This document shows positions 1 through 64,000 of a stretch of 64,000 nt of DNA, piece after piece. The notes beneath the pieces are model-generated. The model made no database searches. It was not told the DNA's origin and saw only the letters and a list, made by a program, of their open reading frames with translations. Source of the DNA: Gammaproteobacteria bacterium (GTDB lineage: Bacteria > Pseudomonadota > Gammaproteobacteria > QZLD01). The stretch spans positions 101,393 to 165,392 of the forward strand of contig JAWSVA010000014.1 in the NCBI GenBank assembly GCA_033852155.1, in the 5' to 3' direction. Made by a program: the position numbers and the translations under genes. Within the stretch, counting starts at the first letter, position 1. The number at the start of each line of letters is the position of its first letter.

Positions 1-897
1 ACGCCTGAAGATATTATTAAGTCTGCAGACTCTGCAATGTATAGAGCTAAAGAAGTTGGAAGGAATAATTACCAGTTCTATGATAGGAAAATGTATGAAA
101 AAGCTAGAGAAAGAGCCCATTTAGAAAATGAGCTAAAAGCAGCAACATTACGTAATGATTTTGTTCTATATTATCAACCTCAAGTATCTGCAGAAACAGG
201 ACAAATCTTCGGCCTTGAAGCACTGTTAAGATGGCCTCATTATGATTTTGGTATGGTTTCACCTGCGGTATTTATTCCAGCAGCTGAGAGCACAGGATTA
301 ATTACTTCGATAGGGGAGTGGGTACTTAGAACAGTATGTAAACAAACTGAAGAATGGTATGCATTAGGAATTACAAATATTGACCTTAGCGTTGCATTAA
401 ATGTTTCAACAAGGCAATTGCGTGATGGATCATTTTCACAAATGGTTAAAGAGGTCATAGATGCTTCAAACTTAGACCCAAAACAGATCGAGATAGAGAT
501 AACTGAAAGTACTATAATGGACGATCCTGAAACAGCTATAGCAGAGCTTGAAAAAATACACAGCCTTGGTGTTAGGATCGCAATGGATGACTTTGGAACA
601 GGCTTCTCATCGTTAAGCTACTTAAATATGCTTCCTATAGACACAATCAAAATTGACCAAAGTTTTGTAAAAGATATCGGCATAGATCCAAAAGATGAAG
701 CAATTGTGAAAGCTATAATAGGGCTTGCACACACATTAGGCCTTAAAGTTATTGCTGAAGGTGTGGAGGAGGAATATCAAGTTGAATTTCTACGGGCAAA
801 CAATTGTGATATTTTGCAAGGTTACTATTATAGCCGCCCAGTAGCGGTTGATGTTGTCACCGAATTGCTTATTGAAAATACAAAACAGCAGCCTTAA
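1..897 (+). CDS. GGDEF-EAL domain c-di-GMP signalling protein, 5'-truncated by the window edge (end of GGDEF domain plus complete EAL domain)
   Basis: Translation from nt 1 reads ...ADSAMYRAKEVGRNNYQFY (GGDEF C-terminal signature), followed by an EAL domain (ELLRWPHYDFGMVSPAVFIPAAE ... QGYYYSRP). The ORF is open to the window start. Confidence 0.85.
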   Translation, partial: TPEDIIKSADSAMYRAKEVGRNNYQFYDRKMYEKARERAHLENELKAATLRNDFVLYYQPQVSAETGQIFGLEALLRWPHYDFGMVSPAVFIPAAESTGLITSIGEWVLRTVCKQTEEWYALGITNIDLSVALNVSTRQLRDGSFSQMVKEVIDASNLDPKQIEIEITESTIMDDPETAIAELEKIHSLGVRIAMDDFGTGFSSLSYLNMLPIDTIKIDQSFVKDIGIDPKDEAIVKAIIGLAHTLGLKVIAEGVEEEYQVEFLRANNCDILQGYYYSRPVAVDVVTELLIENTKQQP

Positions 898-1365
898 TGA
901 ATTAAATCATACTTCCTATTAAAACCTTGATGATAACCAGGTAGAAGAGAATTACATAATTGAGTTCATACTATCTACAACCCTATTTAACATAATATAT
1001 ATTATGCGCAATTGGAAATAGTAAAGCTAGGGCTACCCAAGACCTTGGTATAAACGTAAAAACAGCTTAAAAACGAAATATGAAGCTCGATTAACCAGCT
1101 GTGCATACAGCAAGAGCGTCACTGCCTTTTAAAAGATATCTAAACAAAAAATAATAGTAACTAGGGTTTTTCCTAGAATTTATCAGGCCTGATATTGGTA
1201 TAATTTATAAACCATTTAACCAGGTCAAATTACCCATCGCGGATTCAATCTTCAAGTGCATAACACCTACGCAGCCTTTGCAGCCAAAATCAAGTTATGC
1301 ACTTATGAGTTGAATCTAGGCATTAATAAAAAATATAGGTTCATTTTAACTACAGGAACAAGGTT

Positions 1366-1833
1366 ATGGGAAACAACATGAAAGCACTAGTAATGACAGC
1401 AATGCTTATAATAAGCATTAACTCTAATGCTGACACAACTAATGTTAAAACATGGGTAGATAAAAATGGTGTGATGCACTTTAGCAATAAAAAAGATGTT
1501 CCGTACAACGCAATAAACAAAGAAATAGAACATGGTACAGGTAAAAAATATTACAAAAAAAACTATAAAAATAAGTCTAAGAGAACAACTAAAACAGTAA
1601 CAAATAACAACACTAATACGACTACGATTAATAACTACAGAAGAAAAGCCGGAACAAAGGTATCGGTATTATGCGAAAGATGGAATCAAGAAATTAAAAA
1701 CATCGATGCAAACCTTAGAGAAGGTCATTCAGCAAGTTACGGCGTAAGAATGGAAGAAAAACGCTGGAAAATTAAAAAGAAAAAAAACAAGTGGTGTTTT
1801 AAACCACAATTACAAAGTGAATATATTAAGTGA
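1366..1833 (+). CDS. Secreted DUF4124-like protein with a Lys/Asn/Thr-rich low-complexity tail
   Basis: N-terminal signal peptide (MKALVMTAMLIISINSNA). Motif VKTWVDKNGVMHFSNKKDVP resembles the DUF4124 W-x-D-x-NG-x-H-Y/F-S signature. The remainder is low complexity. Confidence 0.5.
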   Translation: MGNNMKALVMTAMLIISINSNADTTNVKTWVDKNGVMHFSNKKDVPYNAINKEIEHGTGKKYYKKNYKNKSKRTTKTVTNNNTNTTTINNYRRKAGTKVSVLCERWNQEIKNIDANLREGHSASYGVRMEEKRWKIKKKKNKWCFKPQLQSEYIK

Positions 1834-1974
1834 TGTAATATAATATTTGGCTATTATTCTTGATGATTATGCGAAACTAAGAGGAACATAAACACTCAAT
1901 ATAAATCTAAATATATATACGGATCTATTATCTACTTTTATGTTTTATGAAGTAAGGTTTAAATGGTGATGTAA

Positions 1975-2202
1975 ATGACATTAGATAATTTTGTTTACGA
2001 TAATACTGATGCGAATGCTGAACAGTGGAATATAAAAACTCACGGATACACTTTCCTGTGTAGCTATGATCCTGCAGATGACTGGATCGAAGTTTATTGC
2101 CCAGAAATTACAAGTACTCCTAAAGGTGCTCTTGCTAAACACTGTAAACATAATTTGATCTCGCAGTATCTTGCGAGTGAATTAATCCGTTATAATTTAT
2201 AG
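1975..2202 (+). CDS. Hypothetical small protein (75 aa)
   Basis: ORF only; no recognisable motif. Confidence 0.3.
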   Translation: MTLDNFVYDNTDANAEQWNIKTHGYTFLCSYDPADDWIEVYCPEITSTPKGALAKHCKHNLISQYLASELIRYNL

Positions 2203-2310
2203 CTACTTAAGAACGCTATTCACAATTATTATTTCTAATAAATACCAGCTCATAACTATAATCTTGAAATTAAGGCTCTATACTTAATAGAGTGTTCTTA
2301 GGAGGTATTT

Positions 2311-2679
2311 ATGACTGTAAAAGTCCTAATTGTTGATGATTCAAACATGCTGCGTAACTTGTTAATTAACTTATTACCTGAAGAATATGACTACGACATT
2401 GATGAAGCTAGAGATGGCGCTGAAGCAATCCAAAAATTCTCTAATGCGGACTATAAACTAATGTTCTTAGACCTTCACATGCCAAATGTTGATGGATTTG
2501 AGGTACTAAAAACTATTGGCAAAGACGCTAAAGATTGCAGCATTATAGCTACATCAGCAGATATCCAAGATGAAGCTCAAAATCGTGCTTTTGAGTATGG
2601 TATTTGCAGTTTTATTAAAAAGCCATTTGATTACAAAGATATTTCTAACGCTGTCAATGCAGTTCTTCAACAAGAATGA
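2311..2679 (+). CDS. Single-domain response regulator (CheY-like receiver)
   Basis: KVLIVDDS ... DLHMPNVDGFEVLKTI ... receiver-domain motifs with the phospho-acceptor Asp in 'FLDLHMP'. GGAGG ribosome-binding site at 2300-2304. Confidence 0.85.
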   Translation: MTVKVLIVDDSNMLRNLLINLLPEEYDYDIDEARDGAEAIQKFSNADYKLMFLDLHMPNVDGFEVLKTIGKDAKDCSIIATSADIQDEAQNRAFEYGICSFIKKPFDYKDISNAVNAVLQQE

Positions 2680-2682
2680 CCT

Positions 2683-3075
2683 TTATAATAAGCCAACGAC
2701 ACTCTTCGCATAGAGTGACTTAACATCAATTCCACTTTTACGTACGCTTCTAATATTAGTTTTTGCCAATTCTTTATAATCATCCACTACATCTTCACCT
2801 AATGATTTTAAATCATTATTCATTTTATACATAAGTGCATTTTGCATCTCAGTTTGATTTATCAAGTACGCTTTTAATGGTTCACTACCATCATTAAGCT
2901 GGGAAAGTTGACTAACTTGGTCAGAGCTATATTGATAGCACTCTCCCAATTTATTTGCATTATAATTGCCGCACTTTTCGAATGTGCCGGCTGCAAACTC
3001 TAAGGTAGACTTTACATTTGGAGAAGTAATATCAATGCAATTATCCACGGCTTTTTTTGAATTTTTTGGATCCAT
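2683..3075 (-). CDS. Hypothetical protein (130 aa)
   Basis: ORF convergent with the receiver gene; no recognisable domain. Confidence 0.4.
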   Translation of the reverse strand: MDPKNSKKAVDNCIDITSPNVKSTLEFAAGTFEKCGNYNANKLGECYQYSSDQVSQLSQLNDGSEPLKAYLINQTEMQNALMYKMNNDLKSLGEDVVDDYKELAKTNIRSVRKSGIDVKSLYAKSVVGLL

Positions 3076-3232
3076 AAATTAACTCCAAATAAATTATTAA
3101 ACAAATGCGGAAAATCCATTTAATCCTATATATCAATGACTTCAATTATCGCACCCCTTAATGCTGCAGCGCAATAGATATTTTATTTTTTACCTGCTTG
3201 TGCCAACTGGTTCACAAGCAGGTATGTAGCTT

Positions 3233-4099
3233 TTAACCAGTTCTCTGCTTTGATAATACAAACATCCCTAGTCCTAGAACAACAATTATCAACCCAATCC
3301 ATTGATGCATATGTACATGCTCATTATTCATATACACACCTAACAACATCGCAAAAACAGGAGTCATTAACGTGATTAACCCTACACTTACAATATTCAT
3401 TTTTTGCAAAAGATAGTAATATGCAATAAACCCTAACACTGATCCACATACAGCAAGATACCCTATTGCTATAAGATTTCTGTTATTTATCGTTTCTGGT
3501 AAATTACCATCGAGTACCAACCAAACTATAAAATATAGGGCTGAGGAAAAAAACAAGGTGCCTGTAGTTTGTCCTAGTGGATGCATCCCCTTCCCTGTTA
3601 CTTTCACGCATATAGTGCTTATATTAAATAGCATTACCGCCATTATTACTGCGCATACTCCCATTGCAATATGTTGTGATGCTGAGTTTGTATGAAAAAC
3701 AACACCTAGACCAAGAATAGATATAACAATTGCTACAAATTTTGCTGGAGTTAAAAACGATTCACGCAATATTATTGCAGCTAAAATTGCTGATATTATT
3801 GGAGTTAAGCCAAACATAATCGAAATCAAACCAGATGGTACATATTGGGCTCCCCAGTAAACACATAATAGCCCACCAAAGGCCCCAATAGCTCCAGATG
3901 CATAAGCTTTGATTGAGGCACCATCAAAAAGGATTTTTATATTAAATAATTTGCATATTAAAGCGGCAAATAGAGCTGAACCTACCATACGCAGTGTTAC
4001 AGCGGCAATGAATGTGACACTTCCTGAGCTATGTGATATTGCAAGAGGTGTAGTTGACCATATTATTATGACCAGAATATAGCAGGTTATAATTTGCAT
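3233..4099 (-). CDS. EamA/DMT-family (drug/metabolite transporter) membrane protein
   Basis: About 10 predicted hydrophobic helices in a duplicated 5+5 arrangement, 288 aa; typical EamA architecture. Confidence 0.8.
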   Translation of the reverse strand: MQIITCYILVIIIWSTTPLAISHSSGSVTFIAAVTLRMVGSALFAALICKLFNIKILFDGASIKAYASGAIGAFGGLLCVYWGAQYVPSGLISIMFGLTPIISAILAAIILRESFLTPAKFVAIVISILGLGVVFHTNSASQHIAMGVCAVIMAVMLFNISTICVKVTGKGMHPLGQTTGTLFFSSALYFIVWLVLDGNLPETINNRNLIAIGYLAVCGSVLGFIAYYYLLQKMNIVSVGLITLMTPVFAMLLGVYMNNEHVHMHQWIGLIIVVLGLGMFVLSKQRTG

Positions 4100-4147
4100 T
4101 AGGTTCTCCTTTTAAAGTGTTGCGCAAATAAAGCTGCTAAAAAAAAA

Positions 4148-4182
4148 CCGCAGCTTTTATGCTGCGGTTTTTAAGAATCTTT
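4148..4182 (-). terminator. Rho-independent terminator downstream of the protease gene
   Basis: Perfect hairpin AAAACCGCAGC-ttttat-GCTGCGGTTTT, followed on the minus strand by a T-run of 10. Confidence 0.6.
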
Positions 4183-4431
4183 TTTAGTAAACTTAGATTA
4201 TGTTTTACAACCGCAACAAACAAATTGACGTGCTCGCCATGCAATAAACATGACTGCCGTATGTGCTAATTGTTTTGCTGTGAGGTGTGTAGCGTTCATG
4301 AAAATCTCTAAGTTAACCTTTAATATACTAAGTCGATCGAAAGAATATAACAACTTATAAATGATTAAATAAAAAAATGGAGTGATCACTGATCACTCCA
4401 TATATATGACATTAGATAATAGCTTGAATAA

Positions 4432-7074
4432 TTAAGGGCAGCTATTAACCTCAATCCAGTAACCTTCGGTTTGTTCCTGCAAAGATGTTGATGTGCTATA
4501 CCATATTGATCCTGTTAACCCAAGAGAATCACCAGATCCAGTTGCATAAGAATAAGAGGTATACCAAACAACATCTTCATACGCCCTACCCTCAGCTACA
4601 TGGTCATAATTAGTAGCAGTAACACATGTTTCAGGTGGTGGAGTATCATCTATTGTTGCATTTAAAGGCCCTACTTGCTGACTATCCAAACCTGTTTTAT
4701 CTGTGGCTAGGATTGTAAAGCTATAGTTACCAGGAGCAAGATTACTGAAAGTACAATTATACTGTTCTGTACCAGTACATGTTATTGAAGTGTCGGTTGT
4801 TGTTTCTTCAACTATAACATAATCAAGATCGCCATTTGCATCACTAGCCGCACCAGAAATTACAACGCTGTTACCGTCAACAGATAATTGATAATTTGTG
4901 ATGACAGGAGCTACTGGGTTAGTAATTGGACAAGTACCAATTGCAAAGTAACCTCTTGGTCTTTCATTTAAAGTAACGACATCTGAGCTTGATGTTCCTA
5001 AATCCTCTTCTGATCCAGTCGCATACCATGTTGTAGTTGTCCACCACCAGCCTGTAGTTTCACTATACGCTCTTCCAGAAGATTTATGCTCACCGTTATT
5101 TGAAGTATATTCTTTACAGCTAAATACTAATTCAAAACTTTGTGCTTCCGATGCTGCACTTAACAAGCCGCCTTCATCAATAGCTCTAGCTCTGACAGAA
5201 TAGCTACCCTCTTCCATTTCAGCGCTATAAGTAAAATCATTTAGGCCTGATACACTAAACCAGTTGCCATCACCATTTAACTCAAGCTCAACTTGAACTA
5301 GATCATCATCAGGATCTGATGCGGTGCCTGACACAGTAAAGGTAAGTTCATTGGCAACAACATCAATTGAATCTATAGCTGGTGGATTGCGTGGCATTTC
5401 AGCTGAAATGAAGCAAACCTCATCTGACCATTCGCTTTGATTTGAAGCCATATCAATAGCAAATGCTTTTACACAATGCTCACCAGCTTCAAGAGTAATA
5501 TATTTGATTGCAAGTTCAACTTGGGCATTTTGACTAGATTGATCTGAGATGTCGGTTGTTGAATATTCTGCGTTATCAACATATAAGACAATCTCTTTTA
5601 AATCACTATCAGGATCAGATGCACCTAAGGTCACCGTTGCTTCTTTTTCAGCAGTAGAAATATCGATTGAATCGATAACCGGTGGGTGCGTAACTATATC
5701 CCCGATTGCTGCAAGTAAATCAATTCTACGTTTACTCTCATCACCGATAACTTCTACACCAGAATTTTGGTAAATTGAAACTAGTTCGTCTTGATCTTGA
5801 GCAAGGTCAGGTCGAACCTGCAACATTTGAGCCGTTATCCCAGCTGCTGCTGGAGTTGCTGATGATGTTCCACCTAAAGACCAAGTTCCGCCACCACATT
5901 TTGCGCAGATTACTTCTTCTGATGGAGCATATAGATCAAGAACTGGAGATTTATTTGAATAGCAGGTTCTTTCATTTACTAATCTATCATTATCAGAGCA
6001 GTTAGCAGGTGAGAATGGTTGATAATTTGTATCGTCTTGTTCCCAAACTGAACCAATAGAGATTATATTTGAAGAACAAGCTGGACTGGCAATTTTATTA
6101 GTAAATCCATCGTTACCTGATGCCGCGAAAACAATAATTCCATTCTCGCGAGCTAAACCTGCAGCCTCATGCATTACACCGGTATCACATGTGCTAAGAT
6201 ATTCGCCACCACCTAAAGACATGCTAATAATTTTGATCGCTGGACCACCATCAACACCATCTTTATTCTCGACTACCCAGTTGATTGCATTTGCAATCGT
6301 TGAATCGTAAGCATTAGGAAAAACTGTAAGTGCATAGATGCCAGAATCTGGAGCGTATCTTCTAGTTATGGATGCTGTACCTGTACCATGGTAACACTCA
6401 GAAAATTCCTGAGAATGTATGGGTTCACCAGGATCTGAAAAATTTTCACCTGCAAAAACAACACCATTTGGAAGTTGAATACTGCCACCTAATTCTGGAT
6501 GCAAAAGGTCAAAACTAGAATCAATAATTGCAACGCCGATATCATTTCCAGTATATCCACTGGCTGCTACTACATCACTACCAACAAGTTCACGTCCTTC
6601 AACAGTGAAAAGTTTATTCAGTTTATCTATCTCAATAGTCTCAACATCTGCTCTTGCAGCAATCATTTCAGCGATTTTTAAGGAAGGAACATAACCAGCT
6701 ATAGCATTTTGAAGCTTAAGATTAGTAATCGTTGAAAAACCATTGATGCTGGTATTGCCCAAACTGTTATATAGACCGCTTTGCTTTAATGAAATAACAA
6801 AGTTGTCCTGCATCTGTTTAATTGTTTGTAAATAGTTAGAAATATTATTTGAAGCCTTTAAGCTGAAAGCATTGCTAGGCTTTTTTAAACGAATGATAAC
6901 TCGAACTGAACCCTGATTTTGAACAGAGGCTGATCTCAAGGCAGCGCTCATAGTTTCAAAAGCATCATAAACGTTGCTATTAATTTTACCATTTAATGAT
7001 GAGCTGGTGCTAGAAATTGCGTTAAAAGACAACGTCAGCATAAATGCTGAAATAATAATAGATCTAAGTATCAT
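4432..7074 (-). CDS. Secreted subtilisin-like serine protease (peptidase S8) with three tandem ~95-aa Ig-like C-terminal repeats and a Trp/Thr-rich tail
   Basis: Signal peptide MILRSIIISAFMLTLSFNAISS. Catalytic triad motifs AIIDSS (Asp), HGTGTASI (His), GTSSATPAAAG (Ser). Repeats PPVIDSIDISTAEKEATVTLGASDPDSDL / PPAIDSIDVVANELTFTVSGTASDPDDDL / APVITNYQLSVDGNSVVISGAASDANGDL. Confidence 0.9.
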   Translation of the reverse strand: MILRSIIISAFMLTLSFNAISSTSSSLNGKINSNVYDAFETMSAALRSASVQNQGSVRVIIRLKKPSNAFSLKASNNISNYLQTIKQMQDNFVISLKQSGLYNSLGNTSINGFSTITNLKLQNAIAGYVPSLKIAEMIAARADVETIEIDKLNKLFTVEGRELVGSDVVAASGYTGNDIGVAIIDSSFDLLHPELGGSIQLPNGVVFAGENFSDPGEPIHSQEFSECYHGTGTASITRRYAPDSGIYALTVFPNAYDSTIANAINWVVENKDGVDGGPAIKIISMSLGGGEYLSTCDTGVMHEAAGLARENGIIVFAASGNDGFTNKIASPACSSNIISIGSVWEQDDTNYQPFSPANCSDNDRLVNERTCYSNKSPVLDLYAPSEEVICAKCGGGTWSLGGTSSATPAAAGITAQMLQVRPDLAQDQDELVSIYQNSGVEVIGDESKRRIDLLAAIGDIVTHPPVIDSIDISTAEKEATVTLGASDPDSDLKEIVLYVDNAEYSTTDISDQSSQNAQVELAIKYITLEAGEHCVKAFAIDMASNQSEWSDEVCFISAEMPRNPPAIDSIDVVANELTFTVSGTASDPDDDLVQVELELNGDGNWFSVSGLNDFTYSAEMEEGSYSVRARAIDEGGLLSAASEAQSFELVFSCKEYTSNNGEHKSSGRAYSETTGWWWTTTTWYATGSEEDLGTSSSDVVTLNERPRGYFAIGTCPITNPVAPVITNYQLSVDGNSVVISGAASDANGDLDYVIVEETTTDTSITCTGTEQYNCTFSNLAPGNYSFTILATDKTGLDSQQVGPLNATIDDTPPPETCVTATNYDHVAEGRAYEDVVWYTSYSYATGSGDSLGLTGSIWYSTSTSLQEQTEGYWIEVNSCP

Positions 7075-7301
7075 CTAGAACTCCATGTATTGTTAAAAAT
7101 TTTGACTTATGGTCGACATATAAATTATGTATAGGGACATAAATTTGATTCACTAATTGATCGAGTGAATTATATTCATATGTATTAATACACATATTGC
7201 TAACAAATGTCTATAGGAGTTTAATTTGTAAATATTATTTACAGCTTTTAGCACCCTTACCCATAGTAACTACCTAAGTCTATCTGCATATTTTATCCCT
7301 A

Positions 7302-7742
7302 TTAATTAGTAATATACAGGGAACTTGGTAGAGTTTGCACGAACTCTTTTATCTGGTCACGAACAACGCGATAGCAGTTAAGTTTCTTTTGCTCACCTTC
7401 AACTAATGCGGCTAGTTTTGGCGGGTCATCAAAGCTTATATTAACGATGTTTGCATTAGCAGGAAATACTGGACAGGTATCATGAGCGTTATCACAAACA
7501 GTAACGACATAGTCAAAGTTAAAATGTAGAAAGTCATCAATATGCTGTGATTTATGAGAAGTTATATCGATACCCTCTTCTTGCATCACTTTAATAGCAT
7601 TGGGATTTAACCCATGGGTTTCAATTCCAGCAGAATAAGCCTCAATCTCATCTGACTTTAGCGCGTTGGTCCAACCTTCTGCCATCTGACTGCGGCAAGA
7701 ATTGCCAGTGCATAGATACAGAAGTTTAATTTTATCGCCCAT
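7302..7742 (-). CDS. arsC: Arsenate reductase, LMW-PTPase family (thioredoxin-coupled ArsC)
   Basis: P-loop LCTGNSCRSQMAEGW near the N-terminus plus a downstream Cys pair (VCDNAHDTCP) in the pI258-ArsC arrangement. Confidence 0.8.
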   Translation of the reverse strand: MGDKIKLLYLCTGNSCRSQMAEGWTNALKSDEIEAYSAGIETHGLNPNAIKVMQEEGIDITSHKSQHIDDFLHFNFDYVVTVCDNAHDTCPVFPANANIVNISFDDPPKLAALVEGEQKKLNCYRVVRDQIKEFVQTLPSSLYITN

Positions 7743-7899
7743 TTAGATTTCCTTACAGTTTACAGACTCCTGATGTTAATTATTTATCACTAGCACCAAA
7801 TAATCTACTGCTTGTTAAAATTTATCTCAAACTCATAACTTTCGAGTTCCATAAGGCGTCGCATATTCATAAAAGGCTTTATCAAAAGGCAAAAAAATA

Positions 7900-9831
7900 T
7901 CACCTTTTTGGCTTAGGTATTAAACAACGCTTATCGTTCCCAACAAGGTTGTTTTTACCCATTTCATAAAGTGTTTTACGCAGAAGGTCCCAATTTTTAG
8001 GATCGTGGTAGCGTAAGAATGCTTTTTGCAGATGACGCTGGCGTCCTTTTTTGACATTTTTTATAGTGTCACTTTCGCGAGTTACGCGATTAGTTACATC
8101 AAGATCTGTGTGATACATCGCTGCGGCTTTGGTAAGCGGTGTAGGATAAAAATTCTGTACTTGATCGACCCTGAATTTATTCCGTTTTAACCAGATTGCC
8201 AGATCCAACATATCCTGATCTGATGTTCCTGGGTGCCCGGCTATAAAATAAGGGATGATATATTGCTCTTTGCCAGCTTCTTTGGAATATTGCATGAAGA
8301 GTTGAATGAAGCGTTCAAAAACATCAACTCCAGGTTTATACATCATGCGTAATACTGGTTTTTGTGTGTGTTCTGGAGCAATTTTTAAATAACCACCAAC
8401 ATGGTGTTGAACAAGCTCTCTGATATAAGGTTTTGATCTTAGAGCGAGATCATGCCTTATTCCTGAACCAATCAGTATTTTTTTAATGCCAGGAAGTTGG
8501 CGCGATTTCTGATATAGCTCAATAAGGGGTTTATGATTATCATCAAGATTGCTGCAGATCTCGGGGTATAAACATGATGGACGCTTGCATTTCTTACAAG
8601 CTTCAAAATTCTTCCCTTTCATCTTGTACATATTGGCACTTGGACCACCGACATCACTTATAATACCGGTAAAACCTGGCGCTGAGGATTCGATTTTGCT
8701 TATTTCTTCTAATACCGATTCTTCTGATCTTGATTGAATAAATTTCCCTTCATGAGCCCCTATAGAACAGAAACTACAGCCACCAAAGCACCCACGCATG
8801 ATGTTTACCGAGAATCGAATCATCTCATATGCAGGCATCTTATTTTTTGCATAATCAGGGTGAGGAATACGTTTAAAAGGAAGATCATAAACGTAATCGA
8901 TCTCCTCTGTTGATAAAGGCATAGGAGGAGGATTCTGCCAAACAACCCTCTTATCATGGATCTGCATCAAAGGGTGCGCGGAATAAGGGTTAAGATTCTG
9001 GTTAAAATGGTAACTGGCATGGGCATATAAGGTTGAATCCGTGCTTACTTCCTCATATGAGGGTACTAAAATGACACTTTCAGATTTGCTTTCAACTTTA
9101 TTCGATTTTTTAAGTTTTGATGGGATTTCAGTTTGATCATCTAGTACCACCCCTTCTGGAATAGCTGATAGAGAAACAACAGTGCCTGGAACAGAAGTTA
9201 TCTCAGATGCAATGGTGCCATTTGCTAGCTTGTACGCTATTTCGGCTAGTGGTCTTTCACCATTCCCATAGACAAGGATATCAGCCTTGGAATCGACTAA
9301 AATAGACCTGCGTACTTTGTCTGACCAGTAATCATAATGAGCCACCCTGCGCAAGCTTGCTTCAATGCCGCCGATTATAATAGGCACATCTTTATATGCC
9401 TCGCGACATCGCTGACTATATACGATCACAGATCTATCAGGACGTTTATTAGGAGCGCCATCAGGTGAATATGAATCATCACTTCTGATCTTTTTATCTG
9501 CGGTGTATCTATTGATCATAGAATCCATATTGCCGGAGGTAACGCCGTAAAAAAGATTAGGTTTACCCAAACGCATAAAATCTGTTTTGGAGTTCCAATC
9601 TGGTTGATCGATGATCCCAACTCGATAACCTAATGATTCAAGGTAGCGACCAATTATGGCCATTCCAAAGCTCGGATGATCGATATAGGCATCGCCAGTT
9701 ACCAAAACAACATCACAGCTGTCCCAACCAAGTTGATCCATTTCATCTTTTGATCTAGGCAGAAAATCGGATACGCCATAACACTCTGCCCAATATTTTG
9801 GGTAGTGAAGGATATTATTAAATGACAGCAC
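7900..9831 (-). CDS. ygiQ: YgiQ-family (UPF0313) radical SAM protein
   Basis: N-terminus [56 protein letters not shown] closely matches the conserved YgiQ N-terminal domain. Radical SAM Cys cluster ([11 protein letters not shown]). 643 aa. Confidence 0.9.
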
Positions 9832-10056
9832 TAAATAGAGAACTCCAAAGGAAGGGTTTTTGAATTATTTACCATTTTATAGATATAGGCTGCAAATTCA
9901 ATCACAGTATTGCAAACCCAGCTCTTTTCTTACTTGCATAAGCTGTATATTTTAACTAAATATTATATAAGAAGTTATTAAATGTATTTGCTTAATTATC
10001 CGTATAACAATAAAGATTATATTATGCGATGTGTATAAACCTTATGGGAGCTGTTA

Positions 10057-10875
10057 GTGCCTAAAGTTAATACTGGTGAAGTTGACCTTTACTATGAATA
10101 TGTCGGAGCCGGTGATGAATGCATTGTCTTACTCAACGGGGTGATGATGAGCACTGAAGCCTGGGGGCATCAAACTCCTGTACTTTCAAAGCATTACAAG
10201 GTGCTCCTGAATGATTTTCGTGGGCAGGGTCGATCTTCAAAACCAGATCATCCATACACCTTTGATATGCATGTAACGGATTTAAAATACCTTTTAGACG
10301 AGCTTGGAATAAAGAAAGCTCACTTTGTCGGAACATCTTATGGAGCTGAAGTGGGTATGCACTTCGCCATAAAACACCCCGAATATGTAAAAAGCCTTAT
10401 AACAGCAACAGCTGTAAGTGAATCAGATTATCTACTGAAGCAAAAAATCGAATCATGGTGTATTGCCGCAAGGCACGCATTAGAGTTAGGTAAAAGTGCA
10501 AAATATGATTTCTTTTTACTTTCTGCACCATATAATTTTTCAACATCATTTCTTGCTACCCACCCAACCTTCCTAGATGAGAAAGCAAAAGAAGTCGCAA
10601 AACTGCCTGATGAATGGTTTAGAGCATTTATACATCTATGCGAGTGCTTTAAAAGCCTGGATATAACTGACCAGTTACACAAAATCAAAGCAAAGACTTT
10701 AATCATTTCTGCGGAGAATGACACTCTAAAATCAGTGCGCTATTCTGCCATCATGGCTAAACAAATACCCGATAGTGAATCAGTTATTGTGATGGAAGCA
10801 GGCCACTCTATGGTAATAGAAAGCTCATCTGAGTTTCTCACCTGCTTAATGGGGTTTATTAATAAATTGGTATAG
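10057..10875 (+). CDS. Alpha/beta-fold hydrolase
   Basis: Nucleophile elbow GTSYG, 272 aa, HGxP-type N-terminal region (LLNGVMMST); typical alpha/beta hydrolase layout. Confidence 0.8.
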   Translation: MPKVNTGEVDLYYEYVGAGDECIVLLNGVMMSTEAWGHQTPVLSKHYKVLLNDFRGQGRSSKPDHPYTFDMHVTDLKYLLDELGIKKAHFVGTSYGAEVGMHFAIKHPEYVKSLITATAVSESDYLLKQKIESWCIAARHALELGKSAKYDFFLLSAPYNFSTSFLATHPTFLDEKAKEVAKLPDEWFRAFIHLCECFKSLDITDQLHKIKAKTLIISAENDTLKSVRYSAIMAKQIPDSESVIVMEAGHSMVIESSSEFLTCLMGFINKLV

Positions 10876-10905
10876 TTAATTGTTCATAAAGAATAATTAA
10901 CCTAC

Positions 10906-11400
10906 TCACATGCTGTATATTTTATCGAATCTATCAGCACTAAACCCCATCATTTTTTTCTTTCCAATAACTATTAGTGGGAATCCAGTTCCACCTAAGC
11001 GTTTAAACTCTTTTTCTTTGGCAGCATTCTTCTCAACATCATATTCAACAAAGGCAATATTATTATCTTTAAAATATTTTCGTGCTTTGGCGCAATATCC
11101 ACACCAAGATGTTGCATACATAACAACTTTTTTCTTTTTTAAACCTCTTCTTTTCGGCTTTTCATAGGTGAATTTAACACTCTTCTTTTTTGCTGAATGT
11201 GCAGCATTACCGCTTCCATTATCTAGTTTAATTTCAATACTTTCAGCTTGAATAGATTTTGGAGGAACATCTGAATAGTGCAGCCTGCCATTTGTATCTT
11301 TCCAGCTATATACCTCCGCATAACTAGTAATAGAAAAAAATGAAACTAAAATCAATATTATAATTTTTACCATTTCAATCCCCATAAATTTGAAATACAC
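10906..11400 (-). CDS. Periplasmic DUF4124 domain / glutaredoxin-fold fusion protein
   Basis: Signal peptide. VYSWKDTNGRLHYSDVPP (DUF4124 signature). C-terminal VVMYATSWCGYCAKARKYF (glutaredoxin CGYC active site). Confidence 0.75.
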   Translation of the reverse strand: MYFKFMGIEMVKIIILILVSFFSITSYAEVYSWKDTNGRLHYSDVPPKSIQAESIEIKLDNGSGNAAHSAKKKSVKFTYEKPKRRGLKKKKVVMYATSWCGYCAKARKYFKDNNIAFVEYDVEKNAAKEKEFKRLGGTGFPLIVIGKKKMMGFSADRFDKIYSM

Positions 11401-11439
11401 ACTGCATACTATGTAATACCGAACACCTTTTCAAACAAT

Positions 11440-12327
11440 TTAATTACTATGGCTATCCAAAAGTGCCTTTATAAGGTGAATGTTTCTTTCCTCTGCCAAT
11501 CCTTGCTTCTCAGAAAGTTCTATAGCTACCTCACCTAATGCTTTATAAATATTGAGTAACTTATTATCTGAATTGCTTTCGAATGCATCTATATGCTTTT
11601 GCACAGTAGAAACATCTCCTCTAGCGATTGGGCCGGTAAGAGCTTTAGATGGAGATGATGAAAAAATATTAGAAACAGTATCTTTAGCAATATCTTCAAG
11701 AATATGCATTGAAACTTCACGATCTATTCCAGCTTTTTCATATGTCTGCAAACCAAGTTCTATCAATACATTTAAATAGTTACAAGAAAGCACGGCTGCT
11801 GCATGATAGTGCGCTTTTCTCTCAGGGTTAATATCAAAGCAATTAGCTTTAAGATCTTTGAATATAGACTTTAATGTCGAAACTGCAGGTTTAGAACCTT
11901 CAAACCCACAGTATGTGCCAGCAAATGTCTTTACTGCACTCTCTGGGTCAGCAAAGCTTTTAACGGGGTGCACACATGCTGCAGAGCAGTCTGTAGGAAT
12001 TACATTCTGGATAATTGATGACGGCAATGCACCACTGCAATGAACAAAGATAGGTTTTTCATTAGAGTTAAGAACGGGAATAATCTCTTCGCATGTAGAA
12101 ACAATTAGATCATCAGGTGTAGTGATAAAGTAAATATCAGCTGATTTTAACTCACTTATAGCGGTAGTAAATCTATCTACTTTTACCATGTCATATATGC
12201 TAGAAAGCCTAGTTGAATCACAATCGCATATAGTATTAATTTTAATATGGTCTAATCTGGAGAAAAGCATTGCCAATGTTGCACCAGCCCTCCCTGCCCC
12301 TATGATATTTACTGCCAAAGTGTTCAT
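11440..12327 (-). CDS. Rossmann-fold NAD(P)-binding protein (DUF2520 / ProC-like reductase family)
   Basis: N-terminal dinucleotide-binding motif IIGAGRAGATLA. ~295 aa, the size and layout of DUF2520 / F420-dependent-oxidoreductase-like proteins. Confidence 0.55.
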   Translation of the reverse strand: MNTLAVNIIGAGRAGATLAMLFSRLDHIKINTICDCDSTRLSSIYDMVKVDRFTTAISELKSADIYFITTPDDLIVSTCEEIIPVLNSNEKPIFVHCSGALPSSIIQNVIPTDCSAACVHPVKSFADPESAVKTFAGTYCGFEGSKPAVSTLKSIFKDLKANCFDINPERKAHYHAAAVLSCNYLNVLIELGLQTYEKAGIDREVSMHILEDIAKDTVSNIFSSSPSKALTGPIARGDVSTVQKHIDAFESNSDNKLLNIYKALGEVAIELSEKQGLAEERNIHLIKALLDSHSN

Positions 12328-12445
12328 TTATCAAAACCACCGTAAATCGTAACTATATAAATAGATATGATCATATCAACTTGATGTGATGGGTAAAGCT
12401 CTTTAATATGTTTTCACTTCTTAATAAATTGAATATTATCCAGAT

Positions 12446-13441
12446 ATGAGCAGACAGCAATTTTTAGTAAAACGACATAAACTGCTAATAATGTACATGT
12501 CTTTAATTTTATTAATATTATTTTTATCCTCACTCTTTATTGGGCGAATTTCAACTCCATTAAATAGCCTATTTGATTCAAGCAATGCATTACTAATTAT
12601 ACGCGATATAAGGTTGCCACGAATTATTGCTGCAATTTTTATCGGCATTGGGCTTGCAGGGTCTGGCGCTGTTTACCAAGCACTATTTCGAAATCCATTA
12701 GTATCACCAGATATTTTAGGGGTAACATCTGGATGTACTTTAGGCGCCGCATTAGCAATGATTTTTTCTGCAGACTCATTTTTTCTGATTCAAATATCAT
12801 CATTTTCACTGGGATTAATTTCTGTTTTTATCGCATTATATATTTCTAAAATAATCGCACCTAATCAAATAGTTACACTTATTCTATCAGGAATAATAAT
12901 CTCTGCTATCTTTAGCTCACTTCTACTTTGTATCAAATATGCCGCTGACCCATACGATGAACTCCCAGCCATTATTTTTTGGATTATGGGTGGTTTGTAT
13001 AGAGTTGGATGGACAGAATCAATATTGATTAGCTCAAGTGTTTTACTGGGAGGGCTGATTATTTTCAAGCTACGCTTCCGCTTAAATGTGCTATCACTAG
13101 GGGAAACACAAGCTACATCTCTTGGGATTAATTTTGCTCTGAATAAAATATTATTCGTATTGTTAACATCAGTAATTATCAGCCTAATCGTTTCTAGCTG
13201 TGGTCAAATAGGTTGGATTGCACTTGTTGTTCCCCACCTTTCCCGCTCTTTAGTTGGGCCAGACCATAAAAAAATGATCCCTGTTGCAATGCTTGCCGGC
13301 GCAATTATGATGCTGATTTTTGATGACCTTGCGCGGTCATTAACAACTGCTGAGTTACCCATATCAATATTTACATCCCTGATTGGGGCTCCAATATTTG
13401 CGGTGATGTTAATTAAGAATAGGAGTTCTGGCTGGTCGTGA
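12446..13441 (+). CDS. FecCD-family iron-siderophore/cobalamin ABC transporter permease
   Basis: 331 aa, ~9 TM segments, FecCD-type hydrophobic profile. Translationally coupled (GTGA overlap) to the downstream ATPase. Confidence 0.8.
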   Translation: MSRQQFLVKRHKLLIMYMSLILLILFLSSLFIGRISTPLNSLFDSSNALLIIRDIRLPRIIAAIFIGIGLAGSGAVYQALFRNPLVSPDILGVTSGCTLGAALAMIFSADSFFLIQISSFSLGLISVFIALYISKIIAPNQIVTLILSGIIISAIFSSLLLCIKYAADPYDELPAIIFWIMGGLYRVGWTESILISSSVLLGGLIIFKLRFRLNVLSLGETQATSLGINFALNKILFVLLTSVIISLIVSSCGQIGWIALVVPHLSRSLVGPDHKKMIPVAMLAGAIMMLIFDDLARSLTTAELPISIFTSLIGAPIFAVMLIKNRSSGWS

Positions 13442-14205
13442 CAGTTCTTATAGATTCACTAGTTTTCTCTTATGCTGACAATCGAGTGCTTGACGGAATA
13501 TCTACAAGTATAAAGAAAGGTTCTATCTGTGCCATTCTTGGTGGCAATGGCTGCGGAAAAACTACTCTCCTAAATTGCATAAATAAATTATTATCAGCCA
13601 ACTCCGGCACTATAACTATCGATGATCATAGCGTAACCAATCTGACCGCCCAAGAGATTGCCAAACTCATTAGCTACGCTCCACAAGAACACGACAATAT
13701 ATTCCCTTATCCAGTTATTGAAGTTGTAGTTATGGGCAGGTCTCCATATCTTAGAATTGGGCAATGTCCTACTGATATTGATTATACCGAAGCCGAGAAA
13801 GCATTAGAGAAACTTGGTGCTAAACATATATCCAACCAATGCTTCAATAAAATTTCTGGTGGTGAGCGTCAAATAGCACTTATAGCAAGAGCTCTCGTGC
13901 AACAGAGCCCAATAATGATTCTTGATGAACCAACTAATCATCTAGATTTCAGCAAAAAATTTAGCTTAATGAAACTACTTAAAAAAATTAGTGCAGAAGA
14001 ACAAAAAACTATTATTACAACTACTCATGATCCTAATTTAATATATTCTATTGCTGATCAGGTGATTATGTTAAAAAATGGAAATGTGTTCACAGATGGG
14101 ACACCGGAAGAAACTCTTAATGAAAAAAATATCCTCGAGGTCTACGGTGTAAATACTAAAGCTTATCCAGTTGAAAATGACGGTGTGTTTTTCTTTGCCA
14201 GATGA
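13438..14205 (+). CDS. ABC transporter ATP-binding protein (iron/B12 FecE-like)
   Basis: Walker A GGNGCGKTT, ABC signature LSGGERQ, Walker B ILDEPTNHLD, H-loop. Confidence 0.9.
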   Translation: MTVLIDSLVFSYADNRVLDGISTSIKKGSICAILGGNGCGKTTLLNCINKLLSANSGTITIDDHSVTNLTAQEIAKLISYAPQEHDNIFPYPVIEVVVMGRSPYLRIGQCPTDIDYTEAEKALEKLGAKHISNQCFNKISGGERQIALIARALVQQSPIMILDEPTNHLDFSKKFSLMKLLKKISAEEQKTIITTTHDPNLIYSIADQVIMLKNGNVFTDGTPEETLNEKNILEVYGVNTKAYPVENDGVFFFAR

Positions 14206-14401
14206 GCTCTTATTTCACAGATGAAAATATTTCCCCTACTCCACTATACTCATAATCAATAAAACCAGGTATTTCAACTACGTTCAGGTTATAGCTATCA
14301 CTTTTCAGCATATGAATTTTGAGCACATGGAACTGCTAATAATTGCTAATACAATTATGAAACTGGATTTATTCGCTGTATTTTGTTTCATTTTATTACC
14401 A

Positions 14402-15013
14402 TTAGCTTTGAATATATGATTTTTTGTCAGGCCTGATGATAAAAAAGACAATCGCAGCAAATAGTGCGCCCACGGTATCAGCTAGCATATCCTTTTGCGC
14501 ATCCCAAATATCACCCTGAGATCCAAGAAACTCCATTCCGGCCTTTCCTCCTTCTGTTGCGGCATACCACCACTCAACAATTTCATAAGCTGCTGCGATA
14601 CTCATGATAAAAAAAACAGCGAAGAAACAGGCAAATACAGGACCACTCCACTTCTTTCTTAAAGCCAGTTCAAGCATAGGAAAAGCATAAAATCCAACTG
14701 AAAAATGACCAATGCGATCAAAATGGTTTCGCTCGGCCCCAATAAAATTTGTGACAAAATCAAAAGGAACATTAGCAAATGTGTAATGCCCGCCGATAGT
14801 GTGCCAAATCAACCAAAAAGCCATAAACAGATAAGATGTATTACTAAAACGAAATTTGTTATAAGTAAAAACCAATAAGGCAAATACTATAAGTACAGGT
14901 ATTATTTCAGCTATCCAAACTTCTCGCGAGACGGGTGCTATTCCAAATAAGATAAATACTAAAGCAAAAACGCCAGCTAGTAGATGAGGGGTATATTTTT
15001 TAGTAATTACCAT
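14402..15013 (-). CDS. Integral membrane protein (possibly DUF2238/YjdF-like)
   Basis: 203 aa, 5-6 hydrophobic helices; assignment to DUF2238 is from general resemblance only. Confidence 0.45.
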   Translation of the reverse strand: MVITKKYTPHLLAGVFALVFILFGIAPVSREVWIAEIIPVLIVFALLVFTYNKFRFSNTSYLFMAFWLIWHTIGGHYTFANVPFDFVTNFIGAERNHFDRIGHFSVGFYAFPMLELALRKKWSGPVFACFFAVFFIMSIAAAYEIVEWWYAATEGGKAGMEFLGSQGDIWDAQKDMLADTVGALFAAIVFFIIRPDKKSYIQS

Positions 15014-15219
15014 GATTTCCCTTAGTCAGTTATGTCGTCCGTACTAATATTATATACTTAATTCGTATAATTACTTGTTACAATCTTAATTATTATCATG
15101 CAATCAGATGAGCGCAAGTTATTGATTAAACGAGACTGTCGTATGTTTGACGTCTATATGACGTGGGCTTTTTTTTAAATCTAACCAACAATGGAAACTT
15201 CAACATTAAAGGAGCATTT

Positions 15220-15714
15220 ATGATAATTCGAAAACTTCGCCTAAACCGTAGCTGGTCGCAAGAGCATTTAGCTGAGGTTAGCGGTTTGAGTGTAAGAACT
15301 ATTCAGCGTATCGAACGAGGTCAGAAGCCAAGTCTGGAATCACTGAAATCACTTGCAGCAGTTTTCGAAATCAATGTCTCCGAACTATCTAAAACATTTG
15401 ATGTTAAAGAGGAGTTGCCAATGAAAAATGCGAAAGAAGAACTTGAAGTTTCACCAGCCGAAGCCGAAGCAATGGAATATGTTAAAGATATAAAAGGGTT
15501 TTATTCCCACCTAATTAAATATGTTGTGGTGATTACGATTCTGGCGATTATTGACATAGTTACAAGCCCAGATAAGTTCTGGTTTTATTGGCCAGCACTG
15601 GGTTGGGGAATTGGCCTATTTTTACATGGCATAAGTGTGTTTGAAATAATGAGCTTTTTTGGAGCTGGGTGGGAAAAGAAGCAAATAGAGAAGCGGATGA
15701 AAAAATCACGCTGA
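15220..15714 (+). CDS. XRE-family HTH transcriptional regulator with C-terminal 2TM membrane anchor
   Basis: MIIRKLRLNRSWSQEHLAEVSGLSVRTIQRIERGQ is a classic HTH_XRE. C-terminal two hydrophobic helices (2TM domain). AAGGAG ribosome-binding site 6 nt upstream of the ATG at 15220; the ORF-track start at 15163 is probably too early. Confidence 0.8.
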   Translation: MIIRKLRLNRSWSQEHLAEVSGLSVRTIQRIERGQKPSLESLKSLAAVFEINVSELSKTFDVKEELPMKNAKEELEVSPAEAEAMEYVKDIKGFYSHLIKYVVVITILAIIDIVTSPDKFWFYWPALGWGIGLFLHGISVFEIMSFFGAGWEKKQIEKRMKKSR

Positions 15715-15845
15715 TTATCAGAGATTGCCCATTCGCGAATGGACAATTGAGGAATAAAGTACGTTTTAAAAAAGCTTATCTTGCTCCATCGCAAGATAGG
15801 CTCGCTCTTCAATATTTGGGGTCCAATAATTGGTTCTTATTTCAA

Positions 15846-16115
15846 TTATTTCTCATAATGATATCTACATGAAATTACAGTGACTTTATCATCATCAACT
15901 GCATAAAGTATACGATTTGCCTCATCAATTCTTCGAGACCAAAAACCAGACAAATTTTCCCTTAAAGGCTCTGGCTTACCAATACCTTCAAATGGACTTC
16001 TCTTAATATCTGTTATCAATTTATTTATTCGTTTGAGTGTTTTCTTATCTTGGGCCTGCCAATATAGATAATCTGACCAAGACTCACTGGTCCAAGCTAA
16101 AATATCAACCATCAA
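15846..16115 (-). CDS. yoeB: Type II toxin YoeB/Txe family (mRNA interferase)
   Basis: WTSESWSDYLYWQAQDKKTLKRINKLITDIKRSPFEGIGKPEPLRENLSGFWSRRIDEANRILYAV matches YoeB almost residue-for-residue. Overlaps the upstream antitoxin gene. Confidence 0.9.
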   Translation of the reverse strand: MMVDILAWTSESWSDYLYWQAQDKKTLKRINKLITDIKRSPFEGIGKPEPLRENLSGFWSRRIDEANRILYAVDDDKVTVISCRYHYEK

Positions 16116-16359
16116 TCAAACCATGCTCTTCTGTCTTTCCAGAACGATACTGCTGTATTGATTTCTCCAAATGAGCAACATTGGCAGAGCTTCTTAGTAA
16201 ATGCACTGTTTCCATAAGACCATTAAACTGGTCCAAAGACATAACTACGGCATCTTCTGAATCACGCCTTGTTATAACAGTGTAATCAGCATCATCAACC
16301 ACCTGATCTAAAACACTTTTTAGATGATTTCTTGCTTCTGAAAAATTAACTACTCTCAT
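16105..16359 (-). CDS. yefM: Type II antitoxin YefM/Phd family
   Basis: MRVVNFSEARNHLKSVLDQVVDDADYTVITRRDSEDAVVMSLDQFNGLMETVHLLRSSANVAHLEKSI is a canonical YefM. 11-nt overlap with yoeB. Confidence 0.9.
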   Translation of the reverse strand: MRVVNFSEARNHLKSVLDQVVDDADYTVITRRDSEDAVVMSLDQFNGLMETVHLLRSSANVAHLEKSIQQYRSGKTEEHGLIDG

Positions 16360-16493
16360 ACATCACCACCCTTTCACTGATAAACATCAGTATAACATGG
16401 TCAATATACTGCACAAGTTAAAACATTAACATTTACGCACGTAAATCAAATGGTTGAATTTTAGGAGCCGAGCTAAACCCTTTCTGAATATTT

Positions 16494-16599
16494 GGGGTCA
16501 GAGTAAAAATAAGCACCTTCAAATGACCAACCTTCTACAGCTCAACAACTTGCAAGCCTTAATTTTACTCTGACCCCAATTATTCGACCCCAATTATTC
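16494..16599. repeat. 15-bp perfect inverted repeat (GGGGTCAGAGTAAAA / TTTTACTCTGACCCC) with a 54-bp spacer, immediately followed by a 14-bp tandem direct repeat (GACCCCAATTATTC x2)
   Basis: Read directly from the sequence, between the yefM start and the DUF2130 gene end. A possible operator, MITE-like or att remnant. Confidence 0.6.
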
Positions 16600-16679
16600 A
16601 AAGTTTGAATTCGAATACCTCAATAAACTGTTATAACACTCTGCCTAAGATGCTAATTTATGCGAAGCGATTTTCACTT

Positions 16680-18113
16680 TCAATCAGATCTCTGGTTTTC
16701 TAATTCATCGAATTTGGCCGCCATTGTAGGGTTTTTTCGTGTCAGCTTCTTGATCGTTACATCCTGTGCTTTGTTGTTTGCAAGGCGCAAGCTCCTATCC
16801 GTTCCAAGCAAGGCGTCCTTCGTTTTCTGCAAGTGGTCGATTGATTTATCAATCTCATCAATTGCTGTTTGAAATTTTCTCGAAGCAAGGTCATAGTTCT
16901 TACCGAATGCAGTTTTAAACATATCGAGGTCGTTTTCAAAGTTTGTTATGTCGACATTCTGCGCTTTTACGAGAGCAAGCTCTGTTTTATATTCTAGTGA
17001 CTTCATTGCTGCATTACGTAGTAGCGTTATGATAGGAAGAAAAAACTGCGGACGAACAATATACATCTTGGGGTAACGGTGGAATACATCTACGATTCCA
17101 GAGTTATATAGTTCGCTTTCTGGCTCTAGCAGAGAAACCAGTACCGCGTATTCACACCCCTTCTCATTGCGATCTTTATCGAGTTCTTTTAAAAATTCTT
17201 CATTCTTTTTCTTTGTTGCAGTCATATCATTTTCGTTCTTCATCTCAAACATGATTGAAACGATTTCTGTACCAGCTTCATCAGAGTCGCGAAAAATATA
17301 GTCGCCCTTACTACCCGTTCTTGCGTCATTATCCTTTTCGAAATAAGCTCTTGGAAACGCAGTTGAACGAATTCTATTGAACTCCGTCTCACAATGCTGC
17401 TCGAGAGTTTCTCCCACCATCTTTGTTGATAGTCGTGCCTTCATATCCCGAAGACGCTCTATCGCATCATCCCGATCCTTAATCTGTGTCTCGTATTTAT
17501 CCTTGAGTGACTTCTCAGACAACTGTTTTTCTAGCTCTGTTTGCTTGAGTCCATTTTTCAGCTCATCACGTTCCTTCTCTATCGCAGTCACCGCCTCAGT
17601 GATGGCTAGCTTCTGCGCGATTTCATTAATATTGAGTTTTGCTTTTAGCTCTTGAATTTCAACGTCTTTTTTTGCAGCAGTCTCCTGTATGTTTTTAGAG
17701 AGTTTTGTCTCAGAAAGTGCTGAAGCAGCTTGGCTTTCTTGCTGCGCTTTTTCTAACTCGTTAGTGAGTGCATCTCGTTCTTTTTCAACAACTCTGAGGG
17801 CTTCGGTGACGGCAAGTTTTTGTGCAACTTCACCTACATCCAATTTCGCTTTAAGCTCTTGAATTTCAGCTTCCTTGCTAGCGGTAGCTTTCTGCATTTC
17901 ACTACCAACTTGGCTTTTTGCTAGTTCAACAGCATTTTTCTTTTCTTCTTCGGCTAGCTTAAGCCGCTCGTGCAATTGTTGCTCAAAATCATTATCGCGA
18001 ACTTGCTTTAGAATATCTGCATAGCCAGTCTCGTCAATTTTGAATGCTTTATCGCAGTGTGGACAGATGATTTCATGCATGTATTTTATTCCTTTTACAG
18101 TATGGTGAGGCAT
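16680..18113 (-). CDS. DUF2130-family protein (N-terminal C4 zinc ribbon plus long coiled coil) with an internal ~50-aa tandem duplication
   Basis: N-terminus [28 protein letters not shown] is the DUF2130 signature. Duplicated unit [48 protein letters not shown] / [48 protein letters not shown]. Confidence 0.75.
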
Positions 18114-18169
18114 GGAGGCACGCTCTACAGGGCCTTGCTGGAGCTATATAGTGAAACTCTAGTCATTAT

Positions 18170-18309
18170 TGAACACTCTGTTTTCTCCAATTATCAACAG
18201 CACTAGACAATCTATCTTCAGGTACTGCATCCAGCCATTCATCCCAGTTACGCCATAGAGCATAGCGGTACTTTCTAAATTTTGAAAATTTAGCTGTGTT
18301 TTTCATATT
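18170..18309 (-). pseudogene. Possible truncated/frameshifted DUF1643-family gene remnant (46-codon ORF)
   Basis: MKNTAKFSKFRKYRYALWRNWDEW resembles the conserved DUF1643 N-terminus (x-C/S-x-K/RYRYsLsRiWDe) as I recall it, then diverges and stops. Not in the ORF track (<60 aa). Confidence 0.3.
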
Positions 18310-18336
18310 TCACCCATTAAAAAATGGTATTTGATA

Positions 18337-18699
18337 TCAGCAATTAAGCTTTCCTGACTTAGATAATACCCACGCTAACCTTTGATCCTCATCCCCCCAT
18401 GTACGATATTCAAGACTACCCCTATGTTTCGGAACTATCTTTGTATCCTTAGGGATTTCAAGAAGGTTTTCACAGCCGTTACTTTGTAGGTAAAGCTTTG
18501 TACAGTCAATACAAAACTCAGCTCTATATATTACTAACCCAATAATATTTTTGGTGAAATCTTTCCATTCTCTATCACTAAAACCAATGAGTGGATTTTG
18601 AATATCATACTGATTTGGATGGGAGCTTATCCACTGCCCATTATAAAGTAACCATTCGCTAGCCCCACAAAGCGTCAATATTAGCAATTTTGCTTGCAT
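18337..18699 (-). CDS. Hypothetical protein (120 aa)
   Basis: ORF with no recognisable motif; sits in the accessory block. Confidence 0.35.
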   Translation of the reverse strand: MQAKLLILTLCGASEWLLYNGQWISSHPNQYDIQNPLIGFSDREWKDFTKNIIGLVIYRAEFCIDCTKLYLQSNGCENLLEIPKDTKIVPKHRGSLEYRTWGDEDQRLAWVLSKSGKLNC

Positions 18700-18975
18700 A
18701 GTTATGTAGACGTTTTTTTAGTTAATCTTTATAGAATTCTTTAAAGTGGGTATCTGCATATAAGATGTTAAAACTATCACGACTTTTCAAAACCACTTAA
18801 ATACAAACCAAGGTCTGTTTTAAATATTACATTTATAGAAAAGTTTTCAGGGGGGCAAATCTTTTGAACTATTATGAAATAAACTTGACCCGTTTATTAT
18901 ATTGAACAGATATAATTATTTATATAATTTATTAACAGTAGGCTTTAGATAGTTGTCATTTAGAGTGTTTTTCAT

Positions 18976-21900
18976 TTAGATAGAGTGTTTTTCAGTCGAG
19001 AAAATTTCTGCCAAAGATTCACCTTGTGCTAACACTCTGTCTGCTTCCAGTTTTGCTAAATCTGGTGGATAACCATAACGCATTAATATTTTCTTTACAG
19101 TCAACCTTAACTTAGCTCGTACATCATCTCTTTTACTCCAATCGACAGTTGCATTTTTTCTGATGACATCCACTATTGTATGAATCAATTCTTTCATCTT
19201 ATTATCATCTAAAAAGCTTGTAGATTTATTTTCGCTTAACACACTATAGAAAGCGTACTCTGCTGATGTTAGCCCAAGTTCTTCAGATTTATGATCTTCC
19301 AAACGCATATCTTTGGCTATTTCTGAAAGTTCTGCTAATACTTGAGCAGAATCTATTTGATTGTTGTGATAACGCTTCACAACAGACTCCAGCATTTCAG
19401 AAAACTTTTTACCTTGCACTAAGTTCTTAGTTTTTCGAATACTAACTTCATCACTTAATAACTTTTTCAGTAATTCAAAAGCAACATGCTTTTGTTGCAT
19501 ATTTTTAACTTCCAATAAAAACTCATTAGATAAAATACTAACTGAAGGACTTTCAATTCCTGCGGCTTCAAATATGTCAATCACACCTTCACTTGAAAGC
19601 GCATCATCCACAATTTGTTTAATGGCAGTTTCTACTTCATAATCTGATTTTACTCCATTGCCTGTAAACTTATTTAGTCGTGCTTTTATCGCTTGAAAGA
19701 AGGATATTTCATCTTTTATTGCTTCTGCATCAGGACTTGGTATTGACATCGCAAAAAGTTTTGATAATAGGGTTACTTCTTTTAAGAAACGTTCCTTTAG
19801 TCTTATATCTGAAAGAATAAAATTTTGAGCACCTAATAGAACTTGTAATTTTTGAGCAGTATCAACGTTAAAGTAGGCTTTATAATCAAAACTGTTAAAC
19901 ATCTGTTCTATGATTTCAAACTTCTCTTTCATTCCTGCAATTGCTTCTTTAATATCTACAACTGGTTCTCCTTCACCACCACTTTGCAAATATGTTGCCA
20001 TTGCATTTCTAAGATCTTGACCAACGCCAAAATAATCAACTACTAATCCACCTGGTTTGTCTTTGTAAACTCTATTTACTCTTGCAATGGCTTGCATCAG
20101 ATTATGACCTTGCATTTTTTTATCTACATACATTGTATGTGTGCTTGGAGCATCAAAACCTGTGAGCCACATATCTCGAACAATTACTAATTTCAGATCG
20201 TCATTAGTATCTTTCATTCGAGTGGCTAAATCTTTCCTTTGTTGTTTGGTGGTATGATGAGGTTGAAATAATTCTGGGTCGTCAGACGAACTTGTCATTA
20301 TTACCTTTATCATTCCTTTATCTAAATCATCATTGTGCCATTCAGGCTTTAGAGCAATAATTTCATTGTATAATTTCACACAAATATTTCGTGTCATTCC
20401 TACAATCATTGCTTTACCTTCAAACACCTCTTGTCTTGCTTCAAAGTGCATTACAATATCTTTGGCAACATCTTTTAATCTGTCAGGATGCCCAACAACT
20501 GCATCAATAGTTGTTGTTTTCTTTTTTGCATTTTCTAGCTGCTCTTCTGTTGCATCAGCAATATTATTTATTTCATCGTCTAATGCTTTAGCTGTTTTTT
20601 CATTCAGTTTAATTTTTACTAAACGAGATTCATAACTAATAGGAACTGTTGCCCCATCATCTACAGCCTGTTTTATATCATAAACATCAATATAATTGCC
20701 AAAAACGGCAGGTGTAGATTTGTCTTCTTTTTCTATGGGTGTACCCGTGAAACCTATGTATGAAGCATTAGGCAAAGCGTCACGCAAATATTTTGCATTC
20801 CCATAGCGGGTTTCCATCCCCTTCTCTGTTTCTACCTCTCGAGCAGTAAAGCCATATTGACTGCGGTGGGCTTCATCTGCTACTACAACAATATTTGTTC
20901 GGTCTGATAAGGTTTCATAAACATTGCCTTCTGCTGGAGCAAATTTTTGAATGGTTGTAAATATTACACCACCGCCCGAAACTTTTAACAGTTCTTTTAT
21001 GTGTACTCTATTATTTGCTTGAACTGGTGTTTGGCGTAAAAGCCCAACACAATTTCCAAATATACCAAAAAGTTGGTCGTCTAAATCATTTCTATCAGTA
21101 AGCATTACAATGGTTGGGTTTCCCATCTGTGGATGCGTAATAATTTGTCCACTATAAAAAACCATTGATAAAGATTTACCCGAACCCTGCGTATGCCAAA
21201 TTACACCAATTTTACGGTCACCATCTTTTGAATGAGTTGCTCTTAAGGTTTGCTTAACTGCTTTTTGGACAGAATAGTATTGATGGTAGGCTGCAACTTT
21301 TTTAATTTTTACTTGTGAAATCAAACCTGTTTTTTCGTCTTTCTTTTCTTCTTGTTCAAATACAGTGCAATAGCGAATTAACTCTATCAATGTTTTTTTA
21401 TTGAGCAAATGTTCGGTTAGAATTTGTAATTCTGTTCTAACTTCTCCTTTTATATTTTCGGGAGATTTCCAAGAAAGGTATCGTGTAAAAGGGGAAGAAA
21501 CACTTGATGTTGATGCATCTATTCCGTCTGAAATTACACAAATAGCATTGTAGTAAAAAATACTTGGAACTGCCTTCTTATAATTTTGAATTTGTGTATA
21601 AGCCTTTCTTAGTGTGGCTTTTTCATCTGAGGCAGATTTAAGCTCAATAAAAACCAAAGGTAAGCCATTTATAAAAATGACCACATCAAATCTTTTCTCG
21701 TTGTTGTTTTCTTTTACTACCAATTGGTTAACTACCCAAAAACTGTTGTTTTCAGGATTTTCAATATCCAACAAGTTTACATTAATTCCTTTTGTCCTTC
21801 CGTCTTTGGTATATTCTACCGTTACACCATTGGTAAGTAATGTATGGAAACGTTCGTTGTTTTCCATTACATCTTCTGTACCGAGATTAATGACCTTTTG

Positions 21901-22113
21901 GTAGGCCTCTACTCGTGCAGATTCGGGGAGTGTGGAATTCAGTTTTTTAAGAGACTGTTTAAAATGGTTTTCTAAGATTATTGAAGATAAGTTTTCACGC
22001 TGTGGATTATCGCTAATTGGTGAAATATCTGTACCGTTAAAATACGTATAACCTTGACTAACTAATTGGACAATTAAAGATTGTTCTATGGTATTTTCGT
22101 TTAATGTATTCAT
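18976..22113 (-). CDS. hsdR: Type I restriction enzyme R subunit (HsdR)
   Basis: 1045 aa. HsdR N-terminal nuclease region, SF2 helicase motifs (GSGKS Walker A, DEAHRSQ motif II), C-terminal HsdR-C region. Last gene of the hsdM-hsdS-x-hsdR operon. Confidence 0.95.
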   Translation of the reverse strand: MNTLNENTIEQSLIVQLVSQGYTYFNGTDISPISDNPQRENLSSIILENHFKQSLKKLNSTLPESARVEAYQKVINLGTEDVMENNERFHTLLTNGVTVEYTKDGRTKGINVNLLDIENPENNSFWVVNQLVVKENNNEKRFDVVIFINGLPLVFIELKSASDEKATLRKAYTQIQNYKKAVPSIFYYNAICVISDGIDASTSSVSSPFTRYLSWKSPENIKGEVRTELQILTEHLLNKKTLIELIRYCTVFEQEEKKDEKTGLISQVKIKKVAAYHQYYSVQKAVKQTLRATHSKDGDRKIGVIWHTQGSGKSLSMVFYSGQIITHPQMGNPTIVMLTDRNDLDDQLFGIFGNCVGLLRQTPVQANNRVHIKELLKVSGGGVIFTTIQKFAPAEGNVYETLSDRTNIVVVADEAHRSQYGFTAREVETEKGMETRYGNAKYLRDALPNASYIGFTGTPIEKEDKSTPAVFGNYIDVYDIKQAVDDGATVPISYESRLVKIKLNEKTAKALDDEINNIADATEEQLENAKKKTTTIDAVVGHPDRLKDVAKDIVMHFEARQEVFEGKAMIVGMTRNICVKLYNEIIALKPEWHNDDLDKGMIKVIMTSSSDDPELFQPHHTTKQQRKDLATRMKDTNDDLKLVIVRDMWLTGFDAPSTHTMYVDKKMQGHNLMQAIARVNRVYKDKPGGLVVDYFGVGQDLRNAMATYLQSGGEGEPVVDIKEAIAGMKEKFEIIEQMFNSFDYKAYFNVDTAQKLQVLLGAQNFILSDIRLKERFLKEVTLLSKLFAMSIPSPDAEAIKDEISFFQAIKARLNKFTGNGVKSDYEVETAIKQIVDDALSSEGVIDIFEAAGIESPSVSILSNEFLLEVKNMQQKHVAFELLKKLLSDEVSIRKTKNLVQGKKFSEMLESVVKRYHNNQIDSAQVLAELSEIAKDMRLEDHKSEELGLTSAEYAFYSVLSENKSTSFLDDNKMKELIHTIVDVIRKNATVDWSKRDDVRAKLRLTVKKILMRYGYPPDLAKLEADRVLAQGESLAEIFSTEKHSI

Positions 22114-22118
22114 AGGCC

Positions 22119-23129
22119 TTATTCAAAATTATCCTTTAAAAAATCAGCAACATCATTCTCTACAAGTTCACTTTTTGCTTTATAGAGTGTGCCTATAAAT
22201 TCTTTTACATCTTCATCTTTAATAATCCACCTGATCATTGCATTTGAAAATGATGCATATAAAATTTTAAGAATTTCATCATCAGAAAAGTAATTGATAA
22301 AAGGTAATAATTGCTCAATTGCATTATGGGTAGAGTCAAAATTTCCTGAAATGATAAGTTGTTCGATATTTTTCAAATAAAGTTCAGGTTTTGAAGTGCT
22401 TATAATTTCACCAGAATCTACTTCAATAATATATTCTTCACCTTCAGTTTTGATAAGTACATTTTGATTGTCATCAATGTTATGCCAGTATTCAACAATA
22501 TTGTCTTTAGTGATAACTACATCAAGTTCAGCATTTACTTTTTCTATAAAATAATCATCAAAGAATTGTGACACGCTTTTTTGTTTAAATTGTTCGTAGG
22601 TTTCTATTACAATAATATTGTGATGATTATTTAAAGCTTCTTTTAACCGACCATCTTTTGCACAAACAAACACATTCTTATTTGGTATTTCTTGTAGATA
22701 TTCAAGAACAGAGAAATAAATTAAAGCATCTTTAAAGCCTTTGTCGGTATTGTCTCCACTTTCAAAAGGGGCTTTTTTGTTTAAAGCTAATTCTTTAATT
22801 TGAGGAAGAACATCATTGTTTTTTAAATCGATCACCTCAAAAGGAATAGATTCGTCATCAAATAGTTTTTGAATATAATCCTCAATACTAAAAGCTTTTG
22901 TATCATCTTCATTAACACCAATTAACCCATGAAATGGGTTTGTTAAAAATTTATCTTTATTACTCGATAATTTTATTATTTTTTGCCTTTTAATTTCTTG
23001 AATTACCGTTTCTGGTATTACAATATCAGCATCTTGTAGAAAGCGTTCTAACTCCACTCTGCCACCTAAAAAATTATTGGCATTAGTGTTATGTACAATA
23101 TTGGTATCAAAGATTACTTTTTCTTTCAT
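22119..23129 (-). CDS. PIN-like domain protein (DUF4935-like) embedded between hsdS and hsdR; candidate defence accessory gene
   Basis: N-terminus KVIFDTNIV (PIN Asp-1 motif), TVIQEIK, TDKGFKDALIYFS and CAKDGRL supply the remaining acidic residues in PIN-like spacing. The C-terminal ~170 aa is an unknown domain. Overlaps hsdS (ATGA) and lies 6 nt from hsdR. Confidence 0.6.
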   Translation of the reverse strand: MKEKVIFDTNIVHNTNANNFLGGRVELERFLQDADIVIPETVIQEIKRQKIIKLSSNKDKFLTNPFHGLIGVNEDDTKAFSIEDYIQKLFDDESIPFEVIDLKNNDVLPQIKELALNKKAPFESGDNTDKGFKDALIYFSVLEYLQEIPNKNVFVCAKDGRLKEALNNHHNIIVIETYEQFKQKSVSQFFDDYFIEKVNAELDVVITKDNIVEYWHNIDDNQNVLIKTEGEEYIIEVDSGEIISTSKPELYLKNIEQLIISGNFDSTHNAIEQLLPFINYFSDDEILKILYASFSNAMIRWIIKDEDVKEFIGTLYKAKSELVENDVADFLKDNFE

Positions 23130-24322
23130 ACTTCATTCTCTTTAAAATCATTAACACGTAATTTCCCACTCATTAATTTTGGTAATAATGTATCTCGTGC
23201 TTGTTTTAGGGTTTGGATTTGGGTTGCATTGTTAAATATTTTATTGAATATTGGTTTAACTAGTTCATCAAAGTTTTTCATTACTGACTCTGAAGGAATT
23301 AACGTTTCGTAGAATCTTAAAATATCTGTTTTCAAATTTACAAATACGCTTCCACTTCCTTGTTGAACTAACTTAGGTCTTATATCAAGAAACAGTAAGT
23401 AGAGGTATTCATTTGATACTTTTGAACTTGGGAAATGCATCCAACCATCATGGACACATGTATCAACAGCTAAAAATTTTGGCATTCCAGGTGTAGCACT
23501 ATTTGACAAAACTATATCGCCTTTCTTTTTAAGTATTGTTTTTCTTAAACCTTCAACTTTTATATGCTCCTTTATATCAAATATATAAGGAGAGCTAGTT
23601 GCTGTAGCATCAGAAATTTTCAACCATCTATATCCACAATCTGAGATAAACTCTTTTATAGGCCGTGGTGAACCACCACGTTTTATTTCTGTCAAATCAC
23701 CAATTTTCCCAACTCTCCATCCATCAGGAAATTCATCACCAATTTGGTATTTACCAAACCACTCTTTAAAAATAGTTTGTGCGGTGGTTTCTAGGGTTTT
23801 GTTTTGGGCTTGTAGGAGTTCTATCTTATCATCAAAAGATGTTAGTACGGCGGCTATGGCTTTTTGTTCTGGTAATGATGGAAGATTAATTTCAATATTC
23901 TCTAATTGATTTTTTGAAATATTTGGAAAAGTAGAACCTGTTGCTTCCGCTAATAAACCTTGTAATTTATAATCTAAAATACCTTTTATGTATTTTCTAA
24001 ATTCCACCCCTTCTTTGTGTCTAACACTTGCAAGTCCTCTACCAATAACATATTGTTGATTAGACCAATTCATTCTGCCTGTTGTAGAGCCTCTAACACA
24101 AAAAAGTAAATCGTTTATTTTGCTTATCTTTTTAGGAGCAGTGGTAAACTGTACAGGGATTGGTGATGTTACTCCAAATTCAGTAGGTCCATTCAATAGT
24201 GGTAATCCCGTTCCATTCTCATTACAAGTATCACCTTTGGGAGATTGTCCCATAATTATCTCAGAAACCTCTCCCAGGGTCGTTTTCACCCAACCATTTG
24301 GTATATTATTCGCAACATTCAT
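23126..24322 (-). CDS. hsdS: Type I restriction-modification specificity subunit (HsdS), two target-recognition domains
   Basis: 398 aa with duplicated TRD/conserved-region layout (LPSLPEQKAIAAVL central repeat, C-terminal LKQARDTLLPKLMSG); overlaps hsdM. Confidence 0.9.
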   Translation of the reverse strand: MNVANNIPNGWVKTTLGEVSEIIMGQSPKGDTCNENGTGLPLLNGPTEFGVTSPIPVQFTTAPKKISKINDLLFCVRGSTTGRMNWSNQQYVIGRGLASVRHKEGVEFRKYIKGILDYKLQGLLAEATGSTFPNISKNQLENIEINLPSLPEQKAIAAVLTSFDDKIELLQAQNKTLETTAQTIFKEWFGKYQIGDEFPDGWRVGKIGDLTEIKRGGSPRPIKEFISDCGYRWLKISDATATSSPYIFDIKEHIKVEGLRKTILKKKGDIVLSNSATPGMPKFLAVDTCVHDGWMHFPSSKVSNEYLYLLFLDIRPKLVQQGSGSVFVNLKTDILRFYETLIPSESVMKNFDELVKPIFNKIFNNATQIQTLKQARDTLLPKLMSGKLRVNDFKENEV

Positions 24323-25827
24323 AAACTAAACCCAATTTTAGAAAGTTGCGTTTCAATTTCTAGGTTAAGCTCTGTTTCTTTAGCTATTTGTTGTTTTAAA
24401 ATGGTTGTTAAATCCTTCATTTTGATCTCAAAATGTATTCCGTCATCTTCTTCATCAGGTATACCAACATATCGTCCAGGTGTTAAAATGTGAGAGTGCT
24501 TTTCGATGTCTTCAACTGTGGCGGATTTACAGAAGCCTTTAACGTTTTCGTAGTTTTCACCTGTACGCCAATTATGGTAAGTATCGGTGATTTTATTAAT
24601 ATCATCATCTGCTAAATCACGGTGTACACGGTCTTTCATAAAACCCATTTCAGAAGCATCAATAAATAACACCTCTTTGCTGTGGCTGTTTTTCTCTCTA
24701 CGCAAAAACCAAATACAAGCAGGAATACCTGTGTTGTAAAATAGTTGTTTTGGTAAAGCTACAATACATTCTATCAGATCATTTTCTACTAAATTTTTAC
24801 GAATATCGCCTTCACCAGATGTATTGGAACTTAAAGAACCATTAGACAAAACAGTAGCCATTACACCTTTTGGTGCTAAGTGATACAACATATGCTGCAT
24901 CCAACCAAAATTGGCGTTTCCGTTTGGTGGTGTGCCATATTTCCAACGTCCATCTTCTTGTAGAATATCAACGCCCCATTCTTTTTGGTTAAAAGGGGGA
25001 TTGGCTAAAATATAATCGGCTTTTAAATCTGGATGAGCATCTTTTAAGAAAGAACCTTCTGTATTCCAGGCCACAAATTTTGAGTTGATATTACGAATTG
25101 CCAAGTTCATTCTAGAAAGCTTCCAAGTAGTTTGGTTACTCTCTTGTCCGTAAACAGTAATATCTTTTATGCTACCGCTGTGTTCGGTTACAAACTTCTC
25201 ACTCATTACAAACATTCCACCACTACCACTTGCAGGATCATAAACTCTGCCTTTATATGGTTCTATCATTTCTACCATTAGCTTTACAATGGCTTTAGGT
25301 GTGTAGAATTGTCCGCCCTTTTTCCCTTCGGCATTGGCAAATTCGCCCAAGAAATATTCATATACGCGACCAAAAAGGTCTTTTGAGTTTTCGTTTTCTG
25401 CTTGGAGTTCAGTATTGGAGATTAGGTCGATAAGTTCGCCCAAAGAAGTTTTATCTAAGTTGGCTTTCCCATAAACCTGTGGTAGAACATTTTTAAGCTC
25501 TTTATTCTCTTTTTCTATGGCTTCCATTGCTTCATCAATGGATTGCCCGACAGTCGGCAGTTTTGCTTGAGAGTGGATATGGCTCCAACGCGCTAGTTTA
25601 GGTACAAAAAAGACATTCTCGGCTATGTATTCATCTCTATCTTCTGGGCTGCTCCATTCGTCAGCTTCCAATTTATTGTAGAGTTCGGTAAATGATTCAG
25701 AAATATATTTAAGAAATACCAAACCAAGTACTACGTGTTTGTATTCAGCAGCATCAATATTCTTTCTGAGTTTATCCGCTGCTTTAAATAGTTTTTGTTC
25801 AAAACTACTATTATCTATTTTTGCCAC
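24319..25827 (-). CDS. hsdM: Type I restriction-modification N6-adenine DNA methyltransferase subunit (HsdM)
   Basis: HsdM N-terminal domain. AdoMet motif I (VYDPASGSGGMF) and catalytic motif IV LANPPFN. Confidence 0.95.
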   Translation of the reverse strand: MAKIDNSSFEQKLFKAADKLRKNIDAAEYKHVVLGLVFLKYISESFTELYNKLEADEWSSPEDRDEYIAENVFFVPKLARWSHIHSQAKLPTVGQSIDEAMEAIEKENKELKNVLPQVYGKANLDKTSLGELIDLISNTELQAENENSKDLFGRVYEYFLGEFANAEGKKGGQFYTPKAIVKLMVEMIEPYKGRVYDPASGSGGMFVMSEKFVTEHSGSIKDITVYGQESNQTTWKLSRMNLAIRNINSKFVAWNTEGSFLKDAHPDLKADYILANPPFNQKEWGVDILQEDGRWKYGTPPNGNANFGWMQHMLYHLAPKGVMATVLSNGSLSSNTSGEGDIRKNLVENDLIECIVALPKQLFYNTGIPACIWFLRREKNSHSKEVLFIDASEMGFMKDRVHRDLADDDINKITDTYHNWRTGENYENVKGFCKSATVEDIEKHSHILTPGRYVGIPDEEDDGIHFEIKMKDLTTILKQQIAKETELNLEIETQLSKIGFSL

Positions 25828-26412
25828 TTATATTTCCTTTATCGTGCTTATTTTTTACTTTGCAACTATTGCAATATACAAACGGAAAACCGCTCTCAGC
25901 TTGGAGTCCAGTGCCGAAGGCATGATGGTTAACTGCATGAAACTAAGCCTATATGAGAGTTTACAACGGCTCTAGTGATTTTAAATACACGCTGCAACGA
26001 TATCCTTCTCTATATATGTAATCAGGAAAAGGTTCATTTTGAGTTTCTATGAATTCTGTGATGTTCTTACTCATGCTGCTTACTTATAACTAATATTTAG
26101 GGACGATAGTTAAGTCTTAAATCAAGAACAGCTCTACATTGAAGCTTGATTCAATCATCCATGATAATCGGTTTGTAGTATTACACATTTCTTAGTTATC
26201 GACTAGGATACTCTACCCGCTTGATAGCAGGTGTTGTTAGTTTTGCTAAAGAATATGCAGTTTCAATAACCTGATTCAAAAAACGTTGATTGTACAGACG
26301 ACAATAAATCTAGCTGGACGCTATTTTCAGTTTACACATTGATTTTAAAGGGAGGAATTGAATTTTACTGGAAGTGTTTAGAGTTGTTTGGAGGTATTTT
26401 TGGAGGTATTTA

Positions 26413-26500
26413 TGGCGGACAGGGAGGGATTCGAACCCTCGGTACGTTACCGTACACACACTTTCCAGGCGTGCTCTTTCGGCCACTCAGACACCTGTCC
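26413..26500 (-). tRNA. tRNA-Ser (anticodon GGA), class II with long variable arm, CCA encoded
   Basis: Reverse complement folds as GGACAGG-TG-...-CACGC-CU[GGA]AA-GUGUG-long variable arm (UGUACGGUAACGUACC)-GAGGG-TTCGAAT-CCCTC-CCTGTCC-G-CCA. Its 3' end faces the hsd block. Confidence 0.9.
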
Positions 26501-26762
26501 ACAAGGGGTGCAAGATTAAACCAGTTTGGTAATTGGTGCAATAGATATTAAGGGTTGATTGATTATTTTATGCGTGACTATTTTGATAAGCGGTTGCCTG
26601 AAAACATTTAGATACCACTCGTCCTGTTTTTATTACCGAACACTCAATATTGTAAATAACAAGTCTATTGGTCTATTGCGGATAAATTTTAAATTGAATA
26701 TGCTTGATTCAAATGGAGCACATTTTTAGAAAAGGGAACTGTATGCTGATGTAGGAGAGAAA

Positions 26763-27458
26763 ATGGTTCTTCAATATGATTGTTCATCAAATGATGTTAT
26801 TTCATTGATTGAAAATGCAAATAAGGATGAGAGATCTTGTTTGCTACGCTCATTAGGGATTGAAGAGGACATCACAAAGGATTTTAGTGAGACCATATTC
26901 AGCACACTAAGCAGGGAAGCTAGTCATTCTATAGGGAGGTTGGTGAGAAGGGGAAACGGAATTCCTTACTGGATGGTTGTTCATAACACAGCTAAATTTC
27001 TTAAAGCCAATTCCTATGAACGCGACGAAAGTTGGGTTCAGCGTAATTACCAAATTCTGGAGCGTAATATTTTTGATATGGTATTTCGCACTTTTTTATA
27101 CTCAATTCCAGAAGAAAAACGTGAAAAATTGGAAGATAGTTTATCAACAGTTGGCAACACTCTATTACGCTCCACGGATAAGAATAACTCCCAAGTTGCT
27201 GCTGTCTCATCTCTTGGGTTGGGCAGTACATCACTACTAGCGATTATCGGCAGTTCTATTGGTCCAACTATCGCACCTCTTTGGCTTTTAGCATTGAGTG
27301 CGCTCACGGTTAAAAGGTATAAGGCCTCTAAATATATAAAAATAATTCCATTTATATCTGTCATTGCATCAATACGCCAAAGGCTTGAATCAAATGGCAT
27401 GGTTGATAGCGACTACCACTTGGAACAAGAACAAATCCAAGTTAGATCTGGTTTTTGA
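26763..27458 (+). CDS. Hypothetical protein with C-terminal pair of TM helices (231 aa)
   Basis: Soluble N-terminal ~150 aa, then LGLGSTSLLAIIGSSIGPTIAPLWLLALSALTV (two hydrophobic helices). No recognisable family. Confidence 0.5.
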   Translation: MVLQYDCSSNDVISLIENANKDERSCLLRSLGIEEDITKDFSETIFSTLSREASHSIGRLVRRGNGIPYWMVVHNTAKFLKANSYERDESWVQRNYQILERNIFDMVFRTFLYSIPEEKREKLEDSLSTVGNTLLRSTDKNNSQVAAVSSLGLGSTSLLAIIGSSIGPTIAPLWLLALSALTVKRYKASKYIKIIPFISVIASIRQRLESNGMVDSDYHLEQEQIQVRSGF

Positions 27459-27470
27459 TTAAGGAATAAT

Positions 27471-28175
27471 ATGCAATTAGCAAACTTACGCGTCCCTAAA
27501 TTTAATAATGATTCAATTCGAGAAGAGTTACGCGGGGTATTACTTGAAAAAGCACCAATAATGATGCAGAACAGTAAAAATTTAGCGGATGAGTTGCTAG
27601 GATGTATTGGCGTAATGGTTGGTGCGGATGGAGAGCTATGTAATATAATTGCCCGCCAAATTAGAAGAAACTTTCATAAATCATGGTCACAACTATGTGC
27701 AGAAGAGTGGATGATGTTTGATGAATTACAGCCATCTTCATCTAAATATTTAAGGGATATAATAAAGGTAAATATTAAGAATAAATTTGCCAAGTTTTTT
27801 GTAGTTCAGGATAACTTCTATTCACCTATTAAGAATAACTTTTTATGCCACATAATCGATACCCTATGTGGAGCTGTAGGCAGCATAGAGACAAGATTTG
27901 GAGGGGATACCCCTCTGATTGAGACTATAAATTATATTAAAAATGGGGATATTCGCGAAGCGGTAAATCAGTTATTACTTGCGTATGATTTATATGGAGA
28001 GGTTTTAGAAACAGAGTGTTGCAAAGAGCAGCTCATCGACGAAATTGATTATCAAATCAAAGCAACAGATGAACTGCAGCAGCATGAATCAGTTTTCGCA
28101 CAGGGAGCTTCAGTGCGATATAGGAAGACCTTGAAGGATCTGAGGTCAAGACTTGAAGTCTTGCAGGGAAATTAA
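27471..28175 (+). CDS. Hypothetical protein (234 aa), operonic with the preceding gene
   Basis: 12-nt gap from the upstream ORF; no recognisable domain; several Cys (CAEEW, CHIIDTLCGAVG, ECCKEQ). Confidence 0.5.
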   Translation: MQLANLRVPKFNNDSIREELRGVLLEKAPIMMQNSKNLADELLGCIGVMVGADGELCNIIARQIRRNFHKSWSQLCAEEWMMFDELQPSSSKYLRDIIKVNIKNKFAKFFVVQDNFYSPIKNNFLCHIIDTLCGAVGSIETRFGGDTPLIETINYIKNGDIREAVNQLLLAYDLYGEVLETECCKEQLIDEIDYQIKATDELQQHESVFAQGASVRYRKTLKDLRSRLEVLQGN

Positions 28176-28227
28176 CCCGACTTAGTTTCGCATAATAAGT
28201 GAAATCTCAATCGGGGCTACAACAAAT

Positions 28228-28267
28228 ACGGCCTGTACTTACTCTTAAAGAGACTAGTGCAGGCCGT
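28228..28267. terminator. Hairpin between convergent genes (putative bidirectional terminator)
   Basis: ACGGCCTG ... CAGGCCGT 8-bp stem with an internal CTCTTaAAGAG sub-hairpin; T-rich flank. Confidence 0.4.
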
Positions 28268-28306
28268 TAATTATTTTCAGCCTCATTTACAGCGAAGTTA
28301 TATCAG

Positions 28307-28963
28307 TTAAAAAGAAAAGTTAACCAATCCATTGGTGAAAATATAGATTCCAAATACAATTAATATTCCGCCACTTATGCTATTAACAGCTATGGGATGC
28401 TTATTTATCACCTGAATCTTTTGACGGAAGAATTGGGTTGAGTATCCTGCAATTAGAATTGGGATAGAGAAACCAAGAGCGTAAATTGCCAACAGAATAA
28501 CCCCGTAGTATAAGCTCCCCTCTGCTGCTACTTTGGCAAATACACTAGATAACGTTGGTCCAACACATGGAATCCATATTATTCCTAAAGAGAGTCCTAG
28601 AAAAAAACCCGAGAAATACCCTGAGCTTTTTGTTTGTATATTTGATAAAAAACCCAATTTTATAAATGGATTTACCCCAATAATCATTAGAAAACCAAAT
28701 AAGCTAATTACTATACCGGAAGCTTTTTCTAAAAAAACAGTATTCCCCATCAATAGATGGAAAAAAACACTGCTAATAACCCCCATGATAATAAAACTAA
28801 TGGATAACCCAGCCACTATTAAAAGTGGGCGGTGTTTGCTGTCTTCACCTGTTCCTGTCGCGATTATAGGAAGAACAGGCAATACACAGGGAGAAGCTAC
28901 ACTCACCGCTCCAGCACCAAAAGCAAATAAAAGATCAATTATTTGAATACCCATTTTACTCAA
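28307..28963 (-). CDS. ccdA: CcdA/DsbD-family thiol:disulfide interchange membrane protein (cytochrome c biogenesis CcdA-like)
   Basis: Six TM helices with the two conserved membrane Cys motifs ASPCVLPVLP and WIPCVGPTLS. Confidence 0.85.
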   Translation of the reverse strand: MSKMGIQIIDLLFAFGAGAVSVASPCVLPVLPIIATGTGEDSKHRPLLIVAGLSISFIIMGVISSVFFHLLMGNTVFLEKASGIVISLFGFLMIIGVNPFIKLGFLSNIQTKSSGYFSGFFLGLSLGIIWIPCVGPTLSSVFAKVAAEGSLYYGVILLAIYALGFSIPILIAGYSTQFFRQKIQVINKHPIAVNSISGGILIVFGIYIFTNGLVNFSF

Positions 28964-28971
28964 TATCTCCT

Positions 28972-29394
28972 TTATAAGGATTTAAGAGCTGTAAGAATCT
29001 CATCTGCATCTCTTATTCCAGGAGGGAAAGATTTTGATATCTCACCGTTTGAATCAAGAAGGATTAAAGATGGTAATCTGCGAACACCATACCGATTAAA
29101 GGTAAACCTGCTCATAGCATCTGTTGTAGCAATATAGTTAACATCTGCCATATCTGAAATTGTAGCCATACTCTGCTTTATAATTTTATCCTGCTGTTGG
29201 CATGGAGATCCATTTGGGTTAAGGAAAAACAGCAGTGTACCCTTGCTTTGTTTTACTTCGCTAACTGCGGCCTGCTCTACTTTGGGCTGTGCTTCTTTAG
29301 CTGCTTTTGTAGTTGATTTATTATCATCTTGCGCAAATAAAGTAGTTGTAGTTAAGGCCAAAAACAATATGGCCAATATTCTTATAGCTTTCAT
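28972..29394 (-). CDS. Periplasmic thioredoxin-fold protein (non-canonical single-Cys SPC motif)
   Basis: Signal peptide MKAIRILAILFLALTTTTLFA. Thioredoxin-like length. Motif LLFFLNPNGSPCQQQ sits at the position of the CxxC motif. Located 9 nt downstream of ccdA. Confidence 0.5.
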   Translation of the reverse strand: MKAIRILAILFLALTTTTLFAQDDNKSTTKAAKEAQPKVEQAAVSEVKQSKGTLLFFLNPNGSPCQQQDKIIKQSMATISDMADVNYIATTDAMSRFTFNRYGVRRLPSLILLDSNGEISKSFPPGIRDADEILTALKSL

Positions 29395-29559
29395 AGGTTT
29401 CCTTCTTGTTTTTTAGTTTTATCAAGCAACATTATGTAACAATATCACTTATTAAAATTAATTTCTATAGCAAGTTAGTGGGTTATTAGGTTAATGGGGG
29501 AATAATCAAACCCTGTATCCCGCAAATGTATGTGGTTTCTCTCTAAACGTTAATCCAGA

Positions 29560-30396
29560 TTAAAGTGTAATTCTCATACCAGAAAAGCCAGGATTCACAA
29601 TCGATCCAAGTTCTTCTTGCAGCCTCCGCACCACTTCAAACCCTGTGCAATGACAAGGTACTATTTTATTAACTTTATATTTTCTAAATGCCTCGATTGT
29701 ATGATTCACTCTTTCATCTGAAGCTGCATTAAGGTGCAGCCCACCAATCACCATATAGATGTTTTTATCAAACAGTTGGCTTACATAATCAAGGGTATTA
29801 ATTACCCCTGAATGACAGCAGCCAGTTATTAACACTATTCCTAAGTCGGTTTTAATACAAAGAGATTGGTCATCAAAAATCAGATCTTTGTTTAACTTCT
29901 TATCATCAAGATAAAAAGGTCCGCCAGTATCTTCTAATCTATTTATTCGCGGAATCTCACCTGTGGTAAAAATATTGTCTGCAATTTCCATAGGTTGTTT
30001 CGATAGAAAGATCTGATCTTGTGATAACTTTTCAATTGCTCTTTTTTGGTCACAACTTATAGAGATATTCTTAGGAGATTTTCCTGCATGGATACTAAAA
30101 CGTTGCTGTACAATATCTGGATGAGCATAAACCATTATAGAGTCTGCTCCATTTACAATATCTTTTATTGACCCGGTATGGTCGTAATGACCATGACTTA
30201 ATACCAGTTTAGTTATCTGATTTAACGAAAGTCCAAGGCGGGACAAATTCTTTAAAAATATCTCACCTTGCCCGCAATCAAAGATAATGGTCTCATCATC
30301 ATTTTCGATACATGCAGAAAAACCATGTTCTGATTTAAAGCCCTCTGCAGCTTCATTATCAACAACAATACTGACCTTAAAATTATCTGCATTCAT
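29560..30396 (-). CDS. MBL-fold metallo-hydrolase
   Basis: HGHYDHTG metal-binding motif (HxHxDH), 278 aa. Confidence 0.8.
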   Translation of the reverse strand: MNADNFKVSIVVDNEAAEGFKSEHGFSACIENDDETIIFDCGQGEIFLKNLSRLGLSLNQITKLVLSHGHYDHTGSIKDIVNGADSIMVYAHPDIVQQRFSIHAGKSPKNISISCDQKRAIEKLSQDQIFLSKQPMEIADNIFTTGEIPRINRLEDTGGPFYLDDKKLNKDLIFDDQSLCIKTDLGIVLITGCCHSGVINTLDYVSQLFDKNIYMVIGGLHLNAASDERVNHTIEAFRKYKVNKIVPCHCTGFEVVRRLQEELGSIVNPGFSGMRITL

Positions 30397-30519
30397 TTTC
30401 TCAAGAACCTATGTTTCTTCACTGCTATCCGAGGAAATCCAAAAACAAGATGACTAAGCCTTTCGGCCTTGGTTTATCTTGAAAATTAAGTGTAATAATA
30501 ACTAAGCCTGTTAGTAATA

Positions 30520-30858
30520 CTAATGGTCACAACCATTAGCGCCAGATGTTAGCGTTTTATCCATAAGAGACTTGACTAAATTTTCTGGGGTTTTAATTGG
30601 TGCTCCAACAATAACATTGATATTTTTAGCCGAGAATAACTCCTGTGCCTTTTGACCCATTCCTCCGGCAATTATTGTATTAACATTTCTCTCTGCTAAC
30701 CAACGAGGAAGCAGTCCTGGTTCATGCGGTGGAGCATCAACCATTTGCTCATTAATTATTAGATCATTATCTGTATCTACTTCGATCAAGGCGAATTGCT
30801 TACAGTGACCAAAATGGATACTCAACTGCCCTTCATGTACTGGTATTGCTACTATCAT
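30520..30858 (-). CDS. NifB/NifX/NafY-like 'dinitrogenase iron-molybdenum cofactor' domain protein
   Basis: MIVAIPVHEGQLSIHFGHCKQFALIEV ... IIAGGMG is the canonical layout of this small domain family (PF02579-like). Confidence 0.75.
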   Translation of the reverse strand: MIVAIPVHEGQLSIHFGHCKQFALIEVDTDNDLIINEQMVDAPPHEPGLLPRWLAERNVNTIIAGGMGQKAQELFSAKNINVIVGAPIKTPENLVKSLMDKTLTSGANGCDH

Positions 30859-30891
30859 AATTATCTCCTATTTGATAATTCTCGGTTTCAA

Positions 30892-31761
30892 TTAATTAAT
30901 CCAGGTTGAAATGTGAAACCAAATATCCTCTATCTCTTTTTTGGCTTTACATTTTTTAAATTCAACTATGCTTTTTCCCGCCATTTGCGCTTGATTCATC
31001 TCCTCTGTAGTTGATATTTTCCCTACATATTTAGCATCTGATGCAAAACATATTTTCTTTATTACCGTAGTGTTATCTCGGTTTATATCAAAACGATTTA
31101 TTACAACAAATGTCAAAATCTTAAAATGGCTGGTTAGTTCTAAAACTCTCTTTAAATCATGTATTCCAGATACCGTTGGCTCTGTAATAACTACTACACA
31201 ATCAGAACCTGTAATTGACGCTATGACAGGACATCCTATTCCCGGCGGCCCATCAGCAAGGATAAGGTCAGCATTGGTTCGTTGTGCGGCTTTCTTGGCT
31301 TCGGATCTAACCAAAGTTACCAGTCGGCCTGAGTTTTCTGCAGCTATACCTAGCTTTGCATGCACCATTGGCCCAAATCTTGTTGATGATGAATACCACT
31401 CTCCACAGTTACGTGGATTAAATTTAATCGCATTATTTGGGCACACGTGCACACAAACTCCGCACCCTTCACATAATGCAGGATCTATTGCTAATCCATC
31501 ATCAGTTGTTTTTATTGCATTGAATTTACAGTGCTGTACGCACTTATTACATCCATTGCATTCATAAGGAACTATTAAGGCTAAATTGCCACTTACAAAT
31601 TGGGTTGTCTGCTGTATTTCAGGCTGCATAAGAATATGTAGATCTGATGCATCCACATCACAATCAACAAGCACAGAGTTTTTTGCAAGTGCAGCGAATG
31701 ATGCAGTTAAGCTGGTTTTACCTGTACCACCCTTACCGCTTAGTACTATTATTTCCTTCAT
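30892..31761 (-). CDS. MinD/ParA-superfamily P-loop ATPase with inserted 2x[4Fe-4S] ferredoxin domain (COG1149-type)
   Basis: Deviant Walker A LSGKGGTGKTS. Two CxxCxxCxxxCP clusters (CNGCNKCVQHC ... CEGCGVCVHVCP). Confidence 0.85.
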   Translation of the reverse strand: MKEIIVLSGKGGTGKTSLTASFAALAKNSVLVDCDVDASDLHILMQPEIQQTTQFVSGNLALIVPYECNGCNKCVQHCKFNAIKTTDDGLAIDPALCEGCGVCVHVCPNNAIKFNPRNCGEWYSSSTRFGPMVHAKLGIAAENSGRLVTLVRSEAKKAAQRTNADLILADGPPGIGCPVIASITGSDCVVVITEPTVSGIHDLKRVLELTSHFKILTFVVINRFDINRDNTTVIKKICFASDAKYVGKISTTEEMNQAQMAGKSIVEFKKCKAKKEIEDIWFHISTWIN

Positions 31762-32618
31762 TGGTTTGCACCATTTTGCATACAGATATGATGCAACACA
31801 CCTTTAAGGCCACTCTCAATCTCTGGAATTTCTGGCAGAATATTTTTCCCGATAGAATATTCTTTTGCTACTTCTGGCATTTGATTGATTTTCAGTAAAA
31901 CTTCGATTTTTTGTTGTTCACAATAATCAATAACACCGTTATCACCGCTGTCTGCCTTATTGATTATCACCCCAAAAGGCAGCTTAACTTCTCTTAAAGT
32001 AGCAACTGCAATTTTAAGATCATGCAGACCAAATGGTGTTGGCTCGGTAACTAAAATCACATAGTCTGCACCATCAACAGCTGTAATCATCGGGCACGAT
32101 GTACCGGGTGGACAATCAATAATATTTAACTTAAAGGTATCAATTCTATTTTTAACAGCTCGAATCAAAGGGGGAGCCATCGTTTGACCAACATCCAATA
32201 CCCCTGAAACTGTTAGTATTATTTTATAGGTATTGGATAAAACCACCCCTGTTTCTATCGAGCCAATTCTTTCCTTTTTATATGAGATTGCACCGTTAGG
32301 GCAAACTATCTGGCAGCCACCACAGCTATGACACATCTCATCCATAATCATAAGCTTTCCAGCCAAACTTAGCATTGCATTGAATTGACAAAACTCTTCA
32401 CATTTACCGCAGTTATTACACTTTGTTAAATCTATTTGTGGCACTTCTCTTGAGACAACACTATCTCCCACTTTTTCTGGATTAAGAAAAAGTTTTCCAT
32501 TTGGTTCCTCTACATCGCAATCAAGATAAGTGGTATTACCTTCTGCTATTAAAGCAAGCGCTGTAGAGATAGTTGTTTTTCCTGTACCACCTTTTCCTGA
32601 TGCTATTGCAATGTTCAA
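31758..32618 (-). CDS. Second MinD-type ATPase with ferredoxin insert (paralogue of the preceding gene)
   Basis: IASGKGGTGKTT Walker A. CNNCGKCEEFC ... CHSCGGCQIVCP clusters. ATGA overlap with the downstream paralogue. Confidence 0.85.
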   Translation of the reverse strand: MNIAIASGKGGTGKTTISTALALIAEGNTTYLDCDVEEPNGKLFLNPEKVGDSVVSREVPQIDLTKCNNCGKCEEFCQFNAMLSLAGKLMIMDEMCHSCGGCQIVCPNGAISYKKERIGSIETGVVLSNTYKIILTVSGVLDVGQTMAPPLIRAVKNRIDTFKLNIIDCPPGTSCPMITAVDGADYVILVTEPTPFGLHDLKIAVATLREVKLPFGVIINKADSGDNGVIDYCEQQKIEVLLKINQMPEVAKEYSIGKNILPEIPEIESGLKGVLHHICMQNGANQ

Positions 32619-32658
32619 TTTAAACCCCTAGTTAAACTTATCCGGCTTTTGCTGATTA

Positions 32659-33021
32659 CTATTCTTGCATCAACTGTAATTTTCCTGACTTATATGAAGA
32701 GATAACTTCTTTAATTGTTGCCTCTTCGCTATGAAAAACTTTTAGCGCAGATTCATTTAAAACCTTAAAAGCCTTAGGGCCACAGTGACCGGATATCAGC
32801 ACTTGAGCACCACTGTCTATTACAGTTTTTGCAGCTTGTATTCCTGCACCTTGGGCGAGGTTCAGATTGATACTGTTATCTACAGCATGAAAAACACCTT
32901 GCTGAAGATCATAAATAATAAACTTTTGAGCACGACCAAATCTTGGATCTAATTGTGAATCAAGGTTTTCACCACATGAGGTTATTGCTATGAGCATTTT
33001 GTTCTCCGTTTTCTTGAACAT
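32659..33021 (-). CDS. NifB/NifX-like FeMo-cofactor-binding-domain protein
   Basis: MLIAITSCGENLDSQLDPRFGRAQKFIIYDL ... VLISGHCGPKAFKVL matches the same small-domain family. Confidence 0.75.
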   Translation of the reverse strand: MFKKTENKMLIAITSCGENLDSQLDPRFGRAQKFIIYDLQQGVFHAVDNSINLNLAQGAGIQAAKTVIDSGAQVLISGHCGPKAFKVLNESALKVFHSEEATIKEVISSYKSGKLQLMQE

Positions 33022-33398
33022 CTGTTTGCCTGATTTATGTCTAACTGATTGCGCTTAGGACAAAGCTTTGCTGGCATAAAAAAACTTTCATCTTTTTCTA
33101 ATGAACCATTCAACCAAGCATTACTAACTTTATTAACATCTCCGCATATAGAAGGTACTACGCTGATATTAAACTCACTCGCTAATATCAATGCTTGATT
33201 TGATATGGCGCCGCAAATAATATGTGTAACTTCAAATTGCCGAATATTCTCAAATTTCATATCAAGCGTATCTGCCTCTATATCTATCGACTCTGTCTTC
33301 GTATGACCGCTTTCATACAACTCATATATACGAGCAATCTTTGCTACGTCGAAAACAGGTGAAATTCTAAGGTTCCATACTGGTATTAACATTTTCAT
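32988..33398 (-). CDS. NifX-like domain protein with Cys/basic C-terminal tail
   Basis: MLIPVWNLRISPVFDVAKIARIYEL has a family-like N-terminus. C-terminal CPKRNQLDINQANRCSRKRRTKCS. AAGGA ribosome-binding site. First gene of the cluster. Confidence 0.5.
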   Translation of the reverse strand: MKMLIPVWNLRISPVFDVAKIARIYELYESGHTKTESIDIEADTLDMKFENIRQFEVTHIICGAISNQALILASEFNISVVPSICGDVNKVSNAWLNGSLEKDESFFMPAKLCPKRNQLDINQANRCSRKRRTKCS

Positions 33399-33579
33399 AA
33401 TCTATTCCTTAATACATATATAACAACATTCATGCCACGTTTTGCAAACGTCGAAAAGCCAGCCATATATCTTTGATTGTTTTAGGAATTTAATGAATCA
33501 GATAAAGTGAGGTCGAGTTTTACATATAACGAATAATTGCAATACTGCAATCATTAACGCAATCAATTGATGCAACTAT

Positions 33580-33635
33580 GCAGTCATACAATCGTGCAGT
33601 CATACAATCGTGCAGTGTGTATGTGTGTGTATGTG
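33580..33635. repeat. Perfect 16-bp tandem direct repeat (GCAGTCATACAATCGT x2) followed by a (GTGTGTAT)-type simple repeat, in the activator/cluster intergenic region
   Basis: Read directly: gcagtcatacaatcgt gcagtcatacaatcgt gcagtgtgtatgtgtgtgtatgtg. Confidence 0.7.
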
Positions 33636-33702
33636 ATTTTAAAAGTTACAAAAGAGTTGTGAAAATAGAGTGATGAGAAATATTAGGCAAATAAGGGACT
33701 AG

Positions 33703-35073
33703 CTAAGAATCAATAGAATATTTAATCATCTTTCTATAAAGAGTTGTTTTATGAACTCCAAGGCTTTTAGCCGTTTTTGTACGGCTATAGTTATTAGCCT
33801 GTAAGGCTTGGATAATTAAAGCTTTTTCATTTAGTTCGACAGTAGATTTAATTCCAGAGCTTTGCGCATCCATATCACTATCACTGGTTTTTTGTTTATC
33901 TACAGATGCGAGCAAATCGGCAGGAAGCAGGGTTTTAGTAAACTCATTCGAAGTAGACAACACTGTTGCACGCTCAACTATGTTTTCCAGCTCTCTAATA
34001 TTTCCTTGCCAGTCATAATCAAGCAAAATCGAATACACTTCAGGCGCTATAGTTTTAATTTTCTTATTCTGAAGTTGATTATATTTTTTTAGGAAATGCT
34101 CCATAAGGTATGGGATATCTTCTTTTCTATCACGCAGTGGAGGCACCTCTAAAGAGATTACGTTAATCCTATAAAATAGATCTTGTCTGAATTGTCCATT
34201 AGCAACCATCTCACCAAGATCACGATGTGTTGCCGCAATAATCCGCGCATTTGATTTTTCTGTCTTAGTGGAACCAAGGGGTTCAAATGTCCCCTCTTGT
34301 AAAACCCTTAATAATCTTACTTGCATAGCAGGGCTAATCTCACCAATCTCATCTAAGAACAAAGTTCCCTTACCGGCAAGCGAGAATCTACCTAGCTTAT
34401 TATTATAAGCTCCTGTAAAAGCGCCTTTTTTATAACCAAAAAGTTCTGATTCAAGTAAGGTATCGGGCAAAGCTCCGCAGTTTATTGCCATAAAAGGTTC
34501 GGATGAATTAAGACTATTTTCATGGATAGATCTAGCTAGTAGCTCTTTTCCAGTACCTGTTTCACCTGTAATTAAGACCGTACTTGGGCTTACCGAAACC
34601 GCCTTCGCAGTATCAATCAAGCCTGACATTATTGGGCTGTGAGTAATGAAGCGACCAAAACTGTATGACTCTTTAAGCTCTGACTTTAAGCTTTCAACCT
34701 CACTAAGATCTCTGAATGTCTCTGCTCCACCGATTATCTCACCATCTTTATTACGCAAAACAGCAGTAGAAAGACTGATTGGTACCTTACTCCCAGCGGA
34801 GTTAATGATATATCCAGTTTTATTTATAATTGGTTTTTTTGATTTAAAGGTTTTTCGTAAAGCGCAGGATGATTCACACATGTCAGAGCAGAAGACTTCA
34901 GAACAAAGCCTTCCAATTGCATGTTCTTTAGGTATCCCGGTGATTGAAACAGCTGCACGATTAAAAGATGTAATCCTCCAGTCTTCATCGACTGTAAAAA
35001 CACCCTCAGAGATACTCTCCAGAATCGCTCCGGTAAATGTATCCAGATCATGCGCTAAATCAAAAGTTTTCAA
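33703..35073 (-). CDS. Sigma-54-dependent transcriptional activator (PAS sensor - AAA+ - Fis-type HTH)
   Basis: N-terminal PAS domain. GETGTGKELLARSIH Walker A, GAFTGA motif (KKGAFTGAY), R-finger region. C-terminal HTH (AKSLGVHKTTLYRKM). Confidence 0.9.
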   Translation of the reverse strand: MKTFDLAHDLDTFTGAILESISEGVFTVDEDWRITSFNRAAVSITGIPKEHAIGRLCSEVFCSDMCESSCALRKTFKSKKPIINKTGYIINSAGSKVPISLSTAVLRNKDGEIIGGAETFRDLSEVESLKSELKESYSFGRFITHSPIMSGLIDTAKAVSVSPSTVLITGETGTGKELLARSIHENSLNSSEPFMAINCGALPDTLLESELFGYKKGAFTGAYNNKLGRFSLAGKGTLFLDEIGEISPAMQVRLLRVLQEGTFEPLGSTKTEKSNARIIAATHRDLGEMVANGQFRQDLFYRINVISLEVPPLRDRKEDIPYLMEHFLKKYNQLQNKKIKTIAPEVYSILLDYDWQGNIRELENIVERATVLSTSNEFTKTLLPADLLASVDKQKTSDSDMDAQSSGIKSTVELNEKALIIQALQANNYSRTKTAKSLGVHKTTLYRKMIKYSIDS

Positions 35074-35362
35074 GACTCTGCCTTAGATTGAAACAATATC
35101 ACATATCATTTAATGATAATTAGCCAACATTTACAAGCTTCAAATCATGTACTCATTACGCTCTCATATAACCAAGACATTAAAAAAGGCGGTTAAACCG
35201 CCTTTTTTAAATCAGCTACTTAAAAAGTAATTTGAAAACGTCATGAGCGAAGATTAGTCAAGGCAAAAACTGATTAAAAAACGGAGCTTACTAGTAGTAA
35301 ATGAGTAATTTTAATCAGTTTTTAACGCCGAATAAGCAAGCGCAATAGTTTTCAAAACCTTT

Positions 35363-37747
35363 TTATTCAGCTTCTTGATTTGCTAAGTATAACCATGTCT
35401 CAACAACAGTATCTGGATTTAGAGAAACACTTTCGATCCCCTCTTCCATCAACCATTTAGCAAGATCAGGGTGATCTGAAGGTCCTTGACCACAGATTCC
35501 GATATACTTGTTTGCTTTTCTACACGCTTGAATAGCCATGTGCAGTAGCTTTTTAACAGCTGGGTTTCTTTCATCAAATAGATGAGCTATTAAGCCTGAA
35601 TCACGATCAAGACCAAGAGTAAGCTGGGTCAAATCGTTTGAGCCAATTGAGAAACCATCAAAGTATTCAAGGAACTCATCAGCCAAGATAGCGTTTGATG
35701 GTATTTCACACATCATCATAACTTTAAGGCCATCTTTACCACGCTCTAATCCGTTCTCTTTTAGCAACTCAATAACTTGCTGAGCTTCTTCAAGAGTTCT
35801 AACGAATGGAGCCATAATCCAGATATTCTTAAGGCCCATCTCATCACGAGCTTTACGCACTGCTTTACACTCAAGCTCAAAACAAGCACGGAAGCTGTCT
35901 GAAATATAGCGTGAAGCACCACGGAAACCAAGCATTGGGTTATCTTCTTCCGGCTCATATTTATCACCACCAATTAGGTTTGCATATTCGTTTGACTTAA
36001 AGTCAGACATGCGCACGATAACTGGTTTTGGTGAAAATGCGGCTGCTAGAGTAGATATACCTTCTGTAAGCTTTTCAACGTAGAAAGAAACAGGATCAGC
36101 ATACCCAGCCATTTGCTGGTCGATGATCGCTTTAGTTTCTGCAGGCTGTGTGTCGTAATTTAGAAGAGCTCTTGGGTGAACACCAATCATTTTAGCAATG
36201 ATAAACTCAAGTCTCGCAAGACCTACACCTTCATTTGGCAGTCTCTGGAAATCAAACGCTCTTTCTGGATTACCCACATTCATCATGATTTTAAATGCTA
36301 AATCTGGCATTGATTCAAGGTTGATTTGGTTCAATTCAAAATCGATCATACCGTTGTAGATATAACCTGTATCACCTTCTGCACAAGATACTGTTACATC
36401 AATTCCATCTTCAATCTTAGCTGTAGCATCGCCACAACCAACAACTGCTGGGATACCAAGCTCACGCGCGATAATCGCAGCATGACACGTTCTTCCACCA
36501 CGGTTAGTAACGATAGCTGAAGCTTTTTTCATCACTGGTTCCCAATCTGGGTCAGTCATGTCTGTTACTAGAACATCGCCAGCTTGAACCTTAGACATCT
36601 CCGAGATATCACTAACGATTCTTACTTTACCAGCACCAATTCTTTGACCAATACTTCTACCTGTTACTATCGCTTCGCCACCACTCTGCTTAAGAATGTA
36701 ACGTTCGATAACCTGGCCAGTTCTGCTCTGAACAGTCTCTGGACGTGCTTGTAAAATATATAGCTTGCCGTCATTACCATCTTTGCCCCACTCAATATCC
36801 ATTGGGCGGCCGTAATGTTTTTCGATAATAACTGCTTGTTTAGCTAACTCAGTAATTTCTGCATCTGAAAGTGAGAACACATTGCTCTCAGCAGGATCAA
36901 CATCAACAGTATCAACTGACTTACCGTGCTCTTTAGAGGCACCATAAACCATCTTGATAGCTTTACTACCGATGTTTCTTTGCAGGATTGCATGTTTACC
37001 TGCAGCCAAAGTTGGCTTGTGAACATAAAATTCGTCTGGGTTTACTGAGCCCTGTACAACTGTTTCACCAAGTCCGTAAGAAGATGTAATAAATACAACT
37101 TGATCAAATCCAGACTCTGTATCAATGGTAAACATAACACCAGCAGCGCCAATATCACTACGTACCATTCTTTGTACGCCAGCTGACAGAGCAACTAAGC
37201 TATGTTCGAAACCTTGGTGCACACGATAAGAGATAGCTCTATCGTTATATAGCGATGCAAATACATGTTTCATTGCGACAAATACATTGTCGATGCCACG
37301 TATATTAAGGAATGTTTCTTGCTGACCAGCAAATGATGCATCTGGAAGGTCTTCTGCTGTTGCTGAAGATCTTACTGCTACTGCCAAATCGCCACCTGCA
37401 TCTTTTTCCATCTTTTCAAATGCAGATCTGATATCTGCTTCAAAATCTGGAGTAAATGGTGTGTCGATAACTAGTTGTCTTATCTCTGCTCCAGCTTCAG
37501 CAAGTGCTGTTACATCGTCAGTATCAAGATTTTCTAGTCTTTGGTTTATCTTTTCACGTAAACCACTTTGATCCAAAAACTTCCAAAAGGCATCAGCTGT
37601 AGTAGCGAAACCTCCAGGGACTTGAACCCCTGCCTTGGATAGATGGCTAATCATCTCGCCAAGTGATGCGTTCTTTCCACCAACGCGTTCAACATCATCC
37701 ATCCCTAAATCTTCAAACCAAATTACATTGTCTAGCATAACTTGCAT
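35363..37747 (-). CDS. ppsA: Phosphoenolpyruvate synthase
   Basis: 794 aa. N-terminus [20 protein letters not shown]. Phosphohistidine domain ([14 protein letters not shown]). PEP-utilising C-terminal domain. Divergent from ppsR. Confidence 0.95.
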
Positions 37748-38098
37748 CCTCGTAACATTAATCGGAAATCGGAGCTCAATAAAAGGAAAGCGAATAATAC
37801 ACTAAATCATTTTTGAATGCTCGTTTCATAGCCTACATTCACACTAAATGTGATGTCAGCCCATATGCAAAGCCATTCTAGTATATTTTACACATACAAA
37901 ATATCACTACATTTCAGATGGTTATATGCGAATATTTTTTTATTAATTAACGCTATAATTGTATCAGGCAGATTGAATACCACACTATTTTAGTGCGATA
38001 TAACTTCAACTCTTTCTATCTTGTATGTGAGAAAAATGATTAATGCACCGTTTTGTGTTAAAAATAAACAGCTTTTTATATAAATAATGGATTGGTAA

Positions 38099-38929
38099 AT
38101 GACTAAATGTAAGCGTACGGTATTTTATGTTTCAGACGGAACCGGCATTACTGCTGAGACTTTGGGGCAAACACTTCTAACCCAGTTCCCTGATTATGAA
38201 TTTGAGCAAGTAAACCTGCCATTTGTAAATACCGTAGAAAAAGCTATTCATACTGTCCGTACCATTAATGAAAATGCTAAGGCTAACTGCGGCAAACCAT
38301 TTGTCTTTTGCACAATCATCTCAGACAAATTACGCGAGATATTAAAAGAGAGTAACTCACTATATTTCGATTTCTTCGAAAACTTTGTTACCCCAATGGA
38401 ACAGGAGCTTGGCGCAAAATCAGCGCATACAGTGGGTAGATCGCATGGCATGTCTGATTCAAAGGTATATCTAGATCGGATGAATGCTGTCAATTATGCT
38501 GTAGATAACGATGACGGCATTACCACCAGACACTACGGCAATGCAGATGTAATCATCATTGGTGTTTCAAGATCTGGAAAGACCCCTGTTAGTCTTTATT
38601 TGGCTCTCCAATATGGCATAAGAGCTGCGAACTACCCACTTACCGATGATGACCTAGACAACACTATTCTTCCGTCATCTCTTGAACCATATCGTGAAAA
38701 AATCTTCGGACTAGTTATTGATCCAATACGTTTACAAAAAATACGCTTTGAGCGTAGACCTAATAGCCAATACTCATCAATGCCACAATGTAATCAGGAA
38801 ATAATGGCTATTAAAAAAATTCTTAAGCGGGAAAGAATTAACCACGTTGATTCAACTGCAATGTCTATTGAAGAGATAGCTACAACAATTATTCAAAATG
38901 CTGGCTTAAAAAAATCCATAAGAAAATAG
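38099..38929 (+). CDS. ppsR: PEP synthase regulatory protein (bifunctional kinase/pyrophosphorylase, DUF299/YdiA)
   Basis: RTVFYVSDGTGITAETLGQ N-terminus and P-loop GVSRSGKTP; 276 aa. Conserved divergent ppsA-ppsR arrangement. Confidence 0.9.
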   Translation: MTKCKRTVFYVSDGTGITAETLGQTLLTQFPDYEFEQVNLPFVNTVEKAIHTVRTINENAKANCGKPFVFCTIISDKLREILKESNSLYFDFFENFVTPMEQELGAKSAHTVGRSHGMSDSKVYLDRMNAVNYAVDNDDGITTRHYGNADVIIIGVSRSGKTPVSLYLALQYGIRAANYPLTDDDLDNTILPSSLEPYREKIFGLVIDPIRLQKIRFERRPNSQYSSMPQCNQEIMAIKKILKRERINHVDSTAMSIEEIATTIIQNAGLKKSIRK

Positions 38930-39029
38930 TGTAATCGTCTGAATTGCTGTAATTTTTATTCCTATTGCAGCGATTCAACTTCATTTCAGAAAAAATCATG
39001 CGCTAATTCATACTTTAGAACATCAGTTA

Positions 39030-42000
39030 GTGCTGAAATTAAATGTTCCAGCTATATTTATATTGATTGCTACAACAATAAAAACCTACGCAAACAAGAT
39101 AATTATAAGCCCTATGAACAAGATACTAAGTGAAGATAACGAGAACATTAGAATTACTCCAGCAACCATAACTGGTTCTGTAGAAAAAACGCTCGAATCG
39201 CACCCTTCCCTGCTTAATCTATATCATAGTGACCCTACATTTTATGAAAGCATTATCGGTGTTAACTCTATCAATGAACTCCTTGATATAACTCTGAAAG
39301 AGTGCAAGAAAAAATGGGGATTTGAATATCTTGGTGCCCAACTAGTAGATAAGAAATCAAACACGATTAAATTTGCATCTGTACTGTGTACGCAAGTAAT
39401 CACCAAAGATGTACAAAATTTAATAACGCGTGAAATATGGATGGAATCAAAAGAATCTGTTTCAAGCTACGCAGCAATTAAAAAAACCTGGATTTATAAT
39501 GATATCGATAAGCTGCTAGCATCTGAAGATATTGCATTCATGGATAAAGAGCCGCTTGTTACTCTTGGCGTTAAAGAAACACTAATAATCCCAATTTTAA
39601 TCAAAGGGGAATCAATAGCGTTATTTAATCTAGGATCGATGACAAAGAAGCAAGGCTATGACACCGAAACCTTAGAGCAAATCGTCTGTTTTCTAAACTC
39701 TTTATCTACTTACATAAGAATATTTAAGCATCAACACGTCATTGAAGAACATACCCAAGAGCAAAAAGAGACTCTTAAGTTAGTAAGTAAAATCAGTAGC
39801 ACTATAAACTTCGATGAGATCATTGACCTGCTTCAGGCATCAATCAAATCCATCACTGATTATGATGGTTTGATTATTCATCTTTATGACGATGATACTC
39901 AAAAGCTTAAAATACAAGGGATTGATCTTCCTCTGAAGTATAAACCGGTTGAAAAACCGCTGTTAAATTTTGCTACTTCAATTAATGAACAAGAAGCAAT
40001 TGTAGATTGCTTTCAAAACAATCATGTTGTGGAAATAGACCTAAAAGACTTGGACTCTCAATCTATCTCTCTAAAAAATCAATTTATTGGCTGGGAGATA
40101 AAATCGGTAAAAATCATTCCATTAAGTATCTCTGACTTAGCCCCCTTAGGTACAATTTATGTATTTTGCTGTGATGAGAATAAGCAAATTACAGCCCCCA
40201 TGATTGAAAAAGTACGGCAGAAAATAATCCAGTTTTATAATCCAATTAAAAATTCATATAAATACATTAACCTAAAGAAAAGTGAGGCGGCGTTTAGGTG
40301 TGCTCAAGATGAACGCAGTAAACTAATAAAATTTATTAATCTGGTTAACAGTCTTAATTCAGCAGATAAAATCTATAAAACTATCTCGCAAGAGATTCTA
40401 AAGTTATACGATTTTGAAACTGCCCACATCATGATGGAGCAAAACTCAAAACTCATAGCCAAAGCATCAGAATCGAAGTTTGACAGGTATAACTCCATCT
40501 GTACTGAGTGGACTATGCTGATGCGTGAAGTTGATTATGATGTCAGCAAAGCCACTGGAGCCTACCCACTAACATTTGTTGGTAAAAAAGCGTTTTATTT
40601 TGGTAATTTAGATGACATTGTTGATATCAAAATGAGCGATAATGATGAAAAAATTATCGGTTCAATCTCGAAAATACATAACATTAAATCAATAATGAAT
40701 TTTCCGATAATTAACAATGGCGCTTCCATCGGAGTTATCAGTTTAATGAGCCTGAGTGCCCACGTAGAACTCTCCTCTGAAGATATATCTTTTCTTGAAC
40801 TTATCGGTGAGTTTTTTGGCTCTGCAATTACCAACGCCGGTTTATACACAACCATCGCCACTCATAAAAATGAAGTTGAAAGAACATTATTTGAACTAGA
40901 GTCTACCCAGAAAAAACTTATAGATACGGAGAGAAAGCGGGCTGAAGCACTTCTTATTGCAAAAGAGACGGCAGAGGCAACTGCAAAATCTAAAAGCCAA
41001 TTCCTTGCGAATATGAGCCACGAGATAAGAACCCCTATGAATGCGGTCATAGGGCTAACAAATCTTGCTCTTAGGAATGAACTCCCAGCAAAGGTAAAAA
41101 GTTATCTACATAAAATCGATACATCATCTAAAACACTGCTGCATCTAATCAATGATATTTTAGACTTCTCCAAGATTGAATCAGGTAAATTTACTATTGA
41201 AAAAACAACTTTCTCCTTAAGGGGAGTTCTGGACAATATATCTGATATTTTCACACCAAAACTTGCAGAAAACCCGGATGTAGACATCATTATCACGGCT
41301 GATGATGATATTTGCGACACTCTATGTGGTGACCCTAATCGCATAGGCCAAATTATTATTAATATTGTAAATAACGCCATAAAGTTCACCAATTCAGGTG
41401 AGGTAACCCTGAACATTCGTCAAAAAGGTAATTCACAAAAACCATATAAATTGGAGTTCTCAATATCTGATACAGGTATCGGAATTAAAGATGATGTGAT
41501 TGGGTCATTATTCGATTCTTTTACCCAGGCAGATGGCTCAATCTCAAGAAAATATGGCGGAACAGGACTCGGGCTGACTATCTGTAAAAGCCTGGTGGAG
41601 CTTATGGGCGGTAGAATATGGGTAGAAAGCGAAATAGGTAAAGGGAGTACATTCTACTTTATAATTAAGCTAGATAAAGTTGAATCCAAAAGTAGTGTTA
41701 ATATCCATATCCCAGATATTATCCGCAATAAAAAAATACTAGTTGTCGATGATAACCGTAACTTAAGAACTGAACTGTGTAATACATTAAAGTCATACGG
41801 GCTCTCTGCAGACGCAGTCTCTTCCGGAAGTGAGGCTATCAATAGATTAAACGCCGCACATAGCAGTCAACAACCGTATCAGCTAGCCATTATCGATATT
41901 CATATGCCAGTAATGGATGGGGTGCAAACAGCGCAAAACATCTACCTTGATGACAAGTTTAACAACCTTCCAATCATATCTTTAGGAACTCTAGGGCAAG

Positions 42001-42968
42001 AAGAGGCTATAAATAACATAAACAATATAGCCGCCATAGTATACAAGCCAGTAAAGCCAATTGAACTTATTGAATCTGTATTAACTGTTCTTGATGCAGA
42101 AAATGAAATCATCAATGAAATAGAATCTTCAATAAACACCGAAGATGATCTGGAACAAATAGCAAAAGAAAAACTAAATGGAAATAAAGTTCTGGTGATT
42201 GACGATAACAACTTGAATTTACAAGTTGCAGGCGAGCTTATGCAGATTATAGGGATAGATGTAGACACTTCTGCAAGCGCTACCGAAGGTATAGAAAAAA
42301 TTCGTGAAAATGAATACAGCCTGGTTTTCATGGATATTCAGATGCCAGAACTAAATGGCTATGATGCAGCTGAAATAATTCGCAAAGATCCGAACATAAA
42401 AAACAATATAGTTATAGCAATGACAGCAAATGCAATGGATGGAGATAAAAGCTCTTGTCTAAGAGCGGGAATGGATGACTATATCCCCAAACCTATCAAT
42501 ACAACATCGCTATACAAACTACTATTAAAGTGGCTGGATAAAGATTCAGACAAACAAAATGCAATTCAAGAGCTTTCCTCCCCACTTGAAAGGATTAAAA
42601 TTCGTGCCAATGCGATCAAACAAGAAAACCAAATAGATTTTAATCTAGCAATACAAAAGCTTGGAAATAATAAGTCTTTATTTGTAAAATTAGTAGATGA
42701 TTTCTGTACAAGCTTTGTTGGTCACCCTCAACAAATTTCTGCTGCTATAAAAGATAATAATATTGAGCTTGCTCATAGGCTTGCCCACACCGTAAAAGGT
42801 GTATCAGGAACGTTTGGCGCTAACTTCCTCTATGATTCGTCCCTACTTTTAGAAACCATGTTAAAACGTGGTGAAACTGAAAATCTTGAGCTCACCCAAT
42901 CTATGTTCAAAAAAGACTTTGAAAATTGTCATGCTCAACTAAATACATTTCTAAAAAGCATAAAATAG
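39030..42968 (+). CDS. Hybrid sensor histidine kinase (tandem GAF-like sensor region, HisKA, HATPase_c, two receiver domains, C-terminal HPt)
   Basis: H-box MSHEIRTPMNAVIGL. N-box/G-boxes (NAIKFT, DTGIGI, GGTGLGL). Receivers ILVVDDNRNLR...DIHMPVMDG and KVLVIDDNNLNL...DIQMPELNG. HPt motif HTVKGVSGTFGA. Exact start codon uncertain. Confidence 0.9.
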   Translation: MLKLNVPAIFILIATTIKTYANKIIISPMNKILSEDNENIRITPATITGSVEKTLESHPSLLNLYHSDPTFYESIIGVNSINELLDITLKECKKKWGFEYLGAQLVDKKSNTIKFASVLCTQVITKDVQNLITREIWMESKESVSSYAAIKKTWIYNDIDKLLASEDIAFMDKEPLVTLGVKETLIIPILIKGESIALFNLGSMTKKQGYDTETLEQIVCFLNSLSTYIRIFKHQHVIEEHTQEQKETLKLVSKISSTINFDEIIDLLQASIKSITDYDGLIIHLYDDDTQKLKIQGIDLPLKYKPVEKPLLNFATSINEQEAIVDCFQNNHVVEIDLKDLDSQSISLKNQFIGWEIKSVKIIPLSISDLAPLGTIYVFCCDENKQITAPMIEKVRQKIIQFYNPIKNSYKYINLKKSEAAFRCAQDERSKLIKFINLVNSLNSADKIYKTISQEILKLYDFETAHIMMEQNSKLIAKASESKFDRYNSICTEWTMLMREVDYDVSKATGAYPLTFVGKKAFYFGNLDDIVDIKMSDNDEKIIGSISKIHNIKSIMNFPIINNGASIGVISLMSLSAHVELSSEDISFLELIGEFFGSAITNAGLYTTIATHKNEVERTLFELESTQKKLIDTERKRAEALLIAKETAEATAKSKSQFLANMSHEIRTPMNAVIGLTNLALRNELPAKVKSYLHKIDTSSKTLLHLINDILDFSKIESGKFTIEKTTFSLRGVLDNISDIFTPKLAENPDVDIIITADDDICDTLCGDPNRIGQIIINIVNNAIKFTNSGEVTLNIRQKGNSQKPYKLEFSISDTGIGIKDDVIGSLFDSFTQADGSISRKYGGTGLGLTICKSLVELMGGRIWVESEIGKGSTFYFIIKLDKVESKSSVNIHIPDIIRNKKILVVDDNRNLRTELCNTLKSYGLSADAVSSGSEAINRLNAAHSSQQPYQLAIIDIHMPVMDGVQTAQNIYLDDKFNNLPIISLGTLGQEEAINNINNIAAIVYKPVKPIELIESVLTVLDAENEIINEIESSINTEDDLEQIAKEKLNGNKVLVIDDNNLNLQVAGELMQIIGIDVDTSASATEGIEKIRENEYSLVFMDIQMPELNGYDAAEIIRKDPNIKNNIVIAMTANAMDGDKSSCLRAGMDDYIPKPINTTSLYKLLLKWLDKDSDKQNAIQELSSPLERIKIRANAIKQENQIDFNLAIQKLGNNKSLFVKLVDDFCTSFVGHPQQISAAIKDNNIELAHRLAHTVKGVSGTFGANFLYDSSLLLETMLKRGETENLELTQSMFKKDFENCHAQLNTFLKSIK

Positions 42969-43124
42969 TTAAAGCCAAGCACGCTATTTGTCTAATGCCA
43001 CAATTCTGCCACAATTCATAATCGCTTTTACATGATATCCACCCTAAACTGCCCTGTAATTCATCTATAATTATTTTGATGGGCTTATTTGATGAGCATG
43101 GAATGGACTTATAGGAAGAAAATC

Positions 43125-46100
43125 ATGAGAAAGTTTTTGGCGTTAACAATACTTTTGGCGTTTACAATATTAATGTTACCACTAACATCATTTGCTGCGA
43201 GTAACGATTTTAATCTGATAAAGGCATCAGAAAAAATCATCAACAAAACACCAGTGCTTTATCTAGAATTTAATCATGAGTTGGATACTAGTATTAACAA
43301 CAACAACTCCTTTCAAGTCACTTCCACAGAGAACAACAAGGTACACAATATTCATGGTGGATGGGTTATAGATGACAATGAAAAAAACATCTATTTCTCC
43401 AATATACAGCCCAATAAAACCTACGATATATTGATAAGAAACCTTACTAGTCGCAGTAAAAATAAGCTGGAAAATAATATAACGGTTTCAGTAAAAACTA
43501 ATCATCTCTCCCCTCAATTTGGATTTGCAGCACAAGGTTCAATACTCCCTAAAAATACAAATGGAGGACTTCCGATAATGACAATCAATGTCGACGAAGT
43601 TGATATTGAATTCTTACATGTACTGCCTCATAAACTTAACTCATTCCTGCAGCGCTACTACCTTACAAAAGTCAGTCATAACTATGAGATGAGAGATCTG
43701 CATAATTATGCCGAACCTGTTCATCAAGGTAGATTTGTTATTAATGACAAAACAAAAAACAAGCGCATAACTTCAAATATCGATCTTGAACCGATTAAAG
43801 GCTTAAAAAAAGCGGGGATGTATATAGCTGTAATGAAGCGTCCTGGGGTCTATGAATATAGTTATAAAACAGCATATTTCTTCATTAGTGATATAGGTTT
43901 ACATACACGCAAATACCAAAATCACATCGATATTTATACCGCTTCATTACAAGATGGAAAGCCAATAAAAGATGTAGATCTTAAGCTATATAACTATAAC
44001 AATCTCGTTACAAGTGAAGGCAAAACAGATCAAAAAGGTTATGCATCGTTAAAGCTATCAATGCGCGAAAACACTGACTCCTTAATCATCGCCCAAAAAG
44101 ATTCAGAGATTTCATTTATTAAAATAAACACATCGGCTTTAGATTTATCAGAGTTCCCAATAGGTGGTGTTAACCAAAATCATCTCAATGGATTCATCTT
44201 TAGTAATCGCGATCTATACAGGCCAGGTGAAACCATTCCCCTATCAGTACTCTTACGCGATTATGATGGGAAACCGGTTGCCGAAAGACCTATATATCTC
44301 ACCGTTAGCGATCCTTCTGGCAGTAAATACAAACAATACACCTTGCGAAGCTCTAACAGTGGTTATTACGAAAAAAGCATCTGGATCCCCGAAAACTCAA
44401 AAACAGGAAAATGGACCGCAATAGTTCACACCAGCTCCAATCTAAGATCATCAATTGGTAAATTCAAATTTAATGTTGAAGAGTTTCTGCCAGAGAGAAT
44501 CAAACTTGAGCTAACATCTGCCGAAAAGATCTATCAAGCCAATCAATCAATCGATATTGAGTTACAAGCAGATTATCTATATGGAGCACCCGCTTCATCA
44601 AATAAGGCATCTGCAGTATCTATCATCAAATCCAACATCCACCCCAGCAAAAAGCATCAAAAATTCTTCTTTGGAAACCATATACAAAGCAAGCAGCCAA
44701 TACGCAACAATATTTTTGATGGAAAACTCGATAAAGATGGTAAAACAAAGATAGCTCTTAAAACCCCAGCAAAAGTTGATGCACCAATGCGAGCAACACT
44801 TATCGCAAGTGTATTTGAATCTGGTGGAAGAGCCATAAACAGATCTATCGATAGACAAGTTTGGCCAGCAGAAACTGTAATAGGAATAAGGCCAACATTT
44901 GATGGTGGCTATGCTCCACTTAATCAGGACTTGGTATTCGAGTTAATAAATATTGATTATAAAGACAACTTAAAAGCCGCAGAAAACCTAGAAATCAAAC
45001 TGATTTTTGAAGAGCGCGATCACCACTGGTATTACGATAATGATAATGGTTGGGAGGCAAAATATACTCAGCTAGATCATGAGAGACATAAGACCACAAT
45101 AAATATAAAAGAAAATGCTATCGGCAAAGTATCCCTCCCCGCACAAAATTGGGGAAGGTATAGAGTTGAAGTAAGAACCCAAGATAAAAAAGTTCTCACC
45201 AGTTACCGCTTTCGCATGGGGTGGTTCTCGGATGACTCAAATAGCAATCGTCCAAATAAAGTACAGTTAAGCCTTAACAAAGAAAAATACCAAGCTGGTG
45301 AAATTGCAAAACTAAAGATACAACCGCCACACGCAGGCAATGCCATAATAATGGTGGAATCGAACAAAAAACTATTCAGTAAGCGAATATTTGTCCCCGC
45401 AACAGGGATTGAAACAGATATTAAAATTGATCCTAAATGGGATAGTCAAAACATCTATATAAGCGCAGTTATTTTCCGCGAATCTAGCAAAAAAGAGATG
45501 ATAACCCCACAGAGAGCCATGGGAATAATTTATCTTCCACTTGAACGCGAACAGCGCAAACTTAATGTACAAATTGAATCGATAGAAAAAGCTATTCCCA
45601 ACCAAGAGCTCGAATTAAAGATTAAAATTGCTGGGGCGAAAAACAAGAAAGTATGGGTGAAATTCGCTGCTGTTGATGTTGGAATTTTAAATATTACTAA
45701 CTTTAAAACTCCAGACCCATTCTCCCATTTTTTTGCTAAAAGACGCTATGAAGTGGATAGTTACGATCTTTACAATAAAATAATCGAAAGCCAAAAAGGG
45801 AGGCTAACAAAACAAAGATTTGGTGGGGATGCGGACATGAGCGGCAAGAGGAAAAACCGCCTACCAAAAGCCAAAATAAAACTTGTTTCACTATCTAAAA
45901 AATTGGTGCAAACAGACGAATCAGGTAACGCAACAATCAAGTTTAAAGCCCCTGATTTCAACGGAAAACTTAAGCTGACCGCAATAGCATTTACAGATGA
46001 TAGTTTTGGATCTGGTGAGAGTGAAACTATTGTAGCCTCCCCTATTGTTGCAGAGATATCTACCCCAAAATTCCTATCCGATAATGATGCTGCAATGATC

Positions 46101-47930
46101 GCCTTAGACATTCAGAACCTAAGCGGTTCACAACAAGAGATAGAGTTTGAACTAACGACTGAAGCACCGCTAAAAATAAGTAGCTATAGCATAGTAGAAA
46201 ATATTTCGGATAAATCTAAAAAGAGCTACTTCTTTGAGATAAGTGCGGGGGCATCCTACGGTATCGGCAAGATTAAGCTTAAATTATCAACAGCTGATAA
46301 AATTCAACTTGAACGAGAATGGGAGTTAGCAATCAGGCCGGCTTATCCAAGCGAGATGCGAACATTCATGACTAAAATCGCTGGCGATGGAAAGTTCACC
46401 CTGAAGCAAGAGTGGGTAGATGGTCTTAATCCAGAAAGCACAACTATCGATATAGTTGCCTCAAATACACCACCATTTAATTTAAATAACATAGCAAAAG
46501 GTCTATTTGGTTATCCATACGGCTGTCTTGAGCAAACAACAAGCAAGGCATTTGCAAACCTCTTCATAGATGATAAAACAGCCAAGCTTCTCAACCGTAA
46601 GCCAATATCAACCGCAGAGAGAATTGATAAACATGAAAGAGCAATTTCAAGGTTGTCTGGTATGCAGCTTGCGAACGGTGCTTTTGGTTTATGGAGCAGT
46701 AATAGTCCAGAGGAACCTTGGCTAAGCGCATATGTAGCCGATTACCTTTTAACCGCCAAAGATAAAGGGTTTGATATTCCTGAGCTAATGCTTACCAAAC
46801 TACTCGCGCAATTAAAAAACAGAATAAATGGTCGTTCACTTTCTATAGTAAGCCGACTTTATAGCCAAGATAGAAACCACCTTGCCTTTGCATCGGATGC
46901 CTATGCCGCCTATGCATTGTCAAAGGTAAACATGGTAGAACTAAGTACCTTGCGCAATATGTATGAATATAAAAAATCACACGCTAAATCTGGTTTACCA
47001 CTGGTTCATCTTGGTCTTGCACTGATTAATTTAGGCGATAAACGCAAAGGGATGGATGCGATAAAAGATGGAATCAAAACTAAGCGCGCAAGAAAATATC
47101 TTGGCGATTATGGGACTGACTTGCGCGACTCAGCATTGGTGTTATCACTTCTTAAAAACCATGCTATCGAACTAGAAAACAATCTAATCCATGCGATATG
47201 GCAAGAATCTAAAGCCAAGCGTTATCTGAGTACACAAGAGCGAGTTTCAATTCTTAAAGCTGGATTCTCGACAATTGATGAAAGCAGTCCGTTCACTGTT
47301 GGTGTTATTCAAGACATGATTGAAGAGAGAATAGATGCCAAAAAATTCTTTAGTATGGAGTTCACCCATGATGATGTAACTACCGGGACTGATTTACAAT
47401 TCTTCAGCGATAAAGAGATGTTTGTTTATGCTGCAGTATCAGGATATCCAATAGCCCCACCAAAACCTAAAATGGATAATTTCGAGGTCACCAGAAACCT
47501 ATACTCCATGGATGGTAAGCCATTAGATAAGAGGGTATTTGAGAGTGGCGAAATGATTATTGCTCACCTTCAAATAAAAACTAATGAATATTATGACAAC
47601 GCTATGATAATTGACCTTATCCCTGCTGGATTAGAGATTGAAAACCTCAATCTAACTCAGGGTGATAGCCTAAATAACACGCGGTTAAGCGGAATTAATC
47701 CGGCCGCAGCTATGAAAAGTTATAATATAAAGCACATTGAATTTCGGGATGACAGATATGTTGCAGCACTAGCATTGTCTCCAGATAGAGTTACCCATCT
47801 ATTCTATATCCTACGAGCCGTTTCTCCAGGGGTATACATTGTTCCTCCAACTTATGTTGAGGATATGTATAGGCCACAACACAATGGGATAGGACTAACA
47901 CACAAACCTATTACAGTACAAAATAAGTGA
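43125..47930 (+). CDS. yfhM: Bacterial alpha-2-macroglobulin family protein (YfhM-like) with thioester motif
   Basis: Signal peptide MRKFLALTILLAFTILMLPLTSFAA. Thioester CLEQ (GYPYGCLEQTTSK). ~1600 aa. Paired with pbpC. AGGAAG ribosome-binding site before the ATG at 43125; ORF-track start 43089 is probably too early. Confidence 0.9.
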   Translation: MRKFLALTILLAFTILMLPLTSFAASNDFNLIKASEKIINKTPVLYLEFNHELDTSINNNNSFQVTSTENNKVHNIHGGWVIDDNEKNIYFSNIQPNKTYDILIRNLTSRSKNKLENNITVSVKTNHLSPQFGFAAQGSILPKNTNGGLPIMTINVDEVDIEFLHVLPHKLNSFLQRYYLTKVSHNYEMRDLHNYAEPVHQGRFVINDKTKNKRITSNIDLEPIKGLKKAGMYIAVMKRPGVYEYSYKTAYFFISDIGLHTRKYQNHIDIYTASLQDGKPIKDVDLKLYNYNNLVTSEGKTDQKGYASLKLSMRENTDSLIIAQKDSEISFIKINTSALDLSEFPIGGVNQNHLNGFIFSNRDLYRPGETIPLSVLLRDYDGKPVAERPIYLTVSDPSGSKYKQYTLRSSNSGYYEKSIWIPENSKTGKWTAIVHTSSNLRSSIGKFKFNVEEFLPERIKLELTSAEKIYQANQSIDIELQADYLYGAPASSNKASAVSIIKSNIHPSKKHQKFFFGNHIQSKQPIRNNIFDGKLDKDGKTKIALKTPAKVDAPMRATLIASVFESGGRAINRSIDRQVWPAETVIGIRPTFDGGYAPLNQDLVFELINIDYKDNLKAAENLEIKLIFEERDHHWYYDNDNGWEAKYTQLDHERHKTTINIKENAIGKVSLPAQNWGRYRVEVRTQDKKVLTSYRFRMGWFSDDSNSNRPNKVQLSLNKEKYQAGEIAKLKIQPPHAGNAIIMVESNKKLFSKRIFVPATGIETDIKIDPKWDSQNIYISAVIFRESSKKEMITPQRAMGIIYLPLEREQRKLNVQIESIEKAIPNQELELKIKIAGAKNKKVWVKFAAVDVGILNITNFKTPDPFSHFFAKRRYEVDSYDLYNKIIESQKGRLTKQRFGGDADMSGKRKNRLPKAKIKLVSLSKKLVQTDESGNATIKFKAPDFNGKLKLTAIAFTDDSFGSGESETIVASPIVAEISTPKFLSDNDAAMIALDIQNLSGSQQEIEFELTTEAPLKISSYSIVENISDKSKKSYFFEISAGASYGIGKIKLKLSTADKIQLEREWELAIRPAYPSEMRTFMTKIAGDGKFTLKQEWVDGLNPESTTIDIVASNTPPFNLNNIAKGLFGYPYGCLEQTTSKAFANLFIDDKTAKLLNRKPISTAERIDKHERAISRLSGMQLANGAFGLWSSNSPEEPWLSAYVADYLLTAKDKGFDIPELMLTKLLAQLKNRINGRSLSIVSRLYSQDRNHLAFASDAYAAYALSKVNMVELSTLRNMYEYKKSHAKSGLPLVHLGLALINLGDKRKGMDAIKDGIKTKRARKYLGDYGTDLRDSALVLSLLKNHAIELENNLIHAIWQESKAKRYLSTQERVSILKAGFSTIDESSPFTVGVIQDMIEERIDAKKFFSMEFTHDDVTTGTDLQFFSDKEMFVYAAVSGYPIAPPKPKMDNFEVTRNLYSMDGKPLDKRVFESGEMIIAHLQIKTNEYYDNAMIIDLIPAGLEIENLNLTQGDSLNNTRLSGINPAAAMKSYNIKHIEFRDDRYVAALALSPDRVTHLFYILRAVSPGVYIVPPTYVEDMYRPQHNGIGLTHKPITVQNK

Positions 47931-50308
47931 TATTAAATTATTTAAGATTCCTGAGCGTAGCTGAAGGATCAAGAAAAACCAAAAAGTTGGCAATAATATT
48001 TGTAATAGCCTCTTTAGTTTTATTCATAGCGTTCATTACAGCTGACTACATCGCCCCTCTGCCTGAATCACAGCATAAGTTCAGCACTGTGGTTCTAGCA
48101 GATGACAATACACCACTGAGGGCATTTCCTGATAAAAATGGGGTATGGCGCTACCCTATAACAGCTGCTGACGTATCTCCCAAATATATCCAAGCACTAA
48201 TGGGATATGAGGACAGATGGTTTTACTATCACCCGGGAGTAAATCCATTAGCTCTATGCCGTGCTTTTGGGCAGATGATTAGATATGGAAAACCCGTATC
48301 AGGCGGTTCAACCATAACCATGCAGGTGGCAAGGCTACTGGACCCACATAGTAAAACCCTGCAGGGCAAATTTAAACAGATGTTCCGTGCAGTGCAGCTG
48401 GAATGGCACATGAGTAAGGCTGAGATTCTGGATATATATCTTAATATTGCTCCATTTGGAGGCCCAATCGAAGGTGTGCAAGCTGCAAGCTTCACCTACT
48501 TGGGTAAACCTGCAAAGCAACTAACGTATGCAGAGGCGGCACTCTTAGCGGTATTACCACAATCCCCTAGCCGTTTCCGCCCAGATCGTCATCCACAACG
48601 TGCAAAAAAAGCCCGTGATAAAGTTCTTAAACGCTTAGAAAAATTTAACATCTGGCCAAAAATTGAGATTGAAGATGCATTTGCTGAAGATATTCCCATG
48701 CAGAATAATTCCCGCCCCAAAAAGGCAGCTTTATTGGCATACCGACTCTTAAGTAAACAAAATAATTATGCAGATAAAATTGAAACTACTATCGACTTTA
48801 ACCTGCAAACATCTCTGGAGGAACAGTTAAAAACGTATATATCACAACTACCAGCAAAGACATCTGCCGCAATTTTAGTTGTTGAGAATAAAACCATGCA
48901 AGCTCGTGCTTATATCGGGTCTGCCGATTACAGTGATGGTTCACGATTCGGCTATGTCGATATGATTAGAAGTATGCGTTCACCAGGTTCAACTTTAAAA
49001 CCATTCCTTTATGGTCTGGCAATGGATGAAGGGTTGATACACTCATCCAGCCTGTTGCAAGATGTCCCGCTTAGCTTTGATGGCTACAAACCACAAAACT
49101 TCCTCGGCGGCTATAATGGTGCCGTTACCGTAAGTTCAGCTTTGCAAAAATCACTTAACATCCCAGCAGTACAAGTTCTTAAACATTATGGTGAAAATAG
49201 ATTCATTGATAATCTAAGAAATTCCGGATTAAAACTAAAAATACCGGGCAATGGAAAACCCAATTTAGCGGTAATTCTCGGAGGTGTCGCTACCAACTTA
49301 GAAACGCTGGTTGGAACATATTCCTCATTAAATAATAATGGTTTAGCAGCAAAAGTTATTTTCCAAAAAAACCAACCAACAAAATCACGCAGAATTTTAA
49401 GTCCAGAATCAGCTTGGATAATAAAAAAGATATTAGAAGAGAATGAACGCCCAGGAATCAACGACTCAGTACTCTTCCGCACCAACTCAAGAAAAGTAGC
49501 CTGGAAAACCGGAACAAGCTATGGGCACCGCGACTCATGGGCTGTAGGGGTAACCAATCAATATACAATTGGCGTATGGGTTGGCAGACCAGATAGCACG
49601 CCGCAACCAGGGCAATATGGTGCAGTTACCGCCGCCCCACTCCTCTTTAATATTGTTGACGGACATAACCTTTCACCTTATTGGTCCGACAACAATTCAA
49701 CCCCAAAAGGAATCACCCAAACAACTACCTGCTGGCCACTCGGGGTAGAAAAAAATGGTACTCAAGATCCAAACTGTCATGTTGAACATCAAGCATGGGT
49801 TATCGATGGTATAACCCCAACAACATTACGTGAGAACAAAACTAAAATCACCGCCAATACAGTATCGATACTAATTGATAACAAGAACGGAAAACGGGTA
49901 AATCTCGCTTGCAGTAAAAACGCTACGACTCCAACCAAATTTGCTATCTGGCCAACACGAGTTTTACCTTGGCTTGCTCCCGAGGTTAGATCAAAAGCAA
50001 CACCACCAAAACCAGCCCCAAACTGCCTAGAGCTTCAACCACTGTTTGATAGTAAAATAAAAATCATTGGTATTAACGACAATACTATTATCAAACGTAT
50101 ACCAAATTCAAAAGATAACCCAACCATCTCACTCAGCGTAAGCGGCGCAGAATCAGATGTATACTGGCTAAAAGACCAACAACTAATTAGAAAATTATCA
50201 CCAAATCAAAACCTGCTTTATAAATTCAGCACCGAAGGTGAGCATAACTTTTTTGCGATTGATGAGGCGGGGAATATGGATAAAATAAGTGTGGTTTATA
50301 AGCTGTAG
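47927..50308 (+). CDS. pbpC: Penicillin-binding protein 1C (bifunctional transglycosylase/transpeptidase)
   Basis: GT51 motifs (EDRWFYYHPGVNP, RYGKPVSGGSTITMQ). Transpeptidase STLKP (SxxK) and KTGTS (KTG). ATGA overlap with the A2M gene. Confidence 0.9.
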   Translation: MILNYLRFLSVAEGSRKTKKLAIIFVIASLVLFIAFITADYIAPLPESQHKFSTVVLADDNTPLRAFPDKNGVWRYPITAADVSPKYIQALMGYEDRWFYYHPGVNPLALCRAFGQMIRYGKPVSGGSTITMQVARLLDPHSKTLQGKFKQMFRAVQLEWHMSKAEILDIYLNIAPFGGPIEGVQAASFTYLGKPAKQLTYAEAALLAVLPQSPSRFRPDRHPQRAKKARDKVLKRLEKFNIWPKIEIEDAFAEDIPMQNNSRPKKAALLAYRLLSKQNNYADKIETTIDFNLQTSLEEQLKTYISQLPAKTSAAILVVENKTMQARAYIGSADYSDGSRFGYVDMIRSMRSPGSTLKPFLYGLAMDEGLIHSSSLLQDVPLSFDGYKPQNFLGGYNGAVTVSSALQKSLNIPAVQVLKHYGENRFIDNLRNSGLKLKIPGNGKPNLAVILGGVATNLETLVGTYSSLNNNGLAAKVIFQKNQPTKSRRILSPESAWIIKKILEENERPGINDSVLFRTNSRKVAWKTGTSYGHRDSWAVGVTNQYTIGVWVGRPDSTPQPGQYGAVTAAPLLFNIVDGHNLSPYWSDNNSTPKGITQTTTCWPLGVEKNGTQDPNCHVEHQAWVIDGITPTTLRENKTKITANTVSILIDNKNGKRVNLACSKNATTPTKFAIWPTRVLPWLAPEVRSKATPPKPAPNCLELQPLFDSKIKIIGINDNTIIKRIPNSKDNPTISLSVSGAESDVYWLKDQQLIRKLSPNQNLLYKFSTEGEHNFFAIDEAGNMDKISVVYKL

Positions 50309-50344
50309 TGTTAATCAATAAGTGTCATTTTTATTCTTAAATAA

Positions 50345-50368
50345 ATTTTACATTCGCGAATGTAAAAT
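50345..50368. promoter_or_regulatory. Perfect 24-bp palindrome ATTTTACATTCG|CGAATGTAAAAT just downstream of pbpC
   Basis: Read directly. Zero-spacer dyad, AT-rich arms; either a weak terminator hairpin or a dimeric-regulator operator. Confidence 0.4.
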
Positions 50369-50859
50369 CTTAATCTGAGGCATTTTTGCCACTTTTTGCA
50401 ATTTTCAAAAAAGACAATCTATATATTTATCAAAAGATTAACATAATCAGTGAATTGTCCACTCGAGTGGACAATGTTTGCAAAAAGCACCTAAAAAAAC
50501 AAAAAACACTGCCGAAAAAGTTTGGGAATATTGGGATAGGAGAAAGAACTAATACTAACCTTGTAAGTTGGTGGTGAGCCCTTCGACTTAAGTTTATCTC
50601 GAGCCTTTCGGCTACGCTCAAGATAAACCAAGGCCGAGAGGTTCAGGATAAACCAAGGCGAACCCCAACATAACGTAAGCTAACTTAAAAGCAAACGCTG
50701 GGGCTCACTCTTCACCGTCACCCTACGCACCTCAAAAATAATATTTCAAAAGGCATAATATTACTCTGACGCAAATTAGTTTACAGCTACTTGAAGAAGC
50801 ACTAAGTGATTCTATACTGATATTAGCGAATAATACTTAACCACTAGCAGGGAGCTTTC

Positions 50860-52566
50860 ATGGCGAATAGTTATAATCAACTTAAATATGAAGTTGATGA
50901 AAAGCCAGATTTTAAAACCACACTTATTTTAGCCATACAGCACATCTCAATGGTTTATTCAGGAATTGTTTTGATGCCAATAATAATTGGCAGAGCTGTT
51001 GGTTTAGATGCAAGTACAATTAGCTATATGGTGTTCGTTACCGTCATTACCAGCGCAATTGCAACATACATTCAGATTTATAAGATCGGAAAAATCGGCT
51101 CTGGCATGGTCATGTTTATGGGAAGCAGCGGTGCTTACTGGGGGGCAACCTCAACCGCCTTGGCTGTTGGTGGAATACCGCTATTGATGACAATGAATAT
51201 TATTTCTGCCTTTTTGGAAATTATTGCCGCAAAATTCCTGGTACCTTTAAGAAAGATTTTTACGCCCGCAGTTGGCGGAACAGTGATAATGCTAATCCCA
51301 GTTTCTGTTCTTCCTGCAATTCTCAGTGCTTATTCAGGTGAGATAAAAGCTAGCGGACAAGTTTCAGAAAACATTATTATTGCTATTACCACCATGTCAG
51401 TATTGCTTGGGTGTTACATATTCGCCCCTAAAAAATATCAAACTCTTATGGTGCTAGCTGGTTTAATAGTGGGCAGTGTTTTAGCTACTGCCCTAGGAAT
51501 AATGGATTGGCAATCTGTTGCTGGAGCTTCAATTATTGGGCTTCCAGAAATGAAATGGCAACTCCCTGCTTTCGATTTTACCTGGCAACATTTTGCAATT
51601 TTACTAAGCTTTGTTATTGCTACTTTATCTAGCACCATTGAGACAATTGGCGATACCATGGTGTGCGAATCCATCTCTTATCGAAAATTTGTTAAACATG
51701 ATTTCAGCAAAATTAGTGGTGCACTTTATGCTGATGGGATTGGCAATATCCTTTCTGGATTGACAGGAGGAGTTGCTAATACAACCTATAGCACTAATAT
51801 TCCACTTATTAAAATCACGCAAGTATCTTCTCGAATTGTTGGTGGTGTTGGCGCCACCATACTCCTTATGCTGGCATTTTCCCCTGTCATCTCAGCAATA
51901 TTTTTAATTATTCCAAACGCTGTGTTAGTTCCAATTATTGCCTTTACATTTGCCTTGTTATTCGAAGCTGGTTTGTCTTTAGCAGGTAAAAACTCAGATA
52001 GACTTTCCCAATTAATAGTAGGGTTTTCATTTTTAATTGGGGTAGCTGGTGGTCAAAAACTATTATTAAATGAATATATGCCAGCAGTATTTCAGGAAAT
52101 TTTTGGCAACGCATTAACGACCGGTGGCCTCATAGCGATCATTTTATCCATAATTGCCAATATGGTTTTAAAGGGTAAAGTTGTGTTGCATGTTAAAACT
52201 CTAAAGACAAATATGGCTGAGTTTTTGGATGAACTAGAGAATAAGACTCAAGCAAGGTTCTCACTATCGGCTCGTGATTCATTCCGACTTCGCCTGTGTG
52301 CAGAAGAGCTTTTCGACTTTTTAACTGAACATAATATTGATGGTAATCTGACTGCCAAGTTTAGTGTTTATCGTCTTCCAAATGATATTTTGACTTGTGA
52401 TGTGATAACCGCATTTGATGTAAATGATGCAGATATTCTTACTGAAAATGCAGAAATTGGCGAACAATTGAATCTAGTTATTTTAAATAAATTGGCGAAT
52501 AAAGTTGAGCATGTACGCTCTGAATCAGCTGGATATATAACATTCGAATTGGCGCCTGAGGAATAA
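50860..52566 (+). CDS. NCS2-family nucleobase (xanthine/uracil-type) permease with ~130-aa C-terminal cytoplasmic extension resembling an RsbW-like GHKL domain
   Basis: N-terminal ~430 aa has the NCS2 profile (QHISMVYSGIVLMP ...). The C-terminal segment RLRLCAEELFDFLTEH...GNLTAKFSVYRLPNDILTCDVITAFDVNDADI...EIGEQLNLVILNKLA aligns by eye with the C-terminal GHKL domain of the 53271-55694 protein. Confidence 0.8.
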   Translation: MANSYNQLKYEVDEKPDFKTTLILAIQHISMVYSGIVLMPIIIGRAVGLDASTISYMVFVTVITSAIATYIQIYKIGKIGSGMVMFMGSSGAYWGATSTALAVGGIPLLMTMNIISAFLEIIAAKFLVPLRKIFTPAVGGTVIMLIPVSVLPAILSAYSGEIKASGQVSENIIIAITTMSVLLGCYIFAPKKYQTLMVLAGLIVGSVLATALGIMDWQSVAGASIIGLPEMKWQLPAFDFTWQHFAILLSFVIATLSSTIETIGDTMVCESISYRKFVKHDFSKISGALYADGIGNILSGLTGGVANTTYSTNIPLIKITQVSSRIVGGVGATILLMLAFSPVISAIFLIIPNAVLVPIIAFTFALLFEAGLSLAGKNSDRLSQLIVGFSFLIGVAGGQKLLLNEYMPAVFQEIFGNALTTGGLIAIILSIIANMVLKGKVVLHVKTLKTNMAEFLDELENKTQARFSLSARDSFRLRLCAEELFDFLTEHNIDGNLTAKFSVYRLPNDILTCDVITAFDVNDADILTENAEIGEQLNLVILNKLANKVEHVRSESAGYITFELAPEE

Positions 52567-52706
52567 TGTGTCCATTAATGGCATTATGGTAATTGCACTT
52601 ATTACTTGAAAGCGCGTTACCATAGTCTGTATTAACTGCATTTATTACTTTAATTCAGGTAATTTTACCCCAATTATTTCATACCTTTAGGCAGAATGAG
52701 TAAATT

Positions 52707-53099
52707 ATGGAAGAAACTGTTATACAACAAAAGCTCTGTGATGAGTTCCACATTTCTGAAAATTGTTATATTACCGAATTATCCAATACGGCTGACGATC
52801 CGGATGTTTCAATTGCCAAAGCGAGAGTTGAACCAGGAGTTACTACTCAATGGCATAGACTTGTAGGAACTACAGAACGATATTATATAATTAGCGGAAA
52901 AGGTATAGCGGAAATCGGAAAACTGCTACCTCAGGAAGTAAATGCCGGTGATATGCTACTTATCCCTCCAATGTGCCGCCAGCGTATTTCCAACATAGGC
53001 TCTGAAGATCTGATCTTTCTTGCAATCTGCACTCCCCGATTTTCCAATGATGCTTATGAAGATATTGAAGACGCTGTGAATTTATCTAGTACAAGTTAA
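52707..53099 (+). CDS. Cupin-domain protein
   Basis: 130 aa. Cupin_2 motifs G(x)5HxH-like (TTQWHRLVGTTERYYIISGKG) and GDMLLIPP. Confidence 0.7.
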   Translation: MEETVIQQKLCDEFHISENCYITELSNTADDPDVSIAKARVEPGVTTQWHRLVGTTERYYIISGKGIAEIGKLLPQEVNAGDMLLIPPMCRQRISNIGSEDLIFLAICTPRFSNDAYEDIEDAVNLSSTS

Positions 53100-53270
53100 A
53101 ACAAGCAAAAATCAATCTTGTAGCTAATATGAGTACCTCATACCCCCGACTAACTACATTGCTTGTATCGCTAAATTGCCCTCTAAAGATATTGTGCTAA
53201 GCTTTATGCACCAATGTGATTTTACTAATATAGATCAATCCTTTCCTGATAGACTACTTACAGGTTATTT

Positions 53271-55694
53271 ATGCGCTTTCACTCTCGTCTTATTCTACTC
53301 TTCTCAGTAACCATTTTAACTGCTGTTTTCCTCACCGCATCTTTGCTTGCATGGAGCTCCAGAAATTCAATGTATGAATCAACTCGCATTGATGGTGAGT
53401 TAGTTTCTTTACTTCTGGCAAGAAGTGCAGGATTCGCAAAACAGATACCTAAAGAGGTCGAAGATGCTCTCGGAGAACAAATGGTAGCCGCCGCAAACAT
53501 TGCAGCCGAATTTGTTGCCGCTGGTGAAAAAGCTGGCATGACCACCCCAGAGTTAACAACCCGACTTAAAGAGATCGTCAAACGCACTACCATTAATGAG
53601 ATTTGGGTTACCGATGAAAATGGGCATGCACTTCTTCATACCGAACCAGATGTTGATTTCACGTTCAGCCCAGACTCAACATTGCAACCTCAGGCATCCC
53701 AGTTTTGGCCACTGCTAACTAGAGAAAAAACAACCGTAATCCAGGATATGCGCAAAAGAGAAATTGATAATAAGTCATTCAAATACGTCGGCGTTACAGG
53801 GGTAGACAAACCAAGAATCGTTCAAATCGGTCTGGATGCATCAATGATAGAAAATCTTCGCCGCAGCATCGGTCTTGAATTTATGGTAGACAACCTGCTT
53901 GCCGGAGGCGATATTAATGCCATATGGGTTATCTCACCGGAGATGAAAACGATTGCCTACGGCTCAGTTTTTGGCAGCGACGTAAACCCTCAACCCACTC
54001 CTCGTGAAGCCAAAGCACTTCAAGAGGTTTTTGACCAACAAAAAACTCAAAGCATCCTAGAAAGCAATCAAATCACGATTATGACACCAGTGCCTAGTTC
54101 CACAGGAAAAACCATTGGCGTCTCACTAGTCCGTCTACCTCTTGACCACATGAACCAAACATTAAGAAACCAAATATATATTGCTATGATTATTGCTGCT
54201 GGATCGATATTAATTGGTATCTTAATCGCATTTGTAGCTGCCCGCAGAATTACAGATCCCGTTGAAACAATCACAGATGCAGCAAAGGCGATACAAGAAG
54301 GTAGCTTTACATCAGAGTGCCTGCTCAAGGTTTCCCAGAGATCCGATGAGATAGGCCAGTTAGCACAAGTAATTATCAAAATGGCGGAAGATGTATCAGC
54401 TCGCCAAGAATATCTCGATTGTTTGGTCACAGAACGTACGGCCGAACTCGAAATAAAAAATAAAGAAATAGAGCAAACCCACCAACAACTCCATAGTGAA
54501 TTAATGGTGGCACAATCGATGCAAATAGCCATCCTACCCACCGACTTTCCTGTGCATCCTAATTATGAAGTCTTTGGCAAAATGTTACCCGCCAAAGAGA
54601 TGGGAGGCGACTTCTACGATCTCTTCCAGATTGATGATGAGTGGTTGGGATTGGCGATTGCCGATGTCTCTGGTAAAGGGATGCCTGCTGCATTCTTTAT
54701 GGCAGTCTCCCGTACCGAGCTACAGTCAATTGCAGCCAGTGGTGGCGCCCCAGGTGAGGTACTCAGCCAAACCAATCAGAACTTGTGTTCTGAAAATCCA
54801 CTGGAACTATTTGTGACAGTTTTTTATGGGCTGGTAAATATCAAAACTGGACAGTTCATCTACTCCAATGGTGGTCATAACCCCCCTTATATATTGAGAG
54901 CTGATGGCAGCTGCGAAGCCTTACCATTAACTGGCGATATGGCCTTAGGTGTTATGCCCGACCTACTCTATCAAGACAACCAGGTCACCCTTCACACTGG
55001 GGATATGTTGGTGATGTTCACCGATGGTGTCACCGAATCATTTAATCCACAGGACGAAGAGTATGGCGAAGAGCGCCTTATTCAAACACTGAAAACAGCA
55101 AAAGGGGTTTCAGCAAAAGAACAGCTAGAAAATATCTATACCTCTGTTGACAATTTTGCCGACAATCGCGAACAATCAGATGACATAACCTGCCTTCTAT
55201 TCGATTTTCATCCAGAATCTGAATCTGAATCTGAATCTAAATCTGAATCTGGACGTATACCAACATCAGAAGTAATTGTTCTAACTAATGACCTTGCAGA
55301 ACTGGAAAAACTAGCCGGGGCAATTGAAAAATACTGTGACACACACGAGTTACCCCCAGCATGTTGTTTCCAGATAAATCTGGCTCTTGATGAGCTTATT
55401 ACCAACACAATAAGTTATAGTTTCGATGAAGGAGTGACTGGCAATATAACCATCCAGTTATCCTTAAATGCAGATATAGTAACAATATTATTAGTTGATG
55501 ATGGAAATCCATACAACCCTCTAGATACACCGCATCCTGACCTAGACGCTGAGATCGACGAGCGCGAAATTGGCGGCTTAGGCGTACATTTCGTGCGGGA
55601 ATATATGGATACCATAGACTACGAATATATGGATAATAAAAATCAACTAATATTGACCAAACAAACAACACCTCAGGATAACCAAGGAGAATAA
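53271..55694 (+). CDS. Membrane sensor fusion: periplasmic sensor domain - HAMP - PP2C (SpoIIE/RsbU-type) Ser phosphatase - (ESE)n linker - RsbW-like GHKL Ser kinase/anti-sigma domain
   Basis: Two TM helices flank a ~270-aa periplasmic region. HAMP after TM2. PP2C motifs GDFYDLF...AIADVSGKGMPAAFFMA...FTDGVTE. C-terminal LALDELITNTISYSF ... VDDGNPYNP ... GGLGVHFV (RsbW/SpoIIAB-like HATPase). Confidence 0.85.
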   Translation: MRFHSRLILLFSVTILTAVFLTASLLAWSSRNSMYESTRIDGELVSLLLARSAGFAKQIPKEVEDALGEQMVAAANIAAEFVAAGEKAGMTTPELTTRLKEIVKRTTINEIWVTDENGHALLHTEPDVDFTFSPDSTLQPQASQFWPLLTREKTTVIQDMRKREIDNKSFKYVGVTGVDKPRIVQIGLDASMIENLRRSIGLEFMVDNLLAGGDINAIWVISPEMKTIAYGSVFGSDVNPQPTPREAKALQEVFDQQKTQSILESNQITIMTPVPSSTGKTIGVSLVRLPLDHMNQTLRNQIYIAMIIAAGSILIGILIAFVAARRITDPVETITDAAKAIQEGSFTSECLLKVSQRSDEIGQLAQVIIKMAEDVSARQEYLDCLVTERTAELEIKNKEIEQTHQQLHSELMVAQSMQIAILPTDFPVHPNYEVFGKMLPAKEMGGDFYDLFQIDDEWLGLAIADVSGKGMPAAFFMAVSRTELQSIAASGGAPGEVLSQTNQNLCSENPLELFVTVFYGLVNIKTGQFIYSNGGHNPPYILRADGSCEALPLTGDMALGVMPDLLYQDNQVTLHTGDMLVMFTDGVTESFNPQDEEYGEERLIQTLKTAKGVSAKEQLENIYTSVDNFADNREQSDDITCLLFDFHPESESESESKSESGRIPTSEVIVLTNDLAELEKLAGAIEKYCDTHELPPACCFQINLALDELITNTISYSFDEGVTGNITIQLSLNADIVTILLVDDGNPYNPLDTPHPDLDAEIDEREIGGLGVHFVREYMDTIDYEYMDNKNQLILTKQTTPQDNQGE
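55215..55250. repeat. (GAATCT)n hexanucleotide microsatellite (5 perfect + 1 variant unit) encoding the ESESESESKSES linker
   Basis: gaatct gaatct gaatct gaatct aaatct gaatct, inside the 53271-55694 gene between the PP2C and GHKL domains. Confidence 0.85.
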
Positions 55695-55695
55695 T

Positions 55696-56034
55696 ATGAA
55701 TGTCAATTCTGAAACCGTAGGCGATATTAACATCGTCACCCCTAGTGGACGTCTAGATAGCATGACAGCCCCTAGTTTCGAATCTGAACTCCTGAGCCGT
55801 ACTGAAGAAAGCACAGACGGTGTGATCGTCGATTTTACTGACCTTGACTACGTATCCAGTGCAGGGCTAAGAATTATGCTCATGGCTGCTAAACGAATGA
55901 AAGCAGCATCTCGCAAGCTTATCATATGCGGACTAAGTGACTCTATACATGATGTGTTTAGAATCAGTGGTTTTCTGACTATTTTCACCATTGTCGGCAG
56001 CCGTGAAGAAGCGATCGAAAAGGCAAAAGAATAG
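55696..56034 (+). CDS. STAS-domain anti-sigma-factor antagonist (RsbV/SpoIIAA-like)
   Basis: 112 aa. Conserved phosphorylatable Ser region DLDYVSSAGLRIM. Start 2 nt after the stop of the upstream phosphatase/kinase gene. Confidence 0.85.
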   Translation: MNVNSETVGDINIVTPSGRLDSMTAPSFESELLSRTEESTDGVIVDFTDLDYVSSAGLRIMLMAAKRMKAASRKLIICGLSDSIHDVFRISGFLTIFTIVGSREEAIEKAKE

Positions 56035-56039
56035 AGGAA

Positions 56040-56906
56040 GTGACCAGCAAAATCCTGCCTAATAAAAACTATACAATCAGAATCGCGACGCTTACAGAAA
56101 TTGAAATTGCCATTGAATGGGCTGCCAAAGAGGGTTGGAATCCTGGCTTAAACGATATCGATTGTTACTATACAGCTGATGCAAACGGCTTCTTTATTGG
56201 GCTCCTCGACGATGAGCCTATTGCCACAATATCTGCAATTAAATATGGTAATACGTTTGGTTTCATTGGCTTCTATATTGTTAAGCCAGAATATCGCAAT
56301 AAGGGTTACGGCATACAAATTTGGAATGCTGCTTTAAAAAATTTACAGGGCCGAAATATTGGCCTTGATGGCGTAATTGCCCAACAAGATAATTACCAAA
56401 AATCCGGTTTCAACATGGCTTATAGCAATATACGCTATAAAGGAATCAGCGGTGGTAAACCACCTTATGACACAGAAATAATAGAACTATCCACCCTACC
56501 CTTTAAAACCATTGAGCTATACGAACGTCCATTCTTTCCTGAAGATCGGTCCCTATTTATCAAATCTTGGATAAATCAACCTGATTGCACTGCTCTGGGT
56601 ATAATGCGAAATGGAAAACTCCAAGGCTACGGTGTGATACGCGCGTGTCGTTCCGGATACAAGATAGGACCTCTTTTTGCGGAATGCCCAAAACAGGCCG
56701 AGTCTCTTTTTCTGGCGCTAAAATCCAGAGTTAAAGCAGGCGAACCAATTTATCTTGACGTACCAGAATCAAATCAAGCAGCAATATCATTAGCGAAGCG
56801 TAATAACATGCAGATAGTATTCGAGACGGCCAGAATGTATACGGGTGAAGAACCAGCTATACCACTGCATCGTGTCTTTGGAGTTACTTCTTTTGAAGTT
56901 GGATGA
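56040..56906 (+). CDS. GNAT-family N-acetyltransferase (tandem GNAT-like halves), GTG start
   Basis: 288 aa. Acetyl-CoA binding-type motif region (IVKPEYRNKGYGIQIWN). The 3' ~350 bp is duplicated downstream at 60172-60554. Confidence 0.7.
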   Translation: MTSKILPNKNYTIRIATLTEIEIAIEWAAKEGWNPGLNDIDCYYTADANGFFIGLLDDEPIATISAIKYGNTFGFIGFYIVKPEYRNKGYGIQIWNAALKNLQGRNIGLDGVIAQQDNYQKSGFNMAYSNIRYKGISGGKPPYDTEIIELSTLPFKTIELYERPFFPEDRSLFIKSWINQPDCTALGIMRNGKLQGYGVIRACRSGYKIGPLFAECPKQAESLFLALKSRVKAGEPIYLDVPESNQAAISLAKRNNMQIVFETARMYTGEEPAIPLHRVFGVTSFEVG

Positions 56907-56936
56907 ATAAATTAGCCAATGCATTTGAGATAGTTG
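56554..56936. repeat. Left copy of a 383-bp direct repeat (about 97% identical to 60172-60554)
   Basis: Aligned by eye: the same sequence from GTCCCTATTTATCAAATCTTGG through GCATTTGAGAT, with ~10 substitutions. Covers the GNAT 3' end plus 30 bp downstream. Confidence 0.85.
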
Positions 56937-56945
56937 ATTGCCATA

Positions 56946-58334
56946 CTAAGTCTCTTCAAGGTTTGATTTAACTCGAGGTGAGAGTTCAAATTGTGGGTGT
57001 TGTTTTATAGATTTTTCCGCCTTCAAAGACTGTAAAAACAGCCGAATACTTTCCTCAAGATAATCTTCGTGCTTTTCAAAGCAGCACCTTTGATCATAAT
57101 CCAAGCCTTTAAAATCTTTCAGATAACATCCTCCAAGACAAGACGGCAAGAACTTACAGTTCAAACATTTATATTCATCAAATGGAGACACAGAAAGCCA
57201 TTTATTACTTATCTGATTATTAATTATTTCTTGATCTAAATTTCCAACAACATGCTCGGGCTTACCCACCGTTTCCCAACATTTATATAATTTACCACCA
57301 GCATCAATGACGTAACTATTTTTACGCAATGCGCAACATGCTATTTTTTGAGGTTGAACTGGTTTATGCATTTTAAAGCCCAGTTCAATTGCATACTCCC
57401 AATATTCACTAAGCAATAAAGAAAATTCGGCCGGATTGTAGCATGATTTACATTGAGATCCTTTTTGGTCATCTGCAAAACTCTTATGCACCGGGCCAAA
57501 ACACAAACGTATTTTCCTTTGAAGATCTTCATCTGCAAGAAATTTAAGTAAAGGTTTTATATCAGATGAATTTGATGTATCTACTTTAATACCAAGACTA
57601 ATATCGATATCAGAAACAGCATGCAGATTTTTAATAATAGTGCTAAAAGAATCACCACCATCAATAGACTTTCTTCGCTCATTGTGAACTGTTTGTGTTC
57701 CATCTATTGTTACAGCAATAGTTTCTACCTTATATTTTTTTAATAATTTTGAACATGATGTCGTAAGTAAATACCCATTGCTTACAACAACTGCTGAATA
57801 AGTTATTCCTTTCGATTCTGCAAAATCAATCAGCTGTTCCGAAATGGCTGCAATCTGCTCCATTGCCAAAAGAGGCTCTCCACCAAACCAAACAATATTT
57901 ATATGTTTGCAATTTCCAGCTTTAATTTTGATAAAATCAACCAATTTGGCGATTGTTTCCACGCCCATATAGCTAGTTGATTTATCCTGAAAACAATAAG
58001 TGCAATTGAAATTACAATCCATTGTCGGTGCAATAGTAAAATCTACATATTGATCTGTATATCTATGGTATTCATGCTCAGCGTTAAGCAAACTTACTTC
58101 ATCAACATGCTTAGGAATAATCATTCCTGCGGAATATAAAGCATCATAGAGTCCTTCTGGAATATCTATAATATCGCTACTTTTTTTAGATTTATTATTA
58201 TTTAGCCAATTATAGTGTTCATCGCTTAATTGCACTAATGACCCAGTTAGGGTGCTAAAAGCATACGAGGTTGCTCCATCTTCTATCGGAAATATAAACT
58301 TTGATACCTTCATCCGTTCACTAACGACATACAA
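56946..58334 (-). CDS. Radical SAM/SPASM-domain peptide-modifying enzyme (RiPP maturase-like)
   Basis: CNFNCTYC (CxxxCxxC) about 105 aa from the N-terminus. C-terminal Cys-rich SPASM region (CKSCYNP ... CCALRKN ... YKCW ... CLNCKFLPSCLGGC ... CCF). 462 aa. The start overlaps the end of the upstream peptide ORF by 25 nt. Confidence 0.85.
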   Translation of the reverse strand: MYVVSERMKVSKFIFPIEDGATSYAFSTLTGSLVQLSDEHYNWLNNNKSKKSSDIIDIPEGLYDALYSAGMIIPKHVDEVSLLNAEHEYHRYTDQYVDFTIAPTMDCNFNCTYCFQDKSTSYMGVETIAKLVDFIKIKAGNCKHINIVWFGGEPLLAMEQIAAISEQLIDFAESKGITYSAVVVSNGYLLTTSCSKLLKKYKVETIAVTIDGTQTVHNERRKSIDGGDSFSTIIKNLHAVSDIDISLGIKVDTSNSSDIKPLLKFLADEDLQRKIRLCFGPVHKSFADDQKGSQCKSCYNPAEFSLLLSEYWEYAIELGFKMHKPVQPQKIACCALRKNSYVIDAGGKLYKCWETVGKPEHVVGNLDQEIINNQISNKWLSVSPFDEYKCLNCKFLPSCLGGCYLKDFKGLDYDQRCCFEKHEDYLEESIRLFLQSLKAEKSIKQHPQFELSPRVKSNLEET

Positions 58335-58528
58335 GGTTTTCCACCTGATTCATAATACGGACCACAAAGGCATGATAACTGCTCTTCAATTATCTTTTTC
58401 ATTATTTCAAAACGCTCATCACCAGCATTTTCAATATTTTTTAATTGCTCAGCTGTTAATTCAAAAATCAATCGTGTTTTATCCCTACTAGCATCAAGTA
58501 TTACCTTTGTTTCCTTATCATCACTCAT
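58310..58528 (-). CDS. Candidate RiPP precursor peptide (72 aa; acidic/helical leader plus Cys-rich C-terminal core SCLCGPYYESGGKPCMSLVNG)
   Basis: Strong ribosome-binding site (AGGAGAATTGT-ATG). Overlaps the maturase start (translational coupling). Leader is rich in K/E/D with an FELTAEQL motif. Core has 3 Cys, a GG and YY. Confidence 0.5.
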   Translation of the reverse strand: MSDDKETKVILDASRDKTRLIFELTAEQLKNIENAGDERFEIMKKIIEEQLSCLCGPYYESGGKPCMSLVNG

Positions 58529-58996
58529 ACAATTCTCCTTTGAATATATTAAATTAATATTAAACTCTCACATCAACTTCAATAGTTATTTGTAAAGTAA
58601 CTATCAATCATTTGACCTATGTACTTTACTTATACAATAACAACACTGTCAACTTATCTGAGCCTTGCGAATTCGTAATTAATACATTTACAATAAATCA
58701 TAGTATTTACTATAACCCGCAGGATTTTACTACTTTTAGAAGTCTTTGGTAGGGTGTGTTTTGATACCAGTTGCCGCCCCATCACCAAATTAAGAAGATC
58801 AACCCTCTTGTATATAAAGAGTCCGTTGACCTTTTTTATTTCTCAATATGATATTTTTTTAAAGGATGTCACTCAAACATATCAAACTGCACAGGATGAG
58901 ATGCAGCAAAATATTTTGATGTTTGTTCTTTTACTTTGTTTTCTGTCTTCTCTTTAAGTTTCTTTGCTTTATAAACAGCTGTTGCCTGTTCTTGGA

Positions 58997-60106
58997 TTAG
59001 CTCTTGTGTGGTACTTCATTCTTTTGAACATGAACATATAGATCCCTGCTAAGCCCTATTCCCTTAAACCAGCTCTGCTTAGCTTTAACCGCATATTCTT
59101 TAAGCTTTTCTGTTGCACCTGCAAGATGGTAATAGCGTGAACCAAAATATTTAACCGACTTAATCCAGTTTTTTTCTTGTACTCCAAGCTGTTCAAGAAT
59201 TGGTCTTATCTCAGGGGGGATATACCCACGTTTATCGTCTCGTATTGCTCTGCCTGTCCAATCTGCTAGTTCAAAGTAATCAAGTGGTGAGAAGCTTATT
59301 CCCTTATCATTTAAGTTATCGCTATTATCACAGGTTATCGACCCTGAAAATGGCAAAAGATCTTGTGGCTGAGCCATCTTCTTAACTGATTTTTTATTAT
59401 GTCTGCACTCTGTTGTAAGAGTTGGAACATCATTGGTTTTACGCTGTTTTCTTTTGTTCTCTTTCTGTGCAAAAACCTTGATGCGTTCTTCTATTGAAGT
59501 GAATTCTGAGCTTTGAATGGAATCACTTATCTTGGCTCTAATTGGATTTAAATCCACATAGATCATGCATGATAACAACGCTGTTTCATCTAATAGAGCT
59601 TGGCTTTTAAACCGTCCTTCCCAGAACCTGCCTTTACAGTTATCTTCTTTATTCGCCTGTCTTGCGATGGATTCATTCATGCAGCGCATTAACCAGGATA
59701 TATTGGTTAATCTATCACGCCATTCTGCAATTATCTCATCAACCTTTTCTAACTCAGCCTTACCAAGTTCATCACCAGTCATATAGCGATTAATCAAAAC
59801 ATTGCCTGCAAACAGCTGCACCCAGCGCTCGATAACTTCTTTGTTCGACCAGCTATCAGCCTTCTCTTTATCTACATGAAAAACAACATGATAGTGATTA
59901 CTCATTACCGCATAAGCACAGATATCTATCGCATAGATTGATGATAGCTGCTTAAGCTTATCTACAACCCATTTCTTACGGTGGTCAAAATTCTTTCCTG
60001 TTGAATAATCTTCCCCGCACAAGAAAGCACGGCGCACACAGCGAACCACACAATGGTAGTAGGGAGTATCTTCTAGGCTTACTTGATCTTTTCTGGCTTT
60101 TGTCAT
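58997..60106 (-). CDS. HUH-type Y1 transposase, IS200/RAYT-like (COG1943) long form (369 aa)
   Basis: YHCVVRCVRRAF (cf. YHVVWCPKYR), HUH motif SNHYHVVFHV, GRFWEGRF (cf. IWQPRFWEH of RAYT), catalytic-Tyr region MIYVDLNPIRA (cf. DYIYINPVKHG). Has an extra ~170-aa C-terminal region. Confidence 0.55.
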   Translation of the reverse strand: MTKARKDQVSLEDTPYYHCVVRCVRRAFLCGEDYSTGKNFDHRKKWVVDKLKQLSSIYAIDICAYAVMSNHYHVVFHVDKEKADSWSNKEVIERWVQLFAGNVLINRYMTGDELGKAELEKVDEIIAEWRDRLTNISWLMRCMNESIARQANKEDNCKGRFWEGRFKSQALLDETALLSCMIYVDLNPIRAKISDSIQSSEFTSIEERIKVFAQKENKRKQRKTNDVPTLTTECRHNKKSVKKMAQPQDLLPFSGSITCDNSDNLNDKGISFSPLDYFELADWTGRAIRDDKRGYIPPEIRPILEQLGVQEKNWIKSVKYFGSRYYHLAGATEKLKEYAVKAKQSWFKGIGLSRDLYVHVQKNEVPHKS

Positions 60107-60171
60107 GATTTGGTTATTCTACCCTGCTGATGCATAAACGTAAATCAAATTTTGGGTGTCCTTTATATTCA

Positions 60172-60554
60172 GTCCCTATTTATCAAATCTTGGATAAATC
60201 AACCTGATTGCACTGCTCTGGGTATAATGCGAAATGGAAAACTCCAAGGCTACGGTGTGATACGCGCGTGTCGTTCCGGATACAAGATAGGACCTCTTTT
60301 TGCGGAATGCCCAAAACAGGCCGAGTCTCTTTTTCTGGCGCTAAAATCCAGGGTTAAAGCAGGTGAACCAATTTATCTTGATGTACCAGAACCAAATCAA
60401 GCAGCAATATCATTAGCGAAGCTTAATAACATGCAGGTAGTATTCGAGACTGCCAGAATGTATACGGGTGAAGAACCAGCTATACCACTGCATCATGTCT
60501 TTGGAGTTACCTCTTTTGAAGTTGGATGAATAAATTGGCCAATGCATTTGAGAT
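60172..60554 (+). pseudogene. Right copy of the 383-bp repeat: orphan 3' fragment of the GNAT gene (ORF 60152-60529, 125 aa, with no N-terminal half)
   Basis: Encoded protein LFIKSWINQPDCTALGIMRNGKLQGYGVIRACRSGYKIGPLF...GVTSFEVG is about 96% identical to the C-terminus of the 56040-56906 product. Confidence 0.8.
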
Positions 60555-60613
60555 TACCAATAATTCATTATTTTAAGTCCTATATTTCATATACATGAAG
60601 TGTTTAGAATCAG

Positions 60614-62347
60614 TTATTTGGCAATGATGCGTCCTTCAATACTGCGTATTACAGGTGAATTGGTAGTGAATTCTTCGACCAACAGATCGATCCCAAGAAT
60701 ACCCGTATCACGACAATACGCGCCACTCGCACAAAGTTCCTGGAGCATCGTGTAACCGTCTCCACCACCAGCCATAAAACCATTGATAGCTATCCGGTAG
60801 GTCGTACTGGGATCGACAGGCTGATGATTGATAGTCAGTTTGGTCACCCGCCCCGCCGTCCTTAGTGCACCGACACAAGGCAATTGGGTGCAATAGGTCA
60901 AAGTCATGCCAGCTATTTGAGGAAAAGCGCCATCTCCTGCCTGAGACACCCCATAATCCAGCGCAGCAATCAGGGTATCACCATCAATTTCCATAGCTAC
61001 TAGCGTATTGCCAAATGGCAAAACTGCTAAAGCATCCTCAAACGTAATATCACCCTGGTTAAGATCAGCACGAATGCCGCCGCCATTTATAATTGCTGCA
61101 TCCACCTGATCTGAGTTAGCTGCCGATTCGAGGAAAACATCAGCAATCAGATTACCCTGTGGCATCTCTTGAGTACGCACGCCTGGGGCGCGCTGAGCAT
61201 CAAAGAACATACCGGCCTGACCTATAATTGTATTGGCGAAAATTTCTACGGGTTGACGATAGGCGGCTACCTTGGCCTTAATTACAGCGTTTTCCGCAGC
61301 AACCTGCTGCTGACACTCCACGGCGCCATTCGCAAATTCACAACCGCGCACAAAGACAGGCTGGCTTTGCCAGTTCTGAATCACGCCGAATTTATCAAAG
61401 CTGACATCGATTTGTCCCAGCCACCGCCCCGACTCGTTAGCGCTAACAATAAGCACCGGATTACCATCCTGCGCAGTCACCACGGTTGGATAGGGACCTT
61501 TGCTTAGTGCGCCCTGCCCGGGAGCGACTGCGTCGATAGTGGTCGGATCGCCCAAAAGAGCATGGTCGTGCCCCGAAATGATGAGATCAACCCCCCTCAG
61601 TTGTAGCGCTTTCTGCACATCGACCGTATAGCCGTAATGGGAGAGTAGAATGATTTTGTTGACGCCCTGTTCAGTCAGGCGATTAGCCTCCGCCTGGACA
61701 CTAGCGACGTAATCAAGAAAGCTTAGATTAGAACCAGGCTTAGAGACGGTAGGAACATCTTCAGTAACGATACCAAGAATGCCGAATTGCTCGCCACCGC
61801 GTTCCAGGATAACGCTGGTTGGGAGCAGGTCTGATAGCGCCGACTCGCGAGAAGTGTCGACATTGGTGGCGATCATAGGTGTCCGTAATGGTTCAGTTTC
61901 GTACACAGCGCTGGAGATGGCAACAGGTTCGCCACGTAAAGCCCGCCCCAGTTCTGCCGGTTCCATATCAAATTCATGGTTGCCCAGAGTGGTCGCATCG
62001 TAACCAAGGGCATTGAGCGCCATAACTTCGGCTGATCCTTTCCAGGCATTATAAAAAATTGTTCCTTGAAAGTTGTCACCGGAGTCTAGCAGGAGGGTGT
62101 GTGGTTTGATTGCGCGTATTTCATCAATAATTGTCTTGCGGCGAGCAATACCTCCCTGTTGTGGCCCAGGGTTGTTGGCAGACAGTTCGCTATCGCGGGG
62201 AAAAGGCTCCAGACGGCTATGGGTATCATTAGTATGGAGGATGGAGATAGTTATGGGCTGATGGTTCCAGCTGTCGCTATTACCACCACAAGCTGTCAGC
62301 AGCGATAATGAAAGGATCAGGAAAAGCAGATCTACGTGCATATTCAA
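60614..62347 (-). CDS. Lipoprotein bifunctional 5'-nucleotidase / metallophosphoesterase (UshA-like)
   Basis: Lipobox LLTAC|GG. Calcineurin-like phosphoesterase motifs (DTHSRLE, GDNFQG, GNHEFD, GHDH). C-terminal 5'-nucleotidase domain. Markedly GC-richer than the rest of the window. Confidence 0.85.
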   Translation of the reverse strand: MNMHVDLLFLILSLSLLTACGGNSDSWNHQPITISILHTNDTHSRLEPFPRDSELSANNPGPQQGGIARRKTIIDEIRAIKPHTLLLDSGDNFQGTIFYNAWKGSAEVMALNALGYDATTLGNHEFDMEPAELGRALRGEPVAISSAVYETEPLRTPMIATNVDTSRESALSDLLPTSVILERGGEQFGILGIVTEDVPTVSKPGSNLSFLDYVASVQAEANRLTEQGVNKIILLSHYGYTVDVQKALQLRGVDLIISGHDHALLGDPTTIDAVAPGQGALSKGPYPTVVTAQDGNPVLIVSANESGRWLGQIDVSFDKFGVIQNWQSQPVFVRGCEFANGAVECQQQVAAENAVIKAKVAAYRQPVEIFANTIIGQAGMFFDAQRAPGVRTQEMPQGNLIADVFLESAANSDQVDAAIINGGGIRADLNQGDITFEDALAVLPFGNTLVAMEIDGDTLIAALDYGVSQAGDGAFPQIAGMTLTYCTQLPCVGALRTAGRVTKLTINHQPVDPSTTYRIAINGFMAGGGDGYTMLQELCASGAYCRDTGILGIDLLVEEFTTNSPVIRSIEGRIIAK

Positions 62348-62675
62348 AACAACCTCATTTTACAAACAATCTCTTTTCGAAAAAAACTGTGTAAATTTAA
62401 CTCCTCTGATATTGGCATCTTATTTATTGGTTTTAGAACTAGCCGAATGCTATATAAGAATTATTTTTAATTTTAGTACATCTGAGTTTTAAAAAGCAGA
62501 AATAATCCACACATATAGGATGTTAATCGTATAAGGGCAAAGTAACTAGAAAATACTCACTATTCTCTGTAGCAGACGTAAGTAGAGTGCCACGAGTAAA
62601 AGACAGCGAACAAAATTGATTTCCTGTATATATAACCTATCCTTAATAGAGTTAAATCTGTTGGAATCTTAAAAA

Positions 62676-64000
62676 ATGGTAAATATTATCAAGCAGTTAT
62701 GGCTAATCTGCACTCTCATTGCGTTAGCTTCGCTTGCCCTGTTGTTATCCGATCTAGAACAACGTCCACATTATTCTCAAAGTGAACTAAAGACCTATCC
62801 CGCCATTGCGATCATGCAGATTACTTCCACTAACCTACTTGATAGTCATGTCAAAGGGGTTGTCGACCGTTTGCAGGAAGCAGGTTTTCTGGCACCGGAT
62901 AAGAAAAACCTGCATATTTTTAATCCACAGAGTGACATTTCCACGGCCAATGCCATTGCCAGTGAGCTTGCCAATGGTCCCTACGAAATTATAATCACCT
63001 CCAGCACCATTGCACTCCAGGTTTTTGCTAATGCCAACCGCACCAGCCAGAAAAAACATGTATTTGGAGCTGTAACCAATCCCTACACAACTGGGGTTGG
63101 AATCACTGGACCAGAGCCTACACAGCACCCCCCTTATCTGGCGGGGGTAGGCACCTTTCAGCCAGTCAAGGCCGCCGTTAGACTGGCGCATGAAATGAAT
63201 CCAGAATTACAACGATTGGGCGTGGTATGGAATTCTTCCGAACAATCTTCCGAAGCCTGTCTGATTGAGGCAAGAGCCATCACTGCCGAGCTGAATATCA
63301 ACCTGATTGAGGCCATCGCCACCAACACGTCGGAAGTTTACGAAGCCACACAATCCCTGATTGCCAAAAAAGTAGATGCCATTTGGATTGGAGGAGACGT
63401 GGTCGCGACTGCCTCCATAGATCTAATCATCAAACTGGCCACGCAGGCCGGAATTCCTGTCTTCACGAATGACCCTACCGATGCAGACAAAGGGGCAATC
63501 TTTGGTTTGGGTGCGGATTATGCAACCGTAGGCAAGCATACGGCGAATATCGCCATAGCCATCTTAAATGGAGCCTCCCCCGGCTCTTTCAGAATAGACA
63601 ATGACGTTCCTGAGCTTTTGAAAATCAATAACAATGCAATCAAAAAATTCCATTCAAAATGGAAAGTCACGGCTGGGGCTAAGGCCACTTTGACCAAGCA
63701 AAACGACCTATTCCTGCAAAACAACCGCCCAATCGCCCCGCCTGGAAAAAGTTGGCATATAGGGCTTTCCTATATTGTTCCCGCCCCAATTTTTGACTAC
63801 GCGATCCAAGGGTTCAAAGATGGATTGGCGGACCTGGGATTCATAGAAGGCAAAAATATCGAGATCACTATTCAACACGCCAACGGGGACCTTTCATTTT
63901 TACCTCAGGCAACAACGAACCTGGTTCAGCTAAAACCGGATCTATTGGTGGCTATGTCCACGCCAAGTCTGGGAAGTGCTATAGCGCATTCCAATGGAAT
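62676..64000 (+). CDS. ABC transporter substrate-binding protein, tandem-domain type (COG2984/PF04392-like), 3'-truncated by the window edge
   Basis: Self-translated ORF from the ATG at 62676 (MVNIIKQLWLICTLIALASLALL... signal/anchor). Two homologous halves (...AIAIMQITS...GVVWNSSEQSS... and ...HIGLSYIVPAPIFD...) typical of this SBP family. Not in the ORF track because it runs off the window. Confidence 0.6.
   Translation, partial: MVNIIKQLWLICTLIALASLALLLSDLEQRPHYSQSELKTYPAIAIMQITSTNLLDSHVKGVVDRLQEAGFLAPDKKNLHIFNPQSDISTANAIASELANGPYEIIITSSTIALQVFANANRTSQKKHVFGAVTNPYTTGVGITGPEPTQHPPYLAGVGTFQPVKAAVRLAHEMNPELQRLGVVWNSSEQSSEACLIEARAITAELNINLIEAIATNTSEVYEATQSLIAKKVDAIWIGGDVVATASIDLIIKLATQAGIPVFTNDPTDADKGAIFGLGADYATVGKHTANIAIAILNGASPGSFRIDNDVPELLKINNNAIKKFHSKWKVTAGAKATLTKQNDLFLQNNRPIAPPGKSWHIGLSYIVPAPIFDYAIQGFKDGLADLGFIEGKNIEITIQHANGDLSFLPQATTNLVQLKPDLLVAMSTPSLGSAIAHSNG

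Follow-up and report, generated by a model that had tools for sequence, protein, structure and literature searches.

Among effectors encoded within type I restriction-modification (R-M) operons, PrrC is the anticodon nuclease of the Escherichia coli prr locus (EcoprrI), where the gene order is prrA(hsdM)-prrB(hsdS)-prrC-prrD(hsdR). PrrC is activated by the Stp peptide of phage T4, and both its silencing by the R-M complex and its triggering by the phage have been demonstrated. It occurs nearly exclusively embedded within type I R-M systems (Payne et al., bioRxiv 10.1101/2024.01.29.577857), and the PDC entries of the same work are candidates that were picked for their embedding in BREX, DISARM or type I R-M systems. 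In the Ronin system of E. coli ECOR55, the toxicity of RonA is suppressed by HsdMS and released by ArdA, Ocr or Aop1 (bioRxiv 10.1101/2023.04.06.535777). Finally, Cosus (Brc24), a PIN12 protein encoded by an integron cassette, protects E. coli from T7, and most of this protection is lost in the T12A, D14A and D96A mutants, which indicates that a PIN_12 nuclease can act as an anti-phage effector (bioRxiv 10.1101/2024.07.02.601719).

The window analysed here is a stretch of 64,000 nucleotides of a gammaproteobacterial contig (JAWSVA010000014.1, positions 101,393 to 165,392). Its minus strand carries, in the order hsdM-hsdS-X-hsdR, a gene for a PIN_12 protein hereafter designated X (Table 1). Like prrC, X is proposed to be the gene of a latent RNase, lies in the same slot between hsdS and hsdR, and is optional for the R-M system. 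PrrC, however, combines an ABC-ATPase with an anticodon-nuclease domain, whereas in X a PIN_12 domain is joined to an unrelated C-terminal module, and X gave no match to PrrC or RloC in PADLOC and none to an ATPase domain in Pfam; moreover, latency and trigger have been demonstrated for PrrC, whereas we infer them for X. The Ronin effector gene is likewise tightly linked to hsdS and hsdM, and its mechanism is the one proposed below for X, but RonA is a 61-aa membrane peptide encoded without hsdR, whereas X is a predicted soluble nuclease with an intact hsdR downstream. As in the description of PIN_12 by Matelska et al. (2017; PMC5499597), X has a PIN domain at its N-terminus, in which the acidic residues are conserved, followed by an uncharacterised alpha/beta C-terminal region; the mono-cistronic arrangement described there is that of the paralogues of 430-443 aa, whereas the 336-aa X subfamily is always operonic in type I R-M. 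Cosus shares a PIN_12-type domain with X according to the domain assignment of its authors, but it stands alone as an integron cassette, outside any R-M operon, and the spacing of its catalytic residues suggests another architecture. VapC toxins of VapBC modules share the PIN fold and the four-acidic-residue site, whereas X has no VapB-type antitoxin gene, exceeds VapC more than twofold in size and carries an extra C-terminal module.

Table 1. Features of the X-containing R-M operon and its surroundings (positions in the 64,000-nt window).
Feature	Position	Strand	Description
Gene X	22119..23129	-	336-aa PIN_12 protein; ORF verified, ATG start, TAA stop
hsdM	24319..25827	-	502 aa; type I R-M methyltransferase subunit; Pfam N6_Mtase 3.5e-111 and HsdM_N; PADLOC MTase_I 7e-198
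hsdS	23126..24322	-	398 aa; specificity subunit with two target-recognition domains; Pfam Methylase_S x2; PADLOC Specificity_I 8.7e-70
hsdR	18976..22113	-	1045 aa; restriction/translocase subunit; Pfam HSDR_N, SWI2_SNF2, T1R_D3-like, T1RH-like_C; PADLOC REase_I 1184 bits; TIGR00348
X N-terminal PIN domain, residues 1-185	22575..23129	-	Pfam match at residues 5-157; putative catalytic D8, E45, D129, D134, D159
X C-terminal module, residues 186-336	22122..22574	-	Linker helix, 4-stranded sheet (211-246), helical bundle (252-335), predicted by AF2
ATGA overlap of hsdS stop and X start	23126..23129	-	Read off the sequence
X stop TAA and 5-nt spacer to the hsdR ATG	22114..22121	-	SD-like AAGG (22117-22120) overlapping the stop
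tRNA-Ser(GGA)	26413..26500	-	Just upstream of hsdM; ARAGORN and Rfam

The operon and its PIN_12 gene

The host operon is intact: hsdM, hsdS and hsdR form one co-oriented cluster with full-length matches in Pfam, PADLOC and NCBIfam. The solved structure nearest to its HsdR is that of EcoR124 (type IC), which at only about 118 bits is a distant relative. The gene order, the 336-aa ORF and its tight embedding in the type I R-M operon, all proposed in the initial annotation, are real, with the junctions, Pfam and PADLOC in agreement. hsdM and hsdS overlap by 4 nt, and the ATGA shared by hsdS and X, which that annotation had also pointed out, reads as a translational coupling of the two genes. The gap to hsdR, previously given as 6 nt, is in fact a spacer of 5 nt (22114-22118) between the stop codon of X and the hsdR ATG, which begins at 22113.

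The protein belongs to PIN_12 (PF16289, formerly DUF4935), as had been guessed before any profile search: it scores 45.8 bits in Pfam (E 1.2e-11), where the cut-off is 32, and its residues 5-157 align to positions 1-167 of the 172 of the profile. Homologues number 353 at E <= 0.001. Among the 191 full-length ones of the conservation set, which reach down to about 28% identity, D8, T9, N10, E45, D129, K133, D134 and D159 are conserved at 95-100%. The acidic arrangement expected of a PIN domain is thus found where it had been predicted, with D8 (98%) in FDTN, E45 (100%) in IQEIK, D129 and D134 (100% each) in TDKGFKDA, and D159 (99%) in AKDGRL. The AF2 model of full-length X is globular (pLDDT 88.9), with an alpha/beta/alpha PIN fold whose best Foldseek matches are the VapC-type PINs 2fe1 (probability 0.99), 5h4g, 1y82, 1v96 and 3zvk; these matches are weak, with E-values of 0.01-0.2 and TM scores of about 0.5-0.57 on the target, and comparison of the family-alignment profile with PDB sequences yielded a marginal PIN match only (3i8o, E 0.26). 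Based on the profile, the conserved residues and the model, X most probably functions as a metal-dependent nuclease within the VapC-like PIN_12 group, and as an endoribonuclease, RNA as the target being an assumption since PIN-like domains can cut DNA too.

X is a real gene under purifying selection, with dN/dS of 0.08-0.12 in each of its three parts. It is also intact in hosts that read UGA as glycine (genetic code 25; Patescibacteria-type loci), where UGA occupies the invariant glycine of TDKGFKD. A decaying or functionless hitch-hiker ORF would fit with a GC content of 27.6%, the lowest of the region, and with the lack of a known function, but selection and conservation have in effect already disposed of this explanation through the dN/dS of about 0.1, the invariant catalytic residues and the persistence of the gene after recoding in code-25 hosts, and the confident AF2 model also speaks against it.

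Besides the R-M genes, a YefM/YoeB module and a tRNA gene neighbour the cassette. The tRNA-Ser(GGA) upstream of hsdM is a possible island boundary; a search from 13.5 to 26.6 kb for an att-like direct repeat of its 3' end yielded none. The cassette is rich in AT, and its horizontal spread across phyla is clear. No small co-oriented ORF of the VapB antitoxin type lies beside X, which is flanked by hsdS upstream and hsdR downstream; as the upstream neighbour is hsdS and not an antitoxin gene, control of X must come from elsewhere. X might be a selfish, VapC-like addiction toxin that stabilises the R-M cassette or the island, not directed at phages, the antidote being either one of the Hsd subunits or the C-terminal domain of X itself. 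The VapC-like fold, the AT-rich and widely transferred cassette, and the adjoining tRNA gene and YefM/YoeB module are all in line with this explanation, which we nonetheless regard as very improbable given the missing antitoxin gene, the type I R-M cassettes that are equally widespread without X, and the frequent loss or replacement of X, which speaks against effective addiction.

Distribution of X and contents of the hsdS-hsdR slot

A scan blind to genomic context, covering one genome per species in 185,579 species, retrieved 30 loci with X. Wherever the contig reaches far enough, the 35 homologous loci, from many phyla, and two remote ones carry hsdS or an hsdM-S fusion upstream of X and an hsdR of the same type downstream, all on the same strand. 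The remote relatives (P0268-type), about 27% identical to X, occupy the same slot, and across an identity span of 27-92% no X-type protein of these 35 loci plus two lies outside it. hsdR follows X in each of the 34 related loci amenable to checking, including four (L007, L016, L017 and L020) in which it was found by tblastn as an ORF running off the contig end. For 29 of 33 related loci the distance from hsdS to X lies between -14 and +24 nt, and 14 loci carry other cargo between X and hsdR. The hosts belong to Bacteroidota, Gammaproteobacteria, Desulfobacterales, Campylobacterota and Thermotogaceae or are Patescibacteria-type MAGs; no match to X was found in phage records, viral contigs or plasmid collections. 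The initial annotation had named a housekeeping assignment, or homologues without enrichment in R-M/defence neighbourhoods, as what would refute its proposal; instead, the family is not a housekeeping one and is seen only between hsdS and hsdR. PADLOC models made no call for the family, and methods that need defence-island enrichment would miss it as well.

The operon does not show the same fidelity to X. Among 45 loci seeded on HsdR, X is present in eight; hsdS abuts hsdR in 17, and the remaining 20 have a gap that mostly holds other cargo. The presence of X switches at least six times on the HsdR tree. HsdR proteins 86-98% identical are found in loci where hsdS abuts hsdR or where the cargo is unrelated, and in one pair (L065 with X, L064 with other cargo) the N-terminal regions of HsdR are 98% identical. 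In sister loci the slot contains GmrSD, McrBC, KwaB of Kiwa, ApeA-HEPN, Fic with an HTH protein, or YhcG. The slot between hsdS and hsdR is therefore a hot spot for defence cargo, and the idea that type I R-M operons serve as landing pads for defence genes is supported by GmrSD, McrBC, Kiwa, ApeA and Fic in these sister slots. Since relatives of HsdR occur in X-less loci and X occurs only in the slot, the R-M system can spare X, and X is found only inside R-M. The earlier description of X as inserted in the operon is to be understood in the sense of an optional, exchangeable cargo: close relatives of the same hsdR often lack X.

These observations bear on a first alternative, namely that X is an independent single-gene defence nuclease that senses phages through its C-terminal module and uses the hsd operon solely as a landing pad and expression platform, with no functional link to Hsd. 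In its favour, the slot is a general hot spot for autonomous systems, the HsdR tree shows X to be interchangeable, hhalign gave no indication at the sequence level of docking to Hsd subunits, Cosus shows that a stand-alone PIN_12 protein can defend by itself, and the C-terminal part of X is fast-evolving and mosaic, as is often the case for sensor domains. Autonomous systems are, however, mostly located outside R-M operons, single embedded cases of several of them contrasting with hundreds to thousands of non-embedded ones (Payne et al., bioRxiv 10.1101/2024.01.29.577857), whereas X-type proteins were never encountered outside the slot, and the stand-alone paralogues carry a different C-terminus. 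We consider such independence doubtful. The confinement of X to this hsd family could also have a mechanical cause, X being a promoter-less cargo that spreads only by flank-mediated exchange. Such an exchange is possible because the DNA at the 3' end of hsdS and at the 5' end of hsdR is conserved whatever the cargo (56-89% identity, mostly 70% or more).

The C-terminal module and the Hsd subunits

Modelled alone, the C-terminal module (residues 186-336) folds with high confidence (AF2 pLDDT 95.8, pTM 0.88). The statement of the initial annotation that the last 170 or so residues match nothing recognisable holds for Pfam, NCBIfam, PHROGs and PDB sequences, all empty, and structure searches found no match in PDB (best E 0.13) or among the viral structures of BFVD. 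The exception is a partial match to the PADLOC profile PDC-S34, in which residues 254-330 of X align to positions 306-381 of 384 (E 3e-8). The same model is matched by 71 of 95 distant homologues, with a family-wide best E of 3e-15, and in the ten of these whose match positions were inspected the aligned stretches all fall within positions 223-381. Because neither X nor these ten matches the first ~220 positions, X has no full-length match to the HMM and is not a member of PDC-S34, itself a candidate only, although the two have a homologous C-terminal module. Three distant homologues also gave weak matches to the PD-T7-3 model, a lead that was dropped because publications offer no domain information on it.

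The module is confined to the R-M-embedded subfamily. The PIN_12 paralogues of 430-443 aa are encoded on their own, away from R-M operons, and have a different C-terminus, which suggests that the module is the context-specific part of X. It is also the fastest-evolving part of the protein and is mosaic between homologues. One could imagine that it is an adaptor, common to X and PDC-S34, that docks effectors onto the type I R-M methyltransferase core or senses this core; X would then define a class of R-M guard toxins that is modular in build and separate from PrrC and RonA, with a nuclease held by HsdMS and freed when DNA mimics of the Ocr or ArdA type occupy the complex. We deem this extension unlikely as it stands. 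A mimicry of the C-terminal docking domain of HsdR was considered for the module and dropped, as hhalign comparisons with the HsdR, HsdM and HsdS alignments all gave probabilities below 1%.

Mirror-tree comparisons revealed a correlation between X and HsdR distances (Spearman 0.64) similar to that between HsdM and HsdR (0.68), and no correlation at all between X and HsdS. The distances of the C-terminal part taken separately do not track HsdS and track HsdM weakly. This signal was set aside as a sign of interaction between X and Hsd, since simple linkage also fits. Another possible reading is that X serves the R-M system as an accessory or regulatory nuclease, either an RNase trimming the polycistronic hsd message and thereby setting the HsdR:HsdMS ratio (control of establishment or restriction alleviation), or a DNA nuclease processing the DNA translocated by HsdR. 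The strict co-orientation and apparent translational coupling of X between hsdS and hsdR, together with a correlation with HsdR close to that of HsdM, speak for such a role, and some members of the PIN-like superfamily do act on DNA (PMC5499597). On the other hand, very close R-M backbones (the HsdR proteins 86-98% identical cited above) do without X, other cargo separates X from hsdR in 14 loci, and X evolves much faster than its putative partners, with a mean identity of 52% compared to about 80% for HsdM and HsdR in the same loci. Altogether, an accessory function appears quite improbable.

A candidate back-up toxin linked to restriction

The reading that we favour, to which we assign a probability of roughly 0.45, is that X is a second-line effector of the abortive-infection type, coupled to the R-M system as PrrC (EcoprrI) or RonA (Ronin) is. 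It is drawn by analogy from the genomic context and from the published analogues PrrC and Ronin (bioRxiv 10.1101/2023.04.06.535777). As a fourth gene that one family of type I R-M operons carries optionally, X would be translated from the common hsdM-hsdS-hsdR message, its translation start being coupled to the stop of hsdS. In the uninfected cell the nuclease would remain silent, with the Hsd complex or its own C-terminal module holding it in check. A phage that disturbs the R-M complex, for instance by means of a DNA-mimic anti-restriction protein, or that escapes restriction would provide the trigger; the released nuclease would then cut an essential RNA, thereby halting translation and phage production. 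Counted against this back-up role are the hhalign probabilities below 1% between the C-terminal module and Hsd proteins, the weak or absent tracking of HsdM and HsdS by C-terminal distances, the possible mechanical cause of the confinement to this hsd family, the ability of PIN-like domains to cut DNA, and the weakness of the structural matches to VapC.

To our knowledge, few systems punish phages for disabling restriction, namely PrrC, PARIS, some retrons, Ronin and EcoR22I, and each of them is instructive about how first-line bacterial immunity is guarded. The family would add a PIN RNase as an effector in the slot classically held by PrrC, and its C-terminal module, which is modelled with confidence and resembles no structure in the libraries searched, may couple the effector to the R-M complex. 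The asymmetry between the two partners is very clean, X always residing in an R-M operon and the operon often lacking X, so that the dependence of X on R-M is directly testable. Given that its relatives occur in that slot only, X is a good candidate for a back-up toxin, one that would act once a phage has put restriction out of action.

The embedded gene and its product

The type I restriction-modification (R-M) operon consists of four genes on the minus strand, hsdM, hsdS, X and hsdR, X designating a PIN_12 gene and its product. As the initial annotation had described, an ORF separates hsdS from hsdR, and the hsdS stop and X start share an ATGA; the gap to hsdR, previously given as 6 nt, is in fact 5 nt from the X TAA to the hsdR ATG, with an AAGG overlapping the X stop codon. 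The initial annotation gave no strand for this arrangement.

Features of the R-M operon and its surroundings (window coordinates)
Feature	Position	Strand	Product
hsdM	24319-25827	minus	502 aa
hsdS	23126-24322	minus	398 aa
X	22119-23129	minus	336 aa
hsdR	18976-22113	minus	1045 aa
ORF, DUF2130 protein and YefM/YoeB pair	15846-18699	minus	120 aa (ORF), 477 aa (DUF2130)
tRNA-Ser(GGA)	26413-26500	minus	
Two adjacent ORFs	26763-28175	plus	231 and 234 aa

Residues 5-157 match Pfam PIN_12 (PF16289, formerly DUF4935; 45.8 bits for a cut-off of 32), in agreement with the PIN/DUF4935 assignment made from the sequence, and the four motifs then quoted are all found in the translation. PIN_4 is matched more weakly, and searches of NCBIfam, PHROGs and PDB sequences returned no match. 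Among 191 full-length homologues, D8, T9, N10, P39, E45, P121, F122, D129, K133, D134 and D159 are 95-100% conserved, a set that, judging from the alignment, takes in the acidic positions typical of PIN active sites. AF2 models X with confidence (pLDDT 88.9), and the structures nearest to its N-terminal domain are VapC-type PIN toxins (PAE0151, P. horikoshii VapC4 and R. felis VapC2), with weak scores (E 0.01-0.2).

That X is a functionless ORF is scarcely conceivable, since the evidence for selection excludes it: comparison of close pairs gives a dN/dS of ~0.08 for residues 1-185, 0.09 for residues 186-250 and 0.12 for residues 251-336. A search of a large protein database yielded 353 homologues at E <= 0.001, and nearly all of the 120 listed measure 333-343 aa and align over their whole length; when representatives clustered at 50% identity were searched exhaustively, 387 clusters passed the same threshold, with the full-length architecture kept down to ~27% identity. 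Under table 11, X, hsdM and hsdR seem broken up in three MAGs (L024:6594-7620, L028:4853-5900, L029:8001-9010), two of which are labelled Patescibacteria-group and the third an unclassified bacterium. Read with code 25 (UGA = Gly), X is open there apart from a single stop left in L028 and, in L029, the terminal stop; one of its UGA codons corresponds to the invariant glycine of TDKGFKD.

Confinement to the hsdS-hsdR junction and exchange of cargo

A context-blind scan of one genome per species (185,579 species) yielded 30 X loci, hosted by Desulfobacterales, Bacteroidota, Gammaproteobacteria, Campylobacterota, Thermotogaceae and Patescibacteria-group MAGs. Wherever enough flank is available, X lies 3' of hsdS or of an hsdM-hsdS fusion and 5' of an hsdR of the same architecture, all on one strand. 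When these loci are counted together with X-bearing metagenome loci (35 in total), hsdS or hsdM-S precedes X in 33/33 loci with upstream flank (<=24 nt away in 29), and hsdR follows in all 34 with downstream sequence, within 27 nt in 20 and beyond other cargo in 14; four of the 34 hsdR genes were identified by tblastn. Two relatives of P0268, a homologue only 27% identical to X, likewise lie between a fragment of hsdS and an hsdR of that type. Phage records, IMG/VR contigs and PLSDB plasmids gave no match to X. X could be an autonomous effector that is simply embedded in the operon, a reading we consider unlikely given that X was never found outside this slot in the loci surveyed.

Two features of these loci deserve mention in their own right. 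The fusions preceding X (L004:5691-7976, L012:5815-8004, L035:3-1577, L103:791-2965) are single ORFs matching both hsdM and hsdS. In the remote loci L111:4702-5589 and L112:7032-7675, a gene for a DUF8426 + NucS_C protein directly follows hsdR and could represent another recurring partner of this R-M family.

With the HsdR of the window as seed, a scan of metagenomes returned 79 loci, 45 of them informative. X occupies the junction in 8, hsdS overlaps or abuts hsdR with nothing between in 17, and the remaining 20 have a gap without X, mostly filled by other cargo; a further X-bearing locus, L067, was left out of the 8 as its hsdS is cut by the contig end. This other cargo includes RhuM, GmrSD-type enzymes, McrBC, ApeA (HEPN), HTH + Fic, DUF3800, AAA_14/DUF4143, YhcG and IS200-type transposases, while GmrSD, Kiwa KwaB, McrBC, PDDEXK_4, RhuM and DUF3800 adjoin X itself in X-seeded loci. 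The hsdS-hsdR junction is a cargo hot spot in this R-M family (L005-L030, L033-L087). It also houses several unannotated ORFs, among them one encoding a 163-aa DUF3800 partner and, in L064, one encoding a protein of 217 aa.

Presence of X switches at least 6 times on the 45-tip HsdR tree, and HsdR N-terminal regions that are 98% identical accompany X in L065 and unrelated cargo in L064. That X serves the R-M system as an accessory or regulatory nuclease is improbable in view of such close backbones without X, and an addiction toxin would be quite improbable for a gene so often lost or replaced. Whatever the cargo, the 3'-terminal 120 nt of hsdS and the 5'-terminal 150 nt of hsdR show 56-89% DNA identity, mostly at least 70%. 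These conserved flanks are plausible substrates for cassette exchange, and the exclusivity of X to the slot could be partly due to flank-mediated exchange alone.

X diverges faster than its neighbours, with a mean identity of 52% versus ~80% for HsdM and HsdR in the same loci; within it, conservation is highest in the PIN domain (59%) and lowest in the helical bundle (42%). The homologue P0018 is mosaic, its N-terminal part being 82% identical and its C-terminal part 36%. Conversely, P0114 (L016, 125-1126, Candidatus Thioglobus MAG) is 49% identical to the X of the window in its N-terminal part and 78% in its C-terminal bundle, next to an HsdR 89% identical to that of the window, and a recombination breakpoint probably lies inside this gene. 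X is the most AT-rich cassette gene in the window (22000-22999) and in 23/23 related loci (mean GC 27.7% versus 37% for hsdM and 35% for hsdR), and cassette GC is similarly low across hosts of different phyla.

In the window, a ~590-nt non-coding stretch separates hsdM from a tRNA-Ser(GGA) gene located 586 nt upstream. A genomic island may have integrated at this tRNA gene, but a search between 13.5 and 26.6 kb detected no att-like direct repeat of its 3' end. Past the tRNA, two adjacent ORFs have no match in Pfam, NCBIfam or PHROGs. After hsdR, an ORF without family match, a DUF2130 protein and a YefM/YoeB toxin-antitoxin pair follow on the same strand, an arrangement repeated in L001, whose X and Hsd proteins are identical to those of the window. 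Beyond lie ordinary chromosomal genes (ABC transporter, PEP synthase, hybrid histidine kinase, alpha-2-macroglobulin).

The C-terminal module

Residues 186-336 alone are modelled with high confidence (AF2; pLDDT 95.8, pTM 0.88) as a predicted helix, four-stranded sheet and helical bundle. The initial annotation recognised nothing in this half, and indeed it matches neither the PDB (best E 0.13) nor viral predicted structures, in keeping with the DUF4935 C-terminal region resembling nothing known (Matelska et al., PMC5499597). Its sole match is partial, residues 254-330 aligning with positions 306-381 of the 384-position PADLOC PDC-S34 profile. PDC-S34 is matched by 71/95 distant X homologues (best E-value 3e-15), within positions 223-381 in the 10 inspected individually. 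Because the matches are confined to C-terminal profile positions, X has its C-terminal module in common with PDC-S34 and is not itself a member. PDC entries are candidates picked for their position inside BREX, DISARM or type I R-M systems (Payne et al., bioRxiv 10.1101/2024.01.29.577857).

Comparison of the module with HsdR, HsdM and HsdS detected no similarity, which counts against direct docking. Separately, two PADLOC PDC-S15 models match the C-terminal helical region of HsdR (residues 913-1027; window 18976-19374) with E-values of 6e-10 and 3e-6. This suggests that some R-M-embedded single-gene candidates have a domain resembling the HsdR C-terminus, a possible docking module.

PIN_12 paralogues with lengths of 430-443 aa resemble X in the N-terminal PIN domain and differ from it in the C-terminus. 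They are stand-alone genes in variable regions outside R-M operons, in polysaccharide loci, beside AAA_21/RloB genes or beside a toxin-antitoxin pair, in agreement with the description of DUF4935 as a 'mono-cistron' (Matelska et al., PMC5499597). By this contrast, the C-terminal module stands out as what is specific to the subfamily embedded in R-M operons. One 430-aa paralogue (L115:4465-9506) lies between an AAA_21 ATPase and an AAA_21 + RloB pair, a region that resembles a small cluster of defence genes within a polysaccharide locus.

A putative second line behind restriction

These distributions fit an asymmetric dependence, in which X needs the type I R-M context and the R-M system does not need X. 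PrrC and RonA are both published cases of such dependence. EcoprrI keeps PrrC silent, and the T4 Stp peptide releases it. Payne et al. describe PrrC as occurring almost only inside type I R-M systems (bioRxiv 10.1101/2024.01.29.577857). RonA of the Ronin system is lethal by itself; HsdMS neutralises it, and ArdA, Ocr or Aop1 act as triggers (bioRxiv 10.1101/2023.04.06.535777). Moreover, Cosus, a PIN_12 protein, protects against T7, and mutations of its PIN residues strongly weaken protection (bioRxiv 10.1101/2024.07.02.601719). Because of the asymmetric dependence, the PrrC/RonA pattern and the T7 protection by Cosus, we tentatively favour, with a probability of roughly 0.45, a putative PIN RNase that would remain latent in the cell, controlled by its own C-terminal module or by the Hsd proteins, and would act as a second line behind the R-M system. 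The interpretation first put forward for X, a candidate abortive-infection or anti-restriction-evasion module, is supported to the extent that sequence and context allow.

Existing annotation of the family is limited to 'PIN domain-containing' or 'DUF4935'; the family as such is absent from PADLOC models, and our literature search found no paper on it. On the present analysis, we rate X as a likely new variant among the R-M-embedded back-up toxins, distinguished by its strict confinement between hsdS and hsdR and by a confidently folded, unmatched C-terminal module.

Follow-up and report, generated by a model that had tools for sequence, protein, structure and literature searches.

The region at positions 28,307-35,073 of the window (the whole stretch of 64,000 nucleotides that was analysed) is probably an orp (ORange Protein complex) gene cluster placed under its cognate OrpR-type activator, and both the identity and the regulation of this cluster are well supported. 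The module is already named and partly characterised: the orp cluster, with its redox-sensing regulator OrpR, is known from sulfate-reducing bacteria through the Desulfovibrio literature (PMC6345978, PMC8359166, PMC3897727), in particular from Desulfovibrio vulgaris (DvH; Orp3/4, Orp8 and Orp9), and the window carries a gammaproteobacterial copy. Inspection of the ORFs located nine of them in this interval, all on the minus strand and in one direction, i.e. the eight co-directional genes behind a PAS-AAA+-HTH sigma-54 activator that an earlier sequence-only reading had described. This reading considered them a recurrent but unassigned module. They are indeed recurrent (80 related loci) but not anonymous, being the orp cluster and OrpR. 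Domain architecture, motif spacing and the published descriptions of the DvH proteins argue for orthology with Orp3, Orp4, Orp7 and OrpR.

Domain searches leave the small proteins of the cluster in the Dinitrogenase FeMo-co (PF02579) fold, although their re-assignment had been named beforehand as refuting. Hence, the three Di-Nase (NifX-like fold) proteins initially recognised are retained, two by direct matches to PF02579 and the third, OrfA, through its family. The orange protein (ORP/Orp8) orthologue (32,659-32,997; 112 aa) has D. gigas ORP (2WFB) as best PDB match (E 2.4e-20). The ORF was listed as 32,659-33,021 and matches Nitro_FeMo-Co (PF02579) in Pfam at 9e-21, but its true start is likely the ATG at 32,997, which is preceded by a GGAG Shine-Dalgarno sequence, overlaps the orfA stop and is also found in gene calls on identical Logan contigs. 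The second protein (30,520-30,858; Nitro_FeMo-Co 8e-20 in Pfam) is a stand-alone equivalent of the C-terminal domain of MrpORP (Orp9). It aligns with positions 265-365 of the NCBIfam MrpORP model (E 4.7e-36), shares 50% identity without gaps with residues 375-487 of DVU2109 (DvH MrpORP) and has all three published motifs (HFGHC, PPHEPGLLP and a C-terminal CDH). In related loci, 47 copies of this Orp9-type domain are stand-alone and 11 are fused. [quoted passage not shown] The sequence of OrfA (32,988-33,398) has by itself no Pfam, NCBIfam or PDB match; it is a divergent protein in which a CGAIS motif is conserved and the C-terminal tail is cationic and contains a Cys. However, 26 of 30 homologues match PF02579, and the family profile matches the solved Di-Nase folds 1T3V (E 1.8e-8), 1O13, 2YX6, 1RDU, 1EO1 and 2WFB, which places the OrfA family in this fold.

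The shared Nitro_FeMo-Co fold, as well as the presence of NifA among the generic AAA+ matches of the activator, could evoke a NifB/NifX/NafY-like maturation of the cofactor of a nitrogenase, or of an enzyme resembling it, whose genes lie elsewhere. This is extremely improbable and can be viewed as effectively refuted: the NifX and NifB models score 18.6 and 15.4 bits, far below their cut-offs of 112 and 344, there is no radical-SAM NifB domain, nif genes are neither present in the window nor recurrent in 80 neighbourhoods, and ORP and MrpORP give the best matches. The initial statement that no nitrogenase component is encoded therefore holds.

Two other genes encode MinD/Mrp-class P-loop ATPases, copy 1 (31,758-32,618), of the Orp3/Orp4 type, and copy 2 (30,892-31,761), whose start overlaps the stop of copy 1 and whose product is 32% identical to it. 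In DvH, Orp3 and Orp4 are two paralogous MinD-type proteins (PMC6345978). Both window proteins match CbiA/ParA and two Fer4 motifs in Pfam, which agrees with the two MinD-type ATPases with an inserted 2x[4Fe-4S] ferredoxin domain (MinD-Fdx) already noticed in the sequence. Copy 1 has a deviant Walker A motif (GKGGTGKT) and a DCPPGTSCP motif. The folds nearest to its AF2 model (pLDDT 87) are MinD, ATPase-type HypB, FleN, ApbC and NifH/BchL, and none of the solved structures has the MinD-Fdx architecture.

Among 80 related loci belonging to many phyla, the two MinD-Fdx genes lie side by side without exception, and genes encoding ORP (69 loci), Di-Nase (54) and MBL-fold proteins (28) are found within 8 kb. 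In the 31 loci with full flanks, ORP is always present, and Di-Nase (24), OrfA (14), OrpR, MBL and DUF89 (12 each) are frequent. Therefore, the grouping of these genes is not due to chance. A neighbourhood search had been suggested to identify the redox enzyme that the MinD-Fdx pair accompanies; across the 80 neighbourhoods, neither a redox enzyme nor a nif gene recurs beside the cluster, and the constant companion in full-flank loci is ORP. The orp cluster is a self-contained module. Several sulfur and thiol redox genes are found near orp loci, encoding thioredoxins (8 loci), CoADR-rhodanese (7) and peroxiredoxin (6). Furthermore, the cluster is also carried by Photobacterium marinum, a Psychromonas MAG and another gammaproteobacterial MAG, and a Vibrio sp. 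encodes an activator 60% identical to that of the window. Hence, a gammaproteobacterial host, which had been thought unexpected, is not very surprising.

The gene of the activator (33,703-35,073) encodes a PAS domain, an AAA+ domain with a GAFTGA motif and a Fis-type HTH (PAS, Sigma54_activat at 5e-68 and HTH_8 in Pfam). The PAS domain contains C57, E59, C66 and C70, plus an additional C62. Since the [4Fe-4S] ligands of OrpR are C52/E54/C61/C65 (PMC8359166), the spacing Cys-x-Glu...Cys...Cys is the same in both proteins. Homologues from at least six phyla are about 60% identical to the activator; C57, C66 and C70 are invariant among them and E59 nearly so. The ppsA gene does adjoin the cluster, as had been noted, but a strong intrinsic terminator (35,180-35,210, minus strand; 14-bp stem, then a T run) lies after ppsA and separates it from the activator gene.

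A putative sigma-54 type -24/-12 promoter (TGGCATGAATGTTGT; 33,423-33,437, minus strand) is located about 25 nt upstream of the orfA ATG. It is the single match to TGGCAYG-N4-TTGY in 64 kb, for 0.16 expected, and four relatives have the element at the same position (alignment A3). Among 34 loci from different phyla, 12 have a motif of this type ahead of the orfA homologue, versus 0.14 in shuffles. Against this assignment, the -12 element is TTGT rather than TTGC. No rpoN gene lies within the 64-kb window. Moreover, two of the four TGCA-N4-TGCA sites of the window are found upstream of orfA, 33 bp apart: a palindrome conserved in five taxa of alignment A3 (33,571-33,582), which is a candidate OrpR binding site, and ATTGCAGTATTGCAAT (33,538-33,549), a perfect 16-bp inverted repeat proposed as second upstream activating site from alignment A3 and motif counts. 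Such palindromes are present ahead of the orfA homologue in 9 of these 34 loci, versus 0.13 in shuffles; like the promoter motif, they are thus strongly enriched. Between these sites and the promoter, AATCAAAGATATA (33,466-33,478, minus strand), with a WATCAR-like core that five taxa share in the same alignment, might be an IHF site; IHF is required at DvH orp promoters (PMC3897727).

Downstream of the five-gene core (orfA to the stand-alone Di-Nase), three further genes follow. The first one (29,560-30,396) encodes an MBL-fold metallo-hydrolase of the TM1679 type, with HGHYDH and CHCTG motifs and matches to 3H3E (1.5e-39) and 2P4Z (1e-35) in the PDB; it is a recurrent orp accessory gene. The last one (28,307-28,954) encodes a thiol:disulfide membrane transporter of the CcdA/DsbD type, which has the two PC motifs (SPCVLP and IPCVGP) and is 48% identical to the CcdA of L090. 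Its true start is likely the ATG at 28,954, also retained in gene calls on identical Logan contigs, making it shorter than listed (28,307-28,963). Matches to Lactamase_B and DsbD_TM (46 bits versus a cut-off of 27) bear out the initial assignment of these two proteins. The thioredoxin-like protein encoded between them (28,972-29,394) is a less clear case: all its matches point to Trx families but none is above threshold. It is predicted to be secreted, its signal peptide having been judged by eye. Its active site, NPNGSPCQQQD, has NGSPC where WCGPC is expected and therefore keeps only the second Cys, the cis-Pro being conserved; the motif is identical in homologues from L089 and L090 (39-42% identity). 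Downstream of ccdA, a hairpin followed by UAUUUGUU (28,228-28,267, minus strand; dG -21 kcal/mol, z -3.7) is likely a terminator, at which the unit would end.

Whether all these genes belong together is less clear. Within the core, the pairs orfA/ORP and MinD1/MinD2 overlap and the remaining spacers are 33-40 bp long, whereas 123 bp separate the Di-Nase and MBL genes and 165 bp the MBL and Trx-like genes. This last spacer holds a conserved block that could be a promoter or operator. In addition, a Trx-like/CcdA pair of the window type is found in none of the 80 related genome loci, and the cluster of the nearest outgroup, the Madre6 MAG, stops at the MBL gene. These data would fit two or three neighbouring but independent units, i.e. 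the orp core, the MBL gene and a periplasmic Trx-like/CcdA pair transcribed from a separate promoter and having no functional link with ORP. We consider this possible but rather unlikely since MBL genes recur beside orp (28 of 80 loci) and neither spacer shows a terminator-like structure. Furthermore, in one distant metagenomic lineage, the same MBL type, the Trx-like protein (identical NPNGSPCQQQD) and CcdA are encoded by co-directional, tightly packed genes, with DUF134 and 4HBT thioesterase genes that are recurrent orp neighbours. An Ignavibacteria locus also carries Trx and CcdA genes 3 kb from orp genes. However, the electron supply across the membrane that had been attributed to the pair is a conjecture, because this pair lies outside the conserved module, 165 bp from the MBL gene, and the Trx-like protein lacks the nucleophilic Cys.

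Regarding regulation, the activator gene being cut off from ppsA, the PAS domain would bind a redox-sensitive [4Fe-4S] cluster through C57, C66 and C70, with E59 or C62 as possible fourth ligand, as the conserved spacing suggests. The activator would bind the two palindromes, which precede the -24/-12 element by about 110 and 140 bp. By analogy with DvH genetics, a low redox potential would lead to remodelling of sigma-54 RNA polymerase and to expression of orfA-ORP-MinDFdx1-MinDFdx2-DiNase, the MBL gene and possibly Trx-like-ccdA following by read-through. The products would form a cytoplasmic metalloprotein complex: a heterodimer of MinD/Mrp-class ATPases with four [4Fe-4S] clusters and three small Di-Nase proteins holding metal-sulfur clusters non-covalently (Mo/W-Cu-S for ORP, [3Fe-4S] for the Orp9-type domain), OrfA bringing its cationic tail. 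Our tentative proposal for the complex, at somewhat less than even odds, is an ATP-driven device that assembles, holds or hands over metal-sulfur clusters under reducing conditions; we regard the complex neither as a nitrogenase component nor as a respiratory one. MrpORP hands Fe-S clusters to Orp3/Orp4 in vitro (PMC6345978) and IssA, a Di-Nase relative, stores Fe-S (PMC5524996). The handling of a metallocluster, already suggested in the earlier reading, agrees with proposals in the orp literature but is still a hypothesis.

The same literature itself proposes a role in cell division, which counts against a metal-sulfur device. The MinD-like ATPases would then position the septum or a polar structure during anaerobic growth, the metal centres only tuning them to the redox state. 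In DvH, inactivation of OrpR causes morphological defects, and the annotation of the orp genes gives a putative involvement in cell division. MrpORP has a polar localisation, and MinD-like C-terminal amphipathic helices are present in Orp3/Orp4 (PMC8359166, PMC6345978, PMC4641369). Archaeal MinD proteins are also the nearest solved folds of MinD-Fdx1, but the metallochaperone or Fe-S carrier ATPases HypB, ApbC and NifH match equally well. No minC/minE-like or fts gene recurs beside the cluster in the 80 loci, cluster-binding Di-Nase domains account for three of the five core proteins, and the DvH phenotype could be indirect; this role thus seems unlikely. We give a similarly low probability to the storage or detoxification of iron/sulfide or thiomolybdate-type metal sulfides, by which the module, like IssA with thioferrate, would serve as a buffer of metal-sulfur species at high sulfide, with no specific delivery target. 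ORP holds a Mo-Cu sulfide cluster non-covalently (PMC6345978) and is a close relative of MTH1175, from the IssA clade (1EO1, third-best PDB match, 2.6e-14; PMC5524996), and the nearby sulfur and thiol redox genes are in keeping with such a role. In the OrfA family, a conserved MPGC(C) precedes a cationic tail that is rich in Arg/Gly and resembles those of the IssA type, but the tail of the window OrfA is short, only moderately cationic and has MPAKLC instead of MPGCC. Storage also leaves two ATPases with ferredoxin domains unexplained, and reports on ORP describe no particle or storage phenotype.

Three other known systems are close to parts of the cluster. As in Mrp/NBP35/ApbC and CooC/HypB-type SIMIBI metallochaperones, the window ATPases have the deviant Walker A motif; the DCPPGT switch motif is common with Mrp/NBP35 and the predicted fold matches ApbC and ATPase-type HypB. 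They differ by the inserted 2x[4Fe-4S] domain and, from Mrp/NBP35, by the lack of the CXXC bridging-cluster motif. ORP and OrfA share the IPR003731 fold of IssA and MTH1175, joined in the OrfA family to a Cys-containing cationic tail. However, the window copy lacks the long aromatic/Gly tail, the genes belong to an ATPase-containing operon under predicted sigma-54 control, and, unlike IssA of Pyrococcus furiosus, involved in iron-sulfur storage, the window proteins are not known to form thioferrate particles. As for CcdA-ResA/CcmG systems, ccdA, with both conserved Cys, directly follows a gene encoding a secreted thioredoxin-fold protein. However, no cytochrome c maturation gene is found near it, and the usual dithiol-disulfide relay cannot operate as in those systems since the partner lacks the first Cys of CXXC.

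The closest known system is the DvH orp cluster, although the hosts, a low-GC gammaproteobacterium and a sulfate reducer, differ. Both encode an orange protein, two paralogous MinD-type ATPases with two [4Fe-4S] motifs apiece, an Orp9-type C-terminus (50% identity; HFGHC, PPHEPG and CDH in common) and an adjoining PAS-AAA+-HTH activator with the same Cys/Glu ligand spacing. The promoter regions also share the -24/-12 element and paired upstream palindromes with an IHF-like site in between. The differences concern the organisation (two divergent operons in DvH, a single co-directional unit here), the palindrome (GGGCGYRTTTTGCGCCC versus TGCA-N4-TGCA) and the AAA+ motif (GAFTDA versus GAFTGA). 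The window cluster has no Orp5-like small [2Fe-2S] gene, and its Di-Nase is stand-alone, without the Mrp/NBP35 P-loop half of the fused MrpORP that is proposed to mature Orp3/4 in DvH. Conversely, the MBL, Trx-like and CcdA genes are additions of the window relative to the DvH cluster.

The interval 28307-35073 is filled by nine ORFs, all located on the minus strand and read in one direction, with the regulator first. Searches with Pfam and NCBIfam models assigned them, in transcriptional order, to an activator (33703-35073; PAS domain, sigma-54 AAA+ domain with GAFTGA and Fis-type HTH), orfA (32988-33398; 136 aa), a Nitro_FeMo-Co protein corresponding to the orange protein, ORP (ORF 32659-33021; 120 aa as ORF, 112 aa from the ATG at 32997), two CbiA/ParA/MinD-class P-loop ATPases (MinD-Fdx1, 31758-32618; MinD-Fdx2, 30892-31761), a second Nitro_FeMo-Co protein of 112 aa (Orp9-type Di-Nase, 30520-30858), an MBL-fold hydrolase (29560-30396), a 140-aa thioredoxin-like (Trx-like) protein (28972-29394) and the membrane protein CcdA (28307-28963). 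The two ATPases share 32% identity, and each carries two 4Fe-4S ferredoxin motifs that are both inserted after the Walker A region. Spacing splits this row into a tight core and a looser tail. In the core, the ORP ATG, which has a GGAG Shine-Dalgarno, lies on the orfA stop so that the two genes overlap; the ATPase genes overlap by 4 nt and the remaining core spacers are 33-40 bp long. The tail spacers are wider (123 bp between Di-Nase and MBL, 165 bp between MBL and Trx-like), and neither of these two long internal spacers contains an unusual structure. On its 3' side, CcdA is followed by a stable hairpin (28228-28267; dG -21, z -3.7) whose tail is U-rich. All intergenic gaps of the cluster are too short for a further gene, and a counterpart of the small [2Fe-2S] protein Orp5 is probably missing.

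Protein comparisons give good support for the assignment of this region as an orp cluster. The protein encoded at 30520-30858 matches positions 265-365 of the 365 positions of the NCBIfam MrpORP model (E 4.7e-36), which points to the Desulfovibrio ORange Protein complex. This complex and its operons were reportedly described in D. vulgaris about 15 years ago, Fievet 2011 being said to be the founding paper. The best PDB match of ORP is 2WFB, the D. gigas orange protein (E 2.4e-20, residues 9-116). Furthermore, the Orp9-type Di-Nase shows 50% identity, over its full length and without gaps, with the C-terminal domain of DVU2109, whose sequence is printed in a supplement (PMC6345978), and it harbors all motifs published for MrpORP (HFGHC, PPHEPGxxP and terminal CDH). 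According to the orp literature, including PMC6345978, Orp3 and Orp4 are paralogues with two [4Fe-4S] motifs apiece, Orp8 is the orange protein, Orp9 (MrpORP) is a fusion of an Mrp/NBP35 P-loop domain with a Di-Nase domain, and the orp genes are driven by sigma-54 promoters under the control of OrpR, an adjacent PAS-AAA+-HTH activator.

The sequence-only reading had placed three small proteins in the Dinitrogenase_FeMo-co family, and searches for this fold (Nitro_FeMo-Co/Di-Nase, PF02579, IPR003731) keep all three there. Two of them match PF02579 directly (ORP, 9e-21; Orp9-type Di-Nase, 8e-20). The third, orfA, has no Pfam, NCBIfam or PDB match by itself and belongs to PF02579 at the family level only: 26 of its 30 homologues from related loci match the model, and the family profile retrieves the solved Di-Nase folds 1T3V (E 1.8e-8), 1O13, 2YX6, 1RDU, 2QTD, 1EO1 and 2WFB. 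This family conserves two motifs, CGAIS and MPGC(C), the latter preceding a tail rich in Arg and Gly; in the orfA of the window, MPAKLC replaces MPGC(C) and the cationic tail is shorter. A function in nitrogenase maturation (NifB/NifX/NafY) was considered and rejected, since the scores fall far under the NCBIfam equivalog cut-offs (NifX, 18.6 bits versus 112; NifB, 15.4 versus 344) and no nif gene is found in the 64-kb window or among the neighbourhoods of 80 related genome loci. Hence, the earlier statement that none of these genes is a nitrogenase component holds.

The activator belongs to a highly conserved family, with about 60% identity in Geobacter, Nitrospirota, Planctomycetota, Sumerlaeota, Desulfobacterota, Photobacterium and Vibrio. 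An alignment of 14 homologues, which represent six phyla or more, shows no variation at C57, C66 and C70 of the PAS domain, and E59 is conserved in at least 90% of them. The ligands of the redox-sensing [4Fe-4S] cluster of OrpR are C52, C61, C65 and D/E54 (PMC8359166); the spacing in the window protein is identical, as judged against these published residues rather than by alignment with DVU2106. The predicted presence of the OrpR Fe-S ligand set in the activator is well supported by this pattern. A fourth cysteine, C62, is found in the window and in the Madre6 MAG, the nearest outgroup (FCSDMCE), every other homologue having Lys or Arg at this position (FKSSMCE); it could substitute for Glu59 as fourth ligand.

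Four elements were recognized in the 305-bp activator-orfA intergenic region. These include a -24/-12 promoter on the minus strand (TGGCATGAATGTTGT, 33423-33437), the only match to TGGCAYG-N4-TTGY in 64 kb (0.16 expected), two TGCA-N4-TGCA palindromes separated by 33 bp (33538-33549 and 33571-33582), which are candidate activator sites, and, between the promoter and the palindromes, a WATCAR-like box. In alignments with the same genus, with a gammaproteobacterial MAG, with a third relative and with Photobacterium marinum, all these elements coincide. Among 34 non-redundant loci from many phyla, 12 have the -24/-12 motif upstream of their orfA homologue and 9 have the palindrome there, compared to about 0.14 and 0.13 in shuffles (maximum 2). 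A relaxed scan (TGGCAC-N5-TTGCA, two mismatches) gave 15 matches versus 19 expected, which is no more than chance, and did not bring out a further promoter within the cluster. A sigma-54 promoter with conserved candidate activator sites is therefore a well-supported prediction, in keeping with the initial view of a co-directional, sigma-54-activated cluster, and the OrpR promoter architecture (palindrome pair plus -24/-12 element) is conserved across phyla. Besides these elements, a perfect 16-bp tandem repeat (33579-33635; 2.4 copies of TGCAGTCATACAATCG) duplicates half of the palindrome 33571-33582 and adjoins a (GTGTGTATGT)x2 repeat. Since both repeats are absent from the 87%-identical locus of the same genus (L007), the candidate activator-binding region has probably undergone a recent expansion in the window.

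The 80 related loci came from a scan with a MinD-Fdx alignment as query, in which each GTDB species was represented by one genome. They span well over ten bacterial phyla as well as archaea, and include Psychromonas, Propionivibrio and the gammaproteobacterial Madre6 MAG. Gene presence was examined by tblastn with the window proteins, for all 80 loci and for the 31 that have full flanks. The two ATPase genes are adjacent in all loci (80/80; 31/31 with full flanks). ORP is encoded by 69 of the 80 (31/31), the Orp9-type Di-Nase by 54 (24/31), orfA by 31 (14/31), MBL by 28 (12/31) and an OrpR-like activator by 22 (12/31); a Trx-like protein or CcdA of the window type is encoded by none (0/80; 0/31). 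The sequence-only reading had proposed a recurrent but functionally unassigned module: the recurrence stands, and the module can be named, the matches to 2WFB and MrpORP identifying it as the orp cluster.

De novo clustering of all ORFs around these loci revealed several recurrent neighbours: DUF89/ARMT1 (25-27 loci), DUF5320 (19), a SAM methyltransferase (16), a radical SAM protein (15), DUF134 (15), a 4HBT thioesterase with an N-terminal CxxC (15-17), a Zn-ribbon protein (12), DnaJ (8), classical thioredoxins (8), a CoA-disulfide reductase-rhodanese (CoADR-rhodanese; 7) and a peroxiredoxin (6). Among them, DUF5320, DUF89/ARMT1, the methyltransferase, the radical SAM protein, DUF134, the CxxC-4HBT thioesterase and CoADR-rhodanese are so far undescribed as orp neighbours. 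DUF5320 has an N-terminal MPRGDGTGP motif that is similar to MPGC in the tail of the orfA family. Around the 80 loci, no respiratory or catalytic metalloenzyme was found repeatedly; the redox enzyme that the sequence-only reading hoped to find accompanying MinD-Fdx elsewhere did not appear. A relative with 60-67% identity (L008; GCA_033852075.1, 2012-6070) has an activator broken into a PAS part (104 aa) and an AAA+ part (311 aa), lacks orfA and has a Di-Nase shortened to 89 aa, so that its cluster looks decayed. Beside it, the opposite strand carries genes for a cysteine desulfurase, TusA, a YeeE-type sulfur transporter and a Se/S carrier.

The tail of the cluster encodes a possible envelope-facing arm. 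The MBL was typed by its Lactamase_B match, its HxHxDH motif and its similarity to TM1679/2P4Z; it is of the TM1679 type (44.4 bits versus a cut-off of 22.7; HGHYDH present; 3H3E at 1.5e-39). CcdA exceeds the DsbD_TM gathering cut-off (46.3 versus 27.1 bits) and has both Pro-Cys motifs, SPCVLP and IPCVGP. A Sec signal peptide is apparent by eye in the Trx-like protein. All its thioredoxin-type Pfam matches lie under the gathering score and its best PDB E-value is 0.0085; compared to thioredoxins, NGSPC replaces WCGPC, leaving no CXXC, and the cis-Pro is kept. The assignment to a thioredoxin fold rests on these consistent weak hits and on the retained cis-Pro. Of the pair first read as CcdA and an atypical SPC thioredoxin-fold partner, CcdA scores above its family cut-off; the partner falls below the family thresholds and its fold is suggested by the weak matches.

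This pair is present in the same genus (L007), and absent from the Madre6 MAG and Photobacterium. With the Trx-like protein as query, a metagenome scan retrieved two contigs, L090 (FQKF010017748.1) and L089 (JACCEE012084430.1), of a distant lineage with higher GC; they provide the single context, besides that of the window, in which the NPNGSPCQQQD Trx-like protein was encountered. Positions 1-3235 of L090 encode, co-directionally and with overlapping stops and starts, DUF134, MBL, a 4HBT thioesterase, Trx-like and CcdA, and a DUF1847 gene lies on the opposite strand beside this row in both contigs. Identity to the window proteins is 27% for MBL, 39% for Trx-like, in which the FFxNPNGSPCQQQD motif is identical, and 48% for CcdA, in which both Pro-Cys motifs are kept. 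Since DUF134, MBL and 4HBT all recur beside orp genes in their own right, the pair has become associated with orp-type accessory genes on at least two occasions, and this speaks against a purely fortuitous adjacency. Its link to orp is nevertheless rare, and its co-transcription with the cluster in the window is putative. Within the MBL-Trx spacer (29395-29559), a block TAACCCAC..CTATAGAAAT..AATAAGTGATATTGTTACA is conserved with L007 between diverged flanks and may be a separate promoter or operator for Trx-like/CcdA. It is conceivable, although we consider it unlikely, that the ORP module gained an envelope-facing arm (TM1679-type MBL, secreted single-Cys Trx-fold protein and CcdA) in the uncultured genus of the window and independently in the L089/L090 lineage; if co-expressed with orp, this arm would link the handling of metal-sulfur clusters in the cytoplasm with thiol or persulfide chemistry in the periplasm. 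To our knowledge, no trans-envelope role has been proposed so far for ORP, and the rare association of the orp cluster with a single-Cys periplasmic Trx-like protein and CcdA can be viewed as a small new lead.

By analogy with work on D. vulgaris, the orp proteins would form a complex induced at low redox potential. We suggest with low confidence that this complex might be an ATP-driven device assembling, holding or transferring metal-sulfur clusters. A MinD-like role in spatial organisation would be an alternative for the ATPases: an AF2 model of MinD-Fdx1 (pLDDT 87) matched the folds of MinD, ATPase-type HypB, FleN, ApbC and NifH/BchL about equally, the search retrieving generic SIMIBI ATPases only, and the model therefore does not separate this role from a metallochaperone role. 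The orp genes of bacteria from well over ten phyla and of archaea can be viewed as a self-contained set of metal-binding proteins with a highly conserved redox-sensing activator. Gammaproteobacteria with the cluster include the cultivable Photobacterium, and a 60%-identical activator is encoded by a Vibrio sp. (HA2012); genetic tests in such hosts may be easier than in sulfate reducers.

The ppsA gene indicates a gammaproteobacterial host, its best named matches being Ectothiorhodospiraceae MAGs at 77% identity, with none higher. The GC content of the cluster (36-38%) is the same as that of its surroundings and thus gives no sign of recent transfer. The ppsR-ppsA-orp synteny is kept in the sister genome (L007) and was seen in the same genus only; a functional link between ppsA and the cluster was rejected, since a strong terminator (35180-35210), 3' of ppsA, lies between them. 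The remaining genes of the 64-kb window have ordinary gammaproteobacterial functions, and none encodes an obvious client enzyme. Type I restriction-modification genes are located on the 3' side of a tRNA-Ser(GGA) gene (26413-26500, minus strand), within 18976-26500: a 1045-aa ORF that is presumably a restriction subunit (18976-22113), a PIN-domain ORF (22119-23129), and specificity subunit (23126-24322) and methylase (24319-25827) genes whose translations were read by eye. L007 has a phage-type integrase in their place, which suggests a variable island at this tRNA. Two plus-strand ORFs without Pfam match (26763-28175; 231 and 234 aa), convergent with CcdA, are 88-91% conserved in L007. Furthermore, within 43089-50308, a 1613-aa ORF that no NCBIfam model matches at 1e-10 runs into the start of a penicillin-binding protein 1C (PbpC) gene, an arrangement reminiscent of an alpha-2-macroglobulin/PbpC pair, and 56946-58334 encodes a radical SAM/SPASM peptide maturase whose best NCBIfam match, TIGR04463, is below cut-off.

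Compared to the reference cluster of D. vulgaris, the window encodes an orthologue of the orange protein (Orp8), paired MinD-like ATPases with 2x[4Fe-4S] that resemble Orp3/Orp4 in domain architecture rather than by alignment to DVU2103/2104, and, as in D. vulgaris, a predicted sigma-54 promoter with its cognate neighbouring PAS-AAA+-HTH activator. The regulatory details differ: the activator has GAFTGA whereas D. vulgaris OrpR has GAFTDA, making the latter a somewhat divergent member of the family, and the D. vulgaris OrpR palindrome GGGCGYRTTTTGCGCCC is missing, two TGCA-N4-TGCA palindromes being found at the equivalent position. Only the Di-Nase half of MrpORP is present (112 aa); its Mrp/NBP35 P-loop half is missing, and neither Pfam nor NCBIfam detected such a domain in the cluster. 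Moreover, two divergent operons flank the regulator in D. vulgaris, whereas all genes of the window are co-directional and downstream of it. A presumed single operon, the lack of an Mrp domain, and the MBL with the rare Trx-like/CcdA arm are the traits of the window variant. In related loci, 47 Di-Nase copies are stand-alone (about 112 aa) versus 11 fused to a Walker-A Mrp domain; hence, the window has the common form and D. vulgaris the rarer one. The D. vulgaris layout, with its divergent operons and MrpORP fusion, is not the common one, which is a single operon with a stand-alone Di-Nase.

Follow-up and report, generated by a model that had tools for sequence, protein, structure and literature searches.

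The textbook role of partner switching is to control alternative sigma factors. Few other kinds of output are known, and those are not well understood. In the mycobacterial SigF switch, the STAS protein RsfB is controlled by a histidine kinase and a REC-PP2C protein (PMC10950880). In Mycobacterium smegmatis these are RsfS and RsfR, which together with RsbW2 set the phosphorylation of RsfB, and RsbW1 is a separate target (PMC7693655, PMC10950880). RsbW2, which has conserved N, G1, and G2 motifs, phosphorylated RsfB in vitro and only phosphorylates it, whereas kinase-dead RsbW1/UsfX binds RsfB in its unphosphorylated form (PMC7693655). Rv1364c of M. tuberculosis has sensor, PP2C, GHKL, and STAS domains (PMC7693655). 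In V. fischeri SypE/SypA and P. aeruginosa SiaABC, a PP2C phosphatase and a kinase toggle STAS or STAS-like proteins with outputs other than sigma factors (PMC10120452; 10.1101/674879). A link between transporters and anti-sigma factor antagonists was noted in 2000 by Aravind and Koonin (cited in PMC8256260), and the STAS protein MlaB directly regulates a transporter (10.1101/2020.04.27.064196). The transporter families SLC4, SLC23, and SLC26 share a 7+7-TM fold (PMC6497670).

Here, we describe a locus in which an NCS2 permease with an RsbW-like C-terminal domain lies near a sensor-phosphatase-kinase protein and a STAS protein. The NCS2-RsbW-like fusion is the apparently new part of this locus; no published description of it was found in the literature searched, in keeping with the initial annotation of the sequence, which had flagged such a fusion as not known to be described. 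The fusion of sensor, PP2C phosphatase, and kinase is not novel.

Results

The window, that is, the whole 64-kb stretch of DNA analyzed, contains five consecutive genes that are relevant here. All five open reading frames have the coordinates first assigned to them. The features are as follows.

50791 to 50818, + strand: promoter-like site TTGAAG-16-TATACT, 5' of the permease gene (consensus scan, match only)
50860 to 52170, + strand: permease residues 1-437, divergent NCS2/NAT transmembrane core (PF00860)
52171 to 52566, + strand: permease residues 438-568 and stop codon, cytoplasmic RsbW/UsfX-like domain of the HATPase_c_2 fold, predicted to be kinase-dead (hhalign, Foldseek)
52707 to 53099, + strand: Cupin_2 protein of 130 aa (Pfam Cupin_2, E 4.8e-8)
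53271 to 55694, + strand: 807-aa membrane sensor-PP2C-kinase (Pfam, NCBIfam, hydropathy, motifs)
55696 to 56034, + strand: single-domain STAS protein of the anti-sigma-factor antagonist type (Pfam STAS, E 1e-18)
56040 to 56906, + strand: two-domain GNAT acetyltransferase (Pfam Acetyltransf_1 and Acetyltransf_18)

One nucleotide separates the stop codon of the 807-aa gene from the STAS start, and 5 nt separate the STAS gene from the GNAT gene. The STAS and GNAT genes are translationally linked and form one operon with the 807-aa gene. The permease gene is set apart from this operon by the cupin gene and by 171 bp of conserved intergenic sequence, which probably holds a promoter of its own. No prominent intrinsic terminator was found between the five genes, and none in the + strand intergenic gaps; terminator-like sites numbered 9, compared to 5.2 +/- 2.3 expected. 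One tRNA but no rRNA was detected in an Rfam scan. Contig JBFPEN010004670.1 of GCA_041156785.1 is the nearest relative. In a locus of a related genome (L088), the same five-gene order is kept, and the proteins are 84-92% identical to those of the window. The GNAT protein (91.9% identity), the STAS-GNAT linkage, and, in an alignment, the -10 region of the promoter-like site are all conserved there. The cupin gene in L088 begins only 33 bp 3' of the permease gene, so the permease and cupin genes are probably co-transcribed; the position of the cupin gene is conserved, and a homologous cupin (33% identity, E 4e-11) adjoins P0006, another member of the fusion family.

The initial annotation of the permease as an NCS2 nucleobase transporter holds for the family but not for the substrate. 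Residues 21-396 match Xan_ur_permease (PF00860, E 4e-52, model positions 3-382 of 389), and the protein scores 48.3 against the cut-off of 40 for NCBIfam NF037981, although it falls below the NCBIfam cut-offs of both TIGR00801 and pbuX. UraA is its closest PDB sequence (E 2e-16). An AlphaFold model of the full-length protein (pLDDT 87.1, pTM 0.82) has a 14-TM core, the last helix of which spans residues 418-437. The signature motif of NAT transporters is [Q/E/P]-N-x-G-x4-T-[R/K/G], with a substrate-binding Glu or Gln. This canonical signature is absent from the window permease, which has T-N-I-P-L-I-K-I-T-Q, with Pro at the motif Gly and Thr at the position of the substrate-binding Glu290 of UraA. 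The consensus of the fusion family at the motif is YSxSVSxxELTG. Because the NCS2 signature motif has diverged, nucleobase is not established as the substrate.

The cytoplasmic C-terminal domain of the permease is homologous to RsbW and SpoIIAB. MAFFT reproduced the block-by-block alignment with the GHKL domain of the 807-aa protein on which this relationship was first proposed. As single sequences, the two domains are not significantly similar (BLASTP E 0.021), and the window domain has no Pfam match to PF13581 even at E up to 10; the homology is significant at the level of the family rather than from BLASTP or Pfam searches with the window copy alone. PF13581 matches 18 of 36 family members, with a best E of 5.3e-9. 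A profile of the permease-domain family matched RsbW structures in the PDB (E 7.6e-5), with UsfX as the best sequence match, and hhalign aligned this family to that of the 807-type GHKL domains with a probability of 98.3% (E 1.9e-14, 137 columns). Structural comparison gave the same result. The AlphaFold model of the window domain (pLDDT 87, pTM 0.82) was compared to the PDB with Foldseek, and the top 11 matches, including 8ih8, 8jzt, 1th8, and 6m36, are all UsfX, RsbW, or SpoIIAB structures (E 7e-7 to 1.4e-4, TM about 0.6-0.73). The best match, 8ih8, is a complex of UsfX with the STAS protein RsfB, and 8jzt is a complex with SigF. The homology of the two C-terminal domains that the initial annotation anticipated is thus confirmed by both profile-profile and structural comparison. 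SiaB was among the weaker fold matches.

In the full-length model, TM14 passes directly, with no linker, into the RsbW/SpoIIAB-fold domain of about 130 aa. The domain is 91.7% identical to that of its L088 orthologue, a value equal to that of the transmembrane part. This identity, the wide retention of the domain in the family, the lack of a linker, and the pTM of 0.82 argue that the domain is functional rather than decaying. The region corresponding to the lid through which SpoIIAB contacts its STAS partner is short and of low confidence in the model (residues 521-534). A search of a 5.8-billion-protein index with the domain alone found no match, though the identical full-length protein is present in the index; this result reflects the sensitivity limit of a word index, not uniqueness of the domain.

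The permease domain appears to have lost the capacity to bind ATP as a kinase would. The N-box Asn coordinates Mg-ATP in RsbW-type kinases. At this position the window domain has Phe, and other family members have Thr, Leu, His, or Tyr; only two Glu residues are invariant in the N-box helix across 36 aligned members. None of the 36 has the DxG of G1 or the GxG of G2. The window domain reads 'AFDVND' at G1 in place of 'DDGNP' and 'GEQLNL' at G2 in place of 'GGLGV', and the major clade of the family has 'EVSLRLL' at the ATP-lid motif. In the 807-type GHKL domains, by comparison, E51, N55, D86, and G112-L-G114 are all invariant. Because the N-box Asn, G1, and G2 motifs are lost family-wide, the permease domain is, judged by its sequence, a pseudokinase that is GHKL by fold only and resembles kinase-dead UsfX/RsbW1. 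The description of the locus as having two GHKL domains is therefore correct as to fold and homology but not if it is taken to mean a second kinase.

The 807-aa protein combines the activities expected of a partner switch on one chain, as annotated. Hydrophobic segments at residues 7-25 and 304-322 (hydropathy) flank about 278 residues forming a periplasmic domain with a weak dCache_1 match. These are followed by HAMP (residues 323-374, nt 54237-54392), SpoIIE/PP2C (residues 457-646, nt 54639-55208, E 3.4e-52), and HATPase_c_2 (PF13581; residues 672-797, nt 55284-55661, E 1.8e-20) domains. The metal-binding motifs of the phosphatase (GGDFYD445, ADVSGKG464, TDGVTE584, and DDITC637) are present, and those of the kinase (N-box DELITN707, G1 DDGNP743, and G2 GGLG768) are intact. 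The initial annotation singled out this single-chain fusion as remarkable, but it is ordinary: at least 100 homologs with 35-47% identity have the same Pfam set, and Rv1364c is a precedent. NCBI names the 807-type homologs 'ATP-binding SpoIIE family protein phosphatase'.

The STAS protein scores above the NCBIfam TIGR00377 cut-off, and phmmer matched it to SpoIIAA and RsbV. Its DYVSSAGL motif, recognized at the outset, contains Ser55 (nt 55858-55860), which aligns to S58 of SpoIIAA and S56 of RsbV and is the predicted phospho-acceptor. A STAS gene lies directly 3' of the 807-type homolog in five of six other loci (L088 and L089-L092); in the sixth, L093, N masking covers part of the stretch that follows the 807-type gene, and no STAS open reading frame was found there. 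Two of these loci, L090 and L093, which belong to lineages other than that of the window, have fusions of GNAT to a kinase-dead RsbW-like domain next to the 807-type gene. These fusions match the permease-domain profile with E 1.2e-8 and 2.6e-6, and the active kinase domain of the 807-aa protein, as a single sequence, matches it more weakly (E 3.8e-4). In L089, L091, and L092, 807-type genes adjoin unrelated transporters or other genes (C39-ABC exporters, an MFS transporter). A Rosetta-stone argument connecting the window GNAT with the RsbW-like-GNAT fusion of L090 was considered and rejected, as no homology was detected between their GNAT parts (E 0.1). No RsbW-like domain is present on the window GNAT; within the locus, the permease alone carries a kinase-dead, docking-type domain. 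The candidate outputs of the switch within the locus are the permease pseudokinase domain and the GNAT, the latter a second candidate, alternative or additional, that the initial annotation overlooked.

The NCS2-RsbW-like fusion comprises about 1,309 clusters at 50% identity, and the domain is always C-terminal on the NCS2 protein. It occurs in at least 594 species genomes of many phyla, most of them metagenome-assembled genomes of sponge or coral symbionts. Fusion genes often lie beside nitrogen-related genes, namely those for Amt, P-II, GS-III, and Peripla_BP_6 proteins. We examined the neighborhoods of 80 fusion loci, which sample the major clade rather than the window's own subclade because the species genomes were found with the major-clade alignment. 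The top recurring neighbors were STAS (15 loci), REC-PP2C (14), and a stand-alone RsbW kinase with intact motifs (13), with a Peripla_BP_6 protein and a HAMP histidine kinase as further top clusters. Where a STAS gene was present, it was usually accompanied by a PP2C gene and an active RsbW kinase gene. The STAS frequency of 19% compares to an expected few percent, the latter taken from an estimate of STAS gene density rather than from matched random loci. The STAS-linked loci fall in four clades, each with a different gene order, and the window and L088 represent a fifth arrangement with STAS. The STAS-linked clades may have been passed en bloc between sponge symbionts by horizontal transfer and so are not fully independent. 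No STAS gene was present within 10 kb in 65 of the 80 loci (81%). Among relatives outside the window lineage, P0002, in the closest clade (56% identity), has no partner-switch module, and P0004, P0006, and P0014 have no STAS gene. The proposed co-occurrence of the fusion with STAS genes thus stands for several clades, in which partner-switch genes are the top neighbors, but not for the family as a whole.

Discussion

A permease with an apparently dead kinase domain adjoins a complete switch, which suggests that transport, and not gene expression, is under the direct control of the switch. We propose that the locus encodes a partner-switching circuit whose output is a transporter instead of a sigma factor, by way of STAS docking on the permease pseudokinase domain, and we give this reading a probability of about one half. 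In such a circuit, the kinase domain of the 807-aa protein would keep the STAS protein phosphorylated and inactive. A periplasmic signal would tip the balance of the 807-aa protein toward its PP2C domain, and unphosphorylated STAS would then dock on the permease pseudokinase domain, as RsfB does on kinase-dead UsfX/RsbW1. Docking might alter the transport activity or the oligomerization of the permease. Several observations speak against this reading: most fusion loci, and the nearest relatives outside the window lineage, lack a nearby STAS gene; the cupin gene and the intergenic region with its probable promoter come between the permease gene and the operon; other pairs of 807-type and STAS genes adjoin unrelated genes; and the lid region of the permease domain is short and modeled with low confidence.

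Alternatively, the adjacency could be coincidental or indirect. The permease domain may have a structural, dimerization, or regulatory role with another partner or none, and the 807-aa and STAS proteins may control something else, most plausibly the GNAT. RsbW and SpoIIAB are dimers, as are NCS2 transporters, and a purely structural role is conceivable for this reason. The translational linkage of STAS to GNAT, with gaps of 1 nt and 5 nt and kept in L088, is in accord with this alternative, as are the RsbW-like-GNAT fusions beside 807-type genes in L090 and L093, the unrelated neighbors of such genes in L089, L091, and L092, the large majority of fusion loci that lack a nearby STAS gene, and the missing module in P0002. 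However, the GNAT of the window lacks an RsbW-like domain and is not detectably related to the GNAT part in L090, and the sole docking-type domain of the locus is on the permease. Furthermore, partner-switch genes are the most recurrent neighbors of the fusion, in four to five clades with different gene orders, and the five-gene order is kept in L088 at the level of protein divergence given above. On balance, we consider a coincidental or indirect association less likely than the proposed docking.

We regard as improbable a role of the permease as a membrane-tethered anti-sigma factor, or 'transceptor', that would sequester a sigma factor encoded elsewhere and release it upon STAS binding or substrate transport. 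In sequence and structure, its domain best matches the anti-sigma-F factors UsfX/RsbW, with the SigF complex among the matches, and kinase-dead RsbW1/UsfX are true anti-sigma factors (PMC7693655). However, anti-sigma genes are normally co-transcribed with the sigma gene (PMC7693655), and phmmer searches with SigF, RpoE, and FliA seeds, which divergent ECF sigma factors could escape, found no sigma-70-family open reading frame in the 64-kb window, as initially annotated, or in about 85 flanking loci. Finally, an active second Ser kinase that phosphorylates STAS is hardly credible and was rejected as the identity of the permease domain: it has the fold and superfamily of RsbW and the invariant N-box Glu, but the ATP motifs are absent, and mycobacterial RsbW homologs clustering with kinase-negative anti-sigma factors gave no RsfB phosphorylation in vitro (PMC7693655).

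If transport is indeed the output, partner switching would here act directly and post-translationally, on a transporter that carries its own kinase-dead anti-sigma domain. The system would also be a simple one to test, with one STAS protein, one 130-aa domain, and one phospho-serine. Kinase-dead RsbW-like domains are found here on two kinds of effectors, as GNAT acetyltransferases carry them in lineages other than that of the window permease. We tentatively suggest that such domains could serve generally as docking adaptors through which non-transcriptional effectors are connected to partner switching, with the NCS2 fusion as the mirror image of the SulP/SLC26-STAS arrangement. The finding bears on why STAS domains occur on SulP/SLC26 transporters, as the cognate partner fold is present on the sister family NCS2/SLC23. 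If the adaptor idea is right, the link between transporters and antagonists noted in 2000 would reflect a two-sided, phosphorylation-gated regulation of transporters that is apparently widespread among sponge and coral symbionts. Given its concentration in these symbionts, often beside nitrogen-related genes, the fusion may be relevant to how host and symbiont exchange nutrients.

The proposed circuit shares parts with several known systems. Like Rv1364c and the 'ATP-binding SpoIIE family protein phosphatase' group, the 807-aa protein has an opposing PP2C phosphatase and RsbW-type kinase on one chain; unlike Rv1364c, it is anchored in the membrane, has HAMP and a Cache-like domain in the periplasm, and is paired with a STAS protein encoded by a separate gene. 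As in SypE/SypA and SiaABC, the STAS protein would be toggled by a PP2C phosphatase and a kinase with no sigma output, but those systems have biofilm regulators or a diguanylate cyclase as their outputs instead of a transporter fused to a pseudokinase. MlaB-MlaF offers a precedent for a single-domain STAS protein that binds and regulates a transporter component without a sigma factor, as is only proposed for the window; MlaB, however, binds an ABC ATPase instead of an RsbW-like domain, and we know of no PP2C/kinase phosphorylation switch for MlaB-MlaF. Like SulP/SLC26-STAS proteins, the permease is a 7+7-TM secondary transporter with half of a STAS/anti-sigma-kinase pair at its cytoplasmic C-terminus, but it belongs to NCS2/SLC23 and bears the opposite, RsbW-like half; the literature searched holds no report of an RsbW-like partner for SulP STAS domains. 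The mycobacterial SigF switch resembles the proposed circuit in having a kinase-dead RsbW-type target and a separate intact kinase and PP2C phosphatase that set the state of the STAS protein. Both in structure and in sequence, the permease domain matches UsfX of this switch best, and the mycobacterial pair of a histidine kinase and a REC-PP2C protein is also present in fusion loci of sponge symbionts. Unlike in mycobacteria, there is no sigma gene nearby, the kinase and phosphatase of the window are on one membrane sensor protein, and a 14-TM NCS2 permease carries the kinase-dead domain at its C-terminus.

An RsbW-like pseudokinase domain on the permease

The C-terminal residues 438-568 of the 568-aa NCS2 permease (the tail) qualify as an RsbW-fold homologue and not as a kinase. 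From the single sequence, homology to GHKL domains is only weakly suggested: BLASTP of the tail against the C-terminal domain of the 807-aa sensor protein gave E = 0.021, and the window tail alone had no Pfam match and no PDB sequence match. The family argues for it strongly. A search with the full-length permease brought up about 75 proteins, 565-600 aa long, that form a coherent family sharing this extension; for three of them a PF13581 match had already been precomputed. When 36 family tails were aligned (A1), 18 matched HATPase_c_2 (best E = 5.3e-9), and the A1 profile matched structures of Mycobacterium tuberculosis RsbW/UsfX and Bacillus subtilis RsbW at E = 7.6e-5 to 3.6e-3. Comparison of the tail family by hhalign with A4 (16 genuine GHKL domains, two of them stand-alone neighbour kinases and the others taken from 807-type proteins) gave a probability of 98.3% (E = 1.9e-14) over 137 columns; with MAFFT recovering the same blocks, the likeness first noticed by eye is real. 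AlphaFold modelled the window tail with confidence (pLDDT 87, pTM 0.82). Among PDB entries, the 11 that Foldseek ranked highest for this model are all UsfX, RsbW or SpoIIAB chains (TM about 0.6-0.73, E = 7e-7 to 1.4e-4), led by 8ih8, the complex of UsfX with the STAS protein RsfB.

The initial annotation described two GHKL domains at this locus. For the tail this holds by fold, but its ATP motifs are lost and it is a pseudokinase. In a comparison of permease tails with SpoIIAB, RsbW, the kinase domain of the 807-aa protein and the two stand-alone neighbour kinases, every real kinase kept E-x-x-x-N, D-x-G and G-x-G, and E51, N55, D86 and G112-L-G114 are invariant in A4. The permease tails retain only the Glu pair (E47 and E48 of A1, both invariant). 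At the N-box Asn position the window tail has Phe and other members have Thr, Leu or His, D-x-G is absent from the tails in the alignment with real kinases, and where GGLG would stand the window shows EQLN, the major clade EVSLRLL and family members P0004-P0012 xxLGL. Because the N-box Asn, DxG and GxG motifs are gone, the whole permease-tail family has almost certainly lost ATP binding, as judged from sequence.

The tail is not decaying, since it is as conserved as the membrane core, widespread, and confidently modelled without a linker. It shares 91.7% identity with its orthologue in the related contig L088 (JBFPEN010004670.1 of GCA_041156785.1), exactly the value for the membrane core. The domain occurs in 1,309 clusters at 50% identity (496 at E <= 1e-10), C-terminal without exception and preceded by an NCS2 core wherever the sequence is long enough. 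In the full-length model (pLDDT 87.1, pTM 0.82), the last transmembrane helix (418-437) leads into the first domain strand (440-446) with no linker, and the lid-equivalent loop (521-534) is disordered.

The permease itself is a divergent NCS2 branch. Its NCS2/NAT signature region (window 51780-51830, residues ~307-323) reads NTTYSTNIPLIKITQV, with a family consensus of YSxSVSxxELTG in place of the canonical signature. Thr stands at the position of the substrate-binding Glu290 of UraA and Pro at that of the motif Gly, and scores for TIGR00801 and pbuX fall under the cut-offs, so that the earlier label of nucleobase permease is not established.

The sensor protein and the adjacent STAS protein

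The reading frames first reported have exactly the coordinates claimed, and a GNAT gene that was not discussed then follows them.

Genes of the locus (window coordinates)
50860-52566, permease, 568 aa; Xan_ur_permease at residues 21-396 (Pfam/NCBIfam)
52707-53099, cupin, 130 aa; Cupin_2 (Pfam)
53271-55694, 807-aa protein; HAMP 323-374, SpoIIE/PP2C 457-646 (E = 3.4e-52), HATPase_c_2 672-797 (E = 1.8e-20)
55696-56034, STAS protein, 112 aa; STAS (E = 1e-18), TIGR00377 above cut-off
56040-56906, GNAT protein, 288 aa; two-domain GNAT (Pfam/NCBIfam)

Only 1 nt separates the STAS gene from the 807-aa gene and 5 nt separate it from the GNAT gene, which indicates that these three form one operon. The cupin gene lies 140 nt from the permease gene (33 bp in L088) and 171 nt from the 807-aa gene. 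A Cupin_2 gene also adjoins the permease in L088 (2219-2596), and another stands beside the distant family member P0006 (L087, 2869-3165; 33% identity, E = 4e-11) in divergent orientation. The small cupin may be a functional partner of the permease, for example an enzyme acting on its substrate.

Hydropathy of the 807-aa protein bears out the two transmembrane helices proposed around a large periplasmic stretch (7-25 and 304-322, with ~278 residues between them); this stretch has only a weak dCache_1 match. The protein has the complete set of PP2C metal-binding motifs and all three kinase boxes (N, G1, G2). In the STAS protein, Ser55 (the second Ser of DYVSSAGL) falls where SpoIIAA and RsbV have their phospho-serine. 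Phosphatase and RsbW-type kinase are indeed on one chain, with the STAS gene next. The sensor half of the observation is not new. The HAMP, SpoIIE and HATPase_c_2 set is found in about 100 of the best 120 homologs listed (35-83% identity), several named "ATP-binding SpoIIE family protein phosphatase" by NCBI, and PP2C-GHKL proteins of partner-switching systems, such as Rv1364c, have already been studied (PMC7693655); the fusion that had seemed remarkable is ordinary. A STAS gene lies directly 3' of the 807-type gene in five of six other inspected loci; in the sixth (L093), the stretch after the gene is partly masked.

Neighbourhoods and distribution of the fusion

When one genome per species was scanned with the major-clade tail alignment (A2), at least 594 fusion loci were found; 80 of these were sampled with 10-kb flanks and analysed by phmmer and all-against-all ORF clustering, then Pfam. 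HAMP histidine kinases and REC-PP2C proteins (14 each) were among the most recurrent neighbour families, as were Peripla_BP_6 binding proteins. Stand-alone RsbW-type kinases of ~140 aa with intact motifs were found at 13 of the 80 loci and STAS proteins at 15 (phmmer). The expected co-occurrence with STAS genes in other genomes is thus seen in part: the linked loci fall into four separate clades of a neighbour-joining tree with differing gene orders, but the other 65 loci had no STAS gene within 10 kb, and the clades closest to the window lineage (P0002, P0004, P0006, P0014) are without one.

Clades with linked partner-switching genes
Clade 1, 8 Nitrospirales
Clade 2, 5 unclassified "bacterium" MAGs
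Clade 3, 2 Alphaproteobacteria; two STAS genes, Amt and GS-III
Clade 4, 1 Alphaproteobacterium; REC-PP2C upstream

The window represents a fifth arrangement, and its order (permease, cupin, 797-aa protein, STAS, GNAT) is kept in L088 at 84-92% protein identity. Block transfer may account for part of the likeness among linked clades. All 17 neighbouring STAS proteins carry Y[IM]SSAGL, and the window protein has the close YVSSAGL.

Nearly all 80 genomes are MAGs, many of them apparently from sponge or coral symbionts, judging by isolate or bin names. They include Alpha- and Gammaproteobacteria, Nitrospirales, Nitrospinota, Latescibacterota, Binatia, Opitutales, Limisphaerales, Gemmatimonadetes, Actinomycetes and Poriferihabitaceae. 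Tail identity of 59-90% across the 80 loci, spanning many phyla, suggests horizontal spread within host-associated communities. Nitrogen-related genes recur beside the fusions (L039, L042, L069, L081, L085 and others), which hints that the permease substrate is a nitrogen source. P-II and Amt occur together at six loci, and L069 and L081 have Amt, glutamine synthetase III and two STAS genes. Further neighbours are Peripla_BP_6, arginine decarboxylase with spermidine synthase, and agmatine deiminase with CN-hydrolase.

Sequences flanking the locus

The region upstream of the permease gene holds two perfect palindromes (window 50346-50367 and 50455-50474), which could be an operator or hairpin. 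Palindrome TTTTACATTCGCGAATGTAAAA is identical in L088, and TTGTCCACTCGAGTGGACAA is TTGTCCCGACGTCGGGACAA there, the outer arms kept and the centre altered yet palindromic. About 150 bp of this upstream region (~50505-50655) without a counterpart in L088, with two copies of GATAAACCAAGGC (50622-50634 and 50647-50659), may be a small inserted repeat element.

The final 386 bp of the GNAT gene (56546-56931) recur at 60169-60554 with 97% identity. A ~5.7-kb block (about 56923-62610) is absent from L088, where GNAT is followed directly by the sequence of window 62611 onward, and looks like a recent insertion with target duplication.

Genes of the ~5.7-kb block
56946-58334, minus strand, radical-SAM gene, between the GNAT-end copies
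58997-60106, minus strand, transposase-like gene, between the GNAT-end copies
60614-62347, minus strand, 577-aa ORF, GC-richer

GC content at 60001-64000, partly within this insertion, is 0.45-0.48 compared to ~0.36 elsewhere. An rRNA origin was rejected, as Rfam gives a single tRNA in the whole window (26416-26500, minus strand).

A candidate transporter output of partner switching

Experiments in M. smegmatis have assigned these roles to separate proteins: the kinase RsbW2, whose N, G1 and G2 boxes are intact, acts on the STAS protein RsfB solely by phosphorylating it; the REC-PP2C protein RsfR, controlled by the histidine kinase RsfS, dephosphorylates RsfB; and kinase-dead RsbW1/UsfX is the binding target of unphosphorylated RsfB (PMC7693655, PMC10950880). 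The sponge-symbiont loci match this part list one for one, except that the kinase-dead RsbW is the permease tail and a sigma factor is absent. The window differs further in having kinase and phosphatase on one periplasm-sensing protein. By analogy, a similar division of labour is the best-supported reading, with the transporter-fused pseudokinase as candidate output. From the computed fold, motif loss, conservation and neighbourhood recurrence, we infer that unphosphorylated STAS protein would dock on the permease pseudokinase domain and that docking would modulate transport. The initial observation is confirmed, and its interpretation is supported only in part.

Proteins of ~505 aa with an N-terminal RsbW-like domain fused to a GNAT-like region flank 807-type genes in Desulfuromonas (L090) and a Halothiobacillaceae MAG (L093).

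RsbW-like-GNAT genes
L090, 10772-12289
L090, 4963-6474
L093, 6328-7857

In two of the three domains the N-box Asn and the G2 glycines are gone (EEALVY...SLSLFLL and EEAFVT...ELATFLL), while one paralog retains them; the motif-lacking L090 copy keeps D-K-G at the G1 position. The permease-tail profile matched the motif-lacking L090 and L093 domains at E = 1.2e-8 and 2.6e-6, compared to 3.8e-4 for the active 807 kinase domain as a single sequence. Since these motif-poor fusions flank 807-type genes and match the profile better, kinase-dead RsbW-like domains may be docking adaptors that plug non-transcriptional effectors, such as a permease or GNAT, into partner switches. No description of the RsbW-like-GNAT architecture was found.

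Alternatively, the adjacency of the permease may be incidental and the switch may control the co-transcribed GNAT or something else. The tight STAS-GNAT coupling and the presence of 807/STAS pairs beside unrelated genes make this reading plausible. We consider it the less likely one, as the GNAT of the window lacks a docking domain and is not detectably related to the GNAT part of the L090 proteins. A membrane-tethered anti-sigma factor would agree with the UsfX similarity of the tail but is improbable, because a scan for sigma-70-family ORFs was negative in the 64-kb window and at every other fusion locus scanned, in line with the initial remark that no sigma factor is encoded nearby. An active kinase in the tail is hardly credible given the missing ATP motifs.

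Full-text literature searches turned up no paper in which NCS2 is linked with HATPase_c_2 or with RsbW-like domains on transporters, and automatic Pfam annotation flags the combination in a few members. The fusions make up a genuine and large family that appears to be undescribed and is suggestive as to mechanism, with a linkage to partner-switching genes that is not universal. Direct regulation of a transporter by a STAS protein is known from MlaB-MlaF (10.1101/2020.04.27.064196). The closest concept is the SulP/SLC26-STAS fusion: SulP/SLC26 and SLC23/NCS2 have a common 7+7-TM fold (PMC6497670), and SulP bears the opposite member of the protein pair.
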